In this document: in pieces, positions 1-64,000 of the stretch | How positions within the stretch are numbered: the first letter of the stretch is position 1 | How the letters are laid out: each line of letters starts with the position of its first letter | Assembly: GCF_011745625.1 (NCBI RefSeq) | Contig: NW_027191456.1 | Location: 930,001 to 994,000, forward strand | Direction: 5' to 3' | DNA length: 64,000 nt | Source: Cladosporium halotolerans | Lineage: Eukaryota | Made by a program: the position numbers and the translations under genes | The notes under the pieces: model-generated | Seen by the model: the letters and a program-made list of their open reading frames with translations, nothing else | What the model was told of the DNA's origin: nothing | Database searches by the model: none

Positions 1-593
1 CTCACCCTCCTCGCCAACAACGTTGAAGAACTTCAGGCTGTACTCGCCCTTGTTGGTGGCGACGACGCGGAGCCAGTCACGGAGCTGCTGCTTCTTGAGG
101 AACTTCTTCGTCAGGTACTTGAGGTAGCGGCCGGAGAACTCCTGGTGAGCGACGACCTCGATGCGGCCGTCACCGAGGTTGGTGACGTTGATGCGCTCGC
201 CGAGGTTGCCGGTCAGGCCGTCAACCTTGATGCGCTGCTGCAGGAAGGTGGTGAAGGCGCTGGCGTCGAAGATACGGTCGTTCACGGGCTGGGTGGCGTT
301 GATGATGAACTGTGAGAGGGTCGCGTTAGCGATTCTACGATTGTCGCATTGCTGGTTGGATCATCCGTCCTGGGTCCGCACGTACCTTCTTGGTGATCTT
401 CTGGTTCTTCTTGGGGCCGCCCTTGAGGCCGCCGCCGCCAGCAGTGGGGTTCTTCTGCATTGGAGTCTCAGTATACTGCTCTCAAGCCTGCTGCGCATAT
501 TTTTTGCATGTCTTTTGCGCGCTCCGATCGGCCGGTGTCTCACGGCGTCGGAGCGGCGCAGCAAAGCGAGATACGTACAGGTCCAGCAACCAT
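1..593 (-). CDS. RPL22: 60S ribosomal protein L22e (3' end runs off the window; 2 introns)
   Basis: Manual splice: ATG at 593 (MVAGP), intron 578-455, exon KNPTAGGGGLKGGPKKNQKITKK, second intron, then FIINATQPVNDRIFDASAF...KVDGLTGNLG...FSGRYLKYLTKKFLKKQQLRDWLRVVA, the eL22 signature. Confidence 0.95.
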
Positions 594-1507
594 TTTGTCG
601 GTGAGGTGAAATGTTCCGGGTAGAGGAGCTTGTCGGGATCGGGGACGCAAAGAGATGGGTATCCTACGTCTTGCTGGACTGGAAGGTCTTCGCTCGTCGA
701 TGCGCAAAGAGGGTCCGTTCATTGCGGTGGGCGCGAAAAGAAATCTTGGCGCGCTATCCGAGCGGCTCGAGGCGAAAGCGGGGCGTTCCCTTCGATGTGG
801 GTCTCCTCCAACTGCCAGCCGTTCTTCAAACACAATGACCGAGCTACGTTGACATTACCTGATCAATAATAAATTGCTTGTGGCTGTGGTAAATCTGACC
901 GTGAATTCGTCTCAAATCCGAACCATGAGGAGCATGCCAACACCAGTGAGGGAGGCATCCGGAACGGCATTGTTTGACATGACGAAGCCGCCACTAGAAG
1001 TTGCCCATCATTCTGCTCGCAATGAATGAGACGTTTGTATTCCGTGGCCGAACCTCACATTCCAGGAATCACTTCGGACTGCACAAGACGGTAGGCCATC
1101 CAAAATCGACGCATACGATGGAATATCGCAGGCCTCCGGCTCAGCTATAATGTGACTATGTTGGTCAGCCAGCTTAAGCCGCCAATGTCGGGACATTTGA
1201 TGCCGAACCCTGAGTGCATCCGGGTGCAGGCCATCCACATCGTCCGCCCACCCACTCATTCCGAACAGACTAAGCTAGATACTAACACCAGGTTGTAATG
1301 AACCTCTTATGTCGCTGAAGCATAATGACCAATTTTGGCTCCGCACTTCAGCACCTTCGGTAGCATCGAATACCGACTTGAGCGAGGCAGGCGATTTCCC
1401 CGCTTTCATAGAGATATATATATTCATTGTAGGTCAATTCCCAATTCTCATTACTTCGTATTCTGCCAGTCTGTGAAAGCCAAGGGAAGTTGCAATCATA
1501 TGCGATC

Positions 1508-4120
1508 ATGCGCGGCTTATTACTTACATCATTGGCCGTTCTCCTTCTAGAGAACTCACAAGCAACAGCGTAGGGCCATTTCTTCCACAATGAACGACAA
1601 GAGCGGCGTTGACTGACAGTACGTCGCAGCTTTGTGAGCTATGGCAACGTCCACCCCGTTTCCTATCACCTCGGGTCAGGCCCAGGAATCAATACCACAT
1701 CACCGTACGAAGGCGACATCGAACTCTCTCCTTCGAATCCATTCTTGACGTTGGATTACGGTACAGACAGAGCAGGTTTCCCAATTTTCTCTGCCAAGTC
1801 GCTATCCGGTGCCACCCAGATTGAAGCGAAATACTCGGAAGAATACCCTGCGATCTCGCTGCCTCAAGCTGATGGTCCCTGGCCGTTTACCGTCGGCCTC
1901 GCTAATGCCTTCCGCGTTGAGACTTTTGAGCTCAAGGAGGCTGGAAATGTCCAAAGCTTCTTCGTTCAAGGCGGACAGAGATGGCAAACCCTGCGCCTTC
2001 TGACAAACACCACCATCACCCTGAGTAATATCGGCTTCAACTCCACCGCGCCTCTCGCAGGCCCCTCTGAGGTTCCGGTCAAGCTGGCAACGTCCAACTC
2101 AATCTACAACCGCTTGTATGATCTCGGTGCGGGCTCCGCGCACGTTTCTTGCATTGACGCTGGCAACGCCCCATCGACATGGGAAATCACACCGGATGGT
2201 GCCCTTATTCGAGGTCAGACAACCGCACAGTCCGCGAAAGGCGCGGATTTCAGCAACTACACCCTCACATTTTCTACGAAGATTGCTCGCGGTGGAACCG
2301 GCTGGCGAGTGGCAAGCGGCCAGAATCCTTTTGGTGCCTACTTTGTCCTCACCTCGAACGAGCAGTCATTTCTCAATACCAACCGTTCGCTCATTCAGCC
2401 AAGCACGCTGATATTCTCATATGGAACCTCACTCTATGATCAAGAGAACATAATCAGCGGACCAATCCATCAGTACCCACTCAAAGCTCCAATCGAAGAC
2501 GACTCTTGGTACAATATAAGCACGGCCATCACTCCAGAAGCTTACGTCGTCTCAATCGATGGCGACATCATCGTTTCTGTTCCGATCGCGGGAGCCATAG
2601 AGCTGGCGGCAAATGCAGGCTACTCGGGAACTGGATCTGCATTTAAGGGAAGCTTTGGCTTTGGTCCCTGGCAGGACCAGGCTGCCTACTTCAAAGATGT
2701 TGTTGTCACCTCGAATAACGGCTCTACTCTCTATAAGAACCCTATGACCTCGGAGGACACCCTGGGTGAGTATTCTGTGGCTCCGCTCAATACGACTTTG
2801 TGTCTGGATGGCGGTAAGCGCGATCGCCTTGTTTGGGCTGGCGACTTTTACCACACGGTGAACGTTGTGGCCTCGAGCACTGCACAGTGGAAATATATCC
2901 TGGGAACAATAGAATTCCTGCTCCAGCGTCAGCTCCCGGATGCGCCTTACCGTGGTCTGGTGCCAATTGCGCCCGCCATGGGTAGCGTTCCCGAGTTCTC
3001 TCGTGCGACAGGTACGTTCGATGGCCTTCTGGACTACCAGGACCTGTTCCTCGCTGGTATTGGCGACTTCTATCATTACTCTGGCCTGACTGATGAGATA
3101 AAACCATACTGGACTCAGATCAAGACACTCGTAGAAGCCAGGCTTGCTTTCATTGATCCATTCTCGGGACTAATTGCTGCCAGCCCAGAATTGGGGAATC
3201 GGCCAGCCGTCAGCTTCCTCGGGCCTGCGAATGGCACGGCAGTCACGGGAATCATGGCATACGCCCTTGAGATGTTGACACCTCTAGCTCACGCTCTCGG
3301 CGATACAGCAGCAGCGGATCTGTACTCAGCCACGTCTGCAAATCTGACGCAAGCCATCAACGATAAGCTCTGGAACCCCAAACTCGGCGTATATTCGCTT
3401 TCATTGACGGCTCCATCCAACTACTCTATCAATGGTATCGCCTGGGCTATCTTGTCAGGTGCTGCGAACAGTACTCGGGCTGCCTCGTCCATCGCAAAAG
3501 TGGAAGAGCTTAAATGCGGCATTGGCTACCGAACGCAGTCCAGCGAGGCATGCACTGAAGATTACCAGCTCTCTCCGAATACGAACGGTTTCTTGCTCAA
3601 TGCAATTTTCAAAGCGCAGCGCGACCTTGGATTGACTAATTTGAGTGTTGCAAGAACCCAATTGGATGACTTCTGGTCGGCCATGGTGACACAGGATCAG
3701 TACTATTCCGGGGCATCGTGGGAATACATTCATCCTGATGGGTCGCCTGGAATCAATCGATTCACCAGTCTCTCGCACCCCTGGGGCGCCGCTCCTACCT
3801 ACGTCCTCCCGGAGTACGTTCTTGGCATCTCGGCGACGAGCGCAGGGTACAAGACCTGGAAGTTCACGCCTCTGGTCGAAGGTCTGGATCTCGACCATGC
3901 GAGTGGAACTGTCGTCACGCCGTATGGTGACATAGAAGCAGGCTGGAAGATCAAAGGGAACAGCGTGACAGTCACGACGAGTATTCCCCACGGGACGTCG
4001 GCTACTCTGATAGTGCCTAAGGGTTATTCCGCAAGATACCACGGCAAGACCTATCACGGTGGAGCAATTCCTTTGATAGGCAAAAAGCAGGTGAAAGTTC
4101 GAATGATGAAGAGGAACTAG
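1508..4120 (+). CDS. Secreted alpha-L-rhamnosidase-like glycoside hydrolase (GH78, six-hairpin)
   Basis: Signal-peptide exon MRGLLLTSLAVLLLENSQATA from 1508, intron GTAGGG...CTGAC...CGCAG ending 1629, joining the 828-aa ORF. Motifs DGGKRDRLVWAGD and SLSHPWGAAPTY; many N-glycosylation sequons. Confidence 0.85.
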
Positions 4121-4213
4121 AATCGCATTGCTCGGGCCGCACGTTTCTACAAACGGTCGTATCTGTTAGTAGCTTTGCAATATCATCCACAAGTCTGGGC
4201 TTCTTGAACCATT

Positions 4214-6037
4214 CTAGTCTCCACTCTTCTCCTCAACATGCTCCATTTGTGAATCTTCTTTCTTCATCCCAACTTCTGGAGCTTGATCTCCCGAAAGATG
4301 CCCAGATTTCGTCATCTGTAAAGCATTCCTTTCAATCTCCGCTCTTTCCTCTTCGCTGATGCCATACCAATGGCTGGCGATATGCTCGTCTCCGAACAGT
4401 GATCCAATCTCTTCTAAGGTCCGACCTTTGGTCTCCTGTGGAGAAATCAGTATCTGTGAAAGCCGGTCACACAGGGAGTTTCAACTTACTGGGAAGAGAA
4501 AGTAAATGGCTGCTATATAGCACACCGATGGTATGATCAATACCAAATAAAATTTCCACCCGATACTGTTCAGAGCCACCGGCGCAGCGACGAGCGTGAC
4601 TTCCGAAGCAAGATAGAAGAAGGCCAGGCCCCAGGCCGTCCCTTGAGACCGCAAGTGATTCGGCCAGATCTCGCTGACGTAGACGTACTGCGTCGCGTCA
4701 ACGAAAAAGCACCACCACAGGATGAAGAACCAGATGAAGAAGACGGCGGCGTTTAGCCCGGCTGTGTTTGTTGTTCCAAGGAACTCAGCTGTCAAAGCAC
4801 AGAGGAAGATGAGAGAGACGGTGACGCCGGTCGATCCGATAAGAAGGAAAGTCCGCCTGCCCCATCGGTCGATGTAAAGAGCTGTCCAGATGTTGCCGAC
4901 GATGGTGAAGGTTGTCCAGCAGGCGTTCAGCAATAATGGTCGGAAGCCCTTCAGACCCAGAGAGGCGTATATGAGGACTCCGTAGTTGGTCATGACCTGT
5001 AAAATATTAGTCGAGAATCGAACTCCGGCCTTGATTAGACTTACGAATATTCCTAGGAACTGATCTCCCCACATCATGATAGCCGCGATCAAGGACCTTC
5101 GTCTGTTTGGTTTCGTTCGGAAGATCTCGAACCGACGTGTCTTCAACTGGGCATCTAGTTCGTATTGCTTCTCCATCATGTAAAACTCCTGCCGAGCGGC
5201 AATATCTTCCTTGTCGTCAGGTGTGCGATGAAGTCGCTTCACAATATCGAAAGCCTCCTCACGTCGGCCCTTGGACAGGAGCCATCGTGGCGAAAAGGGG
5301 ATGAAGCCGCTGCCTGCAAGGACAATGAGCGGTGGCATACATTGGACCGCTAGCGGGAAACGCCATGAGAATGTTGCCGATGGAGAGTCTGCTGGAAAAA
5401 AGTAGCAAGCGAAACCGAGCCAGCCAGCCAGAGTATATCCAAATGCGTATGCCACACCAGTAACGCACATCATGGCGCCACGAGTTTCTGCTGTAGAGAT
5501 TTCGCCTTGGTACATTGGCACAACAACTGTGTCGTGTGTTAGGGAGGGCCTACGTTCACAAATTGACGCTCCACTCACCTGCAAGAATACCACTGCCAAT
5601 TCCTGCAATTACGCGTCCAGCGAGGAACATGCCCATGTTCGCGGAACCGGCACAAATAGCTCCTCCAATGATCAATATGATACAGCCAACTTGGATCGTA
5701 CGTTTCCTCCCGTAAGCGTCGGCCGACCATGCGCTGATAAGGCAGCCTATTATGGCGCCGGCACTGTTGACGCCATTGAGAGCCCCAACAATATTGGTCG
5801 TGTATGCGTAGCCTGGTTCACCTTGAGGTGCTAGGTCGAAATATGTGTAGACTGCCGCTTCATCAGCTTGGTGTGTAGCTTGGGAGATTTGTCGAACTGA
5901 TACTGACAGTTTGGCTGTCCAACAGTCGACCCAATGATGGCCAAACCGTAGGCTGTCGACAGCGTTCCAAGGGCAACGAAAGTGACAACCCAGAGATTGA
6001 AGACATTTACTATGTGCTTGCCCCCGATGCCGAGCAT
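4214..6037 (-). CDS. MFS sugar (hexose-type) transporter, multi-exon
   Basis: DxxGR(K/R) loop motifs, GEISTAETRG, PFSPRWL, SEIWPNHLRSQG, PETKGRTLEEI; several GT-AG introns; stop TAG at 4214-4216. Confidence 0.9.
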
Positions 6038-6450
6038 CTTGGTGGGTTTGTTTATGGCAAATGAAAGTGATGTGTGTCTCTATCCTGATGCCGACTGTCA
6101 GTGTTGCAAAGCAGACCTAGACCCGTACATACTCAATGTATGTAATGAGACCGGGGATTATAAACTCGACACAGAACGTTCGATCATCGATCTTCGTGAA
6201 CCCCTCTGCCTGGGAGCACTTTTGCCCGAGGTGTTGACAAGCTCCACATGTCAATGCTTGATCCCCGCCCAGGAGACCGACGATCAGCTCACGTGAACAG
6301 AAAAGTCAACCATAGGCATTACAAGCGCTACAAAGTGGGGCAGTTTGGAAGTTGAAGTAATAATAGGCGAACCACAGGCGGCCAGTCGTTCCTGCAGTCT
6401 GGCTAGCCTGCGAACAATAGTCTTCATCATCTAACGTAACAGACTCCAAC

Positions 6451-8286
6451 TCACAGCTCATCCTTACCCGCATCGGCCTTCTTAGGAGGACCAGCAGCAA
6501 GCGCCTCGCAGACGGCCGGTGTGCCGACCTCCATCCTGTAAACGCACTTGGCCTCCTCCATCACTTTCCAGAGCTCGTTTTCTTCGCTGCACGCAAGAAT
6601 CACCATAGTGCTGCGGTTGGGGCCGTTCCAGCAGTGCTGTCCGTTCTCGTGCTTCATCGCAATACGCTCGCCAATGCCCAGGCCTTTACCGCTCGCGGAC
6701 ACATCCTCGTCAACGACAATTTTCTCGAGCCCGACGAAGTTGCCCATGTTCGTGTTGCCGCCGCCCTTCTTGGGCTTCTGCGTGGTTTTCTCCATGAAGC
6801 ACACCTCATAAGTGTACTCGCCAGACTCACGGCTCACACACTGGCCCTTGAGAGCGCGGAAGACATCGTCAACGCCCCAGTCTTTGGCAAGGTCCTCGTT
6901 GTGCGAGGTCTGGTCCTTGCGGGTCTTCTCAAGCTCTTTGCGAGCAGCGTCGACACGTTTTCTGGCTTCCTGCACGGCTTTGGTTTCGCTCGGCTTGTCG
7001 CTAGAAGTATCGGCAAGGATACCGTTCTCAATGAGCATCACGCGCAGGTCACGGAGTTTGGCATCAAGCCAGGTGCGCAGACTCGGTGGGAGATAGTTCT
7101 CAAAGTCGTATACTATTCCAATGTTAGCGATTTGATAAGACCAATGGATGGACGAAAAAGCACTTACAGACGTCCGTGTCACTGCCCTCCTCCTCTTGTT
7201 CGAACTCCTCCCAGTTGAGACCGTTGTGCTCGTCAGACTTGATCATCTCCGCAAGATCACGATCCTCAGCGGCATTGTGTGAGGTCTTGTCTCTCGCGGC
7301 ATAGTCTTCCCAGGCCCTCACGGCGCGCTTGACGCCCTCGTCGTTGAAGTTAGGGTTGTACTCCTCCTTGAAAGTAGACAAGATCTGCTCCAGCTCTTGT
7401 ATCCTCTGGTTGTAGGAGTCCCTCTCACTTCGCGTCTTGATCACGGCCTCTCTCAGCTCGTTCATCCTCTGCTTCGCCAGGCCAGCGAGCACGCCTAGCT
7501 TACCGGACTTCGCGCTCACATTGCCTTTCACGACACGACCTTTCTCTTTCCTCTCAACCTCCGCGAGCTCTGCCTCCGCCTGTTGCACTTTACGCTCCTT
7601 TCCCTCAGCCTCCGTAGCAAGTGTCTTGATACGGTCCTCGACCTCTTTCCTTAACCTTTGAGCCTCGGCGACGAGCTCCTTCCTCTTCTTCGCCGCGTTC
7701 CCCAAGCTCTTCTGCCTGATCTCGTCCAGGCGTCTCCACTCCTTGCCAATCTCCTTGCACTTGTCCTCGCATTTGACTCCTCCCACGTTATCGAACTCTT
7801 CGCTGCCATCGCAGCAGAGATCGTAGTCGCAGATGCCGTCGTTGACGCTGGTGAACGGTACGTAGGATGGCTGGTGACCCTTGTTCTTGCAGTAGAAGCC
7901 AGGCAGAGCAAGGACTCCGTTGACTGCATTTACGGGCGTTTGCGGCGAGGAGGGAGACAGGTGTGAGCATGCGGAAGTGCCAGGCTCGTCAGATCCGTCG
8001 GGGCAATCGCAGTAGTCGTCGTTCACGCGAAGAGCTGGCACGCGAACTTCCGGGTTAGAGATGCACGTGAATGTCTCAGCATCCTCGTAGTACTTCGCGA
8101 CTGTTTGCGGTGGTCAGTTGGAGTGCCAATGGCAAGTATTGGGCGTTGCTCTGCTGGCCTGGAGCGAGCTTGCAACGACCTGATGAACGTACATTCCGGG
8201 GCGACACCACGCGGCCTGCCGTTGTCGGATGCCGCGAAGGCTATCGCAGCAGACTCTAAGCACAACAACGCCGCAACGCCCTTCAT
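6451..8286 (-). CDS. GTB1: Glucosidase II beta subunit (PRKCSH-like)
   Basis: Signal peptide MKGVAALLCLESAA, NDDYCDCPDGSDEPGTSAC, coiled coil, MRH domain (YTYEVC...GQHCWNGPNRS...CVYRM), C-terminal KDEL; 2 introns. Confidence 0.93.
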
Positions 8287-8752
8287 CTTCGACGTTTTCA
8301 AATCGAGCAAGGAGAATATCAAGTCGTGAGGGAAGGACCCGTGTTTGCGATGTCTCCGTTTAAACACAGCTGGCGTCATCCGGGGACCTGGGGGAGACCC
8401 ACAAAGTCAGAGCACCCTGTCTCGCATTTGTATGAACCAAAAGGCAGAATGCACAATGGATGAGATAGGCTGAGCATTGGAGCTAGGGTTGCCAATTGGT
8501 ATCTATGAATGCATACAATGAAATTGGGTATTTGAAAATGATGCTGCGGAATTCCCTTCCCCTGCCATGCGCAAGCCTTCCATGGCGTGAAACACAATAG
8601 GGTTGACGAGGCCGATCTCAACTATTACAACCTCGAGCCCCGTGAGAAGTAGCCACATAGCAGTCCAGTGACAACAACGTATCCGTACGATATAACATCC
8701 TGTTGTTTTGACTGCCATGTAATCTTTCGCGTTCCTTGTCTACTCCAACCGT

Positions 8753-9140
8753 CTAGTCCACTGTAACACCCCTCTTGCTCAGGTCTGCCTTTGCCTGCTC
8801 GATCTGTTTTACCAGTTCCTCGTGCGCTTCAGGTACATCGTTAAAAGAGAAAACGCCGTAGCCAAGCTTCGCCAGGAGGAAGGCGCCGAATGAGACGATC
8901 ACCCAGAAGGGGAGCTGCACACAAAGTTAGGTTCCGTCTGGCAGATGTTGAGGAGAGCGGACGACTGACCACAGGGATGACATCTTCTTGAATCTTATCC
9001 GGCAGTGGAAGGAATCCGAGGAATGCGGTTACATATATCTACGCCGAGTGTCAGCAGATGTCTGCGAGGGAATGCTTGCGTTTGGAGCGTACCGATGCGA
9101 GCACCACAAGGAGTGCAATATGCTGCGCCGCGCGAGTCAT
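8753..9140 (-). CDS. DPM3: Dolichol-phosphate mannosyltransferase subunit 3 (not in ORF track; 3 exons)
   Basis: Spliced MTRAAQHIALLVVLAS / IYVTAFLGFLPLPDKIQEDVIPV / LPFWVIVSFGAFLLAKLGYGVFSFNDVPEAHEELVKQIEQAKADLSKRGVTVD*. Confidence 0.88.
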
Positions 9141-9449
9141 TTTGGCAGGGTTGAGTATTACTGTCAAGTGCTGATTGTGAGGCCTTGATCAGAGCTTGTG
9201 CGTAGGAGAGGTTGTTTTAGTGGTTCGGATTATGGAGGGGTTGTCAAATGGCCAGCTTTTGGGACGCGGATAGCGCGCGCGTTGGCTTCTGGCTGAAGGT
9301 CTTCAGGGTCTCGACTTCAGGCGGCGTTCAGATGTTCAGACGATGATATTTTACTTATTATTATTATTATTATCTACGAATTCAACCAAGCTCTTATTTT
9401 CGGACCCATCGAAGCTGGATGCGATTTACGCGAGCGCCATTGGTTCATT

Positions 9450-10862
9450 ATGTCTCAACAAAGTGATTCGATAAAGATTCTGCTCAGTGCCCCTCAAGAT
9501 GGCGAGGCATTCGTCGACGCAATGAAGGCATTGGCGGCACAAAGTCGGGAATCTGAAGCCACGAGACACGCACTGGCGGAAATACTACCTCACTTGTTGA
9601 AGGTGGTCGAAAACTTTGACCAAAGCTCTCAAGATCTCATGGGCGCCACCTTGCGCTGTATCGGCAATGCTTGCGTGGGGAATCCACAGGCCTGCAACCA
9701 GGTCATCCCGTCCGGATCCGAACTCAGCTGGCCTGCAATCTTGCTCAATGAGCGCGGAACCGATATTCGTGACCTGGCCATCAAAGTGCTGTACAACCTC
9801 TGTTCACAGTCGGAAGACATTCAAAAGAGATGCTACGAGGCGTCTCTGCACGGATCAATCATTTCGGCTCTTCACAAGCAGGCAAAATCGGTCCAGGGAA
9901 CGAAGGACGACCCTTTCGGTGGGCTCAGCTTTCCAATTGACTTACTCTTCTGGATTTCCTCGCAACGTCCTAAGGAAGGAGATGCGACGTCCAATGGCCA
10001 AGCGGATGGACCAGACGACGAGCAATTGAGGCTTCGGCAATTGGTTGAACTCCCCTCACTTCTTGCGGGCGATCTAGACATCGACGACTTTGCTACACTG
10101 TTGGAAGTTGTTCTCGTCTTCTTGCGAAGTCCCAAGAACCAGGCATACCTGGCGGAAGGCAAGCTCACAGAGGCCGTGTGGGACATCATGAACCTCAATG
10201 AAAATAAATTACGGGGAGCGGACATCGACGCAGATGATCAAAAATTGCTCGTTGCCCTATCTACGAGCCTAACGTGGGTTCTTTCAGATATCGCTGATAG
10301 CGATGCGTTCAAGAAGTCAGAAGACGCAGAGGGAACATTCATGGGCCGAGTCCTACCACTTACGACCCCGGACGCGAACGTTTCTTCCTGCTTCTCCTCC
10401 GACCTCGATGATGGAGCGATCAGATTGTTGAGTGCTGCCTATCAGGTGATTGGCAATTTTCTACACAACGTGGATCCTCAATTCGCCGTCTCGCTTGTGC
10501 GGGATAGGCGCATTCATGAGCGAGTGTTCGCCATCATGGTCACTACCGACAATGCCGATCTCCTTCACAGCGCTGCAGGCTTGCTCATTCAGCTTTCGCG
10601 ACCCTCTCCTGAGATCCGCGAGACCATCTCACTAGACAGCAAAGCCATACCTGCTATCGAGAGCCTGGGGAGCCATTCGGTCCAGCAGCTGAATCAGGAT
10701 GCCTTGATGCTCATGCGTGCACTCGGAAAAGATACGCCCGCAGTTCAGGAGCGGTTCAAGCCGCTGGCTGGAGAAGTAATGGCAACCGTAGCCAAAGCCC
10801 AGCAAGCTGCCGCGGCTTCTGATGCACAAGAGGGCCAGCCTATGCTCGTCGGCACAAATTAA
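9450..10862 (+). CDS. Armadillo-repeat protein, probably Bem4/SmgGDS (RAP1GDS1)-like
   Basis: 470-aa single-exon helical ORF with ARM-like LRCIGNACVGN, VLYNLC and HSAAGLLIQLS. Confidence 0.65.
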   Translation: MSQQSDSIKILLSAPQDGEAFVDAMKALAAQSRESEATRHALAEILPHLLKVVENFDQSSQDLMGATLRCIGNACVGNPQACNQVIPSGSELSWPAILLNERGTDIRDLAIKVLYNLCSQSEDIQKRCYEASLHGSIISALHKQAKSVQGTKDDPFGGLSFPIDLLFWISSQRPKEGDATSNGQADGPDDEQLRLRQLVELPSLLAGDLDIDDFATLLEVVLVFLRSPKNQAYLAEGKLTEAVWDIMNLNENKLRGADIDADDQKLLVALSTSLTWVLSDIADSDAFKKSEDAEGTFMGRVLPLTTPDANVSSCFSSDLDDGAIRLLSAAYQVIGNFLHNVDPQFAVSLVRDRRIHERVFAIMVTTDNADLLHSAAGLLIQLSRPSPEIRETISLDSKAIPAIESLGSHSVQQLNQDALMLMRALGKDTPAVQERFKPLAGEVMATVAKAQQAAAASDAQEGQPMLVGTN

Positions 10863-10891
10863 GATGTTCTCTTCATCGAAGTAATCCCATC

Positions 10892-12235
10892 TCATCGGCC
10901 AAGTTTACCTGCGAACTTTCGTCTCACCCAGACGTCTCCGTTCTCCATATATTCTTGCTTGCTGACGACGAGCTGCTTCATGGCCTCCTCGTTCTGCGCC
11001 AGCCTAGCGCCGCCAGTCCACGCATGCTTGACTGGATCCTCAGGTAGACCGACACGGACAGCATATTCTTCGGGTAACTTTGTGCGCAGGTCCGCCTCAA
11101 GCCGTTCCACAAACCCAGGCAGTCTACTGGTGCCACCGACGACCACCACATTGGCCAAGAAAGCCTGCCAGAGACCTTTTGGTAAGGCCTCTAGTGATTG
11201 CAAGATCGTGCCGACAAGACCTTCAGACTGCATGCCGATGTCAGAAGGCGTGAATACCAGCTCAGGTACCGTGAAGCGCTCGTTCGCCAAAACGACGAGA
11301 TCCTCTCTCGGCCCACCGATCCCTAGCTGACGCTTTCTGGCATTGAAGCTCGGGTCGTGGGGCCTCGCGAATCCGCGCTTGATGCTTTCATAGTCGGGCA
11401 AGACGTAGTCCACCACAATTGAATGATCCACCACTCTCGGGTCCTTGCTGCCTCCCTTCCAAACGCGCTCGAGGTCTTGCTCGAAATTCTGTGAAACAAA
11501 GCACACGTCCTCCTTGATCTGATTTGCCATCCAATCTTCCTTTCGTAGCTCGAACTGCCGCATGGATACCAAGTCTTTGAGTTGATTCGTAAGCGTCTTG
11601 CCTCCGATCTCCAGCCTGCGACATGCGCTGTGCAGCGGCTTGCCCTGGAATAGTGGCGTGGTTGTCGTGTGCGAGTAGCCAACGTCTACCACTATGGCAC
11701 ACTCCATCGGCGTGCCCATCGGTCGCTCAGCGTCACCCTTGAACGGTGAAGCTCCATACGCGCTCAGGCTTGGCGCAACAGCCCTCCAGTAATTGCCAAA
11801 CCCAAACTCCTCGAACACCATCTCGTCACAATGTCTCTGCAGCGCGATCGGTGCGCTCAGAGCCTCGGTTAAGATCAAATTCGTTTCCTCGGGAGCCTCA
11901 CATTGCAAACCAGTATTTCCAGCGTTGAAGAATTCATGCTCCCAGATCGCCTTCTCGCTCTCCCAATTAACGAGGAAACCCTTTTCCACAGGCCGCTTGA
12001 ACGCAAGCTCACCAAAGTCCTGGCACTCATCGAGTTCCGATCCAACGTAGGTCCGTTTGTCACGCTGCGAGCGCGCGATGGTGTTCGGGATCACGTGGCA
12101 GTTGTCCAGAGACGGCGGCGAGGTGGCGTTGAGGAGCGAATAGCCGGCTTTGATTGTGTGCGCGCCGTTGTCCAAAATCAGCGTTTTTGTGGCCAGGCCG
12201 GCGGCTGGAGGCTTTGATTGTTTTTGCCGGGGCAT
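10892..12235 (-). CDS. ARP6: Actin-related protein 6 (SWR1 complex)
   Basis: LILDNGAHTIKAG, RPVEKGFLVNW, VVDVGYSHT, IGGKTLTNQLK, YVLPDY, LANERFTVPELVFTPSDIG; likely ATG at 12235 (MPRQKQ). Confidence 0.92.
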   Translation of the reverse strand: MPRQKQSKPPAAGLATKTLILDNGAHTIKAGYSLLNATSPPSLDNCHVIPNTIARSQRDKRTYVGSELDECQDFGELAFKRPVEKGFLVNWESEKAIWEHEFFNAGNTGLQCEAPEETNLILTEALSAPIALQRHCDEMVFEEFGFGNYWRAVAPSLSAYGASPFKGDAERPMGTPMECAIVVDVGYSHTTTTPLFQGKPLHSACRRLEIGGKTLTNQLKDLVSMRQFELRKEDWMANQIKEDVCFVSQNFEQDLERVWKGGSKDPRVVDHSIVVDYVLPDYESIKRGFARPHDPSFNARKRQLGIGGPREDLVVLANERFTVPELVFTPSDIGMQSEGLVGTILQSLEALPKGLWQAFLANVVVVGGTSRLPGFVERLEADLRTKLPEEYAVRVGLPEDPVKHAWTGGARLAQNEEAMKQLVVSKQEYMENGDVWVRRKFAGKLGR

Positions 12236-12813
12236 GACCGGTACAGTCAAGTTGTTGTAATCAGAAGATGGAGGTTTTCGTATCAACGTGGTTGGAATCG
12301 AGAAGAGGTAGACTGCCGTCGCGTCAGTGCTTTCTGCCTGAGGCAACATAGATCCAAATCCTAAGCTAGCCTGGTAAGGAAGACGTAGGCGTCGACGGTA
12401 GAGAAGACATAGTGATTGAAAAGGTGTGATCTACATGATCTTGAGTTGAATTAGAACTGCTCATGCTAGTGTCGGAAAAGATTTGAGATGATTACAATCG
12501 AATCTGTCTACTGGAAACGCCGACTTGATGCGTTGCAAATCCCGCTGAAGAACAGCCTTTCGCAAGCGAGTAGCAACACTTCACCACTTCATCACTTCGC
12601 TACCCGTCTTGACTGAGCCTAAGCCAGACCCGTCATGAGAAATCTTGCAATTCACATAATCATAACCTTCGATTCGCGCATGGCTATCACGCCGAGTATT
12701 ACTACAACCGCCTCCGAGCCTTGTTCGGAGTCGGGCAGATCCTCCAGATCAAGCACAAACTAGTCCTAGTCCATTCTCACTCCTCCCGACCAGAAACACT
12801 CACAGCTCGACGT

Positions 12814-15800
12814 CTAGATTCCACTTGAAGACGTCGGCCTTGAATGAGGCACGCGGCGAGGCTCCTGCATCATCATATCCATGATGAACTCCTGGGCACC
12901 CTCTTGCATCTCTTTAATCTGTGCTTCAGGAGAGTCTCCGCGAATTCTGTATCGCAACATGGCCTTCCGAATACTTTCAACGCTTTGACGCTCGAACGAC
13001 TGATCAGCTCCAGCGCGCCTTAGGCGCTCAACACAAGAGATTCTTCCCAAATCAGAGACTGCATATGATGCCAGACCCAGTGGCGTTGCCTCAAGTCCAA
13101 ACCCATGGTCTTTCAGGTTGGGATCCGCCCCGGCGTCAAGGAGGCAATCAACGATATCTACGTGCCCAAAAATTAAAGCCCATCCTAAGGCAGAAGCCCT
13201 GTAGCCTGTCTTCTGCGGCAGTTGCCTCGGATTAACCCAGTGCGGGTGAGCCCCTTCCTTCAAGAGATACTCGACAATGTCGCGTTTGCCCAGGCAGGCC
13301 GCTGATGCCAGTGCACTTGGGTATTCTTCGATATTTCCGACATTCACGCGGACTTCTTCACGAAGGGCAGCTCCGTGCTCCCTCAATAGCTTCACCATTG
13401 AGATGTTGGCCTTGGGCCCCGAAACTGCCAATGCGAGGGAGGTACCTGGTCCATCTGCATCGACTCTGGCCTTTGCTTTCTTGAGCAAGAACCTCACCGT
13501 GTTTGTGTGGCCTTCTCTTACGGCAAAGTTGACGGAGTTTCCTTGATTCACGTCAAAGCCCCGCTCCACAATTAGGGCGTTGCAAGCGTATGTTGCACCA
13601 GCAGACGCAGCGACCAACAGCAAACTTTGCCTGCGGCTGTTCAATCGTTGCAGGTCAATTGGGAACTTCTTCTCATCGATCCACCATTCCTGCAGGATAG
13701 CTCCCAGGTCGTAACAGCACATTGCCCAGATAGCAGCGTCAGGGGGACTGATCATGCTGTCCAGTTGCTGAACGTCTCGACCTGTTTGGCTGGACATTAC
13801 GATGACGCCGTCTGACTGGTGAAGGTGATTCAGGTCCCGACCAAGATCGTCGAATCCAGCAGCATAGTAAAGTGAGTTGGGGAGACGGCCGTAGTTGTCC
13901 TGCAGTTGCTGGTACCACCGGCGATAAGATTGACTGCTTTCTTCAGGGGAGCCGAGGAATGTCTTCAAGGTTTTTTCTAGAGTGCCATGCTCGCCATCAT
14001 CGTTTTGCGCAGACTTTACATGTCCGAAGAGGTGGTGACGCGCGTAAGCGTGGAAAGGATGCCGGACGTCGAATATCTGCTCCGGGTCTTCTGAGTCCGA
14101 CTCACTGCCTGGGAACGACATCAGAGAGTCCTCCTCCCAAAAGTACTTCAATTCCATTTTCTCGACGTCTTGTTTCGAAGCTCCTCGCTCATCGGCATCG
14201 CGAATTCTTTTGCGCATGATGGAGAGCTGCACGAGCCTGTCAAGTTTCGCCTTCTGCTGCCTCCGTGCATCTACTTCATCGTCAACTCGGACGAAAAGGT
14301 TCAAGCAAGCAGTGGCCGCATGATGCTGTGCCCTTGTAGGTGTCCAACGCATGCGTTTCTCCAGATACTCGCGAACGCTGAGATGAGAGAATCGCCATAC
14401 GCCCTGCTCGCCGTCGATAGCCAGGAGATTCTTGCAAAGGTCTCTCAAATCGCTCTCTTGGATTATGTCATCGAGCACGGGTGAGTCCCCGGTAGGATTG
14501 ACGCGGACAGCCGCGAGAAGCTGTTCGCTAGTAAAAGGCCTTTGCGCGGCCATTACCCAAAGCATGGCGCGCTCCGCGAAAAGCTTCTCCACCTCGTCAT
14601 CGTATTCCTGAATTTGTTGCCAAATTTCCTCGTAGGCCTGTTCCAGTGTCCTTGGAAGGTTGTCGAGTCTCTTTTCAATACTCGTCTGTGTCTTGCAACC
14701 TTCCAGCTGGTCGATCTGCAAGGCCACCCACTGAAACATGCCCTGGCAGTGCTTCAGCAGTTTATCCATGATCTTTGTCTTCATCTTCGAAAAGACGCCG
14801 CTGGTCACGCTCCTGTCCAATTCAGGTATCTTCAGCTCAATGAATTTTTGAATGTCATCGAGGTTGTCGTCTGCGTCTATGGCAAGATTCGACGCCGCTT
14901 TCAGCTCTCGCTCAAACATCGCGTCAGGCCGGCTGGATATGAAGATTTTCGTGCTCCATTTACGCTTAGAGACGAAGCTGTTGACTGCTTCGATAAACTT
15001 GATTTGGTCATCACGTTCTGCAATTTCGTCAAGGGCGTCAATCAATATCGTCGTCTTCGGGTATTCTTCAAGAGTCGCCAGAATTTGATCCTTACACTCC
15101 TCGAAGGAAAGCTCGGTGAATCCTTCTTCTTGCTTTTGCTTCCAAAGCTCATAGAGCTTGATCTGAGTGCCTTCCGGGTTCTTCGAAGTGGTTGAGAGCT
15201 GGCGCACAACGCTTTGCAGAACATGCTTGGCTTCCTGTCTAGAAGGATCCGTCCTGTCGCAGTAGAAGTATGCGAACCCTATCATAAAAGCCAGACATGC
15301 ACTCATACAAGTGCAAGGTTTGTACATACCTTCGTCGGTAGGACTTTCCTGGAGAGGTGTTTCAAGTTGATCAATGACAGCCGACGTGAGATAGGTCTTG
15401 CCAGTTCCGGGAGTCCCCTGAAGCCAGAAGGTGGATGACTCGCTTTGCTTCCAGGTGAGAAAGTCTTTGTGATCTAACAACCACTGGCCTGTGCCAGGCG
15501 ATCTCTGTTTGCTGACTCGAGCATGGTTTTGTCCGAACTTCACTGAAGAAATGAATTCTAACATTTTGATACGCTCAGTGCGCTCCACGTGCTGGAGGAT
15601 CGATTGGGCACCGGCGTCCACGCGCTCCATTGAGCCATTCATCATCTGCAACATCTTGGTCATGTCATCGTCTGACTGCTTGCTTCGTTCTTTCTCCAGA
15701 ACGTCGACATTCTTGAGCATTTTAGATTCTTGATCATCAATCGAAGCAAGACCCCCAGCCACGTGACCTTGCTTCCAGATGGAGTCGACAAAGCGCTTTG

Positions 15801-16673
15801 CACTGGAGCTATCGAACATCTTTGCAGTTTCTGCGAGAAGATCTAGGGCAATCCGGTAAAGCTCGGTAAGATCGGTCGCCAAGTAATTGCGGTTTGCGTT
15901 TTCTGCCAAGCTGGCGTTCTTCAGGTAGACAGTCTCGTAAGTGATGCCGCGATTCATGACGCGAATCACCTTCTCCGTAACTTGGAGCAGAGCATCCATT
16001 TGCTGGCTGTTCACCACGGCCACCTTAACAATGTGTGAGCATTCAAGTATTGAGGAGGGAGCAACGGAATCATACATTCAACAAACCCTTCACAACCGAC
16101 CAAGGAACGGCGGCCTGAGGCGGCGAGAACTGAACAGCTATGTCGCCCGCGGTCTGGATCATGCCAACTATGCTTTCCGTGTACTCCCGGAAGACGATGT
16201 TCTTGCCCGACACGGAGACACTCCATTGCTCTTCCTCAATCTTGGTCTGTTTCGCTTGAACAGTCGTCTTCAGCGCGTCGATGTTGTCTTTGGCATCTCC
16301 AGAGTCTTCATTGAACCCGAGAGTGGACAATCTTTCTTGAACGTCAGGCTCGAGACTGGCAAAAGCTTCCCGCCAGAGATTCTTCTCGCGGGTTTGTTCT
16401 TTCTCCTCGGTCTTAGGCTTCTCGGACCGAGGCTGGTCGATACGTTTTCCTTCCTCACCTGCGTTGTGCTGCTGTGTCGCCTTTGTGTCGGTAGGAGTTT
16501 GCGCGTGCGATTTTTGAGCACTCTTGCCGTTCTGGACTTCCCTAGATGGAGTCGTCTGCTGCTGCTTTACACCACGTCAGCCTTGTTGACACGCAGATAT
16601 CGGATAGGAATGATACCCACATCCTGCTCTTCTTTCGGCACACCGCCACAGCATCGTGATAGCAACCCCACAT
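12814..16673 (-). CDS. Fungal NLR-like NACHT-NTPase with C-terminal ankyrin repeats (5' end uncertain)
   Basis: N-terminal NLWREAF...AAVPWSVV helical domain, GTGQWLL, Walker A GTPGTGKT, Walker B ILIDALDE, FISSRP, GMFQWVALQ, RFSHLSVREYL, several ankyrin-like repeats; introns about 16565-16620, 16024-16075 and 15279-15329. Confidence 0.85.
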
Positions 16674-18171
16674 TCTCGTTTTGGGGCAATTAAGATAATT
16701 GTCGACACACAATGAACCTGTTTGGTTCGGGCGGCGGACCTACGAGAATGGGGTAGACTGGATTGAAAAGAGACGGAGAGATGGATTTATGGACCAAGTA
16801 ACGATTCCAGCCCACAGGCCTTCGCTGGTTAAATTGAACGCTCGGGGATCCTCATCGCTGCCTCGTCACCTTGCAGGACCTAACACGGTAGTGCTGTCAA
16901 GCGAGGTGAGACAGGGACTAAGGTCACTAGGACTCCGAGTTGACGGTGTGATTTTCCGATTGTAAATTCCAAGTATATCTTTAGGTGGCTCAATACTGGG
17001 TCTCTACTGTGGTCCTTGTATCATTGTGGGTCTGATCTGCTTGCGTTAGTACACACAGCATCCGCAGACCCGTCTACTCCACCTGACAGCCACCCGCATC
17101 GACTGAGCGAATATTGAAAAACTCTGTGGGAGCAGTCGATATTTGGGCTGCCTAGTCGCGGACCACCAACGTGATCATTTCGAAGAGAAGTCCGCACCTG
17201 GCTGGACGCCTGTTGGTATTCTGCAAGTCAGCACGATATGTACCATTTCCAAGCAGGTCGCAAGAAAAGCAGTGTGGCACTAGTCAGCTCGGAGAGATGC
17301 CTGGCCAGTCGTCTCGTCTTGATGGTACGAGTTGTCAATCGCCTGACGAAGGCGTGGCTTATCCACAGCTCGCTTGACAGCATCGGCATGCAAGACAAAG
17401 GGAGTCAGTGGAGAAGACAATTCGACGTGCCAACCGGCATCTCCGCCGGTGCCCGTCCCGTGCCCGGTCCCTCTATGCTGGGCCTGCTGGCACCGAAAAC
17501 GTATTGTTGTTGTAGGCTGTCTGGCTACAGGGAGCTGCGGCTGCCTTTCTGGGAATCTCCAGAGACTTGGAGAGCGCTGTGATTGACCAGGACGAAAATA
17601 CCCGAGAGGCCTATCGACATGGGCCCCGCTGGGGGTCGTGCAGCGCACGTCAGACGCTGAACTTCCTTTGCAAATCGAGATTGGTGACGCCGCCCAGCCA
17701 CGAAATTGCCTGGTCGTACTGTACTGGCTATTGCAATAAAGCAGTAGCAAGGTACCGTGTATAGTTCTGCTCCCTTGATAAGGCTGAAGCGTATTGCCTC
17801 GAAGCCTGGGAACCATCGCTCCCAAAGTCCTTCTAGACCTGAAAATTGTGATGGGCCTTTCGATCTAACTGTACCCAGCCATCAGCTTGTGATATTTTGT
17901 TCTTCTGCTATTCCATATCCCATGTTATTCGACAGCCAAGCGAACATTTACGTCCGTTGACGAGCTCGAAGGCAAATTCGTTGTCTCCCATCTCCGGAGT
18001 TCGATGCCGAATGCTGCATGAGCTGTGTTCCTGCCCCACGAAGTCCCCTCCACTTCTTCCTCCCCCAAGAATTTGAACCGTCGTCATCCCAGAAAAAAAG
18101 TGACTGTTTCGCAAAGCTACCACCACAACAATAACAATACGAAAAAAAATATCACGGATCTTCCGCCCACC

Positions 18172-19251
18172 ATGGCGCCCACCGACGTAAAGGCGCTCGA
18201 CGAAATCCTCGCCTCGACCTCCGCCCTCCTCTCACAATTCCTCGCCTCGCTCTCCGACAGCAGCCCCATCCCGTCCGACAAGCGCATCGCGGACCCTCCC
18301 AACCCGCTGCAGGTCTTCGCGGACGCCTCGAAGCTGCTCAAAGCGCACGTCACGAAGCTCTCGCTGCTCGTCCTCAACAAGCCCTTCACGCCCTCCGCCG
18401 TCACGAGAGTCCTGCGCGACCTGTCCACGACTTGCCTGCCGGCGCTGATCAGCGGCGTGCAGATCTGCCAGCAGGAGAAGGCGGTGTGGAGTGCGTTCTT
18501 GGGCCGTGAGGCGGCGGTCAGGACACGGAGGGTTTTCAAGGAGCTCGAGACGCTGCTGGGGGAGGTCAAAAGTGTTGCGCAGGGTGCTGCGGCGGGGTCG
18601 TCGGGCGGCAGGGACAGCTTGAGCGCGACGGGCGTGGTGTGGGAGTCGTGCGATGCGCTGGCGGAGCTGAATGCGCTTGGTCTTGCGGGGCTGGCGGTGC
18701 AGAAGGCGGAGCAGTGGAGGGAGACGATTCGGGATGCGATTGAGGAGTTGCAGGAGTGGGCGGAGGGAGAGGACTTGGAGACTGAGGGGAAGACGGACGA
18801 GCTGCTTGACAGTGATGATGAGGGTGTGGAGGGAGACGACAACGACAGTCTGAACGATTTGTTCAACGCGGCAAACAGTATGCCAGCTGACAGGCCGGAG
18901 CTGAAGGAATTGGTGGAGCAGGCCGTGGAAAAGTTGAAAAAGGTGGAGATTCTGTACAAGGCTTTGGCGAAGAGACGACTGAAGGCGTACAAGGCTGTGA
19001 AGTCTCAAGAAGGGAAGAGGTCAAGCGCAGAGCTCTTGGATGAGATCGCAGACTCGCTCAGCACGTTGCCAGATATGGTTGACGATCTGGCTAGCACTTT
19101 CTACGATCTCGAGGAGGAGCAGGCTAAGAAGGCCTTGAGTGAATGCGTGACGAAAGCTCGCGAAACTGCAGAGCTCGCCCGACTGGATTACGAAGGCAAA
19201 GAAGACGAATTCTCGACGTGGAGCAAGAAGTGGATGGAGGCCATCGGCTGA
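18172..19251 (+). CDS. Cyclin-D1-binding protein 1 (GCIP/CCNDBP1) family protein
   Basis: KAHVTKLSLL, SATGVVWESCDAL, acidic DSDDEG tract, DAIEELQEW; ATG at 18172 in good context (CACCATGG). Confidence 0.7.
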   Translation: MAPTDVKALDEILASTSALLSQFLASLSDSSPIPSDKRIADPPNPLQVFADASKLLKAHVTKLSLLVLNKPFTPSAVTRVLRDLSTTCLPALISGVQICQQEKAVWSAFLGREAAVRTRRVFKELETLLGEVKSVAQGAAAGSSGGRDSLSATGVVWESCDALAELNALGLAGLAVQKAEQWRETIRDAIEELQEWAEGEDLETEGKTDELLDSDDEGVEGDDNDSLNDLFNAANSMPADRPELKELVEQAVEKLKKVEILYKALAKRRLKAYKAVKSQEGKRSSAELLDEIADSLSTLPDMVDDLASTFYDLEEEQAKKALSECVTKARETAELARLDYEGKEDEFSTWSKKWMEAIG

Positions 19252-19418
19252 GCATGATGACCTTGGTCGTGAAAGAAGAAATCAAAACGTTCTGAAGGAT
19301 AGTTACGAAGATTATTCTGTCCCACGAACTTGGGGTATCTCATATGCGCCAGCCGCTAACTTGCTTCTCGGGTCTCATCAGAATGAGAGCTTGAAATTCG
19401 CAAACCTCCCTCGGCTCT

Positions 19419-20058
19419 TTACATGGCCAGGAAGGCAAGACCACCGACAGCGATGGCAGCCATGCTCATGCCAACAGCGCTGTTGGCACCACCCTCGTAT
19501 GCGGCGCCAGAGCCGCTGGGAGAAGCGGAAGAAGAGGTGGTGTTGGAGCTGGGCTTAGCAGAGCCAGTGGAGTTACCGGAGGAGGCGGCCGGGGTCTTGC
19601 CGGCGGCGCAGATGCCCTCCGAAAGAGCAGCGGGCTGGTCGTACTTCTCGCCGTGCTGCTCCAGAACCTTTGTGCAGAGCTTGGTGGAGACGCTGTAGAC
19701 CTCTGTGGATGGTGTGTCAGTACGATGCACGGTGCTGGCTGGAAGTTGAAACAAGAGTTTGACATACTGGCAAGGTCGCTGGTGGTGCACTCGCTGTGGC
19801 ACAGGCACTCAAGAGTGGTCTTCTGGATCATCTCGGCGTTGGCGCCGCACTGGCAGTAGAAGTCGGTGAGGGCGCAGTCGGTCTTGGTGACAGACTCGGT
19901 GAAGCATTGGAGCTATGATCGATGCGTCAGCTAAGAACTTGCGAATACGTTGTCAATTGAACATAACATACAGCGCACTGAGGGATCTCGCTCAGGACCT
20001 CCATCTGAGCAGCGGCGAGGCCGATGACGGCCGAGACGGCAAGGGCGATGAACTTCAT
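19419..20058 (-). CDS. GPI-anchored CFEM-domain cell-surface protein (3 exons)
   Basis: Signal MKFIALAVSAVIGLAAA, CFEM Cys pattern IPQCALQC...TDCALTDFYCQC...CLCHSEC...LC, Ser-rich linker, hydrophobic GPI tail. Confidence 0.88.
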
Positions 20059-22463
20059 GTTGATTATGTGGTGGCGTACGAATTAACCGATCGTAAGTCA
20101 AGATAGCGTGTGCTGAAAGAAGGTGTATAGCGAAAGACAAGGATGAGCTGCAAAGGACAAGGGACGATATGTGCGAGACGACGAGTGACTTTTTAAAACA
20201 GCTCAGCTGGAGCAACGGAGGCACCTCACTCTTCGTTAGACTTCGACTCCACGACAGCCGCAACTCGCACTAAATCTGGTTGATGGAGTCGCAGCAGTGC
20301 TTGGGAGGGCGCTCGCCGTTACAATAGCTCCTCAAACGGATCTTCAGCGAGTAATGGACATGGTCGTCGTCCTCAGCCAGCAGACTTTAGCGTGGCGCTG
20401 CCCCTTTCGACGGTGGATACACAAATCTCAATCACGAACTTGACTATTAAAAAGCAGCATGTCTCTTCTTGCCATGTACGATTCGCAGATGCACTGTACA
20501 CACTTTCAGTGTTCCTCGCCGCTCTTATAGCTATTACTGTCAGAACGCCACTGAGTTGACAAGACGACGATCCGGGCCTGTTCCTGTCGCCGCTACTGCA
20601 TGGTCCGCTGCTTCACCTGCTGCACCATGCCACTAGTCGCGGGGACTACCCACGCCGCGGGGACTATCCTTGCTGAAGATCGCCCGCCGTAGACTAGACT
20701 CTGCATGACAGACGCAGGTGATGCACGATTCATAAGGCCCCTTGAGGCTCTGTCTTTCTGACTGGCGCGACCGTGGAGTTGATCTTCTTGCTCAAGAACT
20801 CGGAGAAAATACTGAGAAATTCGGAGCACGACGCCGATCGGTTGTGAACATGAGGTGTGTTACAATTGACCTGCCGTGTCTGCGGTGTCAACAAAACTCA
20901 ACCAAGAGCCAAAGGGTATATTTTCACTCCACACCTACATCTTCGGAGCAGAAGCCGCGACATTCCTCCCACAATTCGGCGAAGAAGCGCCGTATTCCCA
21001 AACACCAAAGCATCGCATCCAAACCCCTGCCTCCACCTCCAGGCATCCGGACGATCCTAAAGACCCATCAACAAACGGTGATCGTCGAATCTATTGATTG
21101 GCAATGCTGACTTTGTGCATGAACACCGGCAAAGAAGCTGCGGCCAGGATACCGGCAGTCGCAGCGCCGCCGCAGAATCGCCCGCCGCTGAGTAAGGAAG
21201 GTTTGCGCTCAACAAACGCCACAGCAAATCGTTCTGCCGCCGGAGGTCTGGAATTCGGTCGCCCGTGTGGTGTGCGCGTTCTCCTGGTTTTGGAAACTGC
21301 TTTTGTGTGATCGCCCAGCTCACATGCTCACGTAAGTCTGTCCTGAAACGCTGTTGTCTGCAGCCCTCGTCGACCCGTTAGGGCACGCAGATTGCCCCGA
21401 AGCGTCAACCTTAACACTACGGAGATTTTTCGCTGCCGGACATTTCGTGTCAAGGTAAACACCTGTCCGTTCGTCGCAGCACGTGAAGCTGCTCTCATCA
21501 AGGTGGGAATGTTGCTCCTAAAATCTCGCTCCAAACATACCGTGACACACGTCTCCCCCGACCGCACCACGCCCGCACGTCCGACACATGAAAACCATCG
21601 ATAATGGAACATACAGCTATCCTCCCCGAGTTTACTGAAAATACGAAGGTCTCCTCTCCAATCATCTGGCGCCTCCTCCCATGTCATCACCCACGCCCCG
21701 GCCTGCCTCCCCGAAGCCCAAACTCCAAAACCCTACTTGCCCTTACACACCAACCCTAACAACCCCGACTTCTCACCCGTAATCTTGTCCACCTACCCCG
21801 TCGAACGCGGCACATATCTCTTCCGCTAGGGAGTTCACTGCTCCCGCGATTGCCGAAGACGAAGAAGTCATCTTCCTTCCGGCAGCGTTCGTCGTGTGTT
21901 TGTCCAGACGTCGCTGTACTCCATCCATCTCAGTCGGCCCGTACAAATGCCATCCGACCGACACAGATAACGCAACGACAATCAAAACCGGAACAGCGTG
22001 AAGCGCAACCCTTCTGTGCTTGTTTTCACGTCGACTTCGAGCTGCTACGGATGCATTGACAGTCGTTGGATCAGGGCATTCCACAACTAGGGGTTGCTCC
22101 CTCGAGCCGGGCGGGTGTTTTCCAAGCAAGACCGAAATCGAAAGTGACAGGTCGGCATGAGAGATGTGCACCTTGTAAATACCCAAATACTCTAAACAAC
22201 AAACAGTATACTCTCAATCTACCCTACTCTATTCTATGATATAACCTCAAGCTCAAAAATGAGCGGACCGAGCGATACAAAAAGCAAGTATTTACAAACA
22301 CGCGATGTGAACCAAACAGAACGCAAGCCTCTAAAAACTTCATCAAAACGAACAAACAAACAAACAATTTCGACAAAAATAAAACGCCGGATATATATAA
22401 AATAACAGTAGAAAACACAAACAGCAATGCGCCAGAGACCGTGGTCGTGGTCGTCATATGCAC

Positions 22464-22494
22464 CTCATCTCATCTCATCTCATCTCATCTCATC
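22464..22494 (+). repeat. (CTCAT)6 microsatellite in the FAS1 3' region
   Basis: ctcatctcatctcatctcatctcatctcatc. Confidence 0.85.
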
Positions 22495-22545
22495 CCACCA
22501 ATCCGTCCATCCTCGCATCCTCCCATCTCAAACACAAACACACCC

Positions 22546-25500
22546 TTACTCAACCTGCGTCCTAACCGCCTCGCTGCCCGCCCTCGGCCTGGTGGTGCTC
22601 GGCTCATCGCTCTCGTACTTCTCCCAGTTCGCCAAAATGTTGCCGATGCGCGGCGACGACGTCAGGCGGTAGACGTCCTCGAAGTACTCCTTCGTGAGCT
22701 CGAAGGGCCGCGCCGTGACGTTGGGGATGTACTTGCCGACGAGCTTGCCGGGGTCGATGGAGGTCTTGTTGATCTTCTTGAGCAGGAAAGAGCGGAAGGG
22801 CTTCACGCCGGAGCGCAGGAAGGTCGAGTGGAAGGGGACGTCGATGCCCTTGAGGGGGATGGTGGCGAAGCCGCGCTGGAGCTCGAGGGGCTTGGGCTTG
22901 GCTTCGGTTTGCTTGGCGCACTCTCTGATGATGGAGGTCAGGTGGGCCTTGACGTCCTCGAGCGAGATGGTCTGCATCAGCTGCTGGATGTCGATCTTCT
23001 GGGCCTTGAGGTAGTTGAGGACGTTGGTGAGGCAGTCGAGGGCGCGCAGGTCGCCGGCGCAGACGTACTGCGAGTTCTCGACGTTGAGGTTGACGATCTC
23101 GAGCAGCCAGGTGGTCGTCTCGGCGATGTTCTCGACGACGTACTGCAGGGCCTGCTCGGTGAAGGTCTTGCTGATGCGCGACGGGTTGACGGCGCACATG
23201 GAGTAGTTGGAGCGGCCGGCCTCGTCGCGCTCGACGGCGACCTGCATGGTCAGACCGCGGTAGAAGACGACGGAGACGAGAGACTCGATCGGCATGACCT
23301 CGGCCATGGCGGCCAGGGCGCTGTACTCGCCGAGCGAGTGGCCGGCGAAGCTGCTGTCGCGCTGGACGACACCCTTGTGACGCATGTCCTCGAACGAGGC
23401 CTTCTCCATAAGAGTGAGGGCGGGCTGAGTGAACTGCGTCGCGGAGAGGAGACCGGTGGGCGAGCGGTAGGTGTAGGAGCTGGTGGTCTCGTTGATCTCC
23501 TTGAAGATCTTCTCGGACTTGATGCTGCCGTCGGCAGCCACCGTCTCGAAGGTCATGGCCATGTAGTTCTGGCGGATGGCCTTGCCACGAGCGCCACCGA
23601 AGTGGATGGTGAGCTCGTTGGGGTTGTTCCTGACGATGTTGGTGATGGCGAAGCCTGGATGGAGGATTAGCTAGTGTTACATGTATTGAGAGTTTGAACG
23701 ACGACTTACCATAGTTGTCCAAGAAGTGCTTGTCGGCACGATCCCAGACCTCAGCCGCGACCGGGCTGCTCTCGTAGAGATCCATACCCATACCCTGCTC
23801 CTGGGAACCCTGGCCAGTGAAGACGTAAGCAGACACGGGCTGCTCGATCTCCGCCTCACCGAGGAGGACCTTCTCCTCAGTCTCAGCCTTAGCGGCCTCG
23901 ACCTTGATGATCTTGCGGCCGGAGACCATACCGATGTGCTGGAGGGTGACCTCAATGCTGTCATCGGGAAGGACCATGCCGACAAGGCTGGCGTGGAAGC
24001 TACGCACACGACCGACGTTGTTCTCCGCAGCCCAAGTCTCGACGAGGGAGCGGACAGCAGCGCTGGAGTACATGCCGTGGGTGATGGTGCCAGGCAGGTT
24101 GGCGTACTTGGAGAAGACACGAGAAACGTGGATGGGGTTGTAATCTCCAGAGACGCGAGCGTAGGTCTCGTTGGAGGCGGGAGCCTTCAGAGACAGAGGG
24201 GTCTTGCCGTGCAGCGGGATGGGGTTCTCGAAGTGCACGGGCTGGTCGAGAGAGGTTCCGTTGCGGCTGAGGTAGTCAAGGACCGGGTTGCCGTAGGATG
24301 CGCCCGCCTCGTACTCAACGGAGGCGACCTGGATGATCTCCTTCGTGGGCAATTCGAGCTCGACCTTACCGATGGTCTGCACAGAAGAGAAGACAGTCTC
24401 GTTCTTGTACCTGTTGAGAGTCTGCAGCTTGAAGACCAGAGTCTGGCCGAGAAGCTCGATGTCGGACTCCTCCAGGCGGAACCATTCCTTGGACTGAAGG
24501 ACGGCGATGTCCTTGGTAGTCTCGAGGTGGACCTGGACGGGAGTCTCCACCTTGCGCTGGAAGGTGTTCTCGTAGTCGGTGTAAGTGCCACGGTACAGGA
24601 ACTGAGAGGTGACCTCCATGACGGGCTTGCCGTCACGAGTGATGGTGCCGCAGACCTCGACCAGCTTGCCAGAAGCCTGGTTGATGACGGCGTTGACCTC
24701 AGCGGTGGTGTCAAGGACATCACCCTTCTTGAGCGGCGTCGCACCAGGGAGCATGCGGAAGCCGTTGGAAAGGTGGACGAGCTTGAGAAGGTCACCATCA
24801 ATCTTGCGCGGGAAGATAGGCTTGGTGATGGCCTTCCAGCCAACGACGATGGCGAAGTCCATGGGGGCGAAAACCTCCTTGCCGGGCCTGTCAACGAACG
24901 CCTCGCCGGTGTTGCCGACAGCGTGGACGAAGTCGTTGATGGCCTCGCTAGTGACGGTAGCCCTGCCACCCTCGAAGCGAGAGGTGACCGGGGTGTCGAA
25001 GGGAACAGCCTCATCACCGAACCAGATGCGGTAGTAGAACTCCTTGACGCGGTCGTTGCGAGCATCCATGACCTCGCGAATGGGAGCGTAACCAGTCTCG
25101 GGGTGGTAAGTGAACTTGAGCGTCAGAGCGACAGGCTTGCCGGAGGCGGTGCGGTCCTCGATCATCTTGACGACAATCTCGTTGTTCGCCATCGGGCCGA
25201 CCTCGATGGTCGGGACGTACTTGCCGTGCGACGGCTCCTTGACGGTGACAACGGTGCGCTTGGGGTCGTCGGGGTATGTGATCTCGACCAACATGCCCGG
25301 GGTGGGGGCAAAGATGCGGTGCATCGGGTTGGTCTGGAAACGCTGGCCCTGCACGAAGACATCGGCCGTGAAGAAAGCGTGGCGCCATGAGATGCTGCGG
25401 CCAGCAAGGATCTGCATCCAGTTGTTGACATCCGGGAGAGCGGAGCCAGAGGCGGCGGAAAGACGGAGGATGGTCTTGTTGTCAATCTCCGAGACGGTCA

Positions 25501-28500
25501 GGCCGTCAACGCTGACCTCGTCGCTGGCCTCGATGAGCTTGCCACCGAAGTACTCAACGACAGGGATCTTCTTCTCGTCACCAGCGTAGAGGTCCTTGGT
25601 GAGCATGGCAATGTGACCGTTGTGCACGCCGTCGAGGATCTCCTTGATGGGCTCATCGACCTTGGTGGAGTACTTGGCGGCCATCGGTCCCTGGAGAATG
25701 GCGACTCTGCCAACATCCTGGTCGACAACAGCCTCGAGGTCCTCAGACTGCCACAGGGAGTCCTTCTTGAAGAAGAACTCGAAGGTGTCGTCCAGGCAGG
25801 GGACGAAAGGCACGGGCTTCTGGCCGCGGCGCTGGCACAGGAGCAGGAAGTGCTGGCAGTCCTGAGCGTTGATGAGCTGGTCATCAGCCTCGGGGTAGGC
25901 CTCGAGAACCTTCTTGACAGTGGTGAAGGGCTCGTCGAGCTCGCTGTAGTTCTGGATGAGGGAAGGACCGTCAGCCTTGGCAAAGCGCTCCTCAATGCGA
26001 CGGATGAAGTCGCCGGTGAGCTTGGCCAAAGACTTGTCAATCCAGCGCTTCTGGTGCTTGACGAACATGAGGTCGACCATGCGGCGAACAACCTCACCGT
26101 AGGTCATGTCCTCAAGGTCGACGCACTCGCCGGCGCGGTTGCGGCCGAACCAAGGCTTCTGGAAGTCGTCGTTCAGCTTCTGGATGATGTACTCGCGCTG
26201 CTTCTTGAGCTCGGGAATACGCTTCGCCTTGTCAAGGCTGAAGATCTTCTGGTCCATCTCCGCCCAGAACTTGATACCGCGAGTGGCGATCTTGTGGATC
26301 GGCTCGCCCATCTCAGAGCGGACAGTGATGACACCACCGGCGGGGCCCTTGTAGGTCTTCTCCCACTCGTGGTCGTCGAGACCAGGGGCGTCGACGATGG
26401 CCTGCTTGGCCATCTTGGAGGTGTGCGCCTCCTTGGCGACCATGACACGGCTGCCGAAGAGGACACCGTCGAAGGGCATCGGGGGGTAGCCAAACTTCTG
26501 CGCCCAGGTACCAGTGAGGTAGGGGTAGGTGTCCTCGGAGCCACCGAAGCCGGAGCCGGCAAGGAGGACGAGGTTCGGGCAGCGCCTGATGCGAGTGTAC
26601 ATGGACAGAATCGGCTGGTGGAAGTCCTCGAAAGAGTGGTGACCACCACCGCGACCACCGGTCCACTGCATGATGACAGGGAAGTTGGGGTTCGCCTTGG
26701 CAATGTTGATGGTCTGCTGGATCGCCTCAGAGGAGCCGGGCTTGAAGCTGATGTGCTTGATGCCCAGAGTCTCAATGTACTCGTTGGCAACCTCAATCGA
26801 GGGCACACCGGCACCAATGGTAAGACCCTCAATCGGCACGCCCTCAGCACGCAGCCTGGCGATCATGGGGATCTGCCAGGCCATGGCCCTGGGTGCGACG
26901 TAGATCAAGTTGATGGTGATACCGCGACCAGCGGGAATCTCCTTCTCGATCTTGGCAATGGCCGCGGACATGGTCTTGTCGTTGTAGTATCCACCGCCAG
27001 CAAGCTCGATCTCGTAGCCAGCCTTCATGGTAGAAGCCACAAAGTCCCACGGCACGGTGCAAGGAGTCATACCTGCAACCATGACGGGAGGAAGACCCAG
27101 AAGTCTGCTCATCTTGGTGTCCACAAATGTCTGGCCGACAGATGTTCTCGCAAGCTTAGGTCCGTACTCTTTCACCCAGTCGACGGCGTACTTGACGGCG
27201 TGCTCGGCGTCGCGGTCGAAGATCTCAGGCTTGTAGCCGACCTCGGTGTTGGTGCCGTCCATGGTTCCCGCCAGAATCACACGAACACCGGTGCCGTCCT
27301 TGTTGCGGTTGGTAAGCACGCCGAGACCGGAAATGCCACCAGGGCCGAAGTCAAGGATGTGCGTGGCGTTGGGCATGACAGTAGCGACTTCCCAGTTGAC
27401 GGGATCCTTGCAGATCATGCGGATGAGGTCGGGAACAATGTTGCCACTGGTCTTCTCCCGGAGGTCCTCACCGGTGCAGGTGTCGAACACGGGGATGCCG
27501 AGCTCAGAAGAGGGGATAGAGACGGAGCTGAGGTCCTCCTGGAGGTGCTGGATGGCCTCTGCAAGGTAAGGGCTGTGGAAGGGAGCGGTGATGGGGAGGA
27601 AACGGTTCACGAAGCGAACCTTACGCTCGGTGAAGGGAATGCGAGTCTGATCGAGGCCAGTGGGAGCCTTGACCTTGCGAAGCTGGAGGTTCAGACCGTA
27701 GAGAGACATGGGAGGGCCGGTGACGACGAAGTTACGCGCGCTGTTCACCAGGGAGATACCAATGTGCCTGTCTTTCGGCAGGTGCTCGTTGGTCGTGTCA
27801 ATGTGCTTCTGGACTGCCTCCCGGGGAAGATCACGGATGGACAGCATAGGTGTGGGAGAGCCCTCGCCCTCGTCGATCGAGTCCTGCAGCACATTGGGGG
27901 CGAGAGAAGTGCGCGGGTAAGCCTGCTGGCTGCGAAGACCGATCCAGAAAAGGATGGTGAGCGCATCCCTCGAGGACTTGTCGAATGTCTCAAAGTTCTT
28001 CGAGGCGGCAATCGCAGCCGCGGTGACAACACCCTGCGAGTGACCGGTGGAACCGGAGAAACGCTCCCTGACGTGGCCGGGGTGCGTTCCCAGCACTCGG
28101 CACATGACGAGGTAGTGTGCGAGCTGGGTCAGACCGATGAGCGGGAAGCTGACGGGTGCGGAAACGAGGTACTCGGTGTCGGGCTGGGCGTCCTTGTTGT
28201 TCAACCAGCGCATGACATCCAGACCCTTGGGGTAAAGCTTCTCAGCCTTGGGGTCTCTGGCCAGCTGCTGGAGGTGCGCCGCAGCAGAGGTGATGAAGTC
28301 CTCGACGAGAGTCGGGTATGTGGTGTAAATCTCGCGCAGCTCGTCAAAGTACTCCTCGATGTTGCCCTGGCCGCCGAAGACGGCGTAGATGTAGGCATTC
28401 TCGTCCGCGGCCTCCCGCAGCAGAGCAGACTCGTGCGCCTTGATAGGGCGGCCGACCGCCGAGCGGGCGGCGTAGTAGGAGCGCGCGGTGATGAGCTTCT

Positions 28501-28882
28501 TCTCCACGATGCCGGGCAGGGTGGCGGCGATTGCGTGCACCTCGTTGCCGCGCAGGAAGGCGCGCTCGAACTCTTGTAGCAGTATCTTCAGGACCTCCTC
28601 GTACGAGCCGGGGTCGTCGCCCTCGTCGACCTCCTTGGCGGTGAAGCCGAGATATCTGGCGACCAGCTCGGTGACGGATGAGGGCTCGTCGTCCTGGGCG
28701 AGCTCGTCTGTGGGTTCGGGAAGGGTGGCAAGGAAGGCATCCTTGAGCTGGGTGGCGCTGAAATGAAGAGCAGTGGGTATTAAGAAGTTGTATTCGAGGG
28801 AGCCGTGGGTGAGGGTGAGCGGGCGCGAGACGGCCTGCGAGCGAGGCGTGGACACGCCGGTCTGGGCGCCGGAGCCGTACAT
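22546..28882 (-). CDS. FAS1: Fatty acid synthase subunit beta (AT-ER-DH-MPT)
   Basis: Start [66 protein letters not shown]; one coding intron 23655-23709. Confidence 0.97.
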
Positions 28883-30579
28883 TCTGCTGCTGGCCCTGCG
28901 GATGGCGTCCGGTCGCTGGGAGGAATTACTGAACTGGACGCTCATGGTCAGCGGACTGCAGCGGGCAATGCAATGGGAGGAGCAATTGAGAGCAGAGGTC
29001 AGGCGGCGGTCGGCGAAAGGAGCATGCTCGGCGGCGGGCGGCTGGAAGATTGGAAGTTCCCCGGGGCGAGGAAGCTGCAGCCTGCGAGGCTTTCCAGGTG
29101 TCTCGTGTGCCTGAGGAGCAGCTCGCGTTCCGCGTCCGGACTCGCTGGGGCTGGGAGAGCAGAGCGTACAGCTGGAGGGCCAATGGGTCGGGGACAAGTG
29201 GAATGGAGGGAGAGGCAGTCGCGGTGTCGGTGTTTGGGGGGGCAGATTTCGGCCGTAAGGCGTAAGGAGAGCAGCAGGCAGCACTTACGATTTACAGGCG
29301 TGCTCGCGGGCGGCAGGTCATGGGCGAGCTCTGGATTTTTCGCAGCTGGCCACGCTAGCGGGAAAGCTGCGGCGGAGAGGAGGGGGGAATGAGCGACGGC
29401 GGGCACGCGGCGGCGGAGGGTCGGGGGTGCGGCGTGTGTGCGGGTGTGCGAGTGAGGTTTGGTATAGGTAGAAAGTGGTAGACACGGAGAGGGAGGTGGT
29501 GCGGCGGAGGGCAGGACGAGGCAATGGGGTGGGACGCGGGTGCAGACGGACACTTAACACTCAGGCTGGCGGTGGTGCGTCGGGGCGCGGGCGCGGGCGC
29601 TGGGATGCTGGAGCCGTTGAAAGAGCTGGGTCGGTTGGTGAGGAAGCAGCCGCGTCCCTGCAGCAGGGCCAGCTGTGGGCCGGGCGGGAGTCGCTCGCTG
29701 CCTGCCGACGGTAGCGTGGCGCGTGGGCAGCAGTAGCGGCAGCCTCAGCAGCTCAGCACCTGCAGCGAGTCCTGGCCTCAGGCTGTTGAAGCTTGGGTTG
29801 GTCCCTCGCCCACCCGGCCAGCCAGCGCCGCAGCCCGCGCACCTCAGCGCCTCAGGCCCCAATGATCCCTCCTCGCCCGCCCAGCGCCCGCCGCTACCGC
29901 CCGCCGGACCACTCGAGCCAGCCTAACCACTGCTCTAACCACTGCCGGCTCTGCCTCTAGTTTTTCAAGGAGTCGCCGCCGTGTAGGGCACTCGCTGCCA
30001 ATTTACCACTTCACTGCACTCCATGATTGCACCGCCGCAGCTGCACAATATCACGGTAGCGCATGCACGTCAGGCTGTACGCGCCGCATTGAACCCTCCC
30101 CGCCGTCCCAACCTCCCTGCTTATCGTCAGCCTGCATCTCGCCTGCATACACCTCCCAGGATTTCCACCGCTCTCCGCAAACGCAAATCGTGCACGGCCC
30201 ACCATCGCACCTTGAGCTTCACTCCCAACAGCGTCGCGAGCGTCTCATCCGGTTGCACCCTGGCGCCTTGTACACACGACCACACCTGGCCTGATCATTA
30301 TCGCCCCGTCCGCCCGCCTCCTCCTTGCCCTCTCTCTCTCTTCCTCCAACTCCAATCCCCTCCCGCACCACCGCAATCCGCCCCGTGAGCTGCTCGGTCG
30401 AGGCTGCCTCGGGCAAATTTTCCACCCACTCCTACCACTCCACCTCCGTCTCGACCGCCGAACCCTCCCACCACCACCCACGGGCACCACCTTGATTCTC
30501 GCCAGCGAGTCGCCCGGCTCGTCAATTCGCTCTTTTACACTCTACATCCGCCTCTTAATACCCCTCCGCACCCGCCATC
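28883..30579. promoter_or_regulatory. Bidirectional FAS1/FAS2 promoter and 5' UTRs (GC-rich; FAS1 5'-UTR intron about 28934-29288)
   Basis: Head-to-head FAS genes; minus-strand GTAAGT at 29288, GCTGAC branch point and CAG acceptor at 28934. Confidence 0.7.
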
Positions 30580-33500
30580 ATGCGTCCCGAAGTCGAGCAG
30601 GAGCTCGCCCACACCCTGCTCGTCGAGCTGCTGGCATACCAATTCGCCTCGCCCGTAAGATGGATTGAGACCCAGGATGTCATCCTCGGCGAGAAGACCA
30701 CCGAGCGCATTGTCGAGGTCGGTCCCGCGGACACCCTCGGTGTCATGGCCAAGCGCACCCTGGCCGCCAAATACGAAGCCTACGATGCTGCCCGCTCCGT
30801 CCAGCGCCAGGTTCTCTGCTACAAGAAGGATGGCCCTGATATCTACTACGACGTCGAGCCCATTGAGGACGAGCCTGCTCCCGCCGCCGCGTCCAGCAGT
30901 TCTGCTGCACCCGCTGCTGCTGGTGCTCCCGCCGCCGCGCCTGCTGCCGCTGCGGCGCCTCCGCCTCCCAGCGCTGGCCCTGCGGCCGCCGTTGAGGATG
31001 CTCCTGTCGGCGCTGTCGACATCCTGCGAACACTCGTTGCTCAGAAGCTCAAGAAGCCCTTGACTGACATCCCTCTGAGCAAAGCGATCAAGGACTTGGT
31101 TGGAGGTACGTTCTTGCACAAATGAGATTGTTTCATTTCCTCACTAACACCACGTACAGGCAAGTCCACCCTCCAGAACGAAATCCTCGGTGACCTTGGA
31201 AAAGAGTTTGGATCCACACCTGAAAAGCCCGAAGACACTCCTCTTGACGAGCTGGGAGCGTCCATGCAGACCACCTTCAATGGCCAGCTCGGCAAGCAAT
31301 CCACATCTCTCATCGCCCGCATGGTATCATCAAAGATGCCTGGTGGCTTCAACATCACCGCTGTGCGGAAACACTTGGAGACAAGATGGGGCCTCGGCTC
31401 TGGCAGACAGGACGGCGTCCTGCTGCTTGCTCTGACCATGGAGCCTGCGGCTCGTCTTGGTTCGGAGAACGACGGCAAGGCCTGGTTGGACGATGTTACA
31501 CAGAAGTACGCCTCGGCTGCTGGCATCAGCCTGTCCAGCGGTCCCGCGGCCGGAGACGGCGGCGCGGGCGGCGGCGGCATGATGATGGACCCCGCCGCCA
31601 TCGAGGCCCTCACAAAGGACCAGAAGGCGCTTTTCAAGCAGCAGCTCGAGCTGTTCGCTCGCTACCTGAAGATGGACCTCAGGGCCGGTGACAAGGCTGC
31701 CGTCGCTGGCAAGGAAAACCAGGCCGCTCTGCAGGCGCAGCTCGACCTTTGGAACACCGAGCACGGAGAGTTCTACGCTGCCGGCATTGAGCCCTCATTC
31801 AGCGCGCTCAAGACCCGCGTCTACGACTCCTCCTGGAATTGGGCTCGCCAGGACGCCCTCACCATGTACTACGACATTATCTTCGGCCGCCTGAAGGCTG
31901 TCGACCGTGAGATTGTCAGCCGCTGCATTCTCATCATGAACCGCGCCAACCCCACCCTGCTTGATTTCATGCAGTACCACATCGACCACTGCCCGACCGA
32001 GCGTGGCGAGACCTACAAGCTCGCCAAGGAGCTCGGCGAGCAGCTCATCGACAACTGCAGAGACGTCCTCGACGAGGCGCCTGTCTACAAGGATGTCGCT
32101 GTTCCCACCGCTCCCCAGCTCAAGGTTGACGCCCGCGGCAACATGAACTACGAGGAGGTCCCTCGCGCCAGTGTTCGCAAGCTCGAGCACTACGTGCGTG
32201 AGATGGCCGAGGGAGGCAAGATCTCCGAGTATGGTAACCGCACCAAGGTCCAGAACGACCTCCAGCGCGTCTACAAGCTCATCCGCCAGCAGCACGGCGT
32301 CTCCAAGTCTGCGCAGCTTGAGATCAAGCAGCTCTACAGCAACATCGTTCGCTCTCTCGGCATGAACGAGGGTCAGATCATGCCGGCCGAGAGCGGCAAG
32401 TCCAATGGTGCTCTCAAGAACACCCGCACTGCTCGTGCTCAGGGCCCGACCAAGCAGGGCAAGATCGAGACCGTGCCCTTCCTCCACCTCAAGCGTAAGG
32501 ATGAGCACGGCTGGGAGTACAGCAAGAGGCTGACTGGCGTCTACCTCGATGGTCTTGAGGAGGCCGCTAGGGCCGGTGTCACCTTCCAGGGCAAGAACGT
32601 GCTCATGACTGGTGCTGGTGCCGGTTCCATTGGTGCTGAAGTCCTCCAGGGCCTCATCAGCGGTGGTGCCAAGGTCGTCGTTACCACCTCCCGCTTCTCT
32701 CGTTCCGTCACCGAGTACTACCAGTCCATGTACACCCGCTACGGTGCTCGTGGCTCTCAGCTGGTCGTCGCTCCCTTCAACCAGGGTAGCCAGCAGGACA
32801 CCAACGCTCTTGTTGAGTGGATCTACGACGAGAAGAAGGGTCTTGGCTGGGACCTCGACTTCATTGTCCCCTTCGCTGCCATCCCCGAGAACGGCCGCGA
32901 GATCGACAACATCGACAGCAAGTCTGAGCTCGCTCACCGTATCATGCTCACCAACCTCCTCCGCATGCTCGGTAATGTCAAGACCCAGAAGGCTGCCCGC
33001 AACTTCGACACCAGGCCTGCCCAGGTCATCCTGCCGCTTTCTCCCAACCACGGTACCTTCGGTAACGACGGTCTCTACTCCGAGTCCAAGCTCGCTCTCG
33101 AGACGCTGTTCAACCGCTGGCACTCCGAGAACTGGGGCAACTTCCTCACCATCTGCGGTGCTGTCATCGGCTGGACCCGTGGCACTGGTCTCATGGGTGG
33201 CAACAACATTGTTGCCGAGGGCGTTGAGAAGTACGGTGTGCGCACCTTCTCTCAGCAGGAGATGGCTTTCAACCTGCTCGGCCTGATGGCTCCGTCCATC
33301 GTCAACCTCTGCCAGCAGGAGCCTGTCTTCGCTGACCTCAACGGTGGTCTGCAGTTCCTGCCCAACCTCAAGGAGCTGATGACCAAGCTCCGCAAGGACA
33401 TCACCGAGACCTCCGAGATCCGCCGCGCCGTCACTCGCGAGACTGCGGTCGAGAACAAGATCGTCAACGGCGAGGCCAGCGAGGCTCTCTACAAGACTGT

Positions 33501-36270
33501 CAACGTCAACCAGCGCGCCAACATGAAGTTCGACTTCCCCAAGCTTCCCGACTGGAAGTCTGAGGTCGAGCCGATCAACTCGGACCTCAAGGGCATGGTC
33601 GACCTCGAGAAGGTCGTCGTCGTCACTGGTTTCGCCGAGGTTGGCCCCTGGGGTAACTCCAGGACCCGCTGGGAGATGGAAGCCTACGGCGAGTTCTCTC
33701 TCGAGGGCTGCGTCGAGATGGCTTGGATGATGGGTCTCATCAAGAACCACAATGGTCCCCTCAAGGGCCAGAGCTACTCTGGCTGGGTCGACGCCAAGAC
33801 CAACGAGCCCGTCGACGACAAGGACGTCAAGCCCAAGTACGAGAAGCACATCCTCGAGCACTCCGGTATTCGTCTCATCGAGCCTGAGCTGTTCAACGGC
33901 TACGACCCGAACAAGAAGGAGCTGCTGCAGGAGATCCAGACTCAGGAGGACCTCGAGCCCTTCGAGGCGTCCAAGGAGACTGCTGAGGAGTTCAAGCGTC
34001 AGCACGGCGACAAGGTCGAGATCTTCGAGCTTGAGTCCGGCGAGTTCTCCGTGCGTCTTCTCAAGAACGCCACGCTCCTCATCCCCAAGGCTCTCCGCTT
34101 CGACCGTCTCGTCGCTGGCCAGATTCCCACTGGCTGGAACGCCAAGCTCTACGGTATCCCCGACGACATCATTTCTCAGGTCGACCCGGTCACCCTCTAC
34201 GTCCTCGTCTCCACTGTCGAGGCTCTCCTGTCCTCTGGTATCACCGACCCGTACGAGTTCTACAAGTACGTGCACATCTCCGAGGTCGGTAACTGCATTG
34301 GTTCCGGTATTGGCGGTACCAGCGCTCTGCGCGGCATGTACAAGGATCGCTACCTCGACAAGCCTCTGCAGAAGGACATCCTGCAGGAGTCTTTCATCAA
34401 CACTATGAGTGCTTGGATCAACATGTTGCTCATGTCCTCCACCGGTCCCATCCGCACCCCGGTCGGTGCCTGCGCCACTGCCGTCGAGTCCATCGACATC
34501 GGTTACGACTGCATTGTCGAGGGCAAGGCCCGCATGTGCTTCGTTGGTGGTTTCGATGACTTCCAGGAGGAGGGTTCCTACGAGTTCGCCAACATGAAGG
34601 CCACCAGCAACGCCGAGGACGAGTTCGCCCACGGCCGCACCCCGGCTGAGATGTCTCGTCCCACCACCACCACCCGTAACGGCTTCATGGAGTCCCAGGG
34701 TTGCGGTATGCAGGTCATCATGGACGCCAAGCTCGCGCTCGACATGGGTGTCCCGATCTACGGTATCCTTGGCCTCACCGCCACTGCCACCGACAAGATC
34801 GGCCGCTCCGTCCCTGCTCCGGGCCAGGGTGTGCTCACCACTGCTCGTGAGACCCCGGGCAAATTCCCCTCGCCTCTTCTCGACATCAAGTACCGCAAGA
34901 GGCAGATGGATCTCCGCCGCAAGCACATCAAGAACTGGCAGGAGTCCGAGCTGATGTACCTGCAGGAGGAGGTTGCCGCAATGAAGCAGCAGGGCGGCAC
35001 CTTCGACGAGACCGAGTACATGGAGGACCGCGCCGCTCACATCGAGCGCGAGGCCAGACGCCAGGAGAAGGACGCCCTGTACAGCCTGGGCAACAACTTC
35101 TGGAAGTCCGACCCCAAGATCGCTCCTCTGCGCGGCGCCCTCGCTACCTGGGGCCTGACCATCGACGACCTGAACGTCGCCTCCTTCCACGGCACCTCCA
35201 CCGTCGCCAACGACAAGAACGAGTCCGACGTGCTCTGCCAGCAGATGAACCACCTCGGCCGCCAGAAGGGCAACGCGCTCATGGGCATCTTCCAGAAGTA
35301 CCTCACCGGCCACCCCAAGGGTGCCGCCGGCGCGTTCATGTTCAACGGCGCCCTGCAGGTCCTCAACAGCGGCCTCGTCCCCGGCAACCGCAACGCCGAC
35401 AACGTCGACAAGGTCATGGAGAAGTTCGACTACATCGTCTACCCCAACCAGGCCATCCAGACGGACGGCATCAAGGCCTTCTCCGTCACCTCCTTCGGCT
35501 TCGGCCAGAAGGGCGCCCAGGCCATCGGCATCCATCCGCGCTACCTCTTCGCCACCCTCGACGCCGCCCAGTTCAACGCCTACAAGACCAAGGTCGAGGC
35601 CCGCCAGAAGAAGGCCTACCGCTACTACCACGACGGCCTGATCAACAACAACATCTTCCGCGCCAAGGACAAGTCGCCCTACGAGGACGCGCAGCAGTCC
35701 GCCGTCTTCCTCAACCCAGACGCCCGCGTCGCCCTCGACAAGAAGTCCGCCGGCCTCATGTACCCCAAGAAGGCCCCCGCCAAGCCCCAAGACAAGAGCA
35801 CCACCGAGATGGTCGAGTCGCTCATGAAGGTCAACGCCTCCGCCAATTCTAACCCCGGCGTCGACATCGAGAGCATCGACGCCCTCGACATCCACAACGA
35901 TACTTTCGTCGAGCGCAACTTCACCCCGCAGGAGATCGCTTACTGCCGCGCCCAGCCCAGCCCGCAGGCCTCTTTCACGGGCCGCTGGAGCGCCAAGGAG
36001 GCCGTTTTCAAGAGCTTGAAGGTCGAGGGCAAGGGTGCGGGCGCGCCGCTGAGGGAGATCGAGATCGTGAACGCCGAGACGGGGGCGCCGACTGTTGTGG
36101 TGAGTTCATCGTGTTGACTATGAGGTGTTATGGGATGTTTGCTAATATCGTCTTTACAGCTCCACGGCGACGCCAAAGCTGCCGCTGCTAAGGCTGGCGT
36201 CAAGGATACCACGGTCAGCATCTCGCACAGCGACGCGCAGGTCATCGCTGTTGCTATCTCGTCGTTCTAG
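30580..36270 (+). CDS. FAS2: Fatty acid synthase subunit alpha (ACP-KR-KS-PPT)
   Basis: [77 protein letters not shown]; introns near 31106-31159 and 36100-36159; stop 36268-36270. Confidence 0.97.
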
Positions 36271-37107
36271 ACGGGTCGTTGCGCTGGCGTGTGCTTCGTG
36301 AAGAGGATAGAGGGAGAGACGAGGAGGAGAGGAGTGTGTACTTTTTTGATGATATCCACCGTTAGAGGAGGGGGCGCATAGCAGAGTAGAGTAGAGCAGA
36401 GCAGAGGTGCATTTTGGGACGAAGGACGAGGGTTGTCTATAACGATATATGTGTGTTTTTAATTGTTGTTGCTTGGGGGGGCGTACGGGATGTTAAGGTA
36501 GATATATCATGGCTAACTGTATGATTGGCATTTTGTAGATTCGTTCTGTGCTTTGCTTTGCTTTTCTTTTCTTTCGATGAATATCAGTGCTCCTACGGGA
36601 CTCTGTGATTGCTGGTGGTGAACACGTAGGCTTCGCGTAGATGTACTATCTATCCATTTCAGTATTTGATCTCTTTTGACGGGCGAGTGAATGCTGGCTG
36701 CTTTGGACCTCGACGAATGACAGTGAGGGAGGCTCAGACGTTGTGTATTCATGCTTTCCTCATTGATTGCTACGAAAATTCGTGAATGGAGTAATAAAAA
36801 GCAGAAGACGACAGGAATAATCTCTCGCTCGTGTGTCGATTCGCTGAGCCTTTCCTGGCCCTCCCATCCCATGTGATGTACCGCCGTCCCAGCCGTGCCC
36901 CTTATCCTGTAAGTACCATTTCCCACCGACAAAAGTAGATCTCGTCTGAGCCGTGGCTTGAAACCGAAAGAACCCTCCAGCCCCAATCCAAGACAACGCC
37001 GTCGCCGCAAAGATTCATTTCCCATGCTTGCTTGCTTGCTCTGAGATCCCCGAAAATAGAAACCCCGCCCTCCCCCACAACTCCAGCCCAACATCACCCT
37101 CTCCCCC

Positions 37108-38703
37108 TCAATTGTAAATCAGCCTCCTCCTCGGACTCCCCTGCCCATCCCCAATCTCAAACCCGCGACTCGGCGCCGGCTCCAGCGCCGGCTTCCCATG
37201 CCACGGCGTGCCCCCGTACGCACCCGGCCCCTCCGCCGCCATCCCGCTGAACGATCGCTGCGGCGTCGGCGGCGGCGGGCCCGGAGCCCAGAAGTGCTGC
37301 GCGGCGGCCTGCTGGTGCTGCTGCTCCATGGCCTTGTTGCGCAGCACGCCGAAGGCGAAGTTCGACGTCGCGAAGCACCCGAAGATCAGCAGCGCCGTGA
37401 ACAGCATCGCCTTGTAGCTGATGGGCTCGACGAAGGAGTTGAAGATCTCCGCGAAGGTGTGCGCGGAGACTTTGGCGCGCGCGATTTTCATCGGGTCCTG
37501 GCCCATCAGCTTGGCCCAAGCGTCGCATTGGACTTTGAGCGCGGGCGCGCGCGTGGCGGAGGCGCAGCCGTTGATGCGGAAGTTTTCGGTCGCGTCCGCG
37601 ATGTTGGCGATTATGTCGGCGCTGAGGTCCCAGGCTTTCTTGTTGATGTCGTCTTGGATTGCGGTCCAGAAGCAGTAGATCATGTAGGCGCAGGCGCCGA
37701 GGAGGAAGGTGTTGAAGGCGAGCTGGGCGTAGAATGTGAGGATGTGGGGGACGGTGGGGTGGGCGCCGATGAATGTGAAGAGGGAGGACATCCAGTGGGG
37801 TTCTTTCGCGGCTGGTTGGGGTGTTTGAGGGGGTTCTGATGTGTGCTGGTGGTTGTGGCTGTTGTAGTTTGCGCTGCGTTTGCGCGGGCTGACTGTTCGT
37901 GAGGGGGCGATGACAAGCTCAGAGTCGTCGTTTTCAGCTTCCGATCCAGAGCCCGACATACTATATCGTGCCTGGATCGCGAGTTGTCGCTGTGCCTCTC
38001 TGCTTCTTTGCCTCCGTATGCGCTTCTCTTTGCTCTGAACAATGTCGCCTCTAGGAATCTCGCCACGTCCCGGGCTGTAGATCTGTTTCTTGAATCTCCC
38101 AAAAAAGCTCTCCTTCTTGCTTGGAGGGCTTGGCCGCCGTTCTCTCCTCTCTCGCTCCCTCTCTTTCGGTCGATCTCCCCGCTCTCTTTCCCTCTCTTTG
38201 CTTGGGCTCATTGATAAGCTTGACACGGTCGGAATGACCGGCGCACTCCTTGTATCAAGACCACCCAACCTCTTCCTTTCCAACGCTAACCGCTCCGCTG
38301 GCGTTCCCACCTCACTGTCGTCCTGCCTCTCCGGGCTCTTCGGCGTCTCTCCCGCACTCGAGTCCTCCATCGTAACATCCTGCGTCGTCTTCCTGGGCGT
38401 CGCAAATAACGAATTGAAAGCCGGCACGGGCGGCAAAGGCTTGGTAGGCGAAGTAGTCCTGCTGGCACCTGCTCGCGTGGGCGAGTCGAAAGCGTTCATA
38501 TCTCCTTTGGGTGATCCGTCAGTCCTCTGGTCTCCTTTCGATCTCTGCCAAAGCGGAAACACACTCTTTCTGCCCGCGCCGGGCGTTGCTGGGAAGCGCT
38601 GCGAGTTCATGCTGACCGCTGCAAAAGGGCTTCGTGCGTCGAGCGGGCCGGTGCCGTTCTGGTACTCGAAGTCCATGGGACTCTCGTGGTACCGCTTCGA
38701 CAT
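37108..38703 (-). CDS. BRL1: Nuclear envelope protein Brr6/Brl1 family
   Basis: Low-complexity N-terminus with ESPMDFE, two TM helices flanking the lumenal C..RAPAL...C..W..M..DP segment, AKVSAHTFAEIFNSFVEPISYKAM; in-frame intron 38505-38564. Confidence 0.88.
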   Translation of the reverse strand: MSKRYHESPMDFEYQNGTGPLDARSPFAAVSMNSQRFPATPGAGRKSVFPLWQRSKGDQRTDGSPKGDMNAFDSPTRAGASRTTSPTKPLPPVPAFNSLFATPRKTTQDVTMEDSSAGETPKSPERQDDSEVGTPAERLALERKRLGGLDTRSAPVIPTVSSLSMSPSKERERERGDRPKERERERRERRPSPPSKKESFFGRFKKQIYSPGRGEIPRGDIVQSKEKRIRRQRSREAQRQLAIQARYSMSGSGSEAENDDSELVIAPSRTVSPRKRSANYNSHNHQHTSEPPQTPQPAAKEPHWMSSLFTFIGAHPTVPHILTFYAQLAFNTFLLGACAYMIYCFWTAIQDDINKKAWDLSADIIANIADATENFRINGCASATRAPALKVQCDAWAKLMGQDPMKIARAKVSAHTFAEIFNSFVEPISYKAMLFTALLIFGCFATSNFAFGVLRNKAMEQQHQQAAAQHFWAPGPPPPTPQRSFSGMAAEGPGAYGGTPWHGKPALEPAPSRGFEIGDGQGSPRRRLIYN

Positions 38704-39131
38704 GGTTGTTTGCAAATGCCGACGCTTATGCAATGTGGCAGACGCAAGGAGGAATGGTGGGGTAGGGGTGGTGTATGCGAAGGGCTGGCCCCAAAGTCCA
38801 AGAGGCAACCTTCAAGCAGTGTAAACAGTGCGGCTCGGTCCGGATGTGGCGGCGCAACAGCCCGCTTTGGCATCACCTATTCTCGCGACTTCACTACCAG
38901 AGTTTCACGACGATGAAGGAATTAATAATATTGACATGAGGGTTGCATATCAGCAACGGCATGGACTTTTGTTTGAATTGTGAAACGCTATACAACTGGT
39001 ATTCCCTCTGTATGATGCATTGCCGAGCATGCTGAAATCCACCAATCCCTCCGCTACAACGCCCGACGCTTTGAAATGACGATATTGTTTTCGCGCCAGC
39101 TGGTTTTCTATTCACTGACGACCGTGCAGCC

Positions 39132-42029
39132 TTACACCGGGTAAGGCTTGCTGAGGCGCTCTTCCATGGCTTTCATCAATACAGGCGGCACTGCCTCGTC
39201 GGTCGCTCGGATGGTCAAGCGGTACATCTGAAAAGGTATTAGCGATGTCGCAAAGGGAAAGTGTGATCGAGATAGACGAACCTTGTTCTCTGCATTGGGC
39301 TCCAGTCTCAACAAGCAACCATACTTGCCACCGCTCGTGTGCAATACCGTCGCACCGACGAAATTCCTCACGTTAGGGTCGACGCCGTCCAGAATGCCCC
39401 ACTTGAAGCCCTTCAACAACCTCCTAGTGTTGTCGCCGGAGACATCGAAACCCTGGAAGATTTTCTGCGCCTCGCGAGGGGCGCCGCCGATCTGCTTCCA
39501 GCGCTTGAAGAAGTCTTCGCCAGACAATACGGCACCCTCCATGTACTTGTGCAAGAGGACGGGAAGCTGAAGAGTAATTGCCTGCAGCGAGCCGGCGACG
39601 TAAGAAACGCGGATCGTAGGGGGCTGAGCGAACACTGATTTGGCCTCGAACATGATCATCTGGCTTGTCTGAGATCCGGAGTGTACGGTCGTGTCAGGTA
39701 AGCCCTTCATGTCGACCTTCAATGCGCCCGGAGATGGATTGTCGATCGTTGTCGTGAATGATTGAATGGGCGCGGATGATTTGTTGGAGAAATAGAGAAT
39801 GATGCAGCCAACTTCGCTGCGGTATTCGGACCGCACGCCAATCTGGATCTGCACATCTTCGTAAAGCAGACCTTCAGGCTGCATCATCAGACGGTTGTAG
39901 CCAGGTTCCCAGTCTGGTGAAAGATGTGAAGCCGATGCGAGGTTGGGACCCGACGAAATGTTGAGCCCCAGCAGATCGTCTGTGGACTTGGCTGTACCAT
40001 TTGCGCCAGTACCTCCGTTGACAGCAGCTGCACCGCTGGAAGCGTCCGCAACACCGGGCTTGCTCTGACTGCTGAAATCACGTTTGAGAGTCTGTGCCCG
40101 TTGCAAAGAGCCATCTTTCGTAGTCACAGACCATGTCCGCTTGTCGCCTACTGCCGCCTGCTTCTTGTCAAGACGGGCAAGTAGCGCAGATGTCCTCTCT
40201 GGGAAGGGCGGCATCTCATCGCAGACTGTGCGAAGAAGATCATCGGTCGGCATCGTAGCCATAGCCAAGTACTCGCAGGCGCGCTGTTGCAACTCTGAAT
40301 CGATGGTGTGGCTGTAGACTCTGAAAGCCTGCAGAATCTGAGGTTTGATCTCGGGAAAGAGGTTGACGAATTTGACGAAAGCCGATAGGATCATGGCCCT
40401 CGTGCTCAGCGAGCACGCGTTGAATTTGTTTTGCAGAGCCATAAACTGTTCAATGGGACTCGACCCTTTGTTGTCCGCAATGAGATGTCCAAATTCGCCT
40501 AGCAAGTAGCTTCCGATCTTGACCAGCGTTTCGTGACAATGGTCGGCCTTGCAGTACTGCAGGATGTTCTTCGCCGCATATACCTGCAGCTCTTCATTGT
40601 TTGTGACAATTTGGATGACGCGCTGCCACACCTCGTCGCTGACGTGATCGCCAGCCATTGCAATGAGGCGCATGGAGATGTCCACGTACCATTTGACGTC
40701 CGTGGCATATTTTTCTGTGAGAATTGCGATCTTGAGTACCATCTCCTCGCGTATGGCGTAGTCTGCAGTTTGCAGGAACTTCAGCAATTCGTGAACAATT
40801 TTCTGTGAGTTTGTTGCATCGCACATGCTGTACAATAGGTCGAGGCCCTGTCGTCGCACCGTAATGTCTCTGTCCTTCAGAGATCCAATGATCAGGTCCT
40901 GATGCTTCTTGATGGGGTCCAGAGTCTCTGCTCGGACTGCGAGATGGGTCATTGCCTCAAGGCCCAGGTATCGGACATTGGTTTCGCGCGAACCGATGAA
41001 TTTGCCCAGCCTGGATGATATCTGCACCATGAGATCCCGCTCCGTGTCCAGATGAATAATTAAATTAATGGCCTCGAATAGTACAGCATTCTGGGCGTTG
41101 TTTTGTTGGACGTTCTTCGGCATCTCCATCGCGTTATCCAGTATCCTTTGCAGTGACTCTCGCAGAATGCTCCGAACGTGGGTGTCCTCAGATGGCGGGA
41201 AGTACTGAAGGAGTCTGAGAAGCTTGACCTGCAGCCAAGGGCAAGGCACCTTGTAATACACATAGTCGCCAGAGTATTCTTGGTCGATGACGATCTTTCG
41301 TAGCCTCTGGCAAGCCTTGATGTAGGCTCCCTTGTATGCTTCAGGCTCATTCTGCGCCAAAGCAGCCACAAGCGAAGTTACTGAAAGGGCAACACCCATG
41401 TCCGGGTCATCCATGATTGCTATTATTCTTTCCCTCCACTCCAGTTGCACGATCGTGGGCACCTTGCGAAACAGTCGCAGCAAGGTCAAGGCAGCCTTCT
41501 TTTTCACGAACGGCTTTGACGTCGGCGAAATCAGCAGCCGGTGTACATCCGCAGAAAGAGCTTCTCCCATCTCCCTACTACCCACATTCGCGATCGCGTG
41601 TAATGCCAGGCAGTTGTTCAGCTCGTTGTGGTCTGCCAGGTCCTTCCGTATGCTGTTTACCACCAAGTGCAGCAGTTCATGCTGCTCATGCAAGAACAAT
41701 GTCACAGCAAGGTATCCAATCTGCTTTTCTGAGTATTTGTTCGCAGACACCAGGTTCACAGCCTCCAAGTGTCCGAAGTCCACGTTCCAGCCCAAAATGT
41801 AGATGTACAGCAGCTTGCAGACGTATTTCTTCTTGTCATATCCAGTCAGACTTCCGCCCTTGAATTTTGATCGAATGTTTGCCAGCTCCTTGTTGATGCG
41901 CTTCTCTTCGAGTTCGCGGGCGCGCGCATTGCGCAGATCGGCTATAAAGGAGACTAGGCCGCGCATGGTGTTGTCCTTGCTGGAGGAACCCATGCCACGG
42001 TTGAACATGGCGGCGGCCGCTTGCGCCAT
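39132..42029 (-). CDS. APL3: AP-2 adaptor complex subunit alpha
   Basis: MRGLVSFIADLRN, EEKRINKELANIR, YDKKKYVCKLLYIYILG, YVYYKVPCPWLQVKL, appendage domain with CLLRLEPN; intron 39228-39281. Confidence 0.95.
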   Translation of the reverse strand: MAQAAAAMFNRGMGSSSKDNTMRGLVSFIADLRNARARELEEKRINKELANIRSKFKGGSLTGYDKKKYVCKLLYIYILGWNVDFGHLEAVNLVSANKYSEKQIGYLAVTLFLHEQHELLHLVVNSIRKDLADHNELNNCLALHAIANVGSREMGEALSADVHRLLISPTSKPFVKKKAALTLLRLFRKVPTIVQLEWRERIIAIMDDPDMGVALSVTSLVAALAQNEPEAYKGAYIKACQRLRKIVIDQEYSGDYVYYKVPCPWLQVKLLRLLQYFPPSEDTHVRSILRESLQRILDNAMEMPKNVQQNNAQNAVLFEAINLIIHLDTERDLMVQISSRLGKFIGSRETNVRYLGLEAMTHLAVRAETLDPIKKHQDLIIGSLKDRDITVRRQGLDLLYSMCDATNSQKIVHELLKFLQTADYAIREEMVLKIAILTEKYATDVKWYVDISMRLIAMAGDHVSDEVWQRVIQIVTNNEELQVYAAKNILQYCKADHCHETLVKIGSYLLGEFGHLIADNKGSSPIEQFMALQNKFNACSLSTRAMILSAFVKFVNLFPEIKPQILQAFRVYSHTIDSELQQRACEYLAMATMPTDDLLRTVCDEMPPFPERTSALLARLDKKQAAVGDKRTWSVTTKDGSLQRAQTLKRDFSSQSKPGVADASSGAAAVNGGTGANGTAKSTDDLLGLNISSGPNLASASHLSPDWEPGYNRLMMQPEGLLYEDVQIQIGVRSEYRSEVGCIILYFSNKSSAPIQSFTTTIDNPSPGALKVDMKGLPDTTVHSGSQTSQMIMFEAKSVFAQPPTIRVSYVAGSLQAITLQLPVLLHKYMEGAVLSGEDFFKRWKQIGGAPREAQKIFQGFDVSGDNTRRLLKGFKWGILDGVDPNVRNFVGATVLHTSGGKYGCLLRLEPNAENKVRLSRSHFPFATSLIPFQMYRLTIRATDEAVPPVLMKAMEERLSKPYPV

Positions 42030-43698
42030 GGTGGGCGAGGTGTGTGTCGCGGTTGTCACTGGACGTTTGACTGGCGCAATGCTATTCCAAGACCAGGATT
42101 GGGTGTGGAGAGATGGTAGGCGTCAAGGGTCAAGGGACAAGCTTCGACTTTGATCTCGCTAGCTCTGGCAGCGTGCCAAGTAGAGTAGGAGAGGTCGCCA
42201 GTGTGCCAGATGAACAGCGTGTTATTTGCTGTTCATGTCGTCGTGGGTTGGGAGTGTACGTACTGTGCACCATCATCGAGGGGTGGTGTTAACGGCCGGC
42301 ATCACCGGGCTGACAGCGCCGAAGTGGGACGAGAGTCCCGCGTGAAGAAGAGCACAAGCCAGTGTTCACCTGCACGAGCTTGAGATCCGACCATCGCAGC
42401 TCTGACCCCTGCATACAATACACGTCTCGCAGAGCTACATAGCATTTTTGGGAAGACTCCAACGTCTTTTGAACATCTGTACTATGCAAAATGGCCACCG
42501 TGTTCATGTTCACTGCCGCCGCTCGACCAGAGTTGCCACGATACAGAGTACCGAGCATCACGGCATAACTCACGTTATTAAACGCTGAACGAGACAGCAA
42601 GACCATGGCAAAGTCTCTAGTCGCCTTGATTCAGATGGGTGTAAGCGCTCAAGAGAGGCTGAACAACCCGAAGTTGGAGGTCTTCCATTTGCTCCCAGAA
42701 CGCTAATGCTCATCTACCAGCGAACGGTGGATCTATCAGATATCTACCTGGTTGGTTTTCCATCGTAGGGTCTCTGTCACGCGAAGCGATCAAGACCAGC
42801 AAGATTGAAAGGCAAGTATGTTATCGCCTTGCAGGCCAGACTTTACGGACAATGAACATGCACTGTCATCAAACCAATGTCAATGGAGGCGGTCAGATCC
42901 TATGGTGGGATCGAGGGCTTTAGACTCCCATCGAGGTCATGATTGCTTGTAATAATCTCTGTTGATTTTGAGGTATCTATGTTTGAGAGACGTCAAGATG
43001 CAACTGGCGGCACTCTCGGGACTCTCTACGCCAGGGATTTATCCAGTGTCTTTACGGAACTGATATCGTTATACATTTAGCAGCGGATGACATTCGTGTG
43101 ATGAATCGGCTTGTCTTCGGATAGTGGGAAGGGCCGTGCTGTCATGCCAGACCGCTCTTTAATTGACCGAGGAACCTTGTAACTAGAGGAGGGCCGGGAG
43201 ATACTAGACGGTTCTGCGAGCGAAAAGATGTATGTCTAGCCTGTTGGGGGACCTCGGTGCCCTTGTCTTGTCATTTGGGGTAAGTGCCTGACAGGGCCAG
43301 ATGCTGGATTTGAGGTGCAAGCATCGTATCGCAGTGATCGCAGTAATTGTGAGTATATAAAAAGTCAATGTGTTTCCCTTCATAAGGTACGAATTATCTA
43401 AATCCAGATTAATAAAGGTAGCGTTCGCGTTTTGAAACAAGGTTGGCTATGTCAGCCAAGGACTGGGATCAGCGTTTTGAAGATTCACGAGTTGTTGGAG
43501 GGGCAAGGCGGAAAGATGGGCCCCGCGCGCATCGTGGAGCCGGGGCTGCAACAGGAGCAAGCACCAACAATTTGTTTCAACCACTGCACCAACACTCCAA
43601 ACACTCGAACCAACTTCACCTCCCTCCGATCCTCAAACGAAAACAAACACTAGCACAGATTCGACTCAAGCGTCTTCACATCTACACATACATCCATC

Positions 43699-44291
43699 AT
43701 GTCTTGGCAAGGTAAGCACGTCGTCCAGTCATCAGCGACCCCAACTCGAGGCACAGAGCTAACATGCGCGGTTCGCAGCATATGTTGACCAGAGGTACAC
43801 ATCATGTCGCCTGTAACACCTACCAGCGATCGCCTACTAATTACCTTCCAGCCTCGTCGCCACCGGCAACGTCGACAAGGCCGCCATCTTCAACGATGCC
43901 GGCAACAGCGTCTGGGCCACTTCCTCCGGCTTCACCGTGTCGCCCGCCGAGATGCAGGAGGTCGTCAACGCATACAACGATAAGGGTACCGATGGCGTGA
44001 AGCAGGTTCAGAGCACCGGTCTGCACATCGCTGGCGAGAGATTCGTGGTCATCAAGGCGGACGAGAGGAGTATTTACGGCAAGAAGGTAAGAGACTTGTC
44101 AACAACTGCAAGGCGGCACCAGAACATGGAAAGATGCTGATACATTTGGACTACAGGGCAGAGAGGGCGTTGTCATCGTCAAGACCACCAATGCCATCCT
44201 TGTGACCCACTACCCCGAGAGCGTCCAGCCGGGCGCCGCCGCCAACACCGTCGAGCAGCTTGCCGACTACCTCGTCAATGTCGGCTACTAG
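43699..44291 (+). CDS. PFY1: Profilin (4 exons, including a 16-nt microexon)
   Basis: MSWQ/AYVDQ/SLVATGNVDKAAIFNDAGNSVWATS...GLHIAGERFVVIKADERSIYGKK/GREGVVIVKT...VEQLADYLVNVGY*. Confidence 0.95.
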
Positions 44292-44865
44292 ACTCAACCG
44301 AAAAAGTAAATTGACCAGCCAAATCGAATTCTCCTTTTGGCCATAATGAAGCAACGGAGCGTATGGATAAGCGCGTAGATTGAATCCCACCCGGATTAGA
44401 GAGAGAAAGGAGCGAACGAATCGGAGCGGCCTTGAGACGAGCAAAGAGACATCATCTCAGCGCAAACCTGTGCAAGCAAACAAAGCATCAAATGTGCATA
44501 CGAAGCTGAGATTTCTCGTTTGTCTTGTCATAATGATGGTTGTAATAGTGGGTTTCGGCGCTCTCGACATCTTTCCCTTTCATTTCACGCTTATTATCTC
44601 GCTATCTGATGTCTGTCCGCTAGCGGACTGGTATATGCCCAAATGCGGTCACAAGGCCGCGCAATATTGGACCTGCCGTCGCGCCGTGAGGCGTCGCGTT
44701 ATTTCACTGTCCTTGCATATCGTGCGAATGCCCCATTGCCTTTCCCAACATGGCAACTGCCTTGCCCCCGAATGAACGCCTCGCTGGAAAAGCAATTCTG
44801 ACGGCGCCAAACGAATAGTTGAGGAAAGCATTTCTCACCCCTGAATCCGCAAACCCTCGCAACCT

Positions 44866-45738
44866 TCAACGTCTCCTGCCACCGCGATCCCGACTGTAGC
44901 TCCGGTCCCGGCTTGCGCTCCTATTGCTGTTGACCGAATAGCTTGGGCTACGCCTTCTACCACCACCCCTTGGCGGACTATAGTCGCGCTCCCTTCTCCG
45001 TGGTGGAGGGCTGCGGCTCGGACTCCTGCTGTCGTAACTCGGGCTCCGGCGTCTCCGTGGCGGAGGGCTGCGGTCTGGCGAATAGCTGCGAGGTCGGTAG
45101 CTCCGACCGTCGTCTCTGTATGCAGGTCCTCTCCCCCCTCCTCTTCCCCCGCGACCGAACGCTCTCTCTGGTCCAGGGCGCGAGGGCGGCGGCTCGCGGT
45201 ATCTGTGCGGCTCTCCGAACCGATTGGGAGGCGGTCTTCTGGGCGCAGGGCTTCGACTGAAGCGTCTCCTGGGCAGTACAATCGAGACATTGATGGTCGC
45301 ACCGTCAAGCTGCGCTTCGTGCATGTGTGCAATAGCGCTCTCGGCGTGCGCAGGTGTGGCATACAGTACGTACGCAATGCCGCGGTTCGTCAAGAACTGG
45401 CGGTTGATTGGCATTTCCAGATCCTCAATGTCGCCGTAGTTCCCGAAGATCTCGCGCAGGTGAGATTCATTGACGTTTTTTGTGAGCTTCTCGATCACGA
45501 TTTTGGCGCTGCGCGGCTGGCGTTCTGGGCTCGCCGGCCTGGGTGATCGCGCGCGAGAAACGCTACGCGAGCGGCTGTCGCGTGTACCATTGGCTCCTCC
45601 TCGACTGCGCGACCGTGTTCTCGTCCTCGAGCGCGAGTTATCGCGTGGAGTGACGGAACGCGCCTGTGACCTGGATCGCGTGTCGTCGTCCATGGGTGTG
45701 AGAGAGCGGCCGCGGGAGACGCTGCGCCTGTCGGACAT
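44866..45738 (-). CDS. RNPS1: SR-rich RRM protein, RNPS1-like
   Basis: RS repeats flanking an RRM: IVIEKLTKNVNESHLREIFGNYG...RGIAYV...MHEAQLDG. Confidence 0.85.
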   Translation of the reverse strand: MSDRRSVSRGRSLTPMDDDTRSRSQARSVTPRDNSRSRTRTRSRSRGGANGTRDSRSRSVSRARSPRPASPERQPRSAKIVIEKLTKNVNESHLREIFGNYGDIEDLEMPINRQFLTNRGIAYVLYATPAHAESAIAHMHEAQLDGATINVSIVLPRRRFSRSPAPRRPPPNRFGEPHRYREPPPSRPGPERAFGRGGRGGGRGPAYRDDGRSYRPRSYSPDRSPPPRRRRSPSYDSRSPSRSPPPRRRERDYSPPRGGGRRRSPSYSVNSNRSASRDRSYSRDRGGRRR

Positions 45739-46049
45739 TTCGGGCGCTCAATGGTGTGGGCCAGATAAAAACGATGCGATCAGGTTATCCGGGTGGTGAG
45801 AATTGTCTGTCGAATTAGGCCGTGGGAGGACTCGCTTGAGAGTCGGATGTTTGCAGCTCGCATGCCGTTTTCCTGCGAACTTTGGCTCAAGCTTGCTCCC
45901 TTGCTTCGAGCTCGCAGCAGCGCTCCACCTGCCCTGACGTAGCCGCGTCTCGTCCCGTTGCCTTTCATCAAGGTCCAGCCACCCTCAAAGGCGCGTCTGT
46001 ATCGCGTGCCAGTCGATGCTTAAGCATCACTGTTTTTCGAACCTACATC

Positions 46050-47986
46050 ATGACACCGCTTCAGTCTGCCTTGCTGCTAGCGTTCTCACATCTTGCATAC
46101 GCCGAGCAGCCATCTGCGCCGGCACCCATAAGCGCGCCCTTGCGCGAGCTACCTTGGGGGCAACTGAACTTCCTGCATACAACAGGTAGGTGAACTGTGC
46201 AGTATCGCTGGTCAGCCTGTGGACTAATCGACTCATCTATAAAGACACGCATGGCTGGCATGGTGGTCACCTTCAAGAACCGCAGTACAGCGCAGATTGG
46301 GGTGACTACATCAGCTTTGCTAAACACTTGCATAAGCGAGCCGATGAGGATGGCTCAGATCTTCTGCTGATTGATACCGGTGACCGGGTCGAGGGCAATG
46401 GCCTCTACGATGCCAGCAACCCGAAGGGTAAATATACATTCGATATCTTCAAGCACCAAAACATCGATGTGATCACGAGTGGCAATCACGAGCTTTACCT
46501 CAGTAACTCCAGTAACAACGAGTACTACAACACCGTACCAAACTTCAAGCAGTCGTATATTGCTTCAAATCTGGACATTCAGAATCCCAAAACGGGCGAG
46601 CTGGAACCTCTTGCACCAAGATACCGAAAGTTCACCACGAAGAACCAGGGTATTCGCATTATCTCGTTTGGATTTCTGTTCAATTTCCATGGAAATGCGA
46701 ACAATACGGTGGTGCAGCCTGTTCAGGAGACTGTCAAGGAGCAATGGTTCCAAGACGCTATCAGGATCAAGGACGTCGATTTGTTCCTTGTAGCTGGACA
46801 TGTACCGGTTAGAAACAGCGAAGAGTACGATCTGATTTACAAAGCGATTCGAAACGCTAGATGGGACACGCCTATTGTGTTCTTCGGCGGCCACACGCAT
46901 ATCCGTGATTACAGGAAGTGGGAGAAAGCAGCTCAGGGCATTGAGAGTGGTCGCTACATGGAGACACTTGGCTTTTTGTCGATGTCTGGCCTGAACTCTG
47001 AGAAGAAGGGACTCGTTGTGCCCGAGAAATCAGGTCTATCGTACCAGAGGCTGTACATCGACAACAATCTGCACTCTCTGCACCATCACTCAGGCACCAA
47101 TGCTACTACCTTCTCGACGGACGTTGGGAAGAACGTCTCGCAAGCCATATACCAAGCTCGCAACAATCTAAACCTGGACCACGCATTTGGTTGCGCTCCC
47201 ACGGACTACTGGCTCAGCCGGGCACCCTACCCATCTGATCAGAGCTTGTTGAGCTGGTTAGAAAAGAGCGTGCTCCCGGATACCTTCAGCGGGGGTAAGA
47301 CGCCTTCGATTGTCATCACCAACACTGGAGCCATGCGCTTCGACATCTTCAAAGGACCGTTCACTATAGATAGCACGTTCTTGGTATCTCCATTCACAAG
47401 TGGCTTCAGAAAGGCCGTAAATGTGCCTTACAAAGCGGCTAGCCAGGTCCTTCAGCTCCTCAACAACGAAGGCCCTATCCTGCTCGAAGATCTCCTGGCT
47501 CTCAAAGAACAGGGACTCGACACAATGGGGACTCATAGACTGGACGATCTTGCCCCTCCTCTTCCTCCCGTAAACCTGGCAACTTTGATCGATCAATCAC
47601 CAACGAAGCACGCACTATTCCGCTCCGAGCAGCAAAGCCCGATCGAAGGCCCTGGAGTCGTCTCCGACAAACCCAATATACCTGGATACACCACAGTTGA
47701 TGACATGGGCAGCGATGGGGATGACACCATTCACGAGCGGATTAAGTTCTACGATGTTCCGAACTGCGTTGGGGCTAGCGTGAATTTCGATCCGGCCGAC
47801 AAGACTGGTGCTCCAGAGAAGATAGACCTGGTGTACAACGAGTTCGTTCAAGATTGGGTTCTCTTGGCTTTGAGGTTCCTGGGGGTGAAATATGAGAAGG
47901 AAGATACAAGAAGCGCGCTGGACGGAAAGACGATGACAGATGTCATTAGCGATTGGGTTGGTGAGCATTGGAAGTGCGAGAATTAA
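46050..47986 (+). CDS. Secreted/vacuolar calcineurin-like metallophosphoesterase, 5'-nucleotidase type (YHR202W-like)
   Basis: Signal peptide; NFLHTT/DTHGWH across an intron, DTGDRVEGNG, GNHE, GGHTH, NTGAMRFDIFKGPF. Confidence 0.88.
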
Positions 47987-48683
47987 AGATACATTTCAAG
48001 CGAACGGGAACGACCGCCTCGAACTCAACCATAAATCGTAGTCTTGAAAGCGTCCACTTCTCACCCGAAGGTTTGTAGCCTTCGGAAGACTATGACGTGT
48101 TTGGGTACAGGCGAAATACAGGTTCTCTGAGTTAAAGCCTTTGTCTCCATGTTCTACAAGAGAAGTAAGTATATCACTCCTATTTCTTTCGGGAGGACAC
48201 AGACATCCAGAGATCACGGGCTGCTTTACACAAGGTATCATGGAACCTCAGACCTTGATCTTTCAGAGGAGCAATGAGTGATGGGTGCCAATGACAATCG
48301 TTGTTCGTCAGAATCAACGCAATGAAATCAGCCAGTCTTTCAAATGCCAATCAGAAGTCGAGTTTCGCTTGCTTACCTCCCAGCTCCATAGCGCAGCAGA
48401 AGTTTCCAGTTGGGTGGTTCGAGAAGCTGGCGGCGGGCGCGCTACGATCGAGAGCAGCCAATCACGAGCTCTGCAGAGGTAAAGATCCACGTGAATGACC
48501 ACGATTGATAGCATGAATATCAGATGGCAGCAGGCATAAAACAGCTCGTCTCTACTCTTCGATCAGCTGTTTGCATTCATTCATCACGAAACCTCGACAT
48601 CAACTGATCCAAGCATCAACCACCCTTTGCCATCATCCAATTCAATTAACCCGACCAACAACCAACAACAACTTCACATCACA

Positions 48684-49108
48684 ATGTCTGCCACCGCTGC
48701 CATTCCTGCCACCTGCTGCGGTCGCGAGGGAGGGTGCATTTGCGCCTCCGAGGCTAAGTGCTCCTGCGGCAAGCAGCCTGCCCTCCACTGTACCTGCGAG
48801 AAGGCTCAAACCGAGAACAAGACCTCAGGAGCTAGGTGCTCTTGCAGTAAGTTTATGATCGGCAATGGCCAACACCGATACCGCTGTCTTTCAGATTGAT
48901 CGTCCGACGGAAACTGACTCCTATGACAGACCAGCGTCCTGCCGGCGAGTGCACTTGCAGCCGTTCTAGCAACGAGAACAGCAAGCCCACCGGCTCCGCC
49001 TGCGCCTGTGGCAAGAGGTCTCAGGATGCTTGCAACTGCGGTGGCACTGAGATTGGCCAGGCTTCGGACCTCGAGACCGACTTCACCACCAAGGCCTCTG
49101 GTGCCTAA
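48684..49108 (+). CDS. Cys-rich metallothionein-like (Crd2-type) protein, 2 exons
   Basis: CC, CxC and CSCG repeats: TCCGREGGCICASEAKCSCGKQPALHCTCEKA...RCSC/NQRPAGECTCSRS...CACGKRSQDACNC...ETDFTTK. Confidence 0.8.
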
Positions 49109-49658
49109 ATCATTTTGAGCATGGGCTGTGGCATGGGGAGCTAGCATGTGGCGTTTGGGGCTGAGGCGTTTGGGCGGTAAGGTTATGGCATGAATGGACG
49201 AGTACCCAAACATTTGCTTTGAACGGAATCATGATCGTGTAATACGAAAACCAAATCAAGAAATCGGCGACCGTCCATTTTACACGTAATGTGCCAAACA
49301 GGCGATGGGTAGAGATGGTGTAGAACACCTCAATCCATTGATGCTCATCTATCTTCCCCTCCGTTCTCTAAAAGTCGTGTCATCATCTCTGACTATGTAA
49401 CGTTGCACCATGAGCCGCATGGGCTTCTTCACCGTATAGCGTCTAGATTCCAAATTTCTTTCGCTCTAGAATCCAGCCCAGCTAATAAACTTCCAAGTCC
49501 AGGACTGTTCATCACATATGCCCGGAAGTCATTCCTCAACTCGTGACTATACGAATTAGGTTGTTCAAGAGATACGAGCCATAGTCGTGGGGATCTCAAA
49601 TCCTTGTGTTCTGGTATACGCAACCGGAGTGATCAGGACTCTGACGCAAGGCTGGAGC

Positions 49659-50390
49659 TCACTGATCAGCAGCTTGTTCTTTCCTGTGTTGTTCCTTCAA
49701 CCTCTTCTCAATCTTCATGAATTCCCGGATTCCCACTGGCACGCCTTCGAAGAGGTCTTTCTCTCCTTCATCGGCTCCCTCCATCACGTCCCAGTTTGTC
49801 TCTGATCCTCCACCATCGTCGTCCATACTTGTTGCTGCATGCGTGGGCATACCGCCTTCTTTCGACATCATTCCAGTAGCCTGTCCCTTGATGCGCTGCT
49901 CTTGCATCTTTTGTCGTGCCTCCTTGCTCGCCGCTGCCCACTCTTCCAATTCGTCCCGATAGCGATCCCAAACGCAATTTACGCATCCAGACATACAGCA
50001 GTTGTCTGGCTCATCTGGACGAGGAGGCACAAGCACACCGGCAATGTTCGTAGAAGCTTTCTTGAGTTCCGCCTCTCGCGCGTCAGGATCAGCTGTCCGC
50101 GAGCCAAACAGTGCTTGCGCTTTAAGCGCCTGCTCCTCCGGTCCAGTTCTCGGTCGCTCGATGGGTGGCGGAGTCGCAGGAGGAGGTACACTATTCGTGC
50201 CTGCCTGTACGGGGTTTAAAGGCGCGTTTAGCGAGTCCTCGGCGTATTCATCGATTCTTTGGGCGTCGGCGGACTTGTGCCTGATTCCGAAGGCACTGCG
50301 GTGTGCGTTGACTCTCGCGGGCCTGCATTGCACTCGTTTGAGCGTGGAAATTGCCAGAGAAGTGCATTGTGACCGCATTCTCTGGTGCAT
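49659..50390 (-). CDS. Mitochondrial oxidoreductase-like domain protein (OXLD1/Dpc25-like)
   Basis: Arg-rich presequence-like N-terminus; PPRPDEPDNCCMSGCVNCVWDRY; PVGIREFMKIEKRL. Confidence 0.85.
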   Translation of the reverse strand: MHQRMRSQCTSLAISTLKRVQCRPARVNAHRSAFGIRHKSADAQRIDEYAEDSLNAPLNPVQAGTNSVPPPATPPPIERPRTGPEEQALKAQALFGSRTADPDAREAELKKASTNIAGVLVPPRPDEPDNCCMSGCVNCVWDRYRDELEEWAAASKEARQKMQEQRIKGQATGMMSKEGGMPTHAATSMDDDGGGSETNWDVMEGADEGEKDLFEGVPVGIREFMKIEKRLKEQHRKEQAADQ

Positions 50391-51317
50391 GGAAATTGTA
50401 GAGTTGGGCGAAGGAAAACACGAGCGATTGATCTGCTTTCCGCTTTGCGACCTCACTTCGCGCGGACTGTGACGTCAGGCTTGCAGCGATCTCATACCAT
50501 GTGTGAATCGGATTTCCGTGGCCATTATGGCGAAGCGGCTAGACCAGTTCGAAGAGCTGACTCTAATTTGACAGGAAACAACTACGGTTCGGAGAGAACG
50601 AATTCAATGATTATCGAGACTGCCTTGGTGGGACGGAGGATGCTTGTAGGTTTTGCGGTGACTTGAAGCTTCACGCGAACCTAAAGATGAGACTTATCAC
50701 AAGGCCCAAGATCGAAAAAGGCAACATGGTTTTAGCATACATTAGATGAGGCATAGAGACGTGCTTTCGATTTTCACTCCACCAGGGCGCTCACTTGAGG
50801 ACATACCGGACGGTAGGGCTACCTTGATCCTCACTTCATTTGAACCTAGGTTTTCAAACAACGAAGGCAAGCACTGGCGCATGATCCAAGCTGTCACTGT
50901 AATATCAAATTGCGCATACATTTTGATGCGTCAAATGAAGTATGTGTAGGTCCCAACCAGCGCAAAAGAATCCAACATAAGGCTATTTGCAATGATTTGC
51001 ATAGGATTCGTAAGGTAGCTTCGGTTTTAACGGCAGCCGAAGCTGAAATAGGCGTAAGAACGGAGCAGCAAGAATCTTCGGTAACTTCGTCTATGCACCC
51101 AATCACGTCTTTAGAGAGATATTGCGTTGTCGACCTCGGACGGCCATTGCAACCCTCACATTAGCCTCACATCATCTTTATGCTGCCCTCACATTGACCT
51201 CGAAAGTTTGTTGCTGACTCCAACACGCCTCGTCCCATCTCACCTCAGACTGGAATAAAAAAGACCTCTCTGCCAGTGGCACTTGTGATTATGCATACAT
51301 TAGGAACAATTCGAGGC

Positions 51318-51323
51318 AAAAAA
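51318..51323 (-). terminator. RNA polymerase III terminator (T6)
   Basis: TTTTTT 5 nt after the tRNA discriminator base. Confidence 0.75.
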
Positions 51324-51328
51324 GAGAT

Positions 51329-51480
51329 TACCGTGGACGCGGTTCGAACGCGCGCGGATCGCTCCAGTAGAGTAATGTTGAGGTCAACTTAAATCTACCG
51401 CCTTAGACCACCTGGGGAAATGTTAACGGAGGCCCCTGATTGGCCTGATTCCGGAAGAAAACTTACTCGGCCACCACGGT
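51329..51480 (-). tRNA. trnL-UAA: tRNA-Leu(UAA) interrupted by a 55-nt spliceosomal-type intron in the D-loop (51412-51466) and a 15-nt canonical intron after position 37 (51373-51387)
   Basis: Spliced: ACCGTGG TG GCCGA|GTGGTCTAAGGC G GTAGA TT TAA G|C TCTAC TGGAGCGATCCGC GCGCG TTCGAAC CGCGT CCACGGT A. Perfect 7-bp acceptor stem, class II variable arm, intact B box, T6 terminator at 51318-51323. Confidence 0.9.
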
Positions 51481-52161
51481 GTGCATTTTGACGTCATTTC
51501 GGTCTTTTACAGCTATAACTACTATAAACCAACACAGTTTGACTAGGAAGCATGTGAATCAGCCAGCTTCACGTTTGGTTCAGTGTCATGGCGCTCGAGG
51601 GGATCGAATTGTGATTGCATTTTCGTAAATTGAGTTCACAATGTGAGATTACACCTAGTCATCTATCTTGAATGCTTCAGCAAACTTGAGGGAGCATACG
51701 TTTCGGGTCGTCACTACTGGTGCCCATATGTAGCCAGTGACAACTCCATGTGGGTTCTTATACCACATCATTCTCGCAGAACAAGTCGATTGAGACATTA
51801 ATGCATCATCGGCAGCACACCATATGCCACTCCTTGAACGAGCGCGAACATAGACCTCTCGGTTTCCCATAGCTCACTGAGAACTAAGGAAACCTAGCCG
51901 CTCCCGCTTGGGCTGATAACTTGTATGGAACATGGAATGGTATGGTTCTTTTTCCTTTCACATGGTAATACACCGAATCTCATGTACCTCGCTGCTGCAT
52001 GATTGAATCTTGTGGTACACCGCCATTATATGTACACTTTCCCTCGAAATGATGTTGGCTTGCAGCGCAAAAGCCGATCCTCTACCCCCAATGTTCTTGC
52101 ACAACTCGTAACCAGAGTTGTTACTTCTTCGCTCAATACCATCGCACGATTTGTTGCTCGT

Positions 52162-52725
52162 TCAAGAGGGACGGCCGGGGAAAGTGCGGAGACCGTCGCG
52201 GGAGGTGGCAGACGCGCGCTTGAAGCTCTGGGTCGCTCATCAGTATAATGCCATCGAAAGAAGTGAGCTGAATCTAGACAAGCAGAAGCTGCCGATTCGA
52301 TCGTGCCGCGTGGGCTAAACACAACGGCGCTCCCACTCCTGCTAATGTCCATAACGCCCAACTTCTTCTCAACATGTACTTACAGAGTCGCACTCCTCCC
52401 AAGCCCTTCCAGCGCCGAATCCAAGACCTGTGAAGACTGGCCACGACCTGCGTTTGAAAAGGAGGACGGAGAAGATTACACCAAAAGACGCGCCGAGGGT
52501 GCTGCGGATGAGGAGAGTGCTAAGGCAGTGGTCCCACTGCAAGGCTAGTTAGCTTGCGTTCCCAGCATACATCGGCGATACGGATAATTTCTCCCCATCG
52601 ACCCAGTCTCTGATATGCTCTTGGCAAGCACTTCATACCTTCTCGTTAAGCAGAGCCTCACTCATCGGCCTGTTGGGGCGGGCCGCAGCGGCGGTGATGG
52701 GCGCGTTGGTGTTTGAGTCGGCCAT
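52162..52725 (-). CDS. MIC10: MICOS complex subunit Mic10 (3 exons; not in ORF track)
   Basis: MADSNTNAP...SEALLNEK/WDHCLSTLLIRSTLGASFGVIFSVLLFKRRSWPVFTGLGFGAGRAWEECDS/SFKRASA...*; GxGxGxG TM motif and KRR loop. Confidence 0.92.
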
Positions 52726-52984
52726 TGTGTATGTGTGGATAGTCTTGGAAGTGACAGAAAGACAAGAGTCGTAGCGAACTTGACACCTCCAATTGCTAGA
52801 GCGTTATGCGATCTTGAGGGAGCTCGTGAAGTCCAATGCTGGAGCTGTTAAGCTGCCGGGATTGTCCGCGCGAGTGCACGGGCCACAATCAAAAAGTTGA
52901 AACCGCCAAAGATCTTAGATTCGGGGCGAATCCAGACGTCTGACCTCGCATCCTGTGAGCAGAACGGGGAGACGCAAGAACATC

Positions 52985-55900
52985 ATGGGAGGCGTCGACT
53001 CGGATAAGGTGGATGTCGACTCACAAATTGCAGCTGAGCCCTCACTGCAACGGCTCAAGGCTCTGGACTCTCTCCCTGATCTTCAATCGCAACTGAAGAC
53101 CGCGAGCGAGTTCTGCAATCATGGATTCCGTGCGGAGATGATTCTGAGATGGCTCGTTTCTAAGCTACAGAACGACAAGAAAGCCTGCAGGAACGAAGTC
53201 GCTTGGACGCTGCTCGAGAGATGTTTTCGCCTCGTTGCACCTCACAAACTCGGAAATTTGCTTGCTCGATTCAATGTCGTGTTCATTGCACAGACTGCAA
53301 TCCAAAGTCTGCAGGATCATACCTTTTCAACGTTAATGAGCGTAATCACACGATCGATTGAAACCTTGGAAGAGATCTCGTCTGGACCAGATGGCGCGCC
53401 AGTCAAACAACTCTTGAGCACAGAGAGTGCATCTGCGGCGTCTTTCCTCGGCGCCTGGGCCAAAGCCGTGGACAGTCTACTACAGACAACCGACATCTCG
53501 GAGACGGATGCGAATGAGTTAGTTCCTTTGGCTGCTCCAGCAATCCGCCTGTGGGCAAATCGGAAACCTGGAAACCTGGAAAACGACGCATTCGCGGAGA
53601 ATTGCTTGATCCCATGTGCCCTTTTACTCCGCAATCTTGAATCTCGAGATCCTTCAGGCTCATCCACAAAGCGTAAAAGAGGTGAGCATGCTGGATCGCT
53701 GAGTAGGACGAACCTTTCACAGGATCTTGAAGTTCTTATTGCGCGTCACATCTTTCTTCCTGCGCGGTCGGCCTTCTTCCAGACCAGCGACTCTGAAAGG
53801 AACATCCTCGAATTGAGAGGGAAGCTGGCCAGTTTGAGTGCACAAATCGAGGTCGTGGATGAAACGAGCAAGCAGCTGTGCGAGGCTTTACCCAATCTGC
53901 TTGATATTGCTCTACGTTGCATCCCCATGACAACTGCACGGCAGCGCAGTAAGGAACGCCCTTGGGTCGAAGCTGTATTCCTCGAGCTCCTAACGTGCAT
54001 TGAGCACGACGGAAAGCTCAGAAGTCAGGCGGCGCTGGTGAATATGCTTCAAGTTGTTGGCAAGCGGGCTTCATTGCCCTCCACCACTTTGAAGGACATT
54101 GTACGCCGTCACAGTAATCTCAGTCCGACAGAGAAATTTGCATCAGCGGATATTGCCCTGATTGCGGAGATCATTGCGTTGGATCCCACTATTTTCTTAG
54201 AGAAAGACTTGGCCGATCAGTTATTCCCTGCTTTGACTACTGCTTCGAAGCAGATGTTGTCGGCAGACGATACCGATTCAAAGAATCTATTGGTCAGGTC
54301 AATCGCCCAGCCAGTTATGCGCGCATTCGCAAGCAGCCGTAAGCTCGGCGATTTCGTGCAAAGATGGCACCAGCAGCTTCTGATGGCCGACAAGCCCTTG
54401 TCATGGACCGTGTGGACTCAACTGGACGATGTTTTGGCGGAACTTCTAGAAATTCATTTGACTGTCGATCAGGTCGAAGGTTTGTTTGACTCTGTGCATG
54501 CACAGGGCGCAGCCAGCTCGAAAAACACTGGGAAATCTTCAGACGGACTGTCTGCCTCATCACATTGGGCAACTGCCACTGTGCTACTCGCTCTGCTCAA
54601 GGGTATCAAGAATGACGAATACGTTGCCCGACTGCAGGGAAGGCTTGGAGAGATCATGCACACTACCCTGGCCCTTGTCGAAGACAGTAAGGTCAAAGCC
54701 GTGTCTCCCCAAGTTTGGCTCATGCTAGGTCTTTCCTTCGAATTATGGTTTCCCACTTGGGCCGCTGCCCAACAGGATCCCAACTCGGTGTCCGATAAGG
54801 CACGATCGATACTGTCTCATCCTGCGTTGAAGCGAATTGTCAAAGCCAGAATTTCCGGAAAGGACGTTGAGCACGCTGAGATCTTTATTGGTCTGGTTTG
54901 CTCTCGCCTCAAAGGCTATGACGAATGCCGGCAGCTCGCAGCAGGTCTTGTCGCTAGCCTTTCTAAGTCTTCAACCACTGTTTCGCTTGCATTTCTGTCT
55001 TTCCCCGATCTGCTCATGCTCCTCGAAAAAGACGCCAGACAAGACATGATCTCGTCCGTGGCTGATTCGGCGATCGTTCAAGTATCGACGAAAGGCAACT
55101 CGGAACACTTTGAAAAGGTTACCGCCTTTGTTGAATCCGCACTCATTGCTTCCCACTCGAAGCTTTCTGACGAAGTCATCGTGGCGATTTTGAAGGCATC
55201 TGACTCTCAAGGCAAAAATAGCCAACAAGAACATACTGTACTGGATCTGATGCTGCAGCTCCCCGTGGCGAGTCTCACGCGAGGTCAGCGGGAGCGCATT
55301 CTTGACTGGGTCGTTGGTCTGGACTTTGGCGTGGAATCTGATGAGTCTCGCATATCGAAGCGTTATTCAGTCATGATTCGGCTCATGCAGCTCCCGAATG
55401 CGACAGCTCGTCTCTGCACCGATGCATCTGCTTTGTGGAGTCTGTGCCGGACATCGGCCGCACCTAAGAAGAACAAACAGGGCAAAGAAAAGAAGGAAAA
55501 GGCCAGTATGGCAGCAACAGATGCAGCCTCAGTCGAGCTACTCCAGGACGTTGTGCGTTCCGTGGCTGTCTACTTGCTGTCAACACAAGATCAAGAAAGA
55601 TCGCGCCTCATGTTGAGGAATCTGGTTCAGGAAGCCGTCCAAAGAATGGGCAGAGTAGACTTCGAAGATGGCTCTTCTTGTGACCAGCTTGCCATCATCA
55701 GCACCATCGTACAATGTACAGAAGGTGGCTTGGGTAAAGGTGTGTTCGCACATCTGACAGATGACTTCGCCCCGCTCGTTGCTGCATTTGCCGCTCGTAT
55801 CGTCGAAGAAGCCCAAAGTTCTGTCAAGACTCTCAAAAAGCAACACGACGTTCAAGGTGCTGGTGTAATGCCCAAGCTTCTTTTGGAGCTACTCATCTGC

Positions 55901-57022
55901 TTGCGTAGATCCAGTGTTGTTGGAGAAACGGACGACAAAGCACTAACAAAGCTCTGTAACAAGGTGCTGTCTAGAAATTCGGACGACATCGCGACGACCG
56001 GCAAAACGAGGCAGAGTGCGAGTGGCTTGCTGCTACCGGCTTTCAATCTGCTCGCTCAGATCAAGGGTTTCGAAGCCTGTAGCTCTTTGGGCGAGGCGCT
56101 TCTCAAGTCAACTCTTTCGCCGAAGGATAGACAGTCCCTCATGGAAGAGCTCAGGAAAATGGCAAAGCTATCCAGCTCGATTGACCGGATCAGCGTACTG
56201 AAAAGCATTGTCCCAGACACGAAAAGTGCCGGAGCACAAGCTATCACGGTGCTGCAGAATGCTCTTACCGCTTTCACAAGGGAGGCGGCGGCAAAGGACG
56301 AGAAGATGGTGCATGCACTTTACCTGCAGCTACTGGAAACACTTCGAGGAACAAGCGACTTCGCCTCCTACACTGCCTCTGTATCCTGTCTCCTGACAAT
56401 CATCCGGGAGAAGCCATTCATGCTCAACCAGCATCTGACCGAAGAAACTCTGCGAACAATTCAGGCACTTTCTCGACCCTCTCCAGCTGAGCGTCTGGTT
56501 TACCTAGACCTTTGCTCTATCCTCTCCGCTTTGCTCCTGCATCACCGAGCTCGCTTGCAGGGCCGCTTTCACCTCCTGATCGCCACGCTACAAACCTTGC
56601 AAGGTCGCCTCTTTGTTCAGCACAAATCGGCATCTGAGTCAAGGAGGCCTCTCGCCTCGCGTCACGCTCGCGCATATACGCGCCTGCTGACTTTACTGTG
56701 CAATCCTCCCACGCGCACGCACAATAACGCCAGCAACAAGCGTAATGACCTCGTTGACGAAACGCGACGCGCACGCGCGCACGTCGGACAGTATGTGCCT
56801 ACCCTCCTGCATAGCTTTTGTGCGCAGGTGCTCAGTGGCGCCTTGGGCGAGGGTGTGCGCGAAGCGCTGACGCCTGGTCTTTGGGCGGTTATTGAGGCCA
56901 TGGAGGTGCAGAGTCCTGAAGCCGTCAAGGCGCTGAGCGCGGGAATGAATAATAGCGAGCGCGCTGTCCTGAGGAGTGTGTATGATGACTGGAAGAAGTT
57001 TGGAAAGTGGGAGGGCGCTTGA
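52985..57022 (+). CDS. URB2: Nucleolar pre-ribosome-associated protein Urb2/Npa2
   Basis: About 1345-aa helical ORF with C-terminal Urb2 domain (RLQGRFHLL, YTRLLTLLC, LTPGLWAVIEAM, LRSVYDDWKKFGKW). Confidence 0.85.
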   Translation: MGGVDSDKVDVDSQIAAEPSLQRLKALDSLPDLQSQLKTASEFCNHGFRAEMILRWLVSKLQNDKKACRNEVAWTLLERCFRLVAPHKLGNLLARFNVVFIAQTAIQSLQDHTFSTLMSVITRSIETLEEISSGPDGAPVKQLLSTESASAASFLGAWAKAVDSLLQTTDISETDANELVPLAAPAIRLWANRKPGNLENDAFAENCLIPCALLLRNLESRDPSGSSTKRKRGEHAGSLSRTNLSQDLEVLIARHIFLPARSAFFQTSDSERNILELRGKLASLSAQIEVVDETSKQLCEALPNLLDIALRCIPMTTARQRSKERPWVEAVFLELLTCIEHDGKLRSQAALVNMLQVVGKRASLPSTTLKDIVRRHSNLSPTEKFASADIALIAEIIALDPTIFLEKDLADQLFPALTTASKQMLSADDTDSKNLLVRSIAQPVMRAFASSRKLGDFVQRWHQQLLMADKPLSWTVWTQLDDVLAELLEIHLTVDQVEGLFDSVHAQGAASSKNTGKSSDGLSASSHWATATVLLALLKGIKNDEYVARLQGRLGEIMHTTLALVEDSKVKAVSPQVWLMLGLSFELWFPTWAAAQQDPNSVSDKARSILSHPALKRIVKARISGKDVEHAEIFIGLVCSRLKGYDECRQLAAGLVASLSKSSTTVSLAFLSFPDLLMLLEKDARQDMISSVADSAIVQVSTKGNSEHFEKVTAFVESALIASHSKLSDEVIVAILKASDSQGKNSQQEHTVLDLMLQLPVASLTRGQRERILDWVVGLDFGVESDESRISKRYSVMIRLMQLPNATARLCTDASALWSLCRTSAAPKKNKQGKEKKEKASMAATDAASVELLQDVVRSVAVYLLSTQDQERSRLMLRNLVQEAVQRMGRVDFEDGSSCDQLAIISTIVQCTEGGLGKGVFAHLTDDFAPLVAAFAARIVEEAQSSVKTLKKQHDVQGAGVMPKLLLELLICLRRSSVVGETDDKALTKLCNKVLSRNSDDIATTGKTRQSASGLLLPAFNLLAQIKGFEACSSLGEALLKSTLSPKDRQSLMEELRKMAKLSSSIDRISVLKSIVPDTKSAGAQAITVLQNALTAFTREAAAKDEKMVHALYLQLLETLRGTSDFASYTASVSCLLTIIREKPFMLNQHLTEETLRTIQALSRPSPAERLVYLDLCSILSALLLHHRARLQGRFHLLIATLQTLQGRLFVQHKSASESRRPLASRHARAYTRLLTLLCNPPTRTHNNASNKRNDLVDETRRARAHVGQYVPTLLHSFCAQVLSGALGEGVREALTPGLWAVIEAMEVQSPEAVKALSAGMNNSERAVLRSVYDDWKKFGKWEGA

Positions 57023-57495
57023 TTGGGTTGATGGGGTCTCACAGGCGCATTCGTGCTTGATTCTGGAATTGACTATACAGACTTGTACTTCTACACTGCT
57101 GTGTTTCACAGTCGTCTATCAGCCATGGAACAGTCTCTGAATCTCTATATGTCCAATAGAATTGAGAACCATCACGCGCACGGTTCTGCAGGCCCGGAGA
57201 CACGGTGGTGGTAAATGACCAGATCTAGATTTCCTGCATGTCCTCACCCTAGAAGTCTAATGCAGCCATACCGTCTCCGCTGATATACAAATGACATCTG
57301 CCGCTGTATCAAAAGAAGACCGAGGTGTCACCAAATTCCCACGCGCTTCAACTATTTCCAATCCGCTTCGATCAAAGAAATCGATCGCCAACTTTCGCTT
57401 AAATTGCAGCCAACCTCCCCTGAAGTGTGCCTTTCCCTCTATCCTCATATGTTCCTGCGTGCACCACTGACCCTCGAAAAAGAACCAAGGCCACC

Positions 57496-57867
57496 ATGTG
57501 CGAATACACCCAAGGCACGCGCCACGGCTGCGGTCACCCTCGCACGCGGGGCCTGTTTTTCGCATGCGCCGAGAGGCTTAGTGGCAGCGGCAAATGCGTC
57601 TTCGACCCGCCGCCCACGAAAGCCATCCACGAATCGATGTGCTACGACTGCGAGGAGGTTTACGCCCACACGGGAATAGATCTCCGGATTGGCCGCTCCA
57701 AGGGCAAGGAGCTTCATCGATACCTTGTATTGCCGGATACGTCAGAGACGCGTGCCTCAAAACGTGAGCCAGCGCCGAAGAGTGAGTGTGTCCAGATTTG
57801 TCTCAAGAATTTGACTGACGATTGTCCAGAGTCTAAGCCGGACCAGAAAGACCAGAAAGCGACCTGA
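57496..57867 (+). CDS. Small Cys/His-rich hypothetical protein (MC...CGH...C...C...CxxC)
   Basis: ATG in CACCATG context; MCEYTQGTRHGCGH...FACAE...GKCVF...MCYDCEE; possible in-frame intron 57782-57829. Confidence 0.55.
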   Translation: MCEYTQGTRHGCGHPRTRGLFFACAERLSGSGKCVFDPPPTKAIHESMCYDCEEVYAHTGIDLRIGRSKGKELHRYLVLPDTSETRASKREPAPKSECVQICLKNLTDDCPESKPDQKDQKAT

Positions 57868-58172
57868 GGTTGTCCGAGCTTATTCAACAGCGCTGATCAT
57901 ATCCATACGAAGTTCCGTGACGGATGCCGGTAAAGTCCAATTTTGCTACCGAGGTCGTTGTGCCCAAAAATGATGTCTGGCATTGTTGCTGTGCTGTGGC
58001 GTACGGTAGAAATGTTACTGGATGCTAGACCATGTTCGGTGGCAGAATTGTTCGTTTCCAATGGCCTGCGTGTCTTGTACCTTTCTGGTAATTCTTGCAT
58101 TCCCGGACCTGATCCTGTCATAGAAAAATGTGTATTGTGACGGGTAGAGGAGACTTTGTTGTCGAAACAGTC

Positions 58173-59236
58173 TCAACCTTCCAATTCTGCACAGGCAAAG
58201 TAACCCTTGTTCTCGACGATGCCACGATTCTTGACTACAGCGGTGTACTTGACGACCCACTGAGGCTGCACTTCTCCAGAAAGGGCTACCTCACCGTTGG
58301 TTCCATTCTTGTTGGCTTCGCCGTGCAGGGACTTCCTTTTGTCACCAGCCTTGGAAGAAGGCGCAAGTACACCAGCGCCATCGGGACCAGGGCCTAGAAG
58401 CTCCCTCAGAGTACCGCGTGGAAGAATGTTTGAGCAATCGTTGTGCACTAGGAGTTCCACACCCTTCTCTTTTGCCAGTGTCAATAAGTCTCTTGGGACA
58501 GAACAGCAGTCGCGGAGATTGATCTGGTTGACCATTGGGCGCCTAGTAGTACCCTCCAAGAACATCGCGAGACGTTCTGCGCCGAACTCGGCAACTCCAA
58601 GCTTGTTCACGAGTCCCTCCTCCCTCAATGATTCCACCGCCTTCCAAGATTCAATGATGCTGTCAATTCCTTCGGGTTCTGCTTCCACGGGACCACGAGT
58701 CGAAATCTTGGTTGGGCAATCTTCCTGCTCGTCGAAATAAATGCCAGGGAACGAAACGATAAGAAGGTCCACCGAGGGAACACCGAGTTCCTTGAGGACG
58801 AGTTCAATGGCTTCGCGAGTCTGGGATGTTCTCGAAGCAGAATCGGTCGAACCACCAGGCAAATAGAACAACTTCAGTGTAATGTCGTACTGTTCCCGCT
58901 CTTCCTCAAGGCCGGAGCTAGAAGCATCAGGGTTCGGGATGTGCAACTCCGTTCCGTCCGAGCTTTGCTTTGTCCATGACTTATAGTGTAATTTTGCGGG
59001 CGTTGCTGCGCCATTGCCGTTGGTGATTCCGTTCGTTTGCTCGGGGGAGGAATGCTCGTCAAGGTTCGAGCGGAGTGACGAGACAAATTCGGCATTTGAT
59101 TTGCTGCCTACTGAGCGCCGGACAGACGAGCCAGCGCCCATGATGTTGCTGGAAGAACTAGTCAGAATTGCGTCTTGGACAGCTCACATGTCGTGATTGA
59201 GGGGTCTGCGTACGAAGTAGAGAGGATCAGCTTCAT
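58173..59236 (-). CDS. GCLM: Glutamate-cysteine ligase modifier (regulatory) subunit
   Basis: MKLILST/SNIM, YDITLKLFYL, aldo-keto-reductase-like LGVAEF, QINLRDCC, LLVHND, WVVKYTAVVKNRGIVENKGYF. Confidence 0.88.
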
Positions 59237-59603
59237 GGTACTGGATCTGCTCTCGGGCGGTCCGGGTGAGGAAGTAGGTTGTCGTGAGTGAGATGGTAGG
59301 TTCGGTAGGATATTACGGCGCGGTGTTTACCCAAGCAATGTGACAAACATTAGACTCGCAAGTATGTAAGCATGTATGTACAGAATAACGTAAAGATGTG
59401 GGCGTAAAGATGATGTGAGGCACTCGCAAGTAATTCCCATGCAGACTCGGCAAGCGTCACGCTTTCGCTGCTGCTTAGGTGATGCAAGTGGGGGGCCTCG
59501 GGGCTTGGGCGGAGCGAAGCCTGAGGCGGCTGCGCGTGAGCGGGCGAGGACGTGCTGGACGAAGAGCTCCACCACCTCACACAAATATTCCACCAGCACC
59601 ACC

Positions 59604-60558
59604 ATGGCCATCAGGTATATCCCGCCGCCGGCTCCCGCTCGCTCCTCGCAGTCGCAGCACTGACAGCCGGCCCAGGTACCTCATCCTCCTCTCGCGCCAG
59701 GGCAAAGTCGTGTGTCCTCCCATGCATCATCTCCTTTGAGACCTTGAGTGCTGACCCGGAGTCCGCACAGCGTCTGGCCAAGTGGTTTACTACGCTCTCG
59801 CCGAAGGACAAGGCGAAGATCATCAAGGATGTCTCTCAGCTAGTCCTCGCCCGCCGCACGCGCATGTGCAACTTCCTCGAGTACAAAGGTAGCCTATCCC
59901 TTACCATGGTCACCCACCCGCTTGGTCTCCCAAGCGGCGGCGCTCTTATGTTTCCACAACCTCACCTGCGCCCGCCATTCTGTTGCGCTTTCTGACCGCC
60001 TCATAACAACAGACACCAAAGTCGTATACCGCCGCTATGCCTCGCTTTTCTTCATCGCCGCAACCGACAATACCGACAACGAGCTGATCACCCTCGAGAT
60101 CGTCCACCGCTATGTCGAGCAGATGGACAAATACTACGGCAATGTCTGCGAGCTGGACATCATCTTCAACTTCCAGAAAGCCTACTTCATCCTCGATGAA
60201 TTGTTGATCGCTGGCGAGATGCAAGAAAGCAGTAAGAAGAATGTGCTCCGGGTCATTGGTGCACAGGACAGCCTAGAAGACATGGAGGTGAGTTGTGACA
60301 TTCATACTCTGCCGCAGCTTTCCTATGACACGCGTATACTTCCTTTCTTTGCGCAGCCGCTGATGCCTTTGGCCATCGACAGACCGAGGATGAAGCTATC
60401 ACAAGAATCGGCTGATACCATCTCTTGCTCCTCCTCAACTCGCCTTTCGTTCCACCACAAATCGCCAACGGTTGCTAACCGCACGCTCCGCGCTCCAGGG
60501 TGAAGCCGAAAACGTCGAAGAATTGGAGAAGCAGCTCCGACAAGCCGGCTTCATCTGA
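59604..60558 (+). CDS. APS1: AP-1 complex subunit sigma-1 (two candidate last exons: 60383-60415 or 60499-60558)
   Basis: [21 protein letters not shown]...[22 protein letters not shown]...[23 protein letters not shown]. Confidence 0.93.
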
Positions 60559-61693
60559 CAAGATCTCACAGCGCGACAACATGCTGCCGAGTACCTCCCG
60601 CCATTTTTTCAGAGAGGGAAAAGCTAGTATTACCATCGCATAGCGCACGGCGTTGATGGTGTTTTATTGGGTGTTTTGGGCAATGATATGATACCCCTCT
60701 TGATGGGAATCCTTCGGGAGATGGCAATAACATGGCTGTTGTTTTTGAAGCCTTTGCCATTATGTATGCTAGAGTGCCCTCGCCGTAGGCAGGGTCCAAG
60801 GGCTTTTGATGGCCTTCCGCTCAATGCAAACTTAGAATGATCGAATCTGTCCTCAATTGCTGCACCTGTATTACGATGACACATGGTCGGGTCATGCGAC
60901 CTCTTCCATTTGCACATACTGACCATAGGCAAGTACAAAGTACTGGCAACTGCTCAACATTAGGCGCATACGGCAAACCCGATGGCACCCAGCTGACCGA
61001 TGCTATCAATGGCGTGGGGCAGAGCCATCGAGAACCAACCCTAAGCGAACGTGGTCGGCTCACACGCAACGATACTTTTGCAGCATCGAAAGAGCTTCTC
61101 CTCACGGCGAACGTGTTCCAACGAACGGCATCTGGCTGAACGTGTCTGGCTGGATCGGCCTCCGATTGGATACCCCAGAACGGCTGCGATTCGGGCTTCG
61201 AACACGTGACGCAAGCTTGCTCCTCCATGGCTGCTGCTCCCTCCGCAACGCTCCGCCAAGGCCGTTCGCTGCTGGCACCTCCACCGCGCGTCATCCCATC
61301 TCGTTGACCGCACTGTCTCCTTCCACCGCCTTACAACGTCCCTCGAACCAGCATCTCGAACCACCGACATTGACCATGGATTTCTGCGCCCGTCGCGCTT
61401 TCTAGACGCGTGCGCCGCGCCTGCACGTTTACCTGTCAGCTATCGCTCGACTACATCTGCGACAACCGACTTCCGACTGAGGGGAGTGATCGCGCAGGCA
61501 ATTCATCCCACAGAACCGCAAGCAGAGAAACATTAGTTGCCCTTGGCACGCAAAGGCGTCCAAAATTCGGCAAACAAGCAAACAAACACGCGTCGGCGCA
61601 TTTGAGACACCGACACCGGCAACTGCTCGGAAGAGAGAACAAGAGCGGAGATAAGGATACCACAATTGCGCATTTGAAACGAAGGCCAGCAAA

Positions 61694-63063
61694 ATGAAGG
61701 TGTGTTATCGCGTTACACAGACGACGTCGCGACCGCGCGCCAATGCCAAATATCACCACCCTGATGGAGCTCGCGCGTTGTGTTGCCGTTTGTGCTGCCC
61801 GTCAGCGCATCCAGCGTTTCAAGCCGCCCGCGAGCTGGTCGCGACGGTCGATCTACGCGCGTCGTGAAATAGTAGCTAACAACATTGCAGTACATTCCAA
61901 TTGGTGAGATTAACGCAGTAAACAGCGCGATTAACTTCTCTACGCCTGATCTCCATGTCATTGGCGGCTGCGACATCTACACGACAAAAGCCGCGGGCGG
62001 AGACAAGAAACTGTACAAGAACATCGAAGATGCACTGGAATCGCAGTATGCGACTCTCGTCCAGCTGTCTGCGTCGCTTAGTCCGCCTCCCGAGATCAGC
62101 AAGCGCAATGATAAGCATAGAGATTCCACTGCAAGCGCTCAAGATTATGGAAGAAATGAGAGGAAGCGCAGTCGCACGGTTGAGATCCCGGAGATTGATC
62201 TCTCCCGAGCGTCCCCCTTCGGACCCCTGAGTCAAGTGTCGTCCAGGCGCACGTTTGCGTATCTGATTGCAACCCTCAATGCAAGTCACTCTGACTACGA
62301 CTTCTCGCACCTTCTACGACCCTCAGACTTCCAGAAGGAGCGTTCCCTCCGTGCCCTTGTGCACAACGTCGACTCGACGCTCTACAACTTGCGCCCCCGT
62401 CACAGCAGCCTGGTTGCGAACCAGCAATACCTTGCACCGCCGAACCTCTCCAGCTCAGCTCCCGTGTCTAATGGTCTCGGCAATGAGGTATGGGGCCCTA
62501 GGATGTGGTCTCTCATTGACAAGGAGATGAACCTCCGCGAATGCGAGAGATACAGCTACATGCCTCAGGACGACCCATTTGACGGCGAGGAGGGCGCAAT
62601 ATGGAGTCTGCACTACTTCTTCTTCAACAAGGAGCGCAAGCGCGTCTGCTATCTCTATCTTCGCGGTCTCAGCGTGCTTTCGCACTCGCCTGTCCATGCG
62701 CCCATGCACATTCACCGAACTCGCCAAAGCCGCGATTCTGGCGTCTCCGTCGGTGAAGGTGCCGGCAAGCGAGCAGATTACTGGCTCGGCTCAAGCATCG
62801 ATGAAAATATCATGGATGAGGGCGAGTACGAGGATGACGACGATGAGATCATCCACGACGAGTATGAGCACCAGGACGACGAAGTTGAAGTCCCCTACAT
62901 GGACCTGGACGAAGTGAGAAACCGCATTGTCGACGGCTACAACTACGATTTTGAGGAGATTGAATACGAAGAAGATACCTCCTCCTGGGCTGTCGACAAC
63001 GGGACGAAGACGAGAGGCGTAAGAGGCATGAGCGAGGAGATTGGCGATGCGATGGAGATATGA
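61694..63063 (+). CDS. MAF1: Repressor of RNA polymerase III transcription Maf1
   Basis: MK/YIP (intron 61700-61890), GGCDIYTTKAAGGDKKLYK, FGPLSQVSSRRTFAYLIATLNASHSDYDFS, IWSLHYFFFNKERKRV, acidic tail. Confidence 0.95.
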
Positions 63064-63827
63064 GCATCCATCAACCTCTCAACACGTGCATCTTCCGGTG
63101 AGACGGCAAATGCGCTTTTCAACTACCAGCCCGAACCATCCGTCACTTCGCCGCAATGGCAAATCGCCATCTGTTCAGCAAACCAAGGAAAACACACTTC
63201 ACTTACTCATGCTCCATACCCCCTGGGAGCACTCGACCCGCAAACAGCAACGACTTTCACTTTCGTCCTTTGGCGTTACACGGTCGTCTTTTCAGCGCGC
63301 GCGTAAGGGGTGGCAAGTTTTGGGATAAAGCACGCGATGATACCAGCTGGGTGTTCGGTGTTTTACTGTACGTGTATTTTCGGCGCATTGGGATCACGGA
63401 TGGTTTGCTCTTTCAAGACACTTCTGTTGTCTGTCTCTGTCTTCTTTTCGTATGCAGCAGAATGTGGAGGAGAGCGTAACCCAGCCGGTGTAGCGTGTCA
63501 GTCATGAGATTCTGCAAATAATGAATTCAATGTCAATTACTTCAACTTTTCGCTGGATGACCGCGCTCTGACGGACTCATTATTCTAATTGTTCCATTTT
63601 TGCTCTATCGCCAACAATATCATGATCTTGCAAGGTCCCTGTATTCGAGAACACTGTCTCCTGTTGGCGACCGTCTTGTCTACTGCACGGAATTCGACAT
63701 TTAATAGGGCGATATCCAGTACGCTCGATGTCCACTACTATCAACACCACCAGATCATAAAGTTCATCAAATGCCAAAAACGCCAACCAGTGCGCGGACC
63801 AAATCCATCAAATCGGTCTCACAGCCC

Positions 63828-64000
63828 TCAAATCGGCTGTCCGGCAACCTGCAAATCAAAATCGTCAGCACAAACCCCCTTCATCGTTCAATCAATGAAC
63901 TCCTCCCACAGCGAACTCACCTTGAACGGATGCGCCTCCGTGTTGTAAACCCACTCGTTCTTGCCCACGCCCTCCACGCCGCCAACCTGCCACTCCGCCG
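63828..64000 (-). CDS. 3' end of a class I alpha-1,2-mannosidase (GH47), partial
   Basis: AEWQVGGVEGVGKNEWVYNTEAHPFK / intron GTGAGT...GCTGAC...TGCAG / VAGQPI*; NTEAHP is the GH47 C-terminal motif. Confidence 0.75.

Follow-up and report, generated by a model that had tools for sequence, protein, structure and literature searches.

The tRNA-Leu(UAA) genes of cyanobacteria and plastids carry a group I intron, a self-splicing element of a few hundred nt, of bacterial or organellar kind, that interrupts the anticodon loop. Spliceosomal introns are found in several kinds of non-coding RNA gene, namely in the U6 snRNA of S. pombe (Tani and Ohshima 1989) and of many fungi (Canzler 2016), in the U1, U2 and U5 snRNA genes of Rhodotorula hasegawae, and in ascomycete rRNA genes (Takahashi 1993, 1996; Bhattacharya 2000; all cited in PMC5855946). 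The list of non-coding intron hosts in the accessible part of that review does not include tRNA, and the spliceosome goes unmentioned in the accessible text of a review on tRNA introns (PMC4090602). The literature searched, with subscription journals largely outside it, described no tRNA gene with a spliceosomal intron, and the exact phrase “spliceosomal introns in tRNA” did not occur in it. Ectopic tRNA introns have been described in C. merolae, where they include a 69-bp intron in the D-loop and are handled by the endonuclease pathway, and in nucleomorphs, where most are without a BHB motif (excerpts of PMC3728597).

The gene described here lies in a 64-kb window, by which we mean the whole stretch of DNA that was analysed. 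Judged by its sequence, the region 51329-51480 (minus strand) is a tRNA-Leu(UAA) gene with two introns of different kinds, arranged as follows.

51329..51480, minus strand: class II tRNA-Leu(UAA) gene, 152 nt in the DNA and 82 nt when mature, before addition of CCA
51480-51467, minus strand: exon 1, ACCGTGGTGGCCGA, tRNA positions 1-14, with the 5' acceptor strand, U8, G9 and the start of the D-arm
51466-51412, minus strand: candidate 55-nt intron of spliceosomal type between A14 and G15, assigned from its GT, branch and AG signals, its size and a diverged copy
51466-51461, minus strand: 5' splice site GTAAGT, as read from the sequence
51426-51422, minus strand: branch motif TTAAC, whose A at 51423 is the putative branch point and lies 11 nt before the intron end
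51414-51412, minus strand: acceptor CAG, as read from the sequence
51388..51411, minus strand: exon 2a, with the remainder of the D-arm, the 5' anticodon stem and loop positions 32-37 including anticodon TAA
51387-51373, minus strand: canonical 15-nt tRNA intron at 37/38, endonuclease type, assigned from the ARAGORN intron option and from its pairing in the fold
51329..51372, minus strand: exon 2b, with position 38, the 3' anticodon stem, the long variable arm, the T arm, the 3' acceptor strand and discriminator A73; the gene's 3' end is CCACGGTA at 51329
51349-51341, minus strand: B box GTTCGAACC, in the T arm within exon 2b
51462..51473, minus strand: A-box region in its genomic form, TGGCCGAGTAAG, spanning the junction of exon 1 and the 55-nt insert
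51323-51318, minus strand: T6 run, 5 nt past the discriminator, resembling a Pol III terminator

The initial annotation had placed a 55-nt insert with GTAAGT, TTAAC and CAG between A14 and G15, and this reading of the minus strand is correct. The borders of the insert can be shifted by one base because a G is repeated there, and GT/AG is one of two equivalent registers. The 15-nt canonical intron at 37/38 had gone unmentioned in the initial annotation. Its pairing with the anticodon loop is present in the predicted fold, and once 51387-51373 is taken out the loop reads TT-TAA-G|C.

Standard gene finders do not see this gene, as had been anticipated. ARAGORN made no tRNA call in the intact window, and Rfam gave no match at gathering thresholds across the entire window and no tRNA match in 51250-51560 even at E<=10. 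When the 55-nt insert was deleted, ARAGORN found a class II tRNA with a 15-nt intron in the anticodon loop; when both inserts were deleted, it returned an 82-nt tRNA-Leu(taa) with a 7-bp acceptor stem and D, anticodon, long variable and T arms; and when only the canonical intron was deleted, it found no tRNA. The cloverleaf is thus rescued solely by deletion of the 55 nt. The identity and the intact stems that had been claimed for the tRNA are borne out by the drawing obtained with both inserts removed, in which exon 1 pairs 7/7 with 51336-51330. The Leu(taa) call, expected in the initial annotation upon deletion of 51412-51466, requires removal of the 15-nt intron as well. With the 55-nt insert alone deleted, ARAGORN labelled the gene tRNA-Ile(tat). 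This call was rejected, as it misplaces the intron inside the anticodon and would amount to a class II isoleucine tRNA. As both ARAGORN and the Rfam tRNA model miss this gene, others of its kind may be concealed where a fungal tRNA set seems incomplete.

The 55-nt insert has the features of a U2-type intron, with a GTRNGT 5' site, a YTRAY branch motif at a distance typical of the host, a terminal YAG and a length within the host range. The joint probability of three such signals (a GTRNGT as the first six bases, a YTRAC at any of 15 sites close to the 3' boundary, and YAG as the last three bases) in a random 55-mer of window composition is about 3e-6. For comparison with local mRNA-type introns, candidates were collected by an ORF-joining heuristic, which gave 47 rows based on gene models without transcript verification. 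The six best short candidates, each flanked on either side by 100 or more open codons, are 51–59 nt long, so that the insert agrees in size with the best mRNA-type intron candidates of the window, as had been stated for the mRNA introns. Their 5' ends are GTAAGT, GTACGT, GTGAGT or GTAGGT and all terminate in YAG or AAG, while the distance of the branch A from the end is 11–12 nt for four of the six, 17 nt for one and 30 nt for another. Regular fungal introns are 50–55 bp (accessible part of PMC4457414). The branch motif of the tRNA insert is TTAAC, as compared to the commoner CTAAC or CTGAC. Overall, a functional tRNA gene with a true spliceosomal intron is the likeliest reading.

A different kind of enzyme might do the cutting. 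The insert could be a real tRNA intron that is excised by a tRNA endonuclease with relaxed position requirements, or by an IRE1-type endonuclease together with a ligase, and the ectopic introns of C. merolae and of nucleomorphs set a precedent for the former (PMC3728597, in part). We consider this very unlikely indeed. A BHB consists of two 3-nt bulges that contain the cut sites with a 4-bp helix between them, or of a relaxed form, hBH or HBh' (as defined in the accessible part of PMC3728597). Over the 32 register combinations of two arrangements, no BHB was found at the insert junctions, the best central helix having three of four pairs with G-U counted. Neither a BHB nor a relaxed BHB register fits the insert. 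The fungal endonuclease, moreover, locates 37/38 by its distance from the mature domain, and the Sen54 subunit touches the D arm (PMC4090602 and PMC3728597, each in part). If the spliceosome were not involved, it would take an unexplained coincidence to account for a complete and properly spaced set of spliceosomal signals that has also persisted in a diverged copy. IRE1-type processing was rejected by inspection: the 5' junction lies outside the loop consensus quoted in PMC12530127. In the minimum-energy fold the insert pairs with exon 2; this pairing was rejected as a conserved element, as its partners are altered in the diverged copy (hand comparison).

The host is a Dothideomycete and, judged by a neighbouring protein, its nearest named relatives are Cladosporium species, with 73–74% identity. 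The locus was compared with public contigs from relatives, taken from four of 24 listed runs (X17, X1, X4 and X8). Positions 51526-51780 are without cover in all four, X8 ends at 51360, and differences within about 21 nt of the ends of a piece are not listed by the alignment method. The one raw-read RNA run on offer, X24, came from a single-cell library of an organism in which a fraction of just 0.08 of the words was present, and it was left out. Beyond the source of the window, three coded organisms carry the insert (X17 records 3 and 4, X4 record 6).

The informative case is X17 record 4, a diverged copy. Within the insert it has 12 substitutions and two indels, and the canonical intron has one change, while none is listed in 48 exon positions. 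The contrast between exons (0/48) and insert (14/55) has a Fisher p of 7e-5, or 0.005 in the worst case, as five further differences are unplaced and belong either to the T arm (51340-51360) or to the 5' flank. The first 15 bases of the insert and the terminal AG are unchanged and the length is still 55 nt. In the branch region GTTAAC has become ACTAAC at the same distance from the end, and the acceptor has gone from CAG to AAG with the AG kept. If the 14 changed positions were placed at random, all 12 core signal positions would be spared with a probability of 0.018. Two blocks of 15 nt within the insert are also unchanged, so that conservation is wider than the splice signals. The pattern is the one that had been predicted for an alignment of relatives, with exons and splice signals kept and a diverged interior, as far as one diverged copy can represent it. 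With that single copy as the basis, the sequence comparison shows that the exons are under purifying selection.

Another explanation for unchanged exons has to be weighed here, as intact Leu-UAA paralogues could homogenise them by gene conversion. Several Leu-UAA genes would then exist, and the interrupted one would be dead or dispensable, an intron of spliceosomal type or a now degenerated introner-like element having been inserted into it without being productively removed. Introner-like elements, which are multi-copy invasive introns, create new introns in Dothideomycetes (accessible part of PMC4457414), the very class to which the host belongs, and this makes them a plausible origin of the 55-nt insert. 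TTA is a rare codon, so that one gene might be dispensable. Several observations speak against a dead copy. Changes in the diverged copy are confined to the introns among the placed differences, and gene conversion across an exon 1 of 14 nt, with an intron-less paralogue as donor, would tend to remove the insert instead of preserving it. Length, 5' splice site and AG have been kept and the branch motif has even been improved, and the insert is shared by three organisms besides that of the window. As for an introner-like element, those described are long and multi-copy (PMC4457414, in part), whereas the insert has the size of a regular intron and is single in the window: a blastn-short search of the 64 kb revealed no second copy, only the self-match and chance 8–11-mers. 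We regard a dead or dispensable copy as quite improbable.

A form without the insert was also observed. A 314-nt contig of run X1, from a close relative, begins 216 nt downstream of the gene and matches as far as G15 (51411), where eight more letters follow; these equal exon 1 positions 7–14 in reverse complement. The contig thus reads from G15 straight into exon 1, and therefore exactly 55 nt are absent while the canonical intron is retained. X1 and the insert-bearing X4 have all six listed flank differences in common. In the four runs compared no joints were reported, and the insert-less form consists of this 8-letter loose end only. None of the 24 listed runs that carries the locus is on record as RNA. 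To call the X1 molecule RNA would be a guess; an intron-less allele sequenced as DNA is an equally good source, and DNA of an insert-free lineage is what a dead copy would lead us to assume. Metagenomes were searched with a pattern consisting of the end of exon 1, GTNNGT, 30–60 nt, AG and the start of exon 2, and with a 30-mer that covers the 3' end of the tRNA and adjoining flank. Each search gave 0 loci, and the collection is evidently without this fungus.

Taking these lines of evidence together, we favour a functional nuclear tRNA-Leu(UAA) gene from which the insert is probably removed by the spliceosome, whichever polymerase transcribes it; this estimate includes the variant with Pol II that is discussed below. 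We infer that removal takes place at the RNA level, and the agent, the polymerase and the question of which splicing step comes first are part of the same reasoning. Pol III would make a primary transcript that carries both the 55-nt and the 15-nt intron. The major (U2-type) spliceosome would recognise and excise the 55-nt GU...UUAAC...CAG intron, which would restore the D loop, and tRNA splicing endonuclease and ligase would then take out the canonical 15-nt intron. If this reading is right, the tRNA needs both splicing systems.

Transcription by Pol III is suggested because the A box is largely intact, the B box is intact and a terminator-like T6 run follows. The A-box consensus is TRGCNNAGTGG. 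The A box in the DNA matches 9 of 11 positions of this consensus because the first bases of the intron, GT, occupy the places of G15 and T16, and the distance from the start of the A box to the start of the B box is 124 nt in the DNA. Two further features of the transcript weigh against this reading. The 5' exon, of 14 nt plus a short leader, would normally be uncapped and is part of the acceptor stem, and so is an awkward substrate for the spliceosome. A T4 run inside the insert (51461-51458) might end Pol III transcription early.

Recruitment of the spliceosome is normally coupled to Pol II. The spliceosome might thus remove the intron from a Pol II transcript, and cuts made by RNase P and RNase Z would then free the tRNA. 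Such a variant is nested in the spliceosomal reading that we prefer and differs from it in the polymerase alone. The transcript might be a long non-coding RNA, might arise by read-through transcription of MIC10, or might represent an extended leader of the Oxidored-like gene. The two neighbouring genes are on the same strand as the tRNA gene:

52369-52548 plus an upstream exon, minus strand: MIC10, stop about 890 nt upstream of the tRNA gene
CDS 50390-49662, minus strand: Oxidored-like gene, start about 940 nt downstream of the tRNA gene

The insert-less X1 contig runs 216 nt beyond the T6 run, which would be atypical for a normal Pol III transcript, and an X8 contig (51148-51360) bridges the 3' end of the tRNA and the downstream flank. 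Both contigs, however, may simply be DNA, and both neighbours are far away. In addition, the B box, the matching A-box positions and the T6 run have been kept, and these matter for Pol III only. Transcription by Pol II as the source of the spliced tRNA is therefore unlikely in our view.

Seven ORFs of the window contain 17 TTA codons among 524 Leu codons (3.2%), in line with the initial annotation, which had pointed to their occurrence. TTA codons are used, and therefore a tRNA with a UAA anticodon is needed. We tentatively propose, as a possibility somewhat less likely than not, that the Pol III pre-tRNA is spliced by the spliceosome at A14/G15 before the canonical cut, and that the interrupted form is the sole or main decoder of UUA in a clade of Cladosporium-related Dothideomycetes, so that UUA translation would depend on splicing capacity. 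The decoding of a codon would then be tied to splicing.

The two introns of this gene compare differently with what is known. The 15-nt intron at 51387-51373 matches the canonical eukaryotic intron at 37/38, while the 55-nt insert at 14/15 in the same gene is beyond the ruler mechanism of the yeast endonuclease (PMC4090602, in part). The group I intron has the same isoacceptor as its host, but intron kind, size and position differ. The tRNA genes of C. merolae come closer in architecture, as they may contain several introns each, including D-loop introns of up to 69 bp, and have a disturbed A box; there too the canonical intron at 37/38 is processed last, as we propose for tRNA-Leu (accessible part of PMC3728597). 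The introns of C. merolae, however, are of the BHB type and are cut by tRNA endonuclease, whereas the 55-nt insert has no BHB and possesses GT, branch and AG signals instead. The introns in U1, U2, U5 and rRNA genes also reside in hosts that do not code for protein, some of which are not transcribed by Pol II, although the host RNAs are different ones (PMC5855946, in part).

A similar system is fungal U6, likewise a small non-coding RNA gene that has Pol III promoter elements and is interrupted by a short GT-AG intron with canonical 5', branch and 3' signals (PMC5855946, in part). The U6 intron is otherwise non-conserved and is removed by the spliceosome, which for the tRNA-Leu insert is a prediction. 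Unlike U6, the tRNA-Leu gene has a 5' exon of 14 nt and an additional intron of the endonuclease type. A more fundamental difference is that U6 is a component of the spliceosome and the tRNA is not, so that the proposed origin, in which an intron is reverse-spliced into RNA of the active site, is not applicable here. If our interpretation is true, tRNA would join U6, U1, U2, U5 and rRNA on the short list of non-coding intron hosts, and the gene would represent a second, independent action of the spliceosome on the product of a Pol III-type gene, one that active-site reverse splicing does not explain.

The minus-strand tRNA-Leu(UAA) gene at 51480-51329 is interrupted by two introns of differing kind, and since both occur in the same gene, two different splicing systems would be needed for its maturation. 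The initial annotation had described the larger, a 55-nt insert between A14 and G15, and its exon/insert layout agreed with the sequence at all coordinates; the canonical 15-nt intron was absent from it. The parts of the gene are as follows:

51480-51467, minus strand: tRNA positions 1-14, ACCGTGGTGGCCGA
51466-51412, minus strand: 55-nt insert, with GTAAGT at its start, TTAAC at 51426-51422 and CAG at its end
51411-51329, minus strand: remainder of the class II tRNA
51387-51373, minus strand: canonical 15-nt intron at position 37/38 in the anticodon loop (from the sequence and ARAGORN)
51323-51318, minus strand: T6 run, 3' of the tRNA gene

The boundaries of the insert can shift by one base because of a repeated G, so that GT/AG is one of two equivalent registers. 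The three splice signals, loosely defined, would occur jointly in a random 55-mer with a computed chance of about 3e-6.

It had been predicted that tRNA scanners would miss the gene, and this is the case: ARAGORN found zero tRNAs in the intact 64-kb window, and Rfam gave no match at gathering thresholds and, at E<=10 over 51250-51560, two chance hits, neither of them a tRNA. When the window was cut by coordinates in scripts, deletion of the 55 nt led ARAGORN to report a class II tRNA with a 15-nt intron in the anticodon loop, and deletion of both inserts gave an 82-nt tRNA-Leu(taa) with a long variable arm, discriminator A and the 7/7 acceptor stem pairing claimed earlier; deletion of the canonical intron alone gave no call. 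A tRNA thus appears only after removal of the 55 nt, as expected, but the Leu(taa) call needs removal of the canonical intron too. The label Ile(tat), which ARAGORN attached when only the 55 nt were removed, was rejected, as it misplaces the 15-nt intron inside the anticodon; placement at 37/38 yields TAA, which suits the class II shape.

The gene sits in a gap of about 2 kb flanked by two further minus-strand genes:

52369-52548 plus an upstream exon, minus strand: MIC10 (Pfam DUF543)
50390-49662, minus strand: Oxidored-like gene, single-exon CDS
further on, plus strand: Urb2

The closest named relatives of the Oxidored-like protein are from Cladosporium species (73-74% identity), with one other relative at 84% and other Dothideomycetes below Cladosporium. 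These matches place the organism among the Dothideomycetes, close to Cladosporium. The window contains no second tRNA-like B box or D-arm motif. TTA codons do occur there, as had been pointed out, and are rare yet used (17 of 524 leucine codons across seven ORFs). Maf1, the general Pol III repressor, is encoded 10 kb away from the tRNA gene (61876-63063, plus strand), which is probably a coincidence. At 48540-49108 (plus strand), a candidate 83-nt GTAAGT...CAG intron (48847-48929) joins two small cysteine-rich ORFs in which CxC and CC motifs are numerous; the product is metallothionein-like in appearance. At about 22600-36100 there is a GC-rich block (0.60-0.66 vs about 0.52 in the remainder) with two very long ORFs, one of 2226 aa (minus strand, 22604-29284) and one of 1663 aa (plus strand, 31126-36117), and the opposite strands also have long open frames.

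The insert fits the local intron architecture. Candidate mRNA introns were identified by GTRNGT, YTRAY near the end and AG, with the condition that removal joins a pair of open frames, each 60 codons or longer, otherwise closed by read-through. This gave 47 entries, of which many represent alternative acceptors or arise artefactually from the GC-rich block (22-29 kb). The best subset, which has at least 100 open codons on either side and depends on predicted, heuristic gene models, consists of six short intron candidates:

14481-14531: short intron candidate
31106-31159: short intron candidate
46186-46244: short intron candidate
23709-23655: short intron candidate
7167-7113: short intron candidate
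5578-5527: short intron candidate

These heuristic candidates are 51-59 nt long, so that the claimed likeness in size holds for the 55-nt insert. The distance of their branch A from the end is 11-12 nt for four, 17 nt for one and 30 nt for one; for the insert it is 11 nt. One account gives the regular fungal intron size as 50-55 bp (PMC4457414).

A bulge-helix-bulge (BHB), the motif cut by the tRNA splicing endonuclease, is not found at the insert junctions: both arrangements in every bulge register (32 combinations) failed to give a 4-bp central helix, the best having 3 of 4 pairs even when G-U is counted. The yeast-type endonuclease is described as measuring from the mature domain to 37/38 and touching the D arm (PMC4090602, PMC3728597), which places an insert at 14/15 beyond its known reach. 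The 64-kb window contains no further copy of the insert and hence no sign of an active introner family. Intron gain is described as active in Dothideomycetes (PMC4457414), and it is a reasonable guess that the insert is an old, degenerated gained intron.

A run search listed 24 public sequencing runs, 20 of which contain some of the stretch, under 13 coded organism labels and metagenomes, and none of these is on record as RNA; our comparison of relatives rests on four runs, X17, X1, X4 and X8. The insert was found in two contigs of X17 (records 3 and 4) and one of X4 (record 6). Record 3 has zero listed differences over gene and insert, and record 6 a single listed change, at 51444. X17 record 4 is a single diverged copy, either a paralogue or from a second organism in the same run, with 12 substitutions, one 1-nt insertion and one 1-nt deletion that all fall within 51414-51451, inside the insert, and 1 more substitution at 51384 in the canonical intron. 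Thus 14 of 55 insert positions are changed, as against 0 of the 48 exon positions far enough from piece ends for differences to be listed (p = 7e-5). Since differences within about 21 nt of piece ends go unlisted, five in this copy have no assigned position, lying either in the T arm (51340-51360) or in the 5' flank (51481-51501); under the least favourable placement the contrast has p = 0.005.

In the same copy the intron is unchanged over its first 15 bases and its terminal AG and is still 55 nt long, and three changes at 51426-51428 convert GTTAAC to ACTAAC, with the spacing to the end preserved. ACTAAC is the commoner fungal branch motif. That all 14 changed positions miss the 12 core signal positions has a chance of 0.018; two more 15-nt blocks of the insert, outside the signals, are also unchanged. 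On the comparison with this one copy, the exons are under selection, the splice signals are retained and the interior of the insert has diverged, which is the pattern that the initial annotation had proposed to look for in relatives. All pieces from the four runs cease matching upstream of about 51501-51525, where X17 record 4 continues with unlike sequence, so that the 5' flank is not common to the relatives; the 3' flank is 97-99% identical. TTATAG, which lies 33-38 nt upstream of the tRNA gene (51518-51513), could be a TATA-like element.

An exactly excised form exists among the public sequences. The single X1 contig, 314 nt long at a word depth of 5, aligns to 51113-51411, and beyond 51411 has 8 letters, TCGGCCAC (plus strand), the reverse complement of exon 1 positions 7-14. 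Such an 8-letter match has a chance of about 1.5e-5, and it means that a public run contains a molecule minus exactly the 55 nt, with the canonical 15-nt intron still there. X1 has all six listed flank differences (51220-51267) in common with X4, whose insert-bearing contig is probably DNA. If X1 is DNA as well, then in its organism the insert has been lost or was never there, with limits exactly at GT/AG. If X1 is RNA, as the search software guesses, it would be a precursor that has passed the spliceosome but has yet to meet the endonuclease, in keeping with the order expected, although the contig extends 216 nt beyond the T6 run. The X1, X4 and X8 contigs end within 35 nt of one another downstream of the gene (51113-51148), which may be chance or, if X1 and X8 are RNA, might be where a transcript reading through T6 stops.

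We envisage that RNA polymerase III would transcribe the precursor. Neither the B box nor the T6 run is disturbed, and the A-to-B distance is 124 nt; the A box still matches the consensus at 9/11 positions in the DNA because the intron GT occupies the places of G15 and T16. A U2-type spliceosome would remove the 55 nt, with a precedent in S. pombe and other fungi, whose Pol III-transcribed U6 precursor is spliced in this way (PMC5855946), and after end processing, endonuclease and ligase would take out the 15-nt intron. The spliceosome model meets two difficulties: the 5' exon is only 14 nt, uncapped and sequestered in the acceptor stem, and the intron contains a T4 run. A variant of this model has a Pol II transcript run through the locus, with RNase P and RNase Z freeing the tRNA; the X1 and X8 contigs, which extend downstream, would fit it if they are RNA. 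With the Pol II variant included, we consider it fairly probable, as the best reading, that this tRNA-Leu(UAA) gene is functional and that its spliceosomal-type intron is genuine. To that extent the initial interpretation is supported in part; removal at the RNA level by the spliceosome and Pol III transcription are steps that we infer, and UUA decoding may depend on this gene.

The three eukaryotic intron types have been described as unrelated, with spliceosomal ones assigned to Pol II transcripts (PMC12530127). The non-coding hosts of spliceosomal introns named in a U6 review are the U6, U2, U5, U1 and rRNA genes, tRNA not being among those named (PMC5855946). Full-text searches of a collection with few subscription journals found no report of such an intron in a tRNA gene. 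The ectopic tRNA introns of C. merolae are of the BHB type (PMC3728597), whereas no BHB register fits the insert described here. Spliceosomal introns in other non-coding RNA genes are thus already known, and on the best reading of our data what is new is a spliceosomal intron in a tRNA.

Follow-up and report, generated by a model that had tools for sequence, protein, structure and literature searches.

A fungal tRNA-Leu(UAA) gene interrupted by a spliceosomal-looking D-loop insert and an endonuclease-type insert at position 37/38

Nuclear tRNA genes are, in the textbook account, interrupted by introns of one kind, which lie at 37/38 and are removed by a protein endonuclease. Passages of PMC10275265 describe the canonical eukaryotic tRNA intron as lying between N37 and N38, with a length of 14-60 nt in budding yeast, and as being complementary to N33-N35 or N34-N36 of the anticodon loop. 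In the same account a C32 or U32 pairs with an A or G at the antepenultimate intron position, and the bulge of 3 nt at the 3' site results from this A-I pair; the existence of pre-tRNAs whose BHL motifs are 'slightly different' is mentioned there too.

Nuclear tRNA genes with more than one intron have been described in Cyanidioschyzon merolae. As set out in portions of PMC3728597, these include genes with an intron in the D-arm and another at 37/38, the arrangement that we report here, as well as genes combining a T-loop intron with one at 37/38. Removal is ordered, the 37/38 intron always leaving last, and the authors explain this by a Sen54-containing enzyme that requires the mature domain. 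The introns of C. merolae and of archaeal multi-intron tRNAs are, according to those portions, of the bulge-helix-bulge (BHB) type and served by one endonuclease, whereas the D-loop insert described below has GT-AG ends and a branch-like word and no BHB.

Spliceosomal removal of an intron from a small non-coding RNA is known from U6. The spliceosome excises the S. pombe U6 intron (Tani and Ohshima 1989, 1991; Canzler 2016, as cited in PMC5855946), and mRNA-type introns occur in many fungal U6 genes and also in U1, U2 and U5 genes, as stated in sections of PMC5855946. From those sections, the fungal U6 introns resemble the insert studied here insofar as they are short, carry a 5' splice site, a branch sequence and a 3' splice site, sit inside a small non-coding Pol III gene, and otherwise lack sequence conservation. 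The host differs, since here it is a tRNA whose precursor also carries an endonuclease-type intron, and the origin proposed for U6 introns, reverse splicing at the spliceosome active site, is not obviously applicable to a tRNA. Our search of the openly accessible literature yielded no account of a tRNA gene with a spliceosomal intron.

The gene lies in a 64-kb window, by which we mean the whole stretch of DNA analysed. It is a class II tRNA-Leu(UAA) gene on the minus strand at 51480-51329, interrupted by two inserts and 152 nt long with both included; all parts of the gene given here are on that strand. Exon 1 (51467-51480) comprises tRNA positions 1-14, that is, the 5' strand of the acceptor stem, U8, G9, the 5' strand of the D-stem and, as its last base, A14. 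A 55-nt insert of mRNA-type, spliceosomal-looking character (51412-51466) then separates A14 from G15. Exon 2 (51388-51411) runs from G15 to G37 and supplies the rest of the D-loop with G18 and G19, the 3' strand of the D-stem and the 5' strand of the anticodon stem, with the anticodon TAA at 51391-51389 and G37 at 51388. The second insert, 15 nt long (TTGACCTCAACATTA, 51373-51387), lies exactly between G37 and C38, and exon 3 (51329-51372), which begins with C38 and ends with the discriminator A73, provides the 3' strand of the anticodon stem, a long variable arm, the T arm with the B box and the 3' strand of the acceptor stem. The original prediction had placed a 15-nt insert directly after G37 and a separate GT-AG insert in the same gene, and the sequence confirms both.

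The gene is missed by standard tRNA models because of the 55-nt insert. ARAGORN, run also with its intron option, reported no tRNA genes on the unmodified 64-kb window, Rfam gave no matches at the gathering score in the window, and an Rfam search of 51250-51560 with E-values up to 10 gave no tRNA match. Two Rfam matches at the locus, 'TUG1_2' (E=0.4) and 'DnaX' (E=4.3), were dismissed as chance. When the 55 nt were deleted in silico, ARAGORN drew an 82-nt class II cloverleaf with a 15-nt intron in the anticodon loop, a 7-bp acceptor stem, 5-bp anticodon and T stems and A73; the D-stem pairs G10-C25, C11-G24 and C12-G23 were checked by hand. ARAGORN sets the 15-nt intron one base off and names the tRNA Ile(tat); we assign it as Leu(UAA) because of its long variable arm, G37, A73 and the canonical 37/38 placement.

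The 55-nt insert begins with the 5' splice site GTAAGT (51466-51461), contains a branch-like TTAAC (51426-51422) whose branch A is 11 nt from the 3' end, and closes with the pyrimidine-rich CCCCAG, ending at 51412. The tRNA alignment permits only three equivalent registers for its borders, and one of these is GT...AG. We defined a composite intron signal as GTRNGT...YTRAY (with the A 8-20 nt from the end)...YAG in segments of 45-70 nt. This signal was present in 29 of 3,325,062 window segments, and in 5 when GTAAGT was specified, both counts including genuine introns and the present insert. Chance alone does not account for the GT-AG insert. A looser version of the motif was rejected as non-discriminating, with 82 occurrences observed in the window against 71 +/- 9 in Markov-1 simulations.

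For comparison we used mRNA introns of the same window, taken as GT-AG segments that join long open frames and checked by the continuity of Pfam profiles. Two were verified in this way: a 52-nt intron at 5578-5527, across which the Sugar_tr profile stops and resumes at position 120, and a 54-nt intron at 31106-31159, across which Fas_alpha_ACP positions 1-38 are followed by 37-162. A third, of 55 nt at 7167-7113, is plausible and joins the halves of a glucosidase II beta-like gene. The three have the 5' splice sites GTGAGT, GTACGT and GTAAGT, a CTAAC that lies 11-12 nt before the end, and either CAG or TAG at the 3' end. The tRNA insert matches these introns (52-55 nt) in size and in the geometry of its signals, with one mismatch: its branch word is TTAAC where theirs is CTAAC, a T for C at the first position. 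The 55-nt insert is, on these sequence features, most likely a U2-type spliceosomal intron. One point speaks against spliceosomal removal, namely that the 5' exon would lack a cap and consists of just a leader and 14 nt.

Introner-like elements, described from Dothideomycetes and other fungi in parts of PMC4457414, are a source of newly gained spliceosomal introns. They occur as many near-identical copies in one genome. No second copy of the 55-nt insert was found in the 64-kb window, the best other match being 11 nt. Those parts of PMC4457414 draw no link to tRNA genes.

The locus was then compared with relatives. A run search gave 17 rows containing part of the locus, none of them recorded as RNA, and the comparison used contigs from four runs (X1, X2, X4 and X7), which are probably DNA. 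Both inserts are present in the contigs of all four, in which no joint across either insert and no start or end was seen. X1 is identical to the window, over 51293-51462. X2 differs at 2 gene positions (51444 and 51445) and at 6 within 151 nt of flank downstream. In X4 a single gene position differs (51444), along with 16 in the downstream flank and 11 plus 2 indels in the upstream flank; the flank differences listed sit at or below 51306 or at or above 51500, which leaves a conserved block at about 51307-51499, covering the tRNA and some 20 nt to either side. In X7 the 7 substitutions and 2 indels all lie within 51419-51451, and beyond 51497 it is unalignable.

All 9 variable gene sites in the three non-identical relatives fall in the 55-nt insert, at insert positions 15/16, 19, 21-23, 40 and 46-48. 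Its GTAAGT (positions 1-6), TTAAC (41-45) and CAG (53-55) are unchanged. The exons and the 15-nt insert are variable at 0 of 97 positions, against 9 of 55 in the 55-nt insert (Fisher p=7e-5), a figure taken from relatives with a complete difference listing, each position being covered by at least one such relative; the 15-nt insert itself shows 0 differences in X2, X4 and X7. X7 taken alone gives the same contrast (9/55 against 0/83, p=1.7e-4). For X4 alone, the gene differs at 1 of 152 positions and the flanks at 29 of 271 (p=3e-5); three differences near the contig ends of X4, two upstream and one downstream, are unlisted, and in the worst case, with 2 unlisted differences put in the gene, p becomes 0.0014. 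This pattern, in which the signals are kept and the interior drifts, is what a selected gene with a spliceosomal intron would leave in the sequence.

These comparisons bear on whether the gene is dead or dying, its 55-nt insertion merely resembling an intron and nothing being matured from it. Such a state would fit a gene that neither ARAGORN nor Rfam, the latter even with E-values up to 10, can detect, whose A box is split and whose 15-nt intron is not a textbook BHL intron. The constancy of the exons and the 15-nt insert next to flanks that are about 10% different or unalignable in the relatives argues against it, however, as do the preservation of the splice signals while the insert interior changes and the great rarity of the composite intron signal by chance. 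We consider a dead gene very unlikely.

One further X4 contig, 343 nt long and at a depth of 10.3, matches only 51447-51481, a segment made up of exon 1 and the 20 nt at the start of the 55-nt insert. The match contains 5 differences, and the contig is unlike the locus on both sides of it. It may be another locus that shares the junction, or a chance match. A loose pattern scan of metagenomes (18 specified bases, 31-step gap) gave no D-loop inserts among the 119 loci listed; 3 of these 119 gave a tRNA across the junction, all of them neighbouring tRNA genes (Ser, Cys and Ser). Specific patterns gave 0 matches in prokaryote and virus contig collections, as expected there.

The same evidence bears on the number of machineries. 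If the tRNA splicing endonuclease removed both inserts, as it does in C. merolae or archaea, one machinery would suffice, and nuclear tRNAs with D-arm and 37/38 introns that are processed by the endonuclease in order are indeed known from C. merolae (portions of PMC3728597). At the D-loop insert of the present gene, however, neither a BHB nor a relaxed BHB is found in any of the three registers, the central helix forming 2, 1 and 2 of 4 pairs and the outer helices being poor. The substitutions at insert positions 21-23 in the relatives break both the predicted hairpin of the insert and its pairing with G18-G19 of exon 2, so the interior of the insert is free of structural constraint, and all the signals of a spliceosomal intron are present in the insert. 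Removal of both inserts by one endonuclease is, in our assessment, hardly credible. The original prediction that one pre-tRNA carries two different kinds of intron is supported by sequence and conservation together, through the signals and their geometry, the missing BHB and the 37/38 position, and the reading in which two machineries act is well supported at this level.

In its sequence elements the gene is arranged like a Pol III unit: a B box and a T6 terminator are present, and the A box, though split, is largely preserved. The B box, GTTCGAACC (51349-51341), is the only tRNA-type B box near the gene, and the T6 run (51318-51323), which resembles a Pol III terminator, follows 5 nt after A73; the 55-nt insert contains no run of at least 5 T. 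An A-box-like word starts at 51473 and spans the junction of exon 1 with the 55-nt insert. Judged by what we take to be the A-box consensus, the insert cuts the box after its 7th base and the GT of the insert keeps 9 of 11 positions. The starts of the A box and B box are 124 nt apart instead of 54, and together with the split of the A box this spacing could weaken Pol III transcription.

Upstream of the gene, two TATA-like TTATAG words on the minus strand (51513-51527, about -47 to -33 from tRNA position 1) are a possible upstream Pol III promoter element. This stretch is substituted in X4 at 51513, 51524 and 51526, with a further substitution just beside it at 51512. The 17-19 nt directly 5' of the tRNA are the same in X4 and X7, while the farther flank diverges or is unalignable: X7 matches up to 51497 and is unlike beyond it, and the first upstream difference listed for X4 is an indel at 51500. 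This minus-strand block kept in X4 and X7 (51481-51499) may, from its position and conservation, represent the leader and the region where Pol III starts, and it might matter for the length of 5' exon that the spliceosome can use.

An intron spliced from a longer Pol II transcript, from which the tRNA would be excised by RNase P and RNase Z, would place the splicing step on more familiar ground, since the spliceosome normally acts on capped Pol II transcripts. The split A box and the location of the tRNA gene between divergent Pol II genes 2.4 kb apart are compatible with such a route. Against it stand the T6 run right behind A73, the intact B box and the lack of a run of at least 5 T in the insert, and, mildly, the confinement of X4 conservation to about 51307-51499, the size of a Pol III unit. 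U6 shows, moreover, that Pol III transcripts can be spliced (sections of PMC5855946). A Pol II route seems to us distinctly unlikely, and Pol III transcription remains our preferred reading.

The 15-nt insert fits introns of the endonuclease (SEN/TSEN) type in its position at 37/38 and in its length. With respect to the canonical BHL introns outlined in passages of PMC10275265, it shares the 37/38 position, a length of 15 nt that is within the range, and a potential, marginal complementarity to N34-N36; it differs in that those introns have a C32/U32:A/G pair and a 5' cut in a loop, whereas here a U.U combination stands in place of the pair and the cut is predicted to fall in a helix. The original prediction had called the insert typical of TSEN-type introns, and this is only partly so. 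N32 is U and the antepenultimate intron base is also U, so the A-I pair is not formed, and the helix in which the 5' cut is predicted to lie has 4 bp. A BHB-style central helix forms 1 of 4 pairs. Since variant BHL motifs exist in other pre-tRNAs, the non-textbook form of the insert is still compatible with SEN, and removal by SEN/TSEN followed by tRNA ligase is the most likely fate that its sequence suggests.

The folding proposed for this insert needs amending in two respects. A fold-back between GTTGA and TCAAC is predicted as a hairpin of 4 bp, the 5-bp version leaving a disallowed 2-nt loop; in the predicted hairpin, G37 and intron positions i1-i3 pair with i8-i11 around the loop ACCU, with a pair probability of about 0.99, so that the arm with the 15-nt insert consists of a 5-bp anticodon stem and this 4-bp hairpin. 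The proposed pairing of TTA with the TAA anticodon is possible, as UUA at the intron's 3' end is able to pair with U34 A35 A36, but it comprises three A-U pairs only and is marginal (unpaired probability 0.47-0.63). Shuffled 15-nt inserts have TTA at the 3' end in 4% of cases and TTA anywhere in 44%. The anticodon stem has a modelled probability of 0.03 in forms that lack the 15-nt intron and of 0.97-1.0 in forms that contain it, and on this model the intron may help the precursor to fold.

The original prediction had the D-loop intron removed first, by the spliceosome, and the 37/38 intron second. That the spliceosome acts before TSEN is plausible by analogy with described systems. TSEN54, TSEN34 and TSEN2 make contact with both acceptor stem and D-arm, as reported in part of PMC10485636, and in budding as well as in fission yeast SEN is found at mitochondria, on their cytoplasmic side (passages of PMC10275265). 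We infer a cytoplasmic SEN in this fungus also, since the two yeasts bracket the ascomycetes. The exporter Los1/Exportin-t binds tRNA tertiary structure. The last place of the 37/38 intron in C. merolae, in the portions of PMC3728597 already referred to, points the same way. In the fold model the D-stem probability rises from 0.04 to 0.40 when the 55-nt insert is taken out, and the cloverleaf penalty falls from 3.2 to 1.4 kcal/mol; RNAfold is weak here, misfolding even the mature tRNA with a cloverleaf penalty of 3.4 kcal/mol, so these values agree only weakly with a spliceosome-first order.

Both machineries might also act in no fixed order, SEN cutting at 37/38 with or without the D-loop intron present. 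This would come about if SEN were nuclear in this fungus or if precursors leaked out via Mex67-Mtr2 or Crm1, and both half-processed intermediates would then exist. Human TSEN cuts substrates consisting of the anticodon stem-loop with its intron, slowly and with low activity (passages of PMC10275265), which counts against a strict order. So do exporters other than Los1, several of which are less specific. The fold of the anticodon arm with its 15-nt intron is, in addition, unchanged by the 55-nt insert (stem probability 0.97 against 1.0). On the other side are the cytoplasmic SEN of both studied yeasts (PMC10275265, same passages) and C. merolae, where intermediates missing just the 37/38 intron were looked at and not found (same portions of PMC3728597). 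We judge the absence of a fixed order unlikely.

On balance we lean towards a working, selected gene whose 55-nt intron is removed first by the spliceosome and whose 15-nt intron is removed afterwards by SEN. From what was observed, namely the gene anatomy, the lack of a BHB, the match to window introns and the conservation, we infer each RNA step and their order as follows. Pol III would make a precursor of about 170 nt, from which a U2-type spliceosome would remove the 55 nt in the nucleus, with the lariat at TTAAC. The D-arm and elbow would then form and the ends would be trimmed, and the resulting 97-nt intermediate would be exported. SEN would measure from the mature domain and cut at 37/38, and tRNA ligase would join the halves. 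A dependence of RNase P on the first step and a regulatory checkpoint for tRNA-Leu(UAA), both raised in the original prediction, are speculation. As a tentative and rather doubtful extension, the D-loop intron could keep the Pol III transcript unfolded and nuclear until it is spliced, with end trimming, export and cytoplasmic SEN cleavage following only then. On this extension the supply of the UUA-reading tRNA-Leu would depend on spliceosome activity, two evolutionarily unrelated splicing systems would form an obligatory relay on a single RNA of 152 nt, and standard tRNA gene catalogues of such fungi would be incomplete.

If the proposed pathway is correct, spliceosomal splicing of Pol III transcripts reaches beyond U6, and the gene provides a substrate, found in nature, that two splicing systems have to process one after the other. 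It would allow the dependence of SEN, RNase P and the exporters on an intact D-arm to be tested directly. It would also mean that tRNA finders miss real fungal genes, as ARAGORN and Rfam do with the tRNA-Leu(UAA) gene here, with effects on tRNA counts and on inferences from codon usage.

The gene content of the window is fungal, with a split fatty-acid-synthase pair, Urb2, Maf1, Brr6 and an adaptin gene. An Oxidored-like gene (49662-50474, minus strand) and Urb2 (52919-57019, plus strand) flank the 2.4-kb gap around the tRNA. Open frames at 50850-51164 (plus), 52026-52379 (minus) and 48806-49228 (minus), of 104-140 codons, gave no Pfam match, and the gap may hold nothing but the tRNA gene. Maf1, a conserved Pol III repressor, is encoded at 61876-63060 on the plus strand (Pfam E=9.5e-63), about 10 kb from the tRNA gene, a proximity that is probably coincidence. 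The beta and alpha subunits of a fungal-type fatty acid synthase are encoded by divergent genes at 22607-29284 (minus) and 30559-36114 (plus), and the 54-nt intron of the alpha gene (31106-31159) lies within the ACP domain. A large protein with an NPHP3_N (NACHT-like) domain and ankyrin repeats, of the fungal NLR-like kind, is encoded at 12817-16077 on the minus strand.
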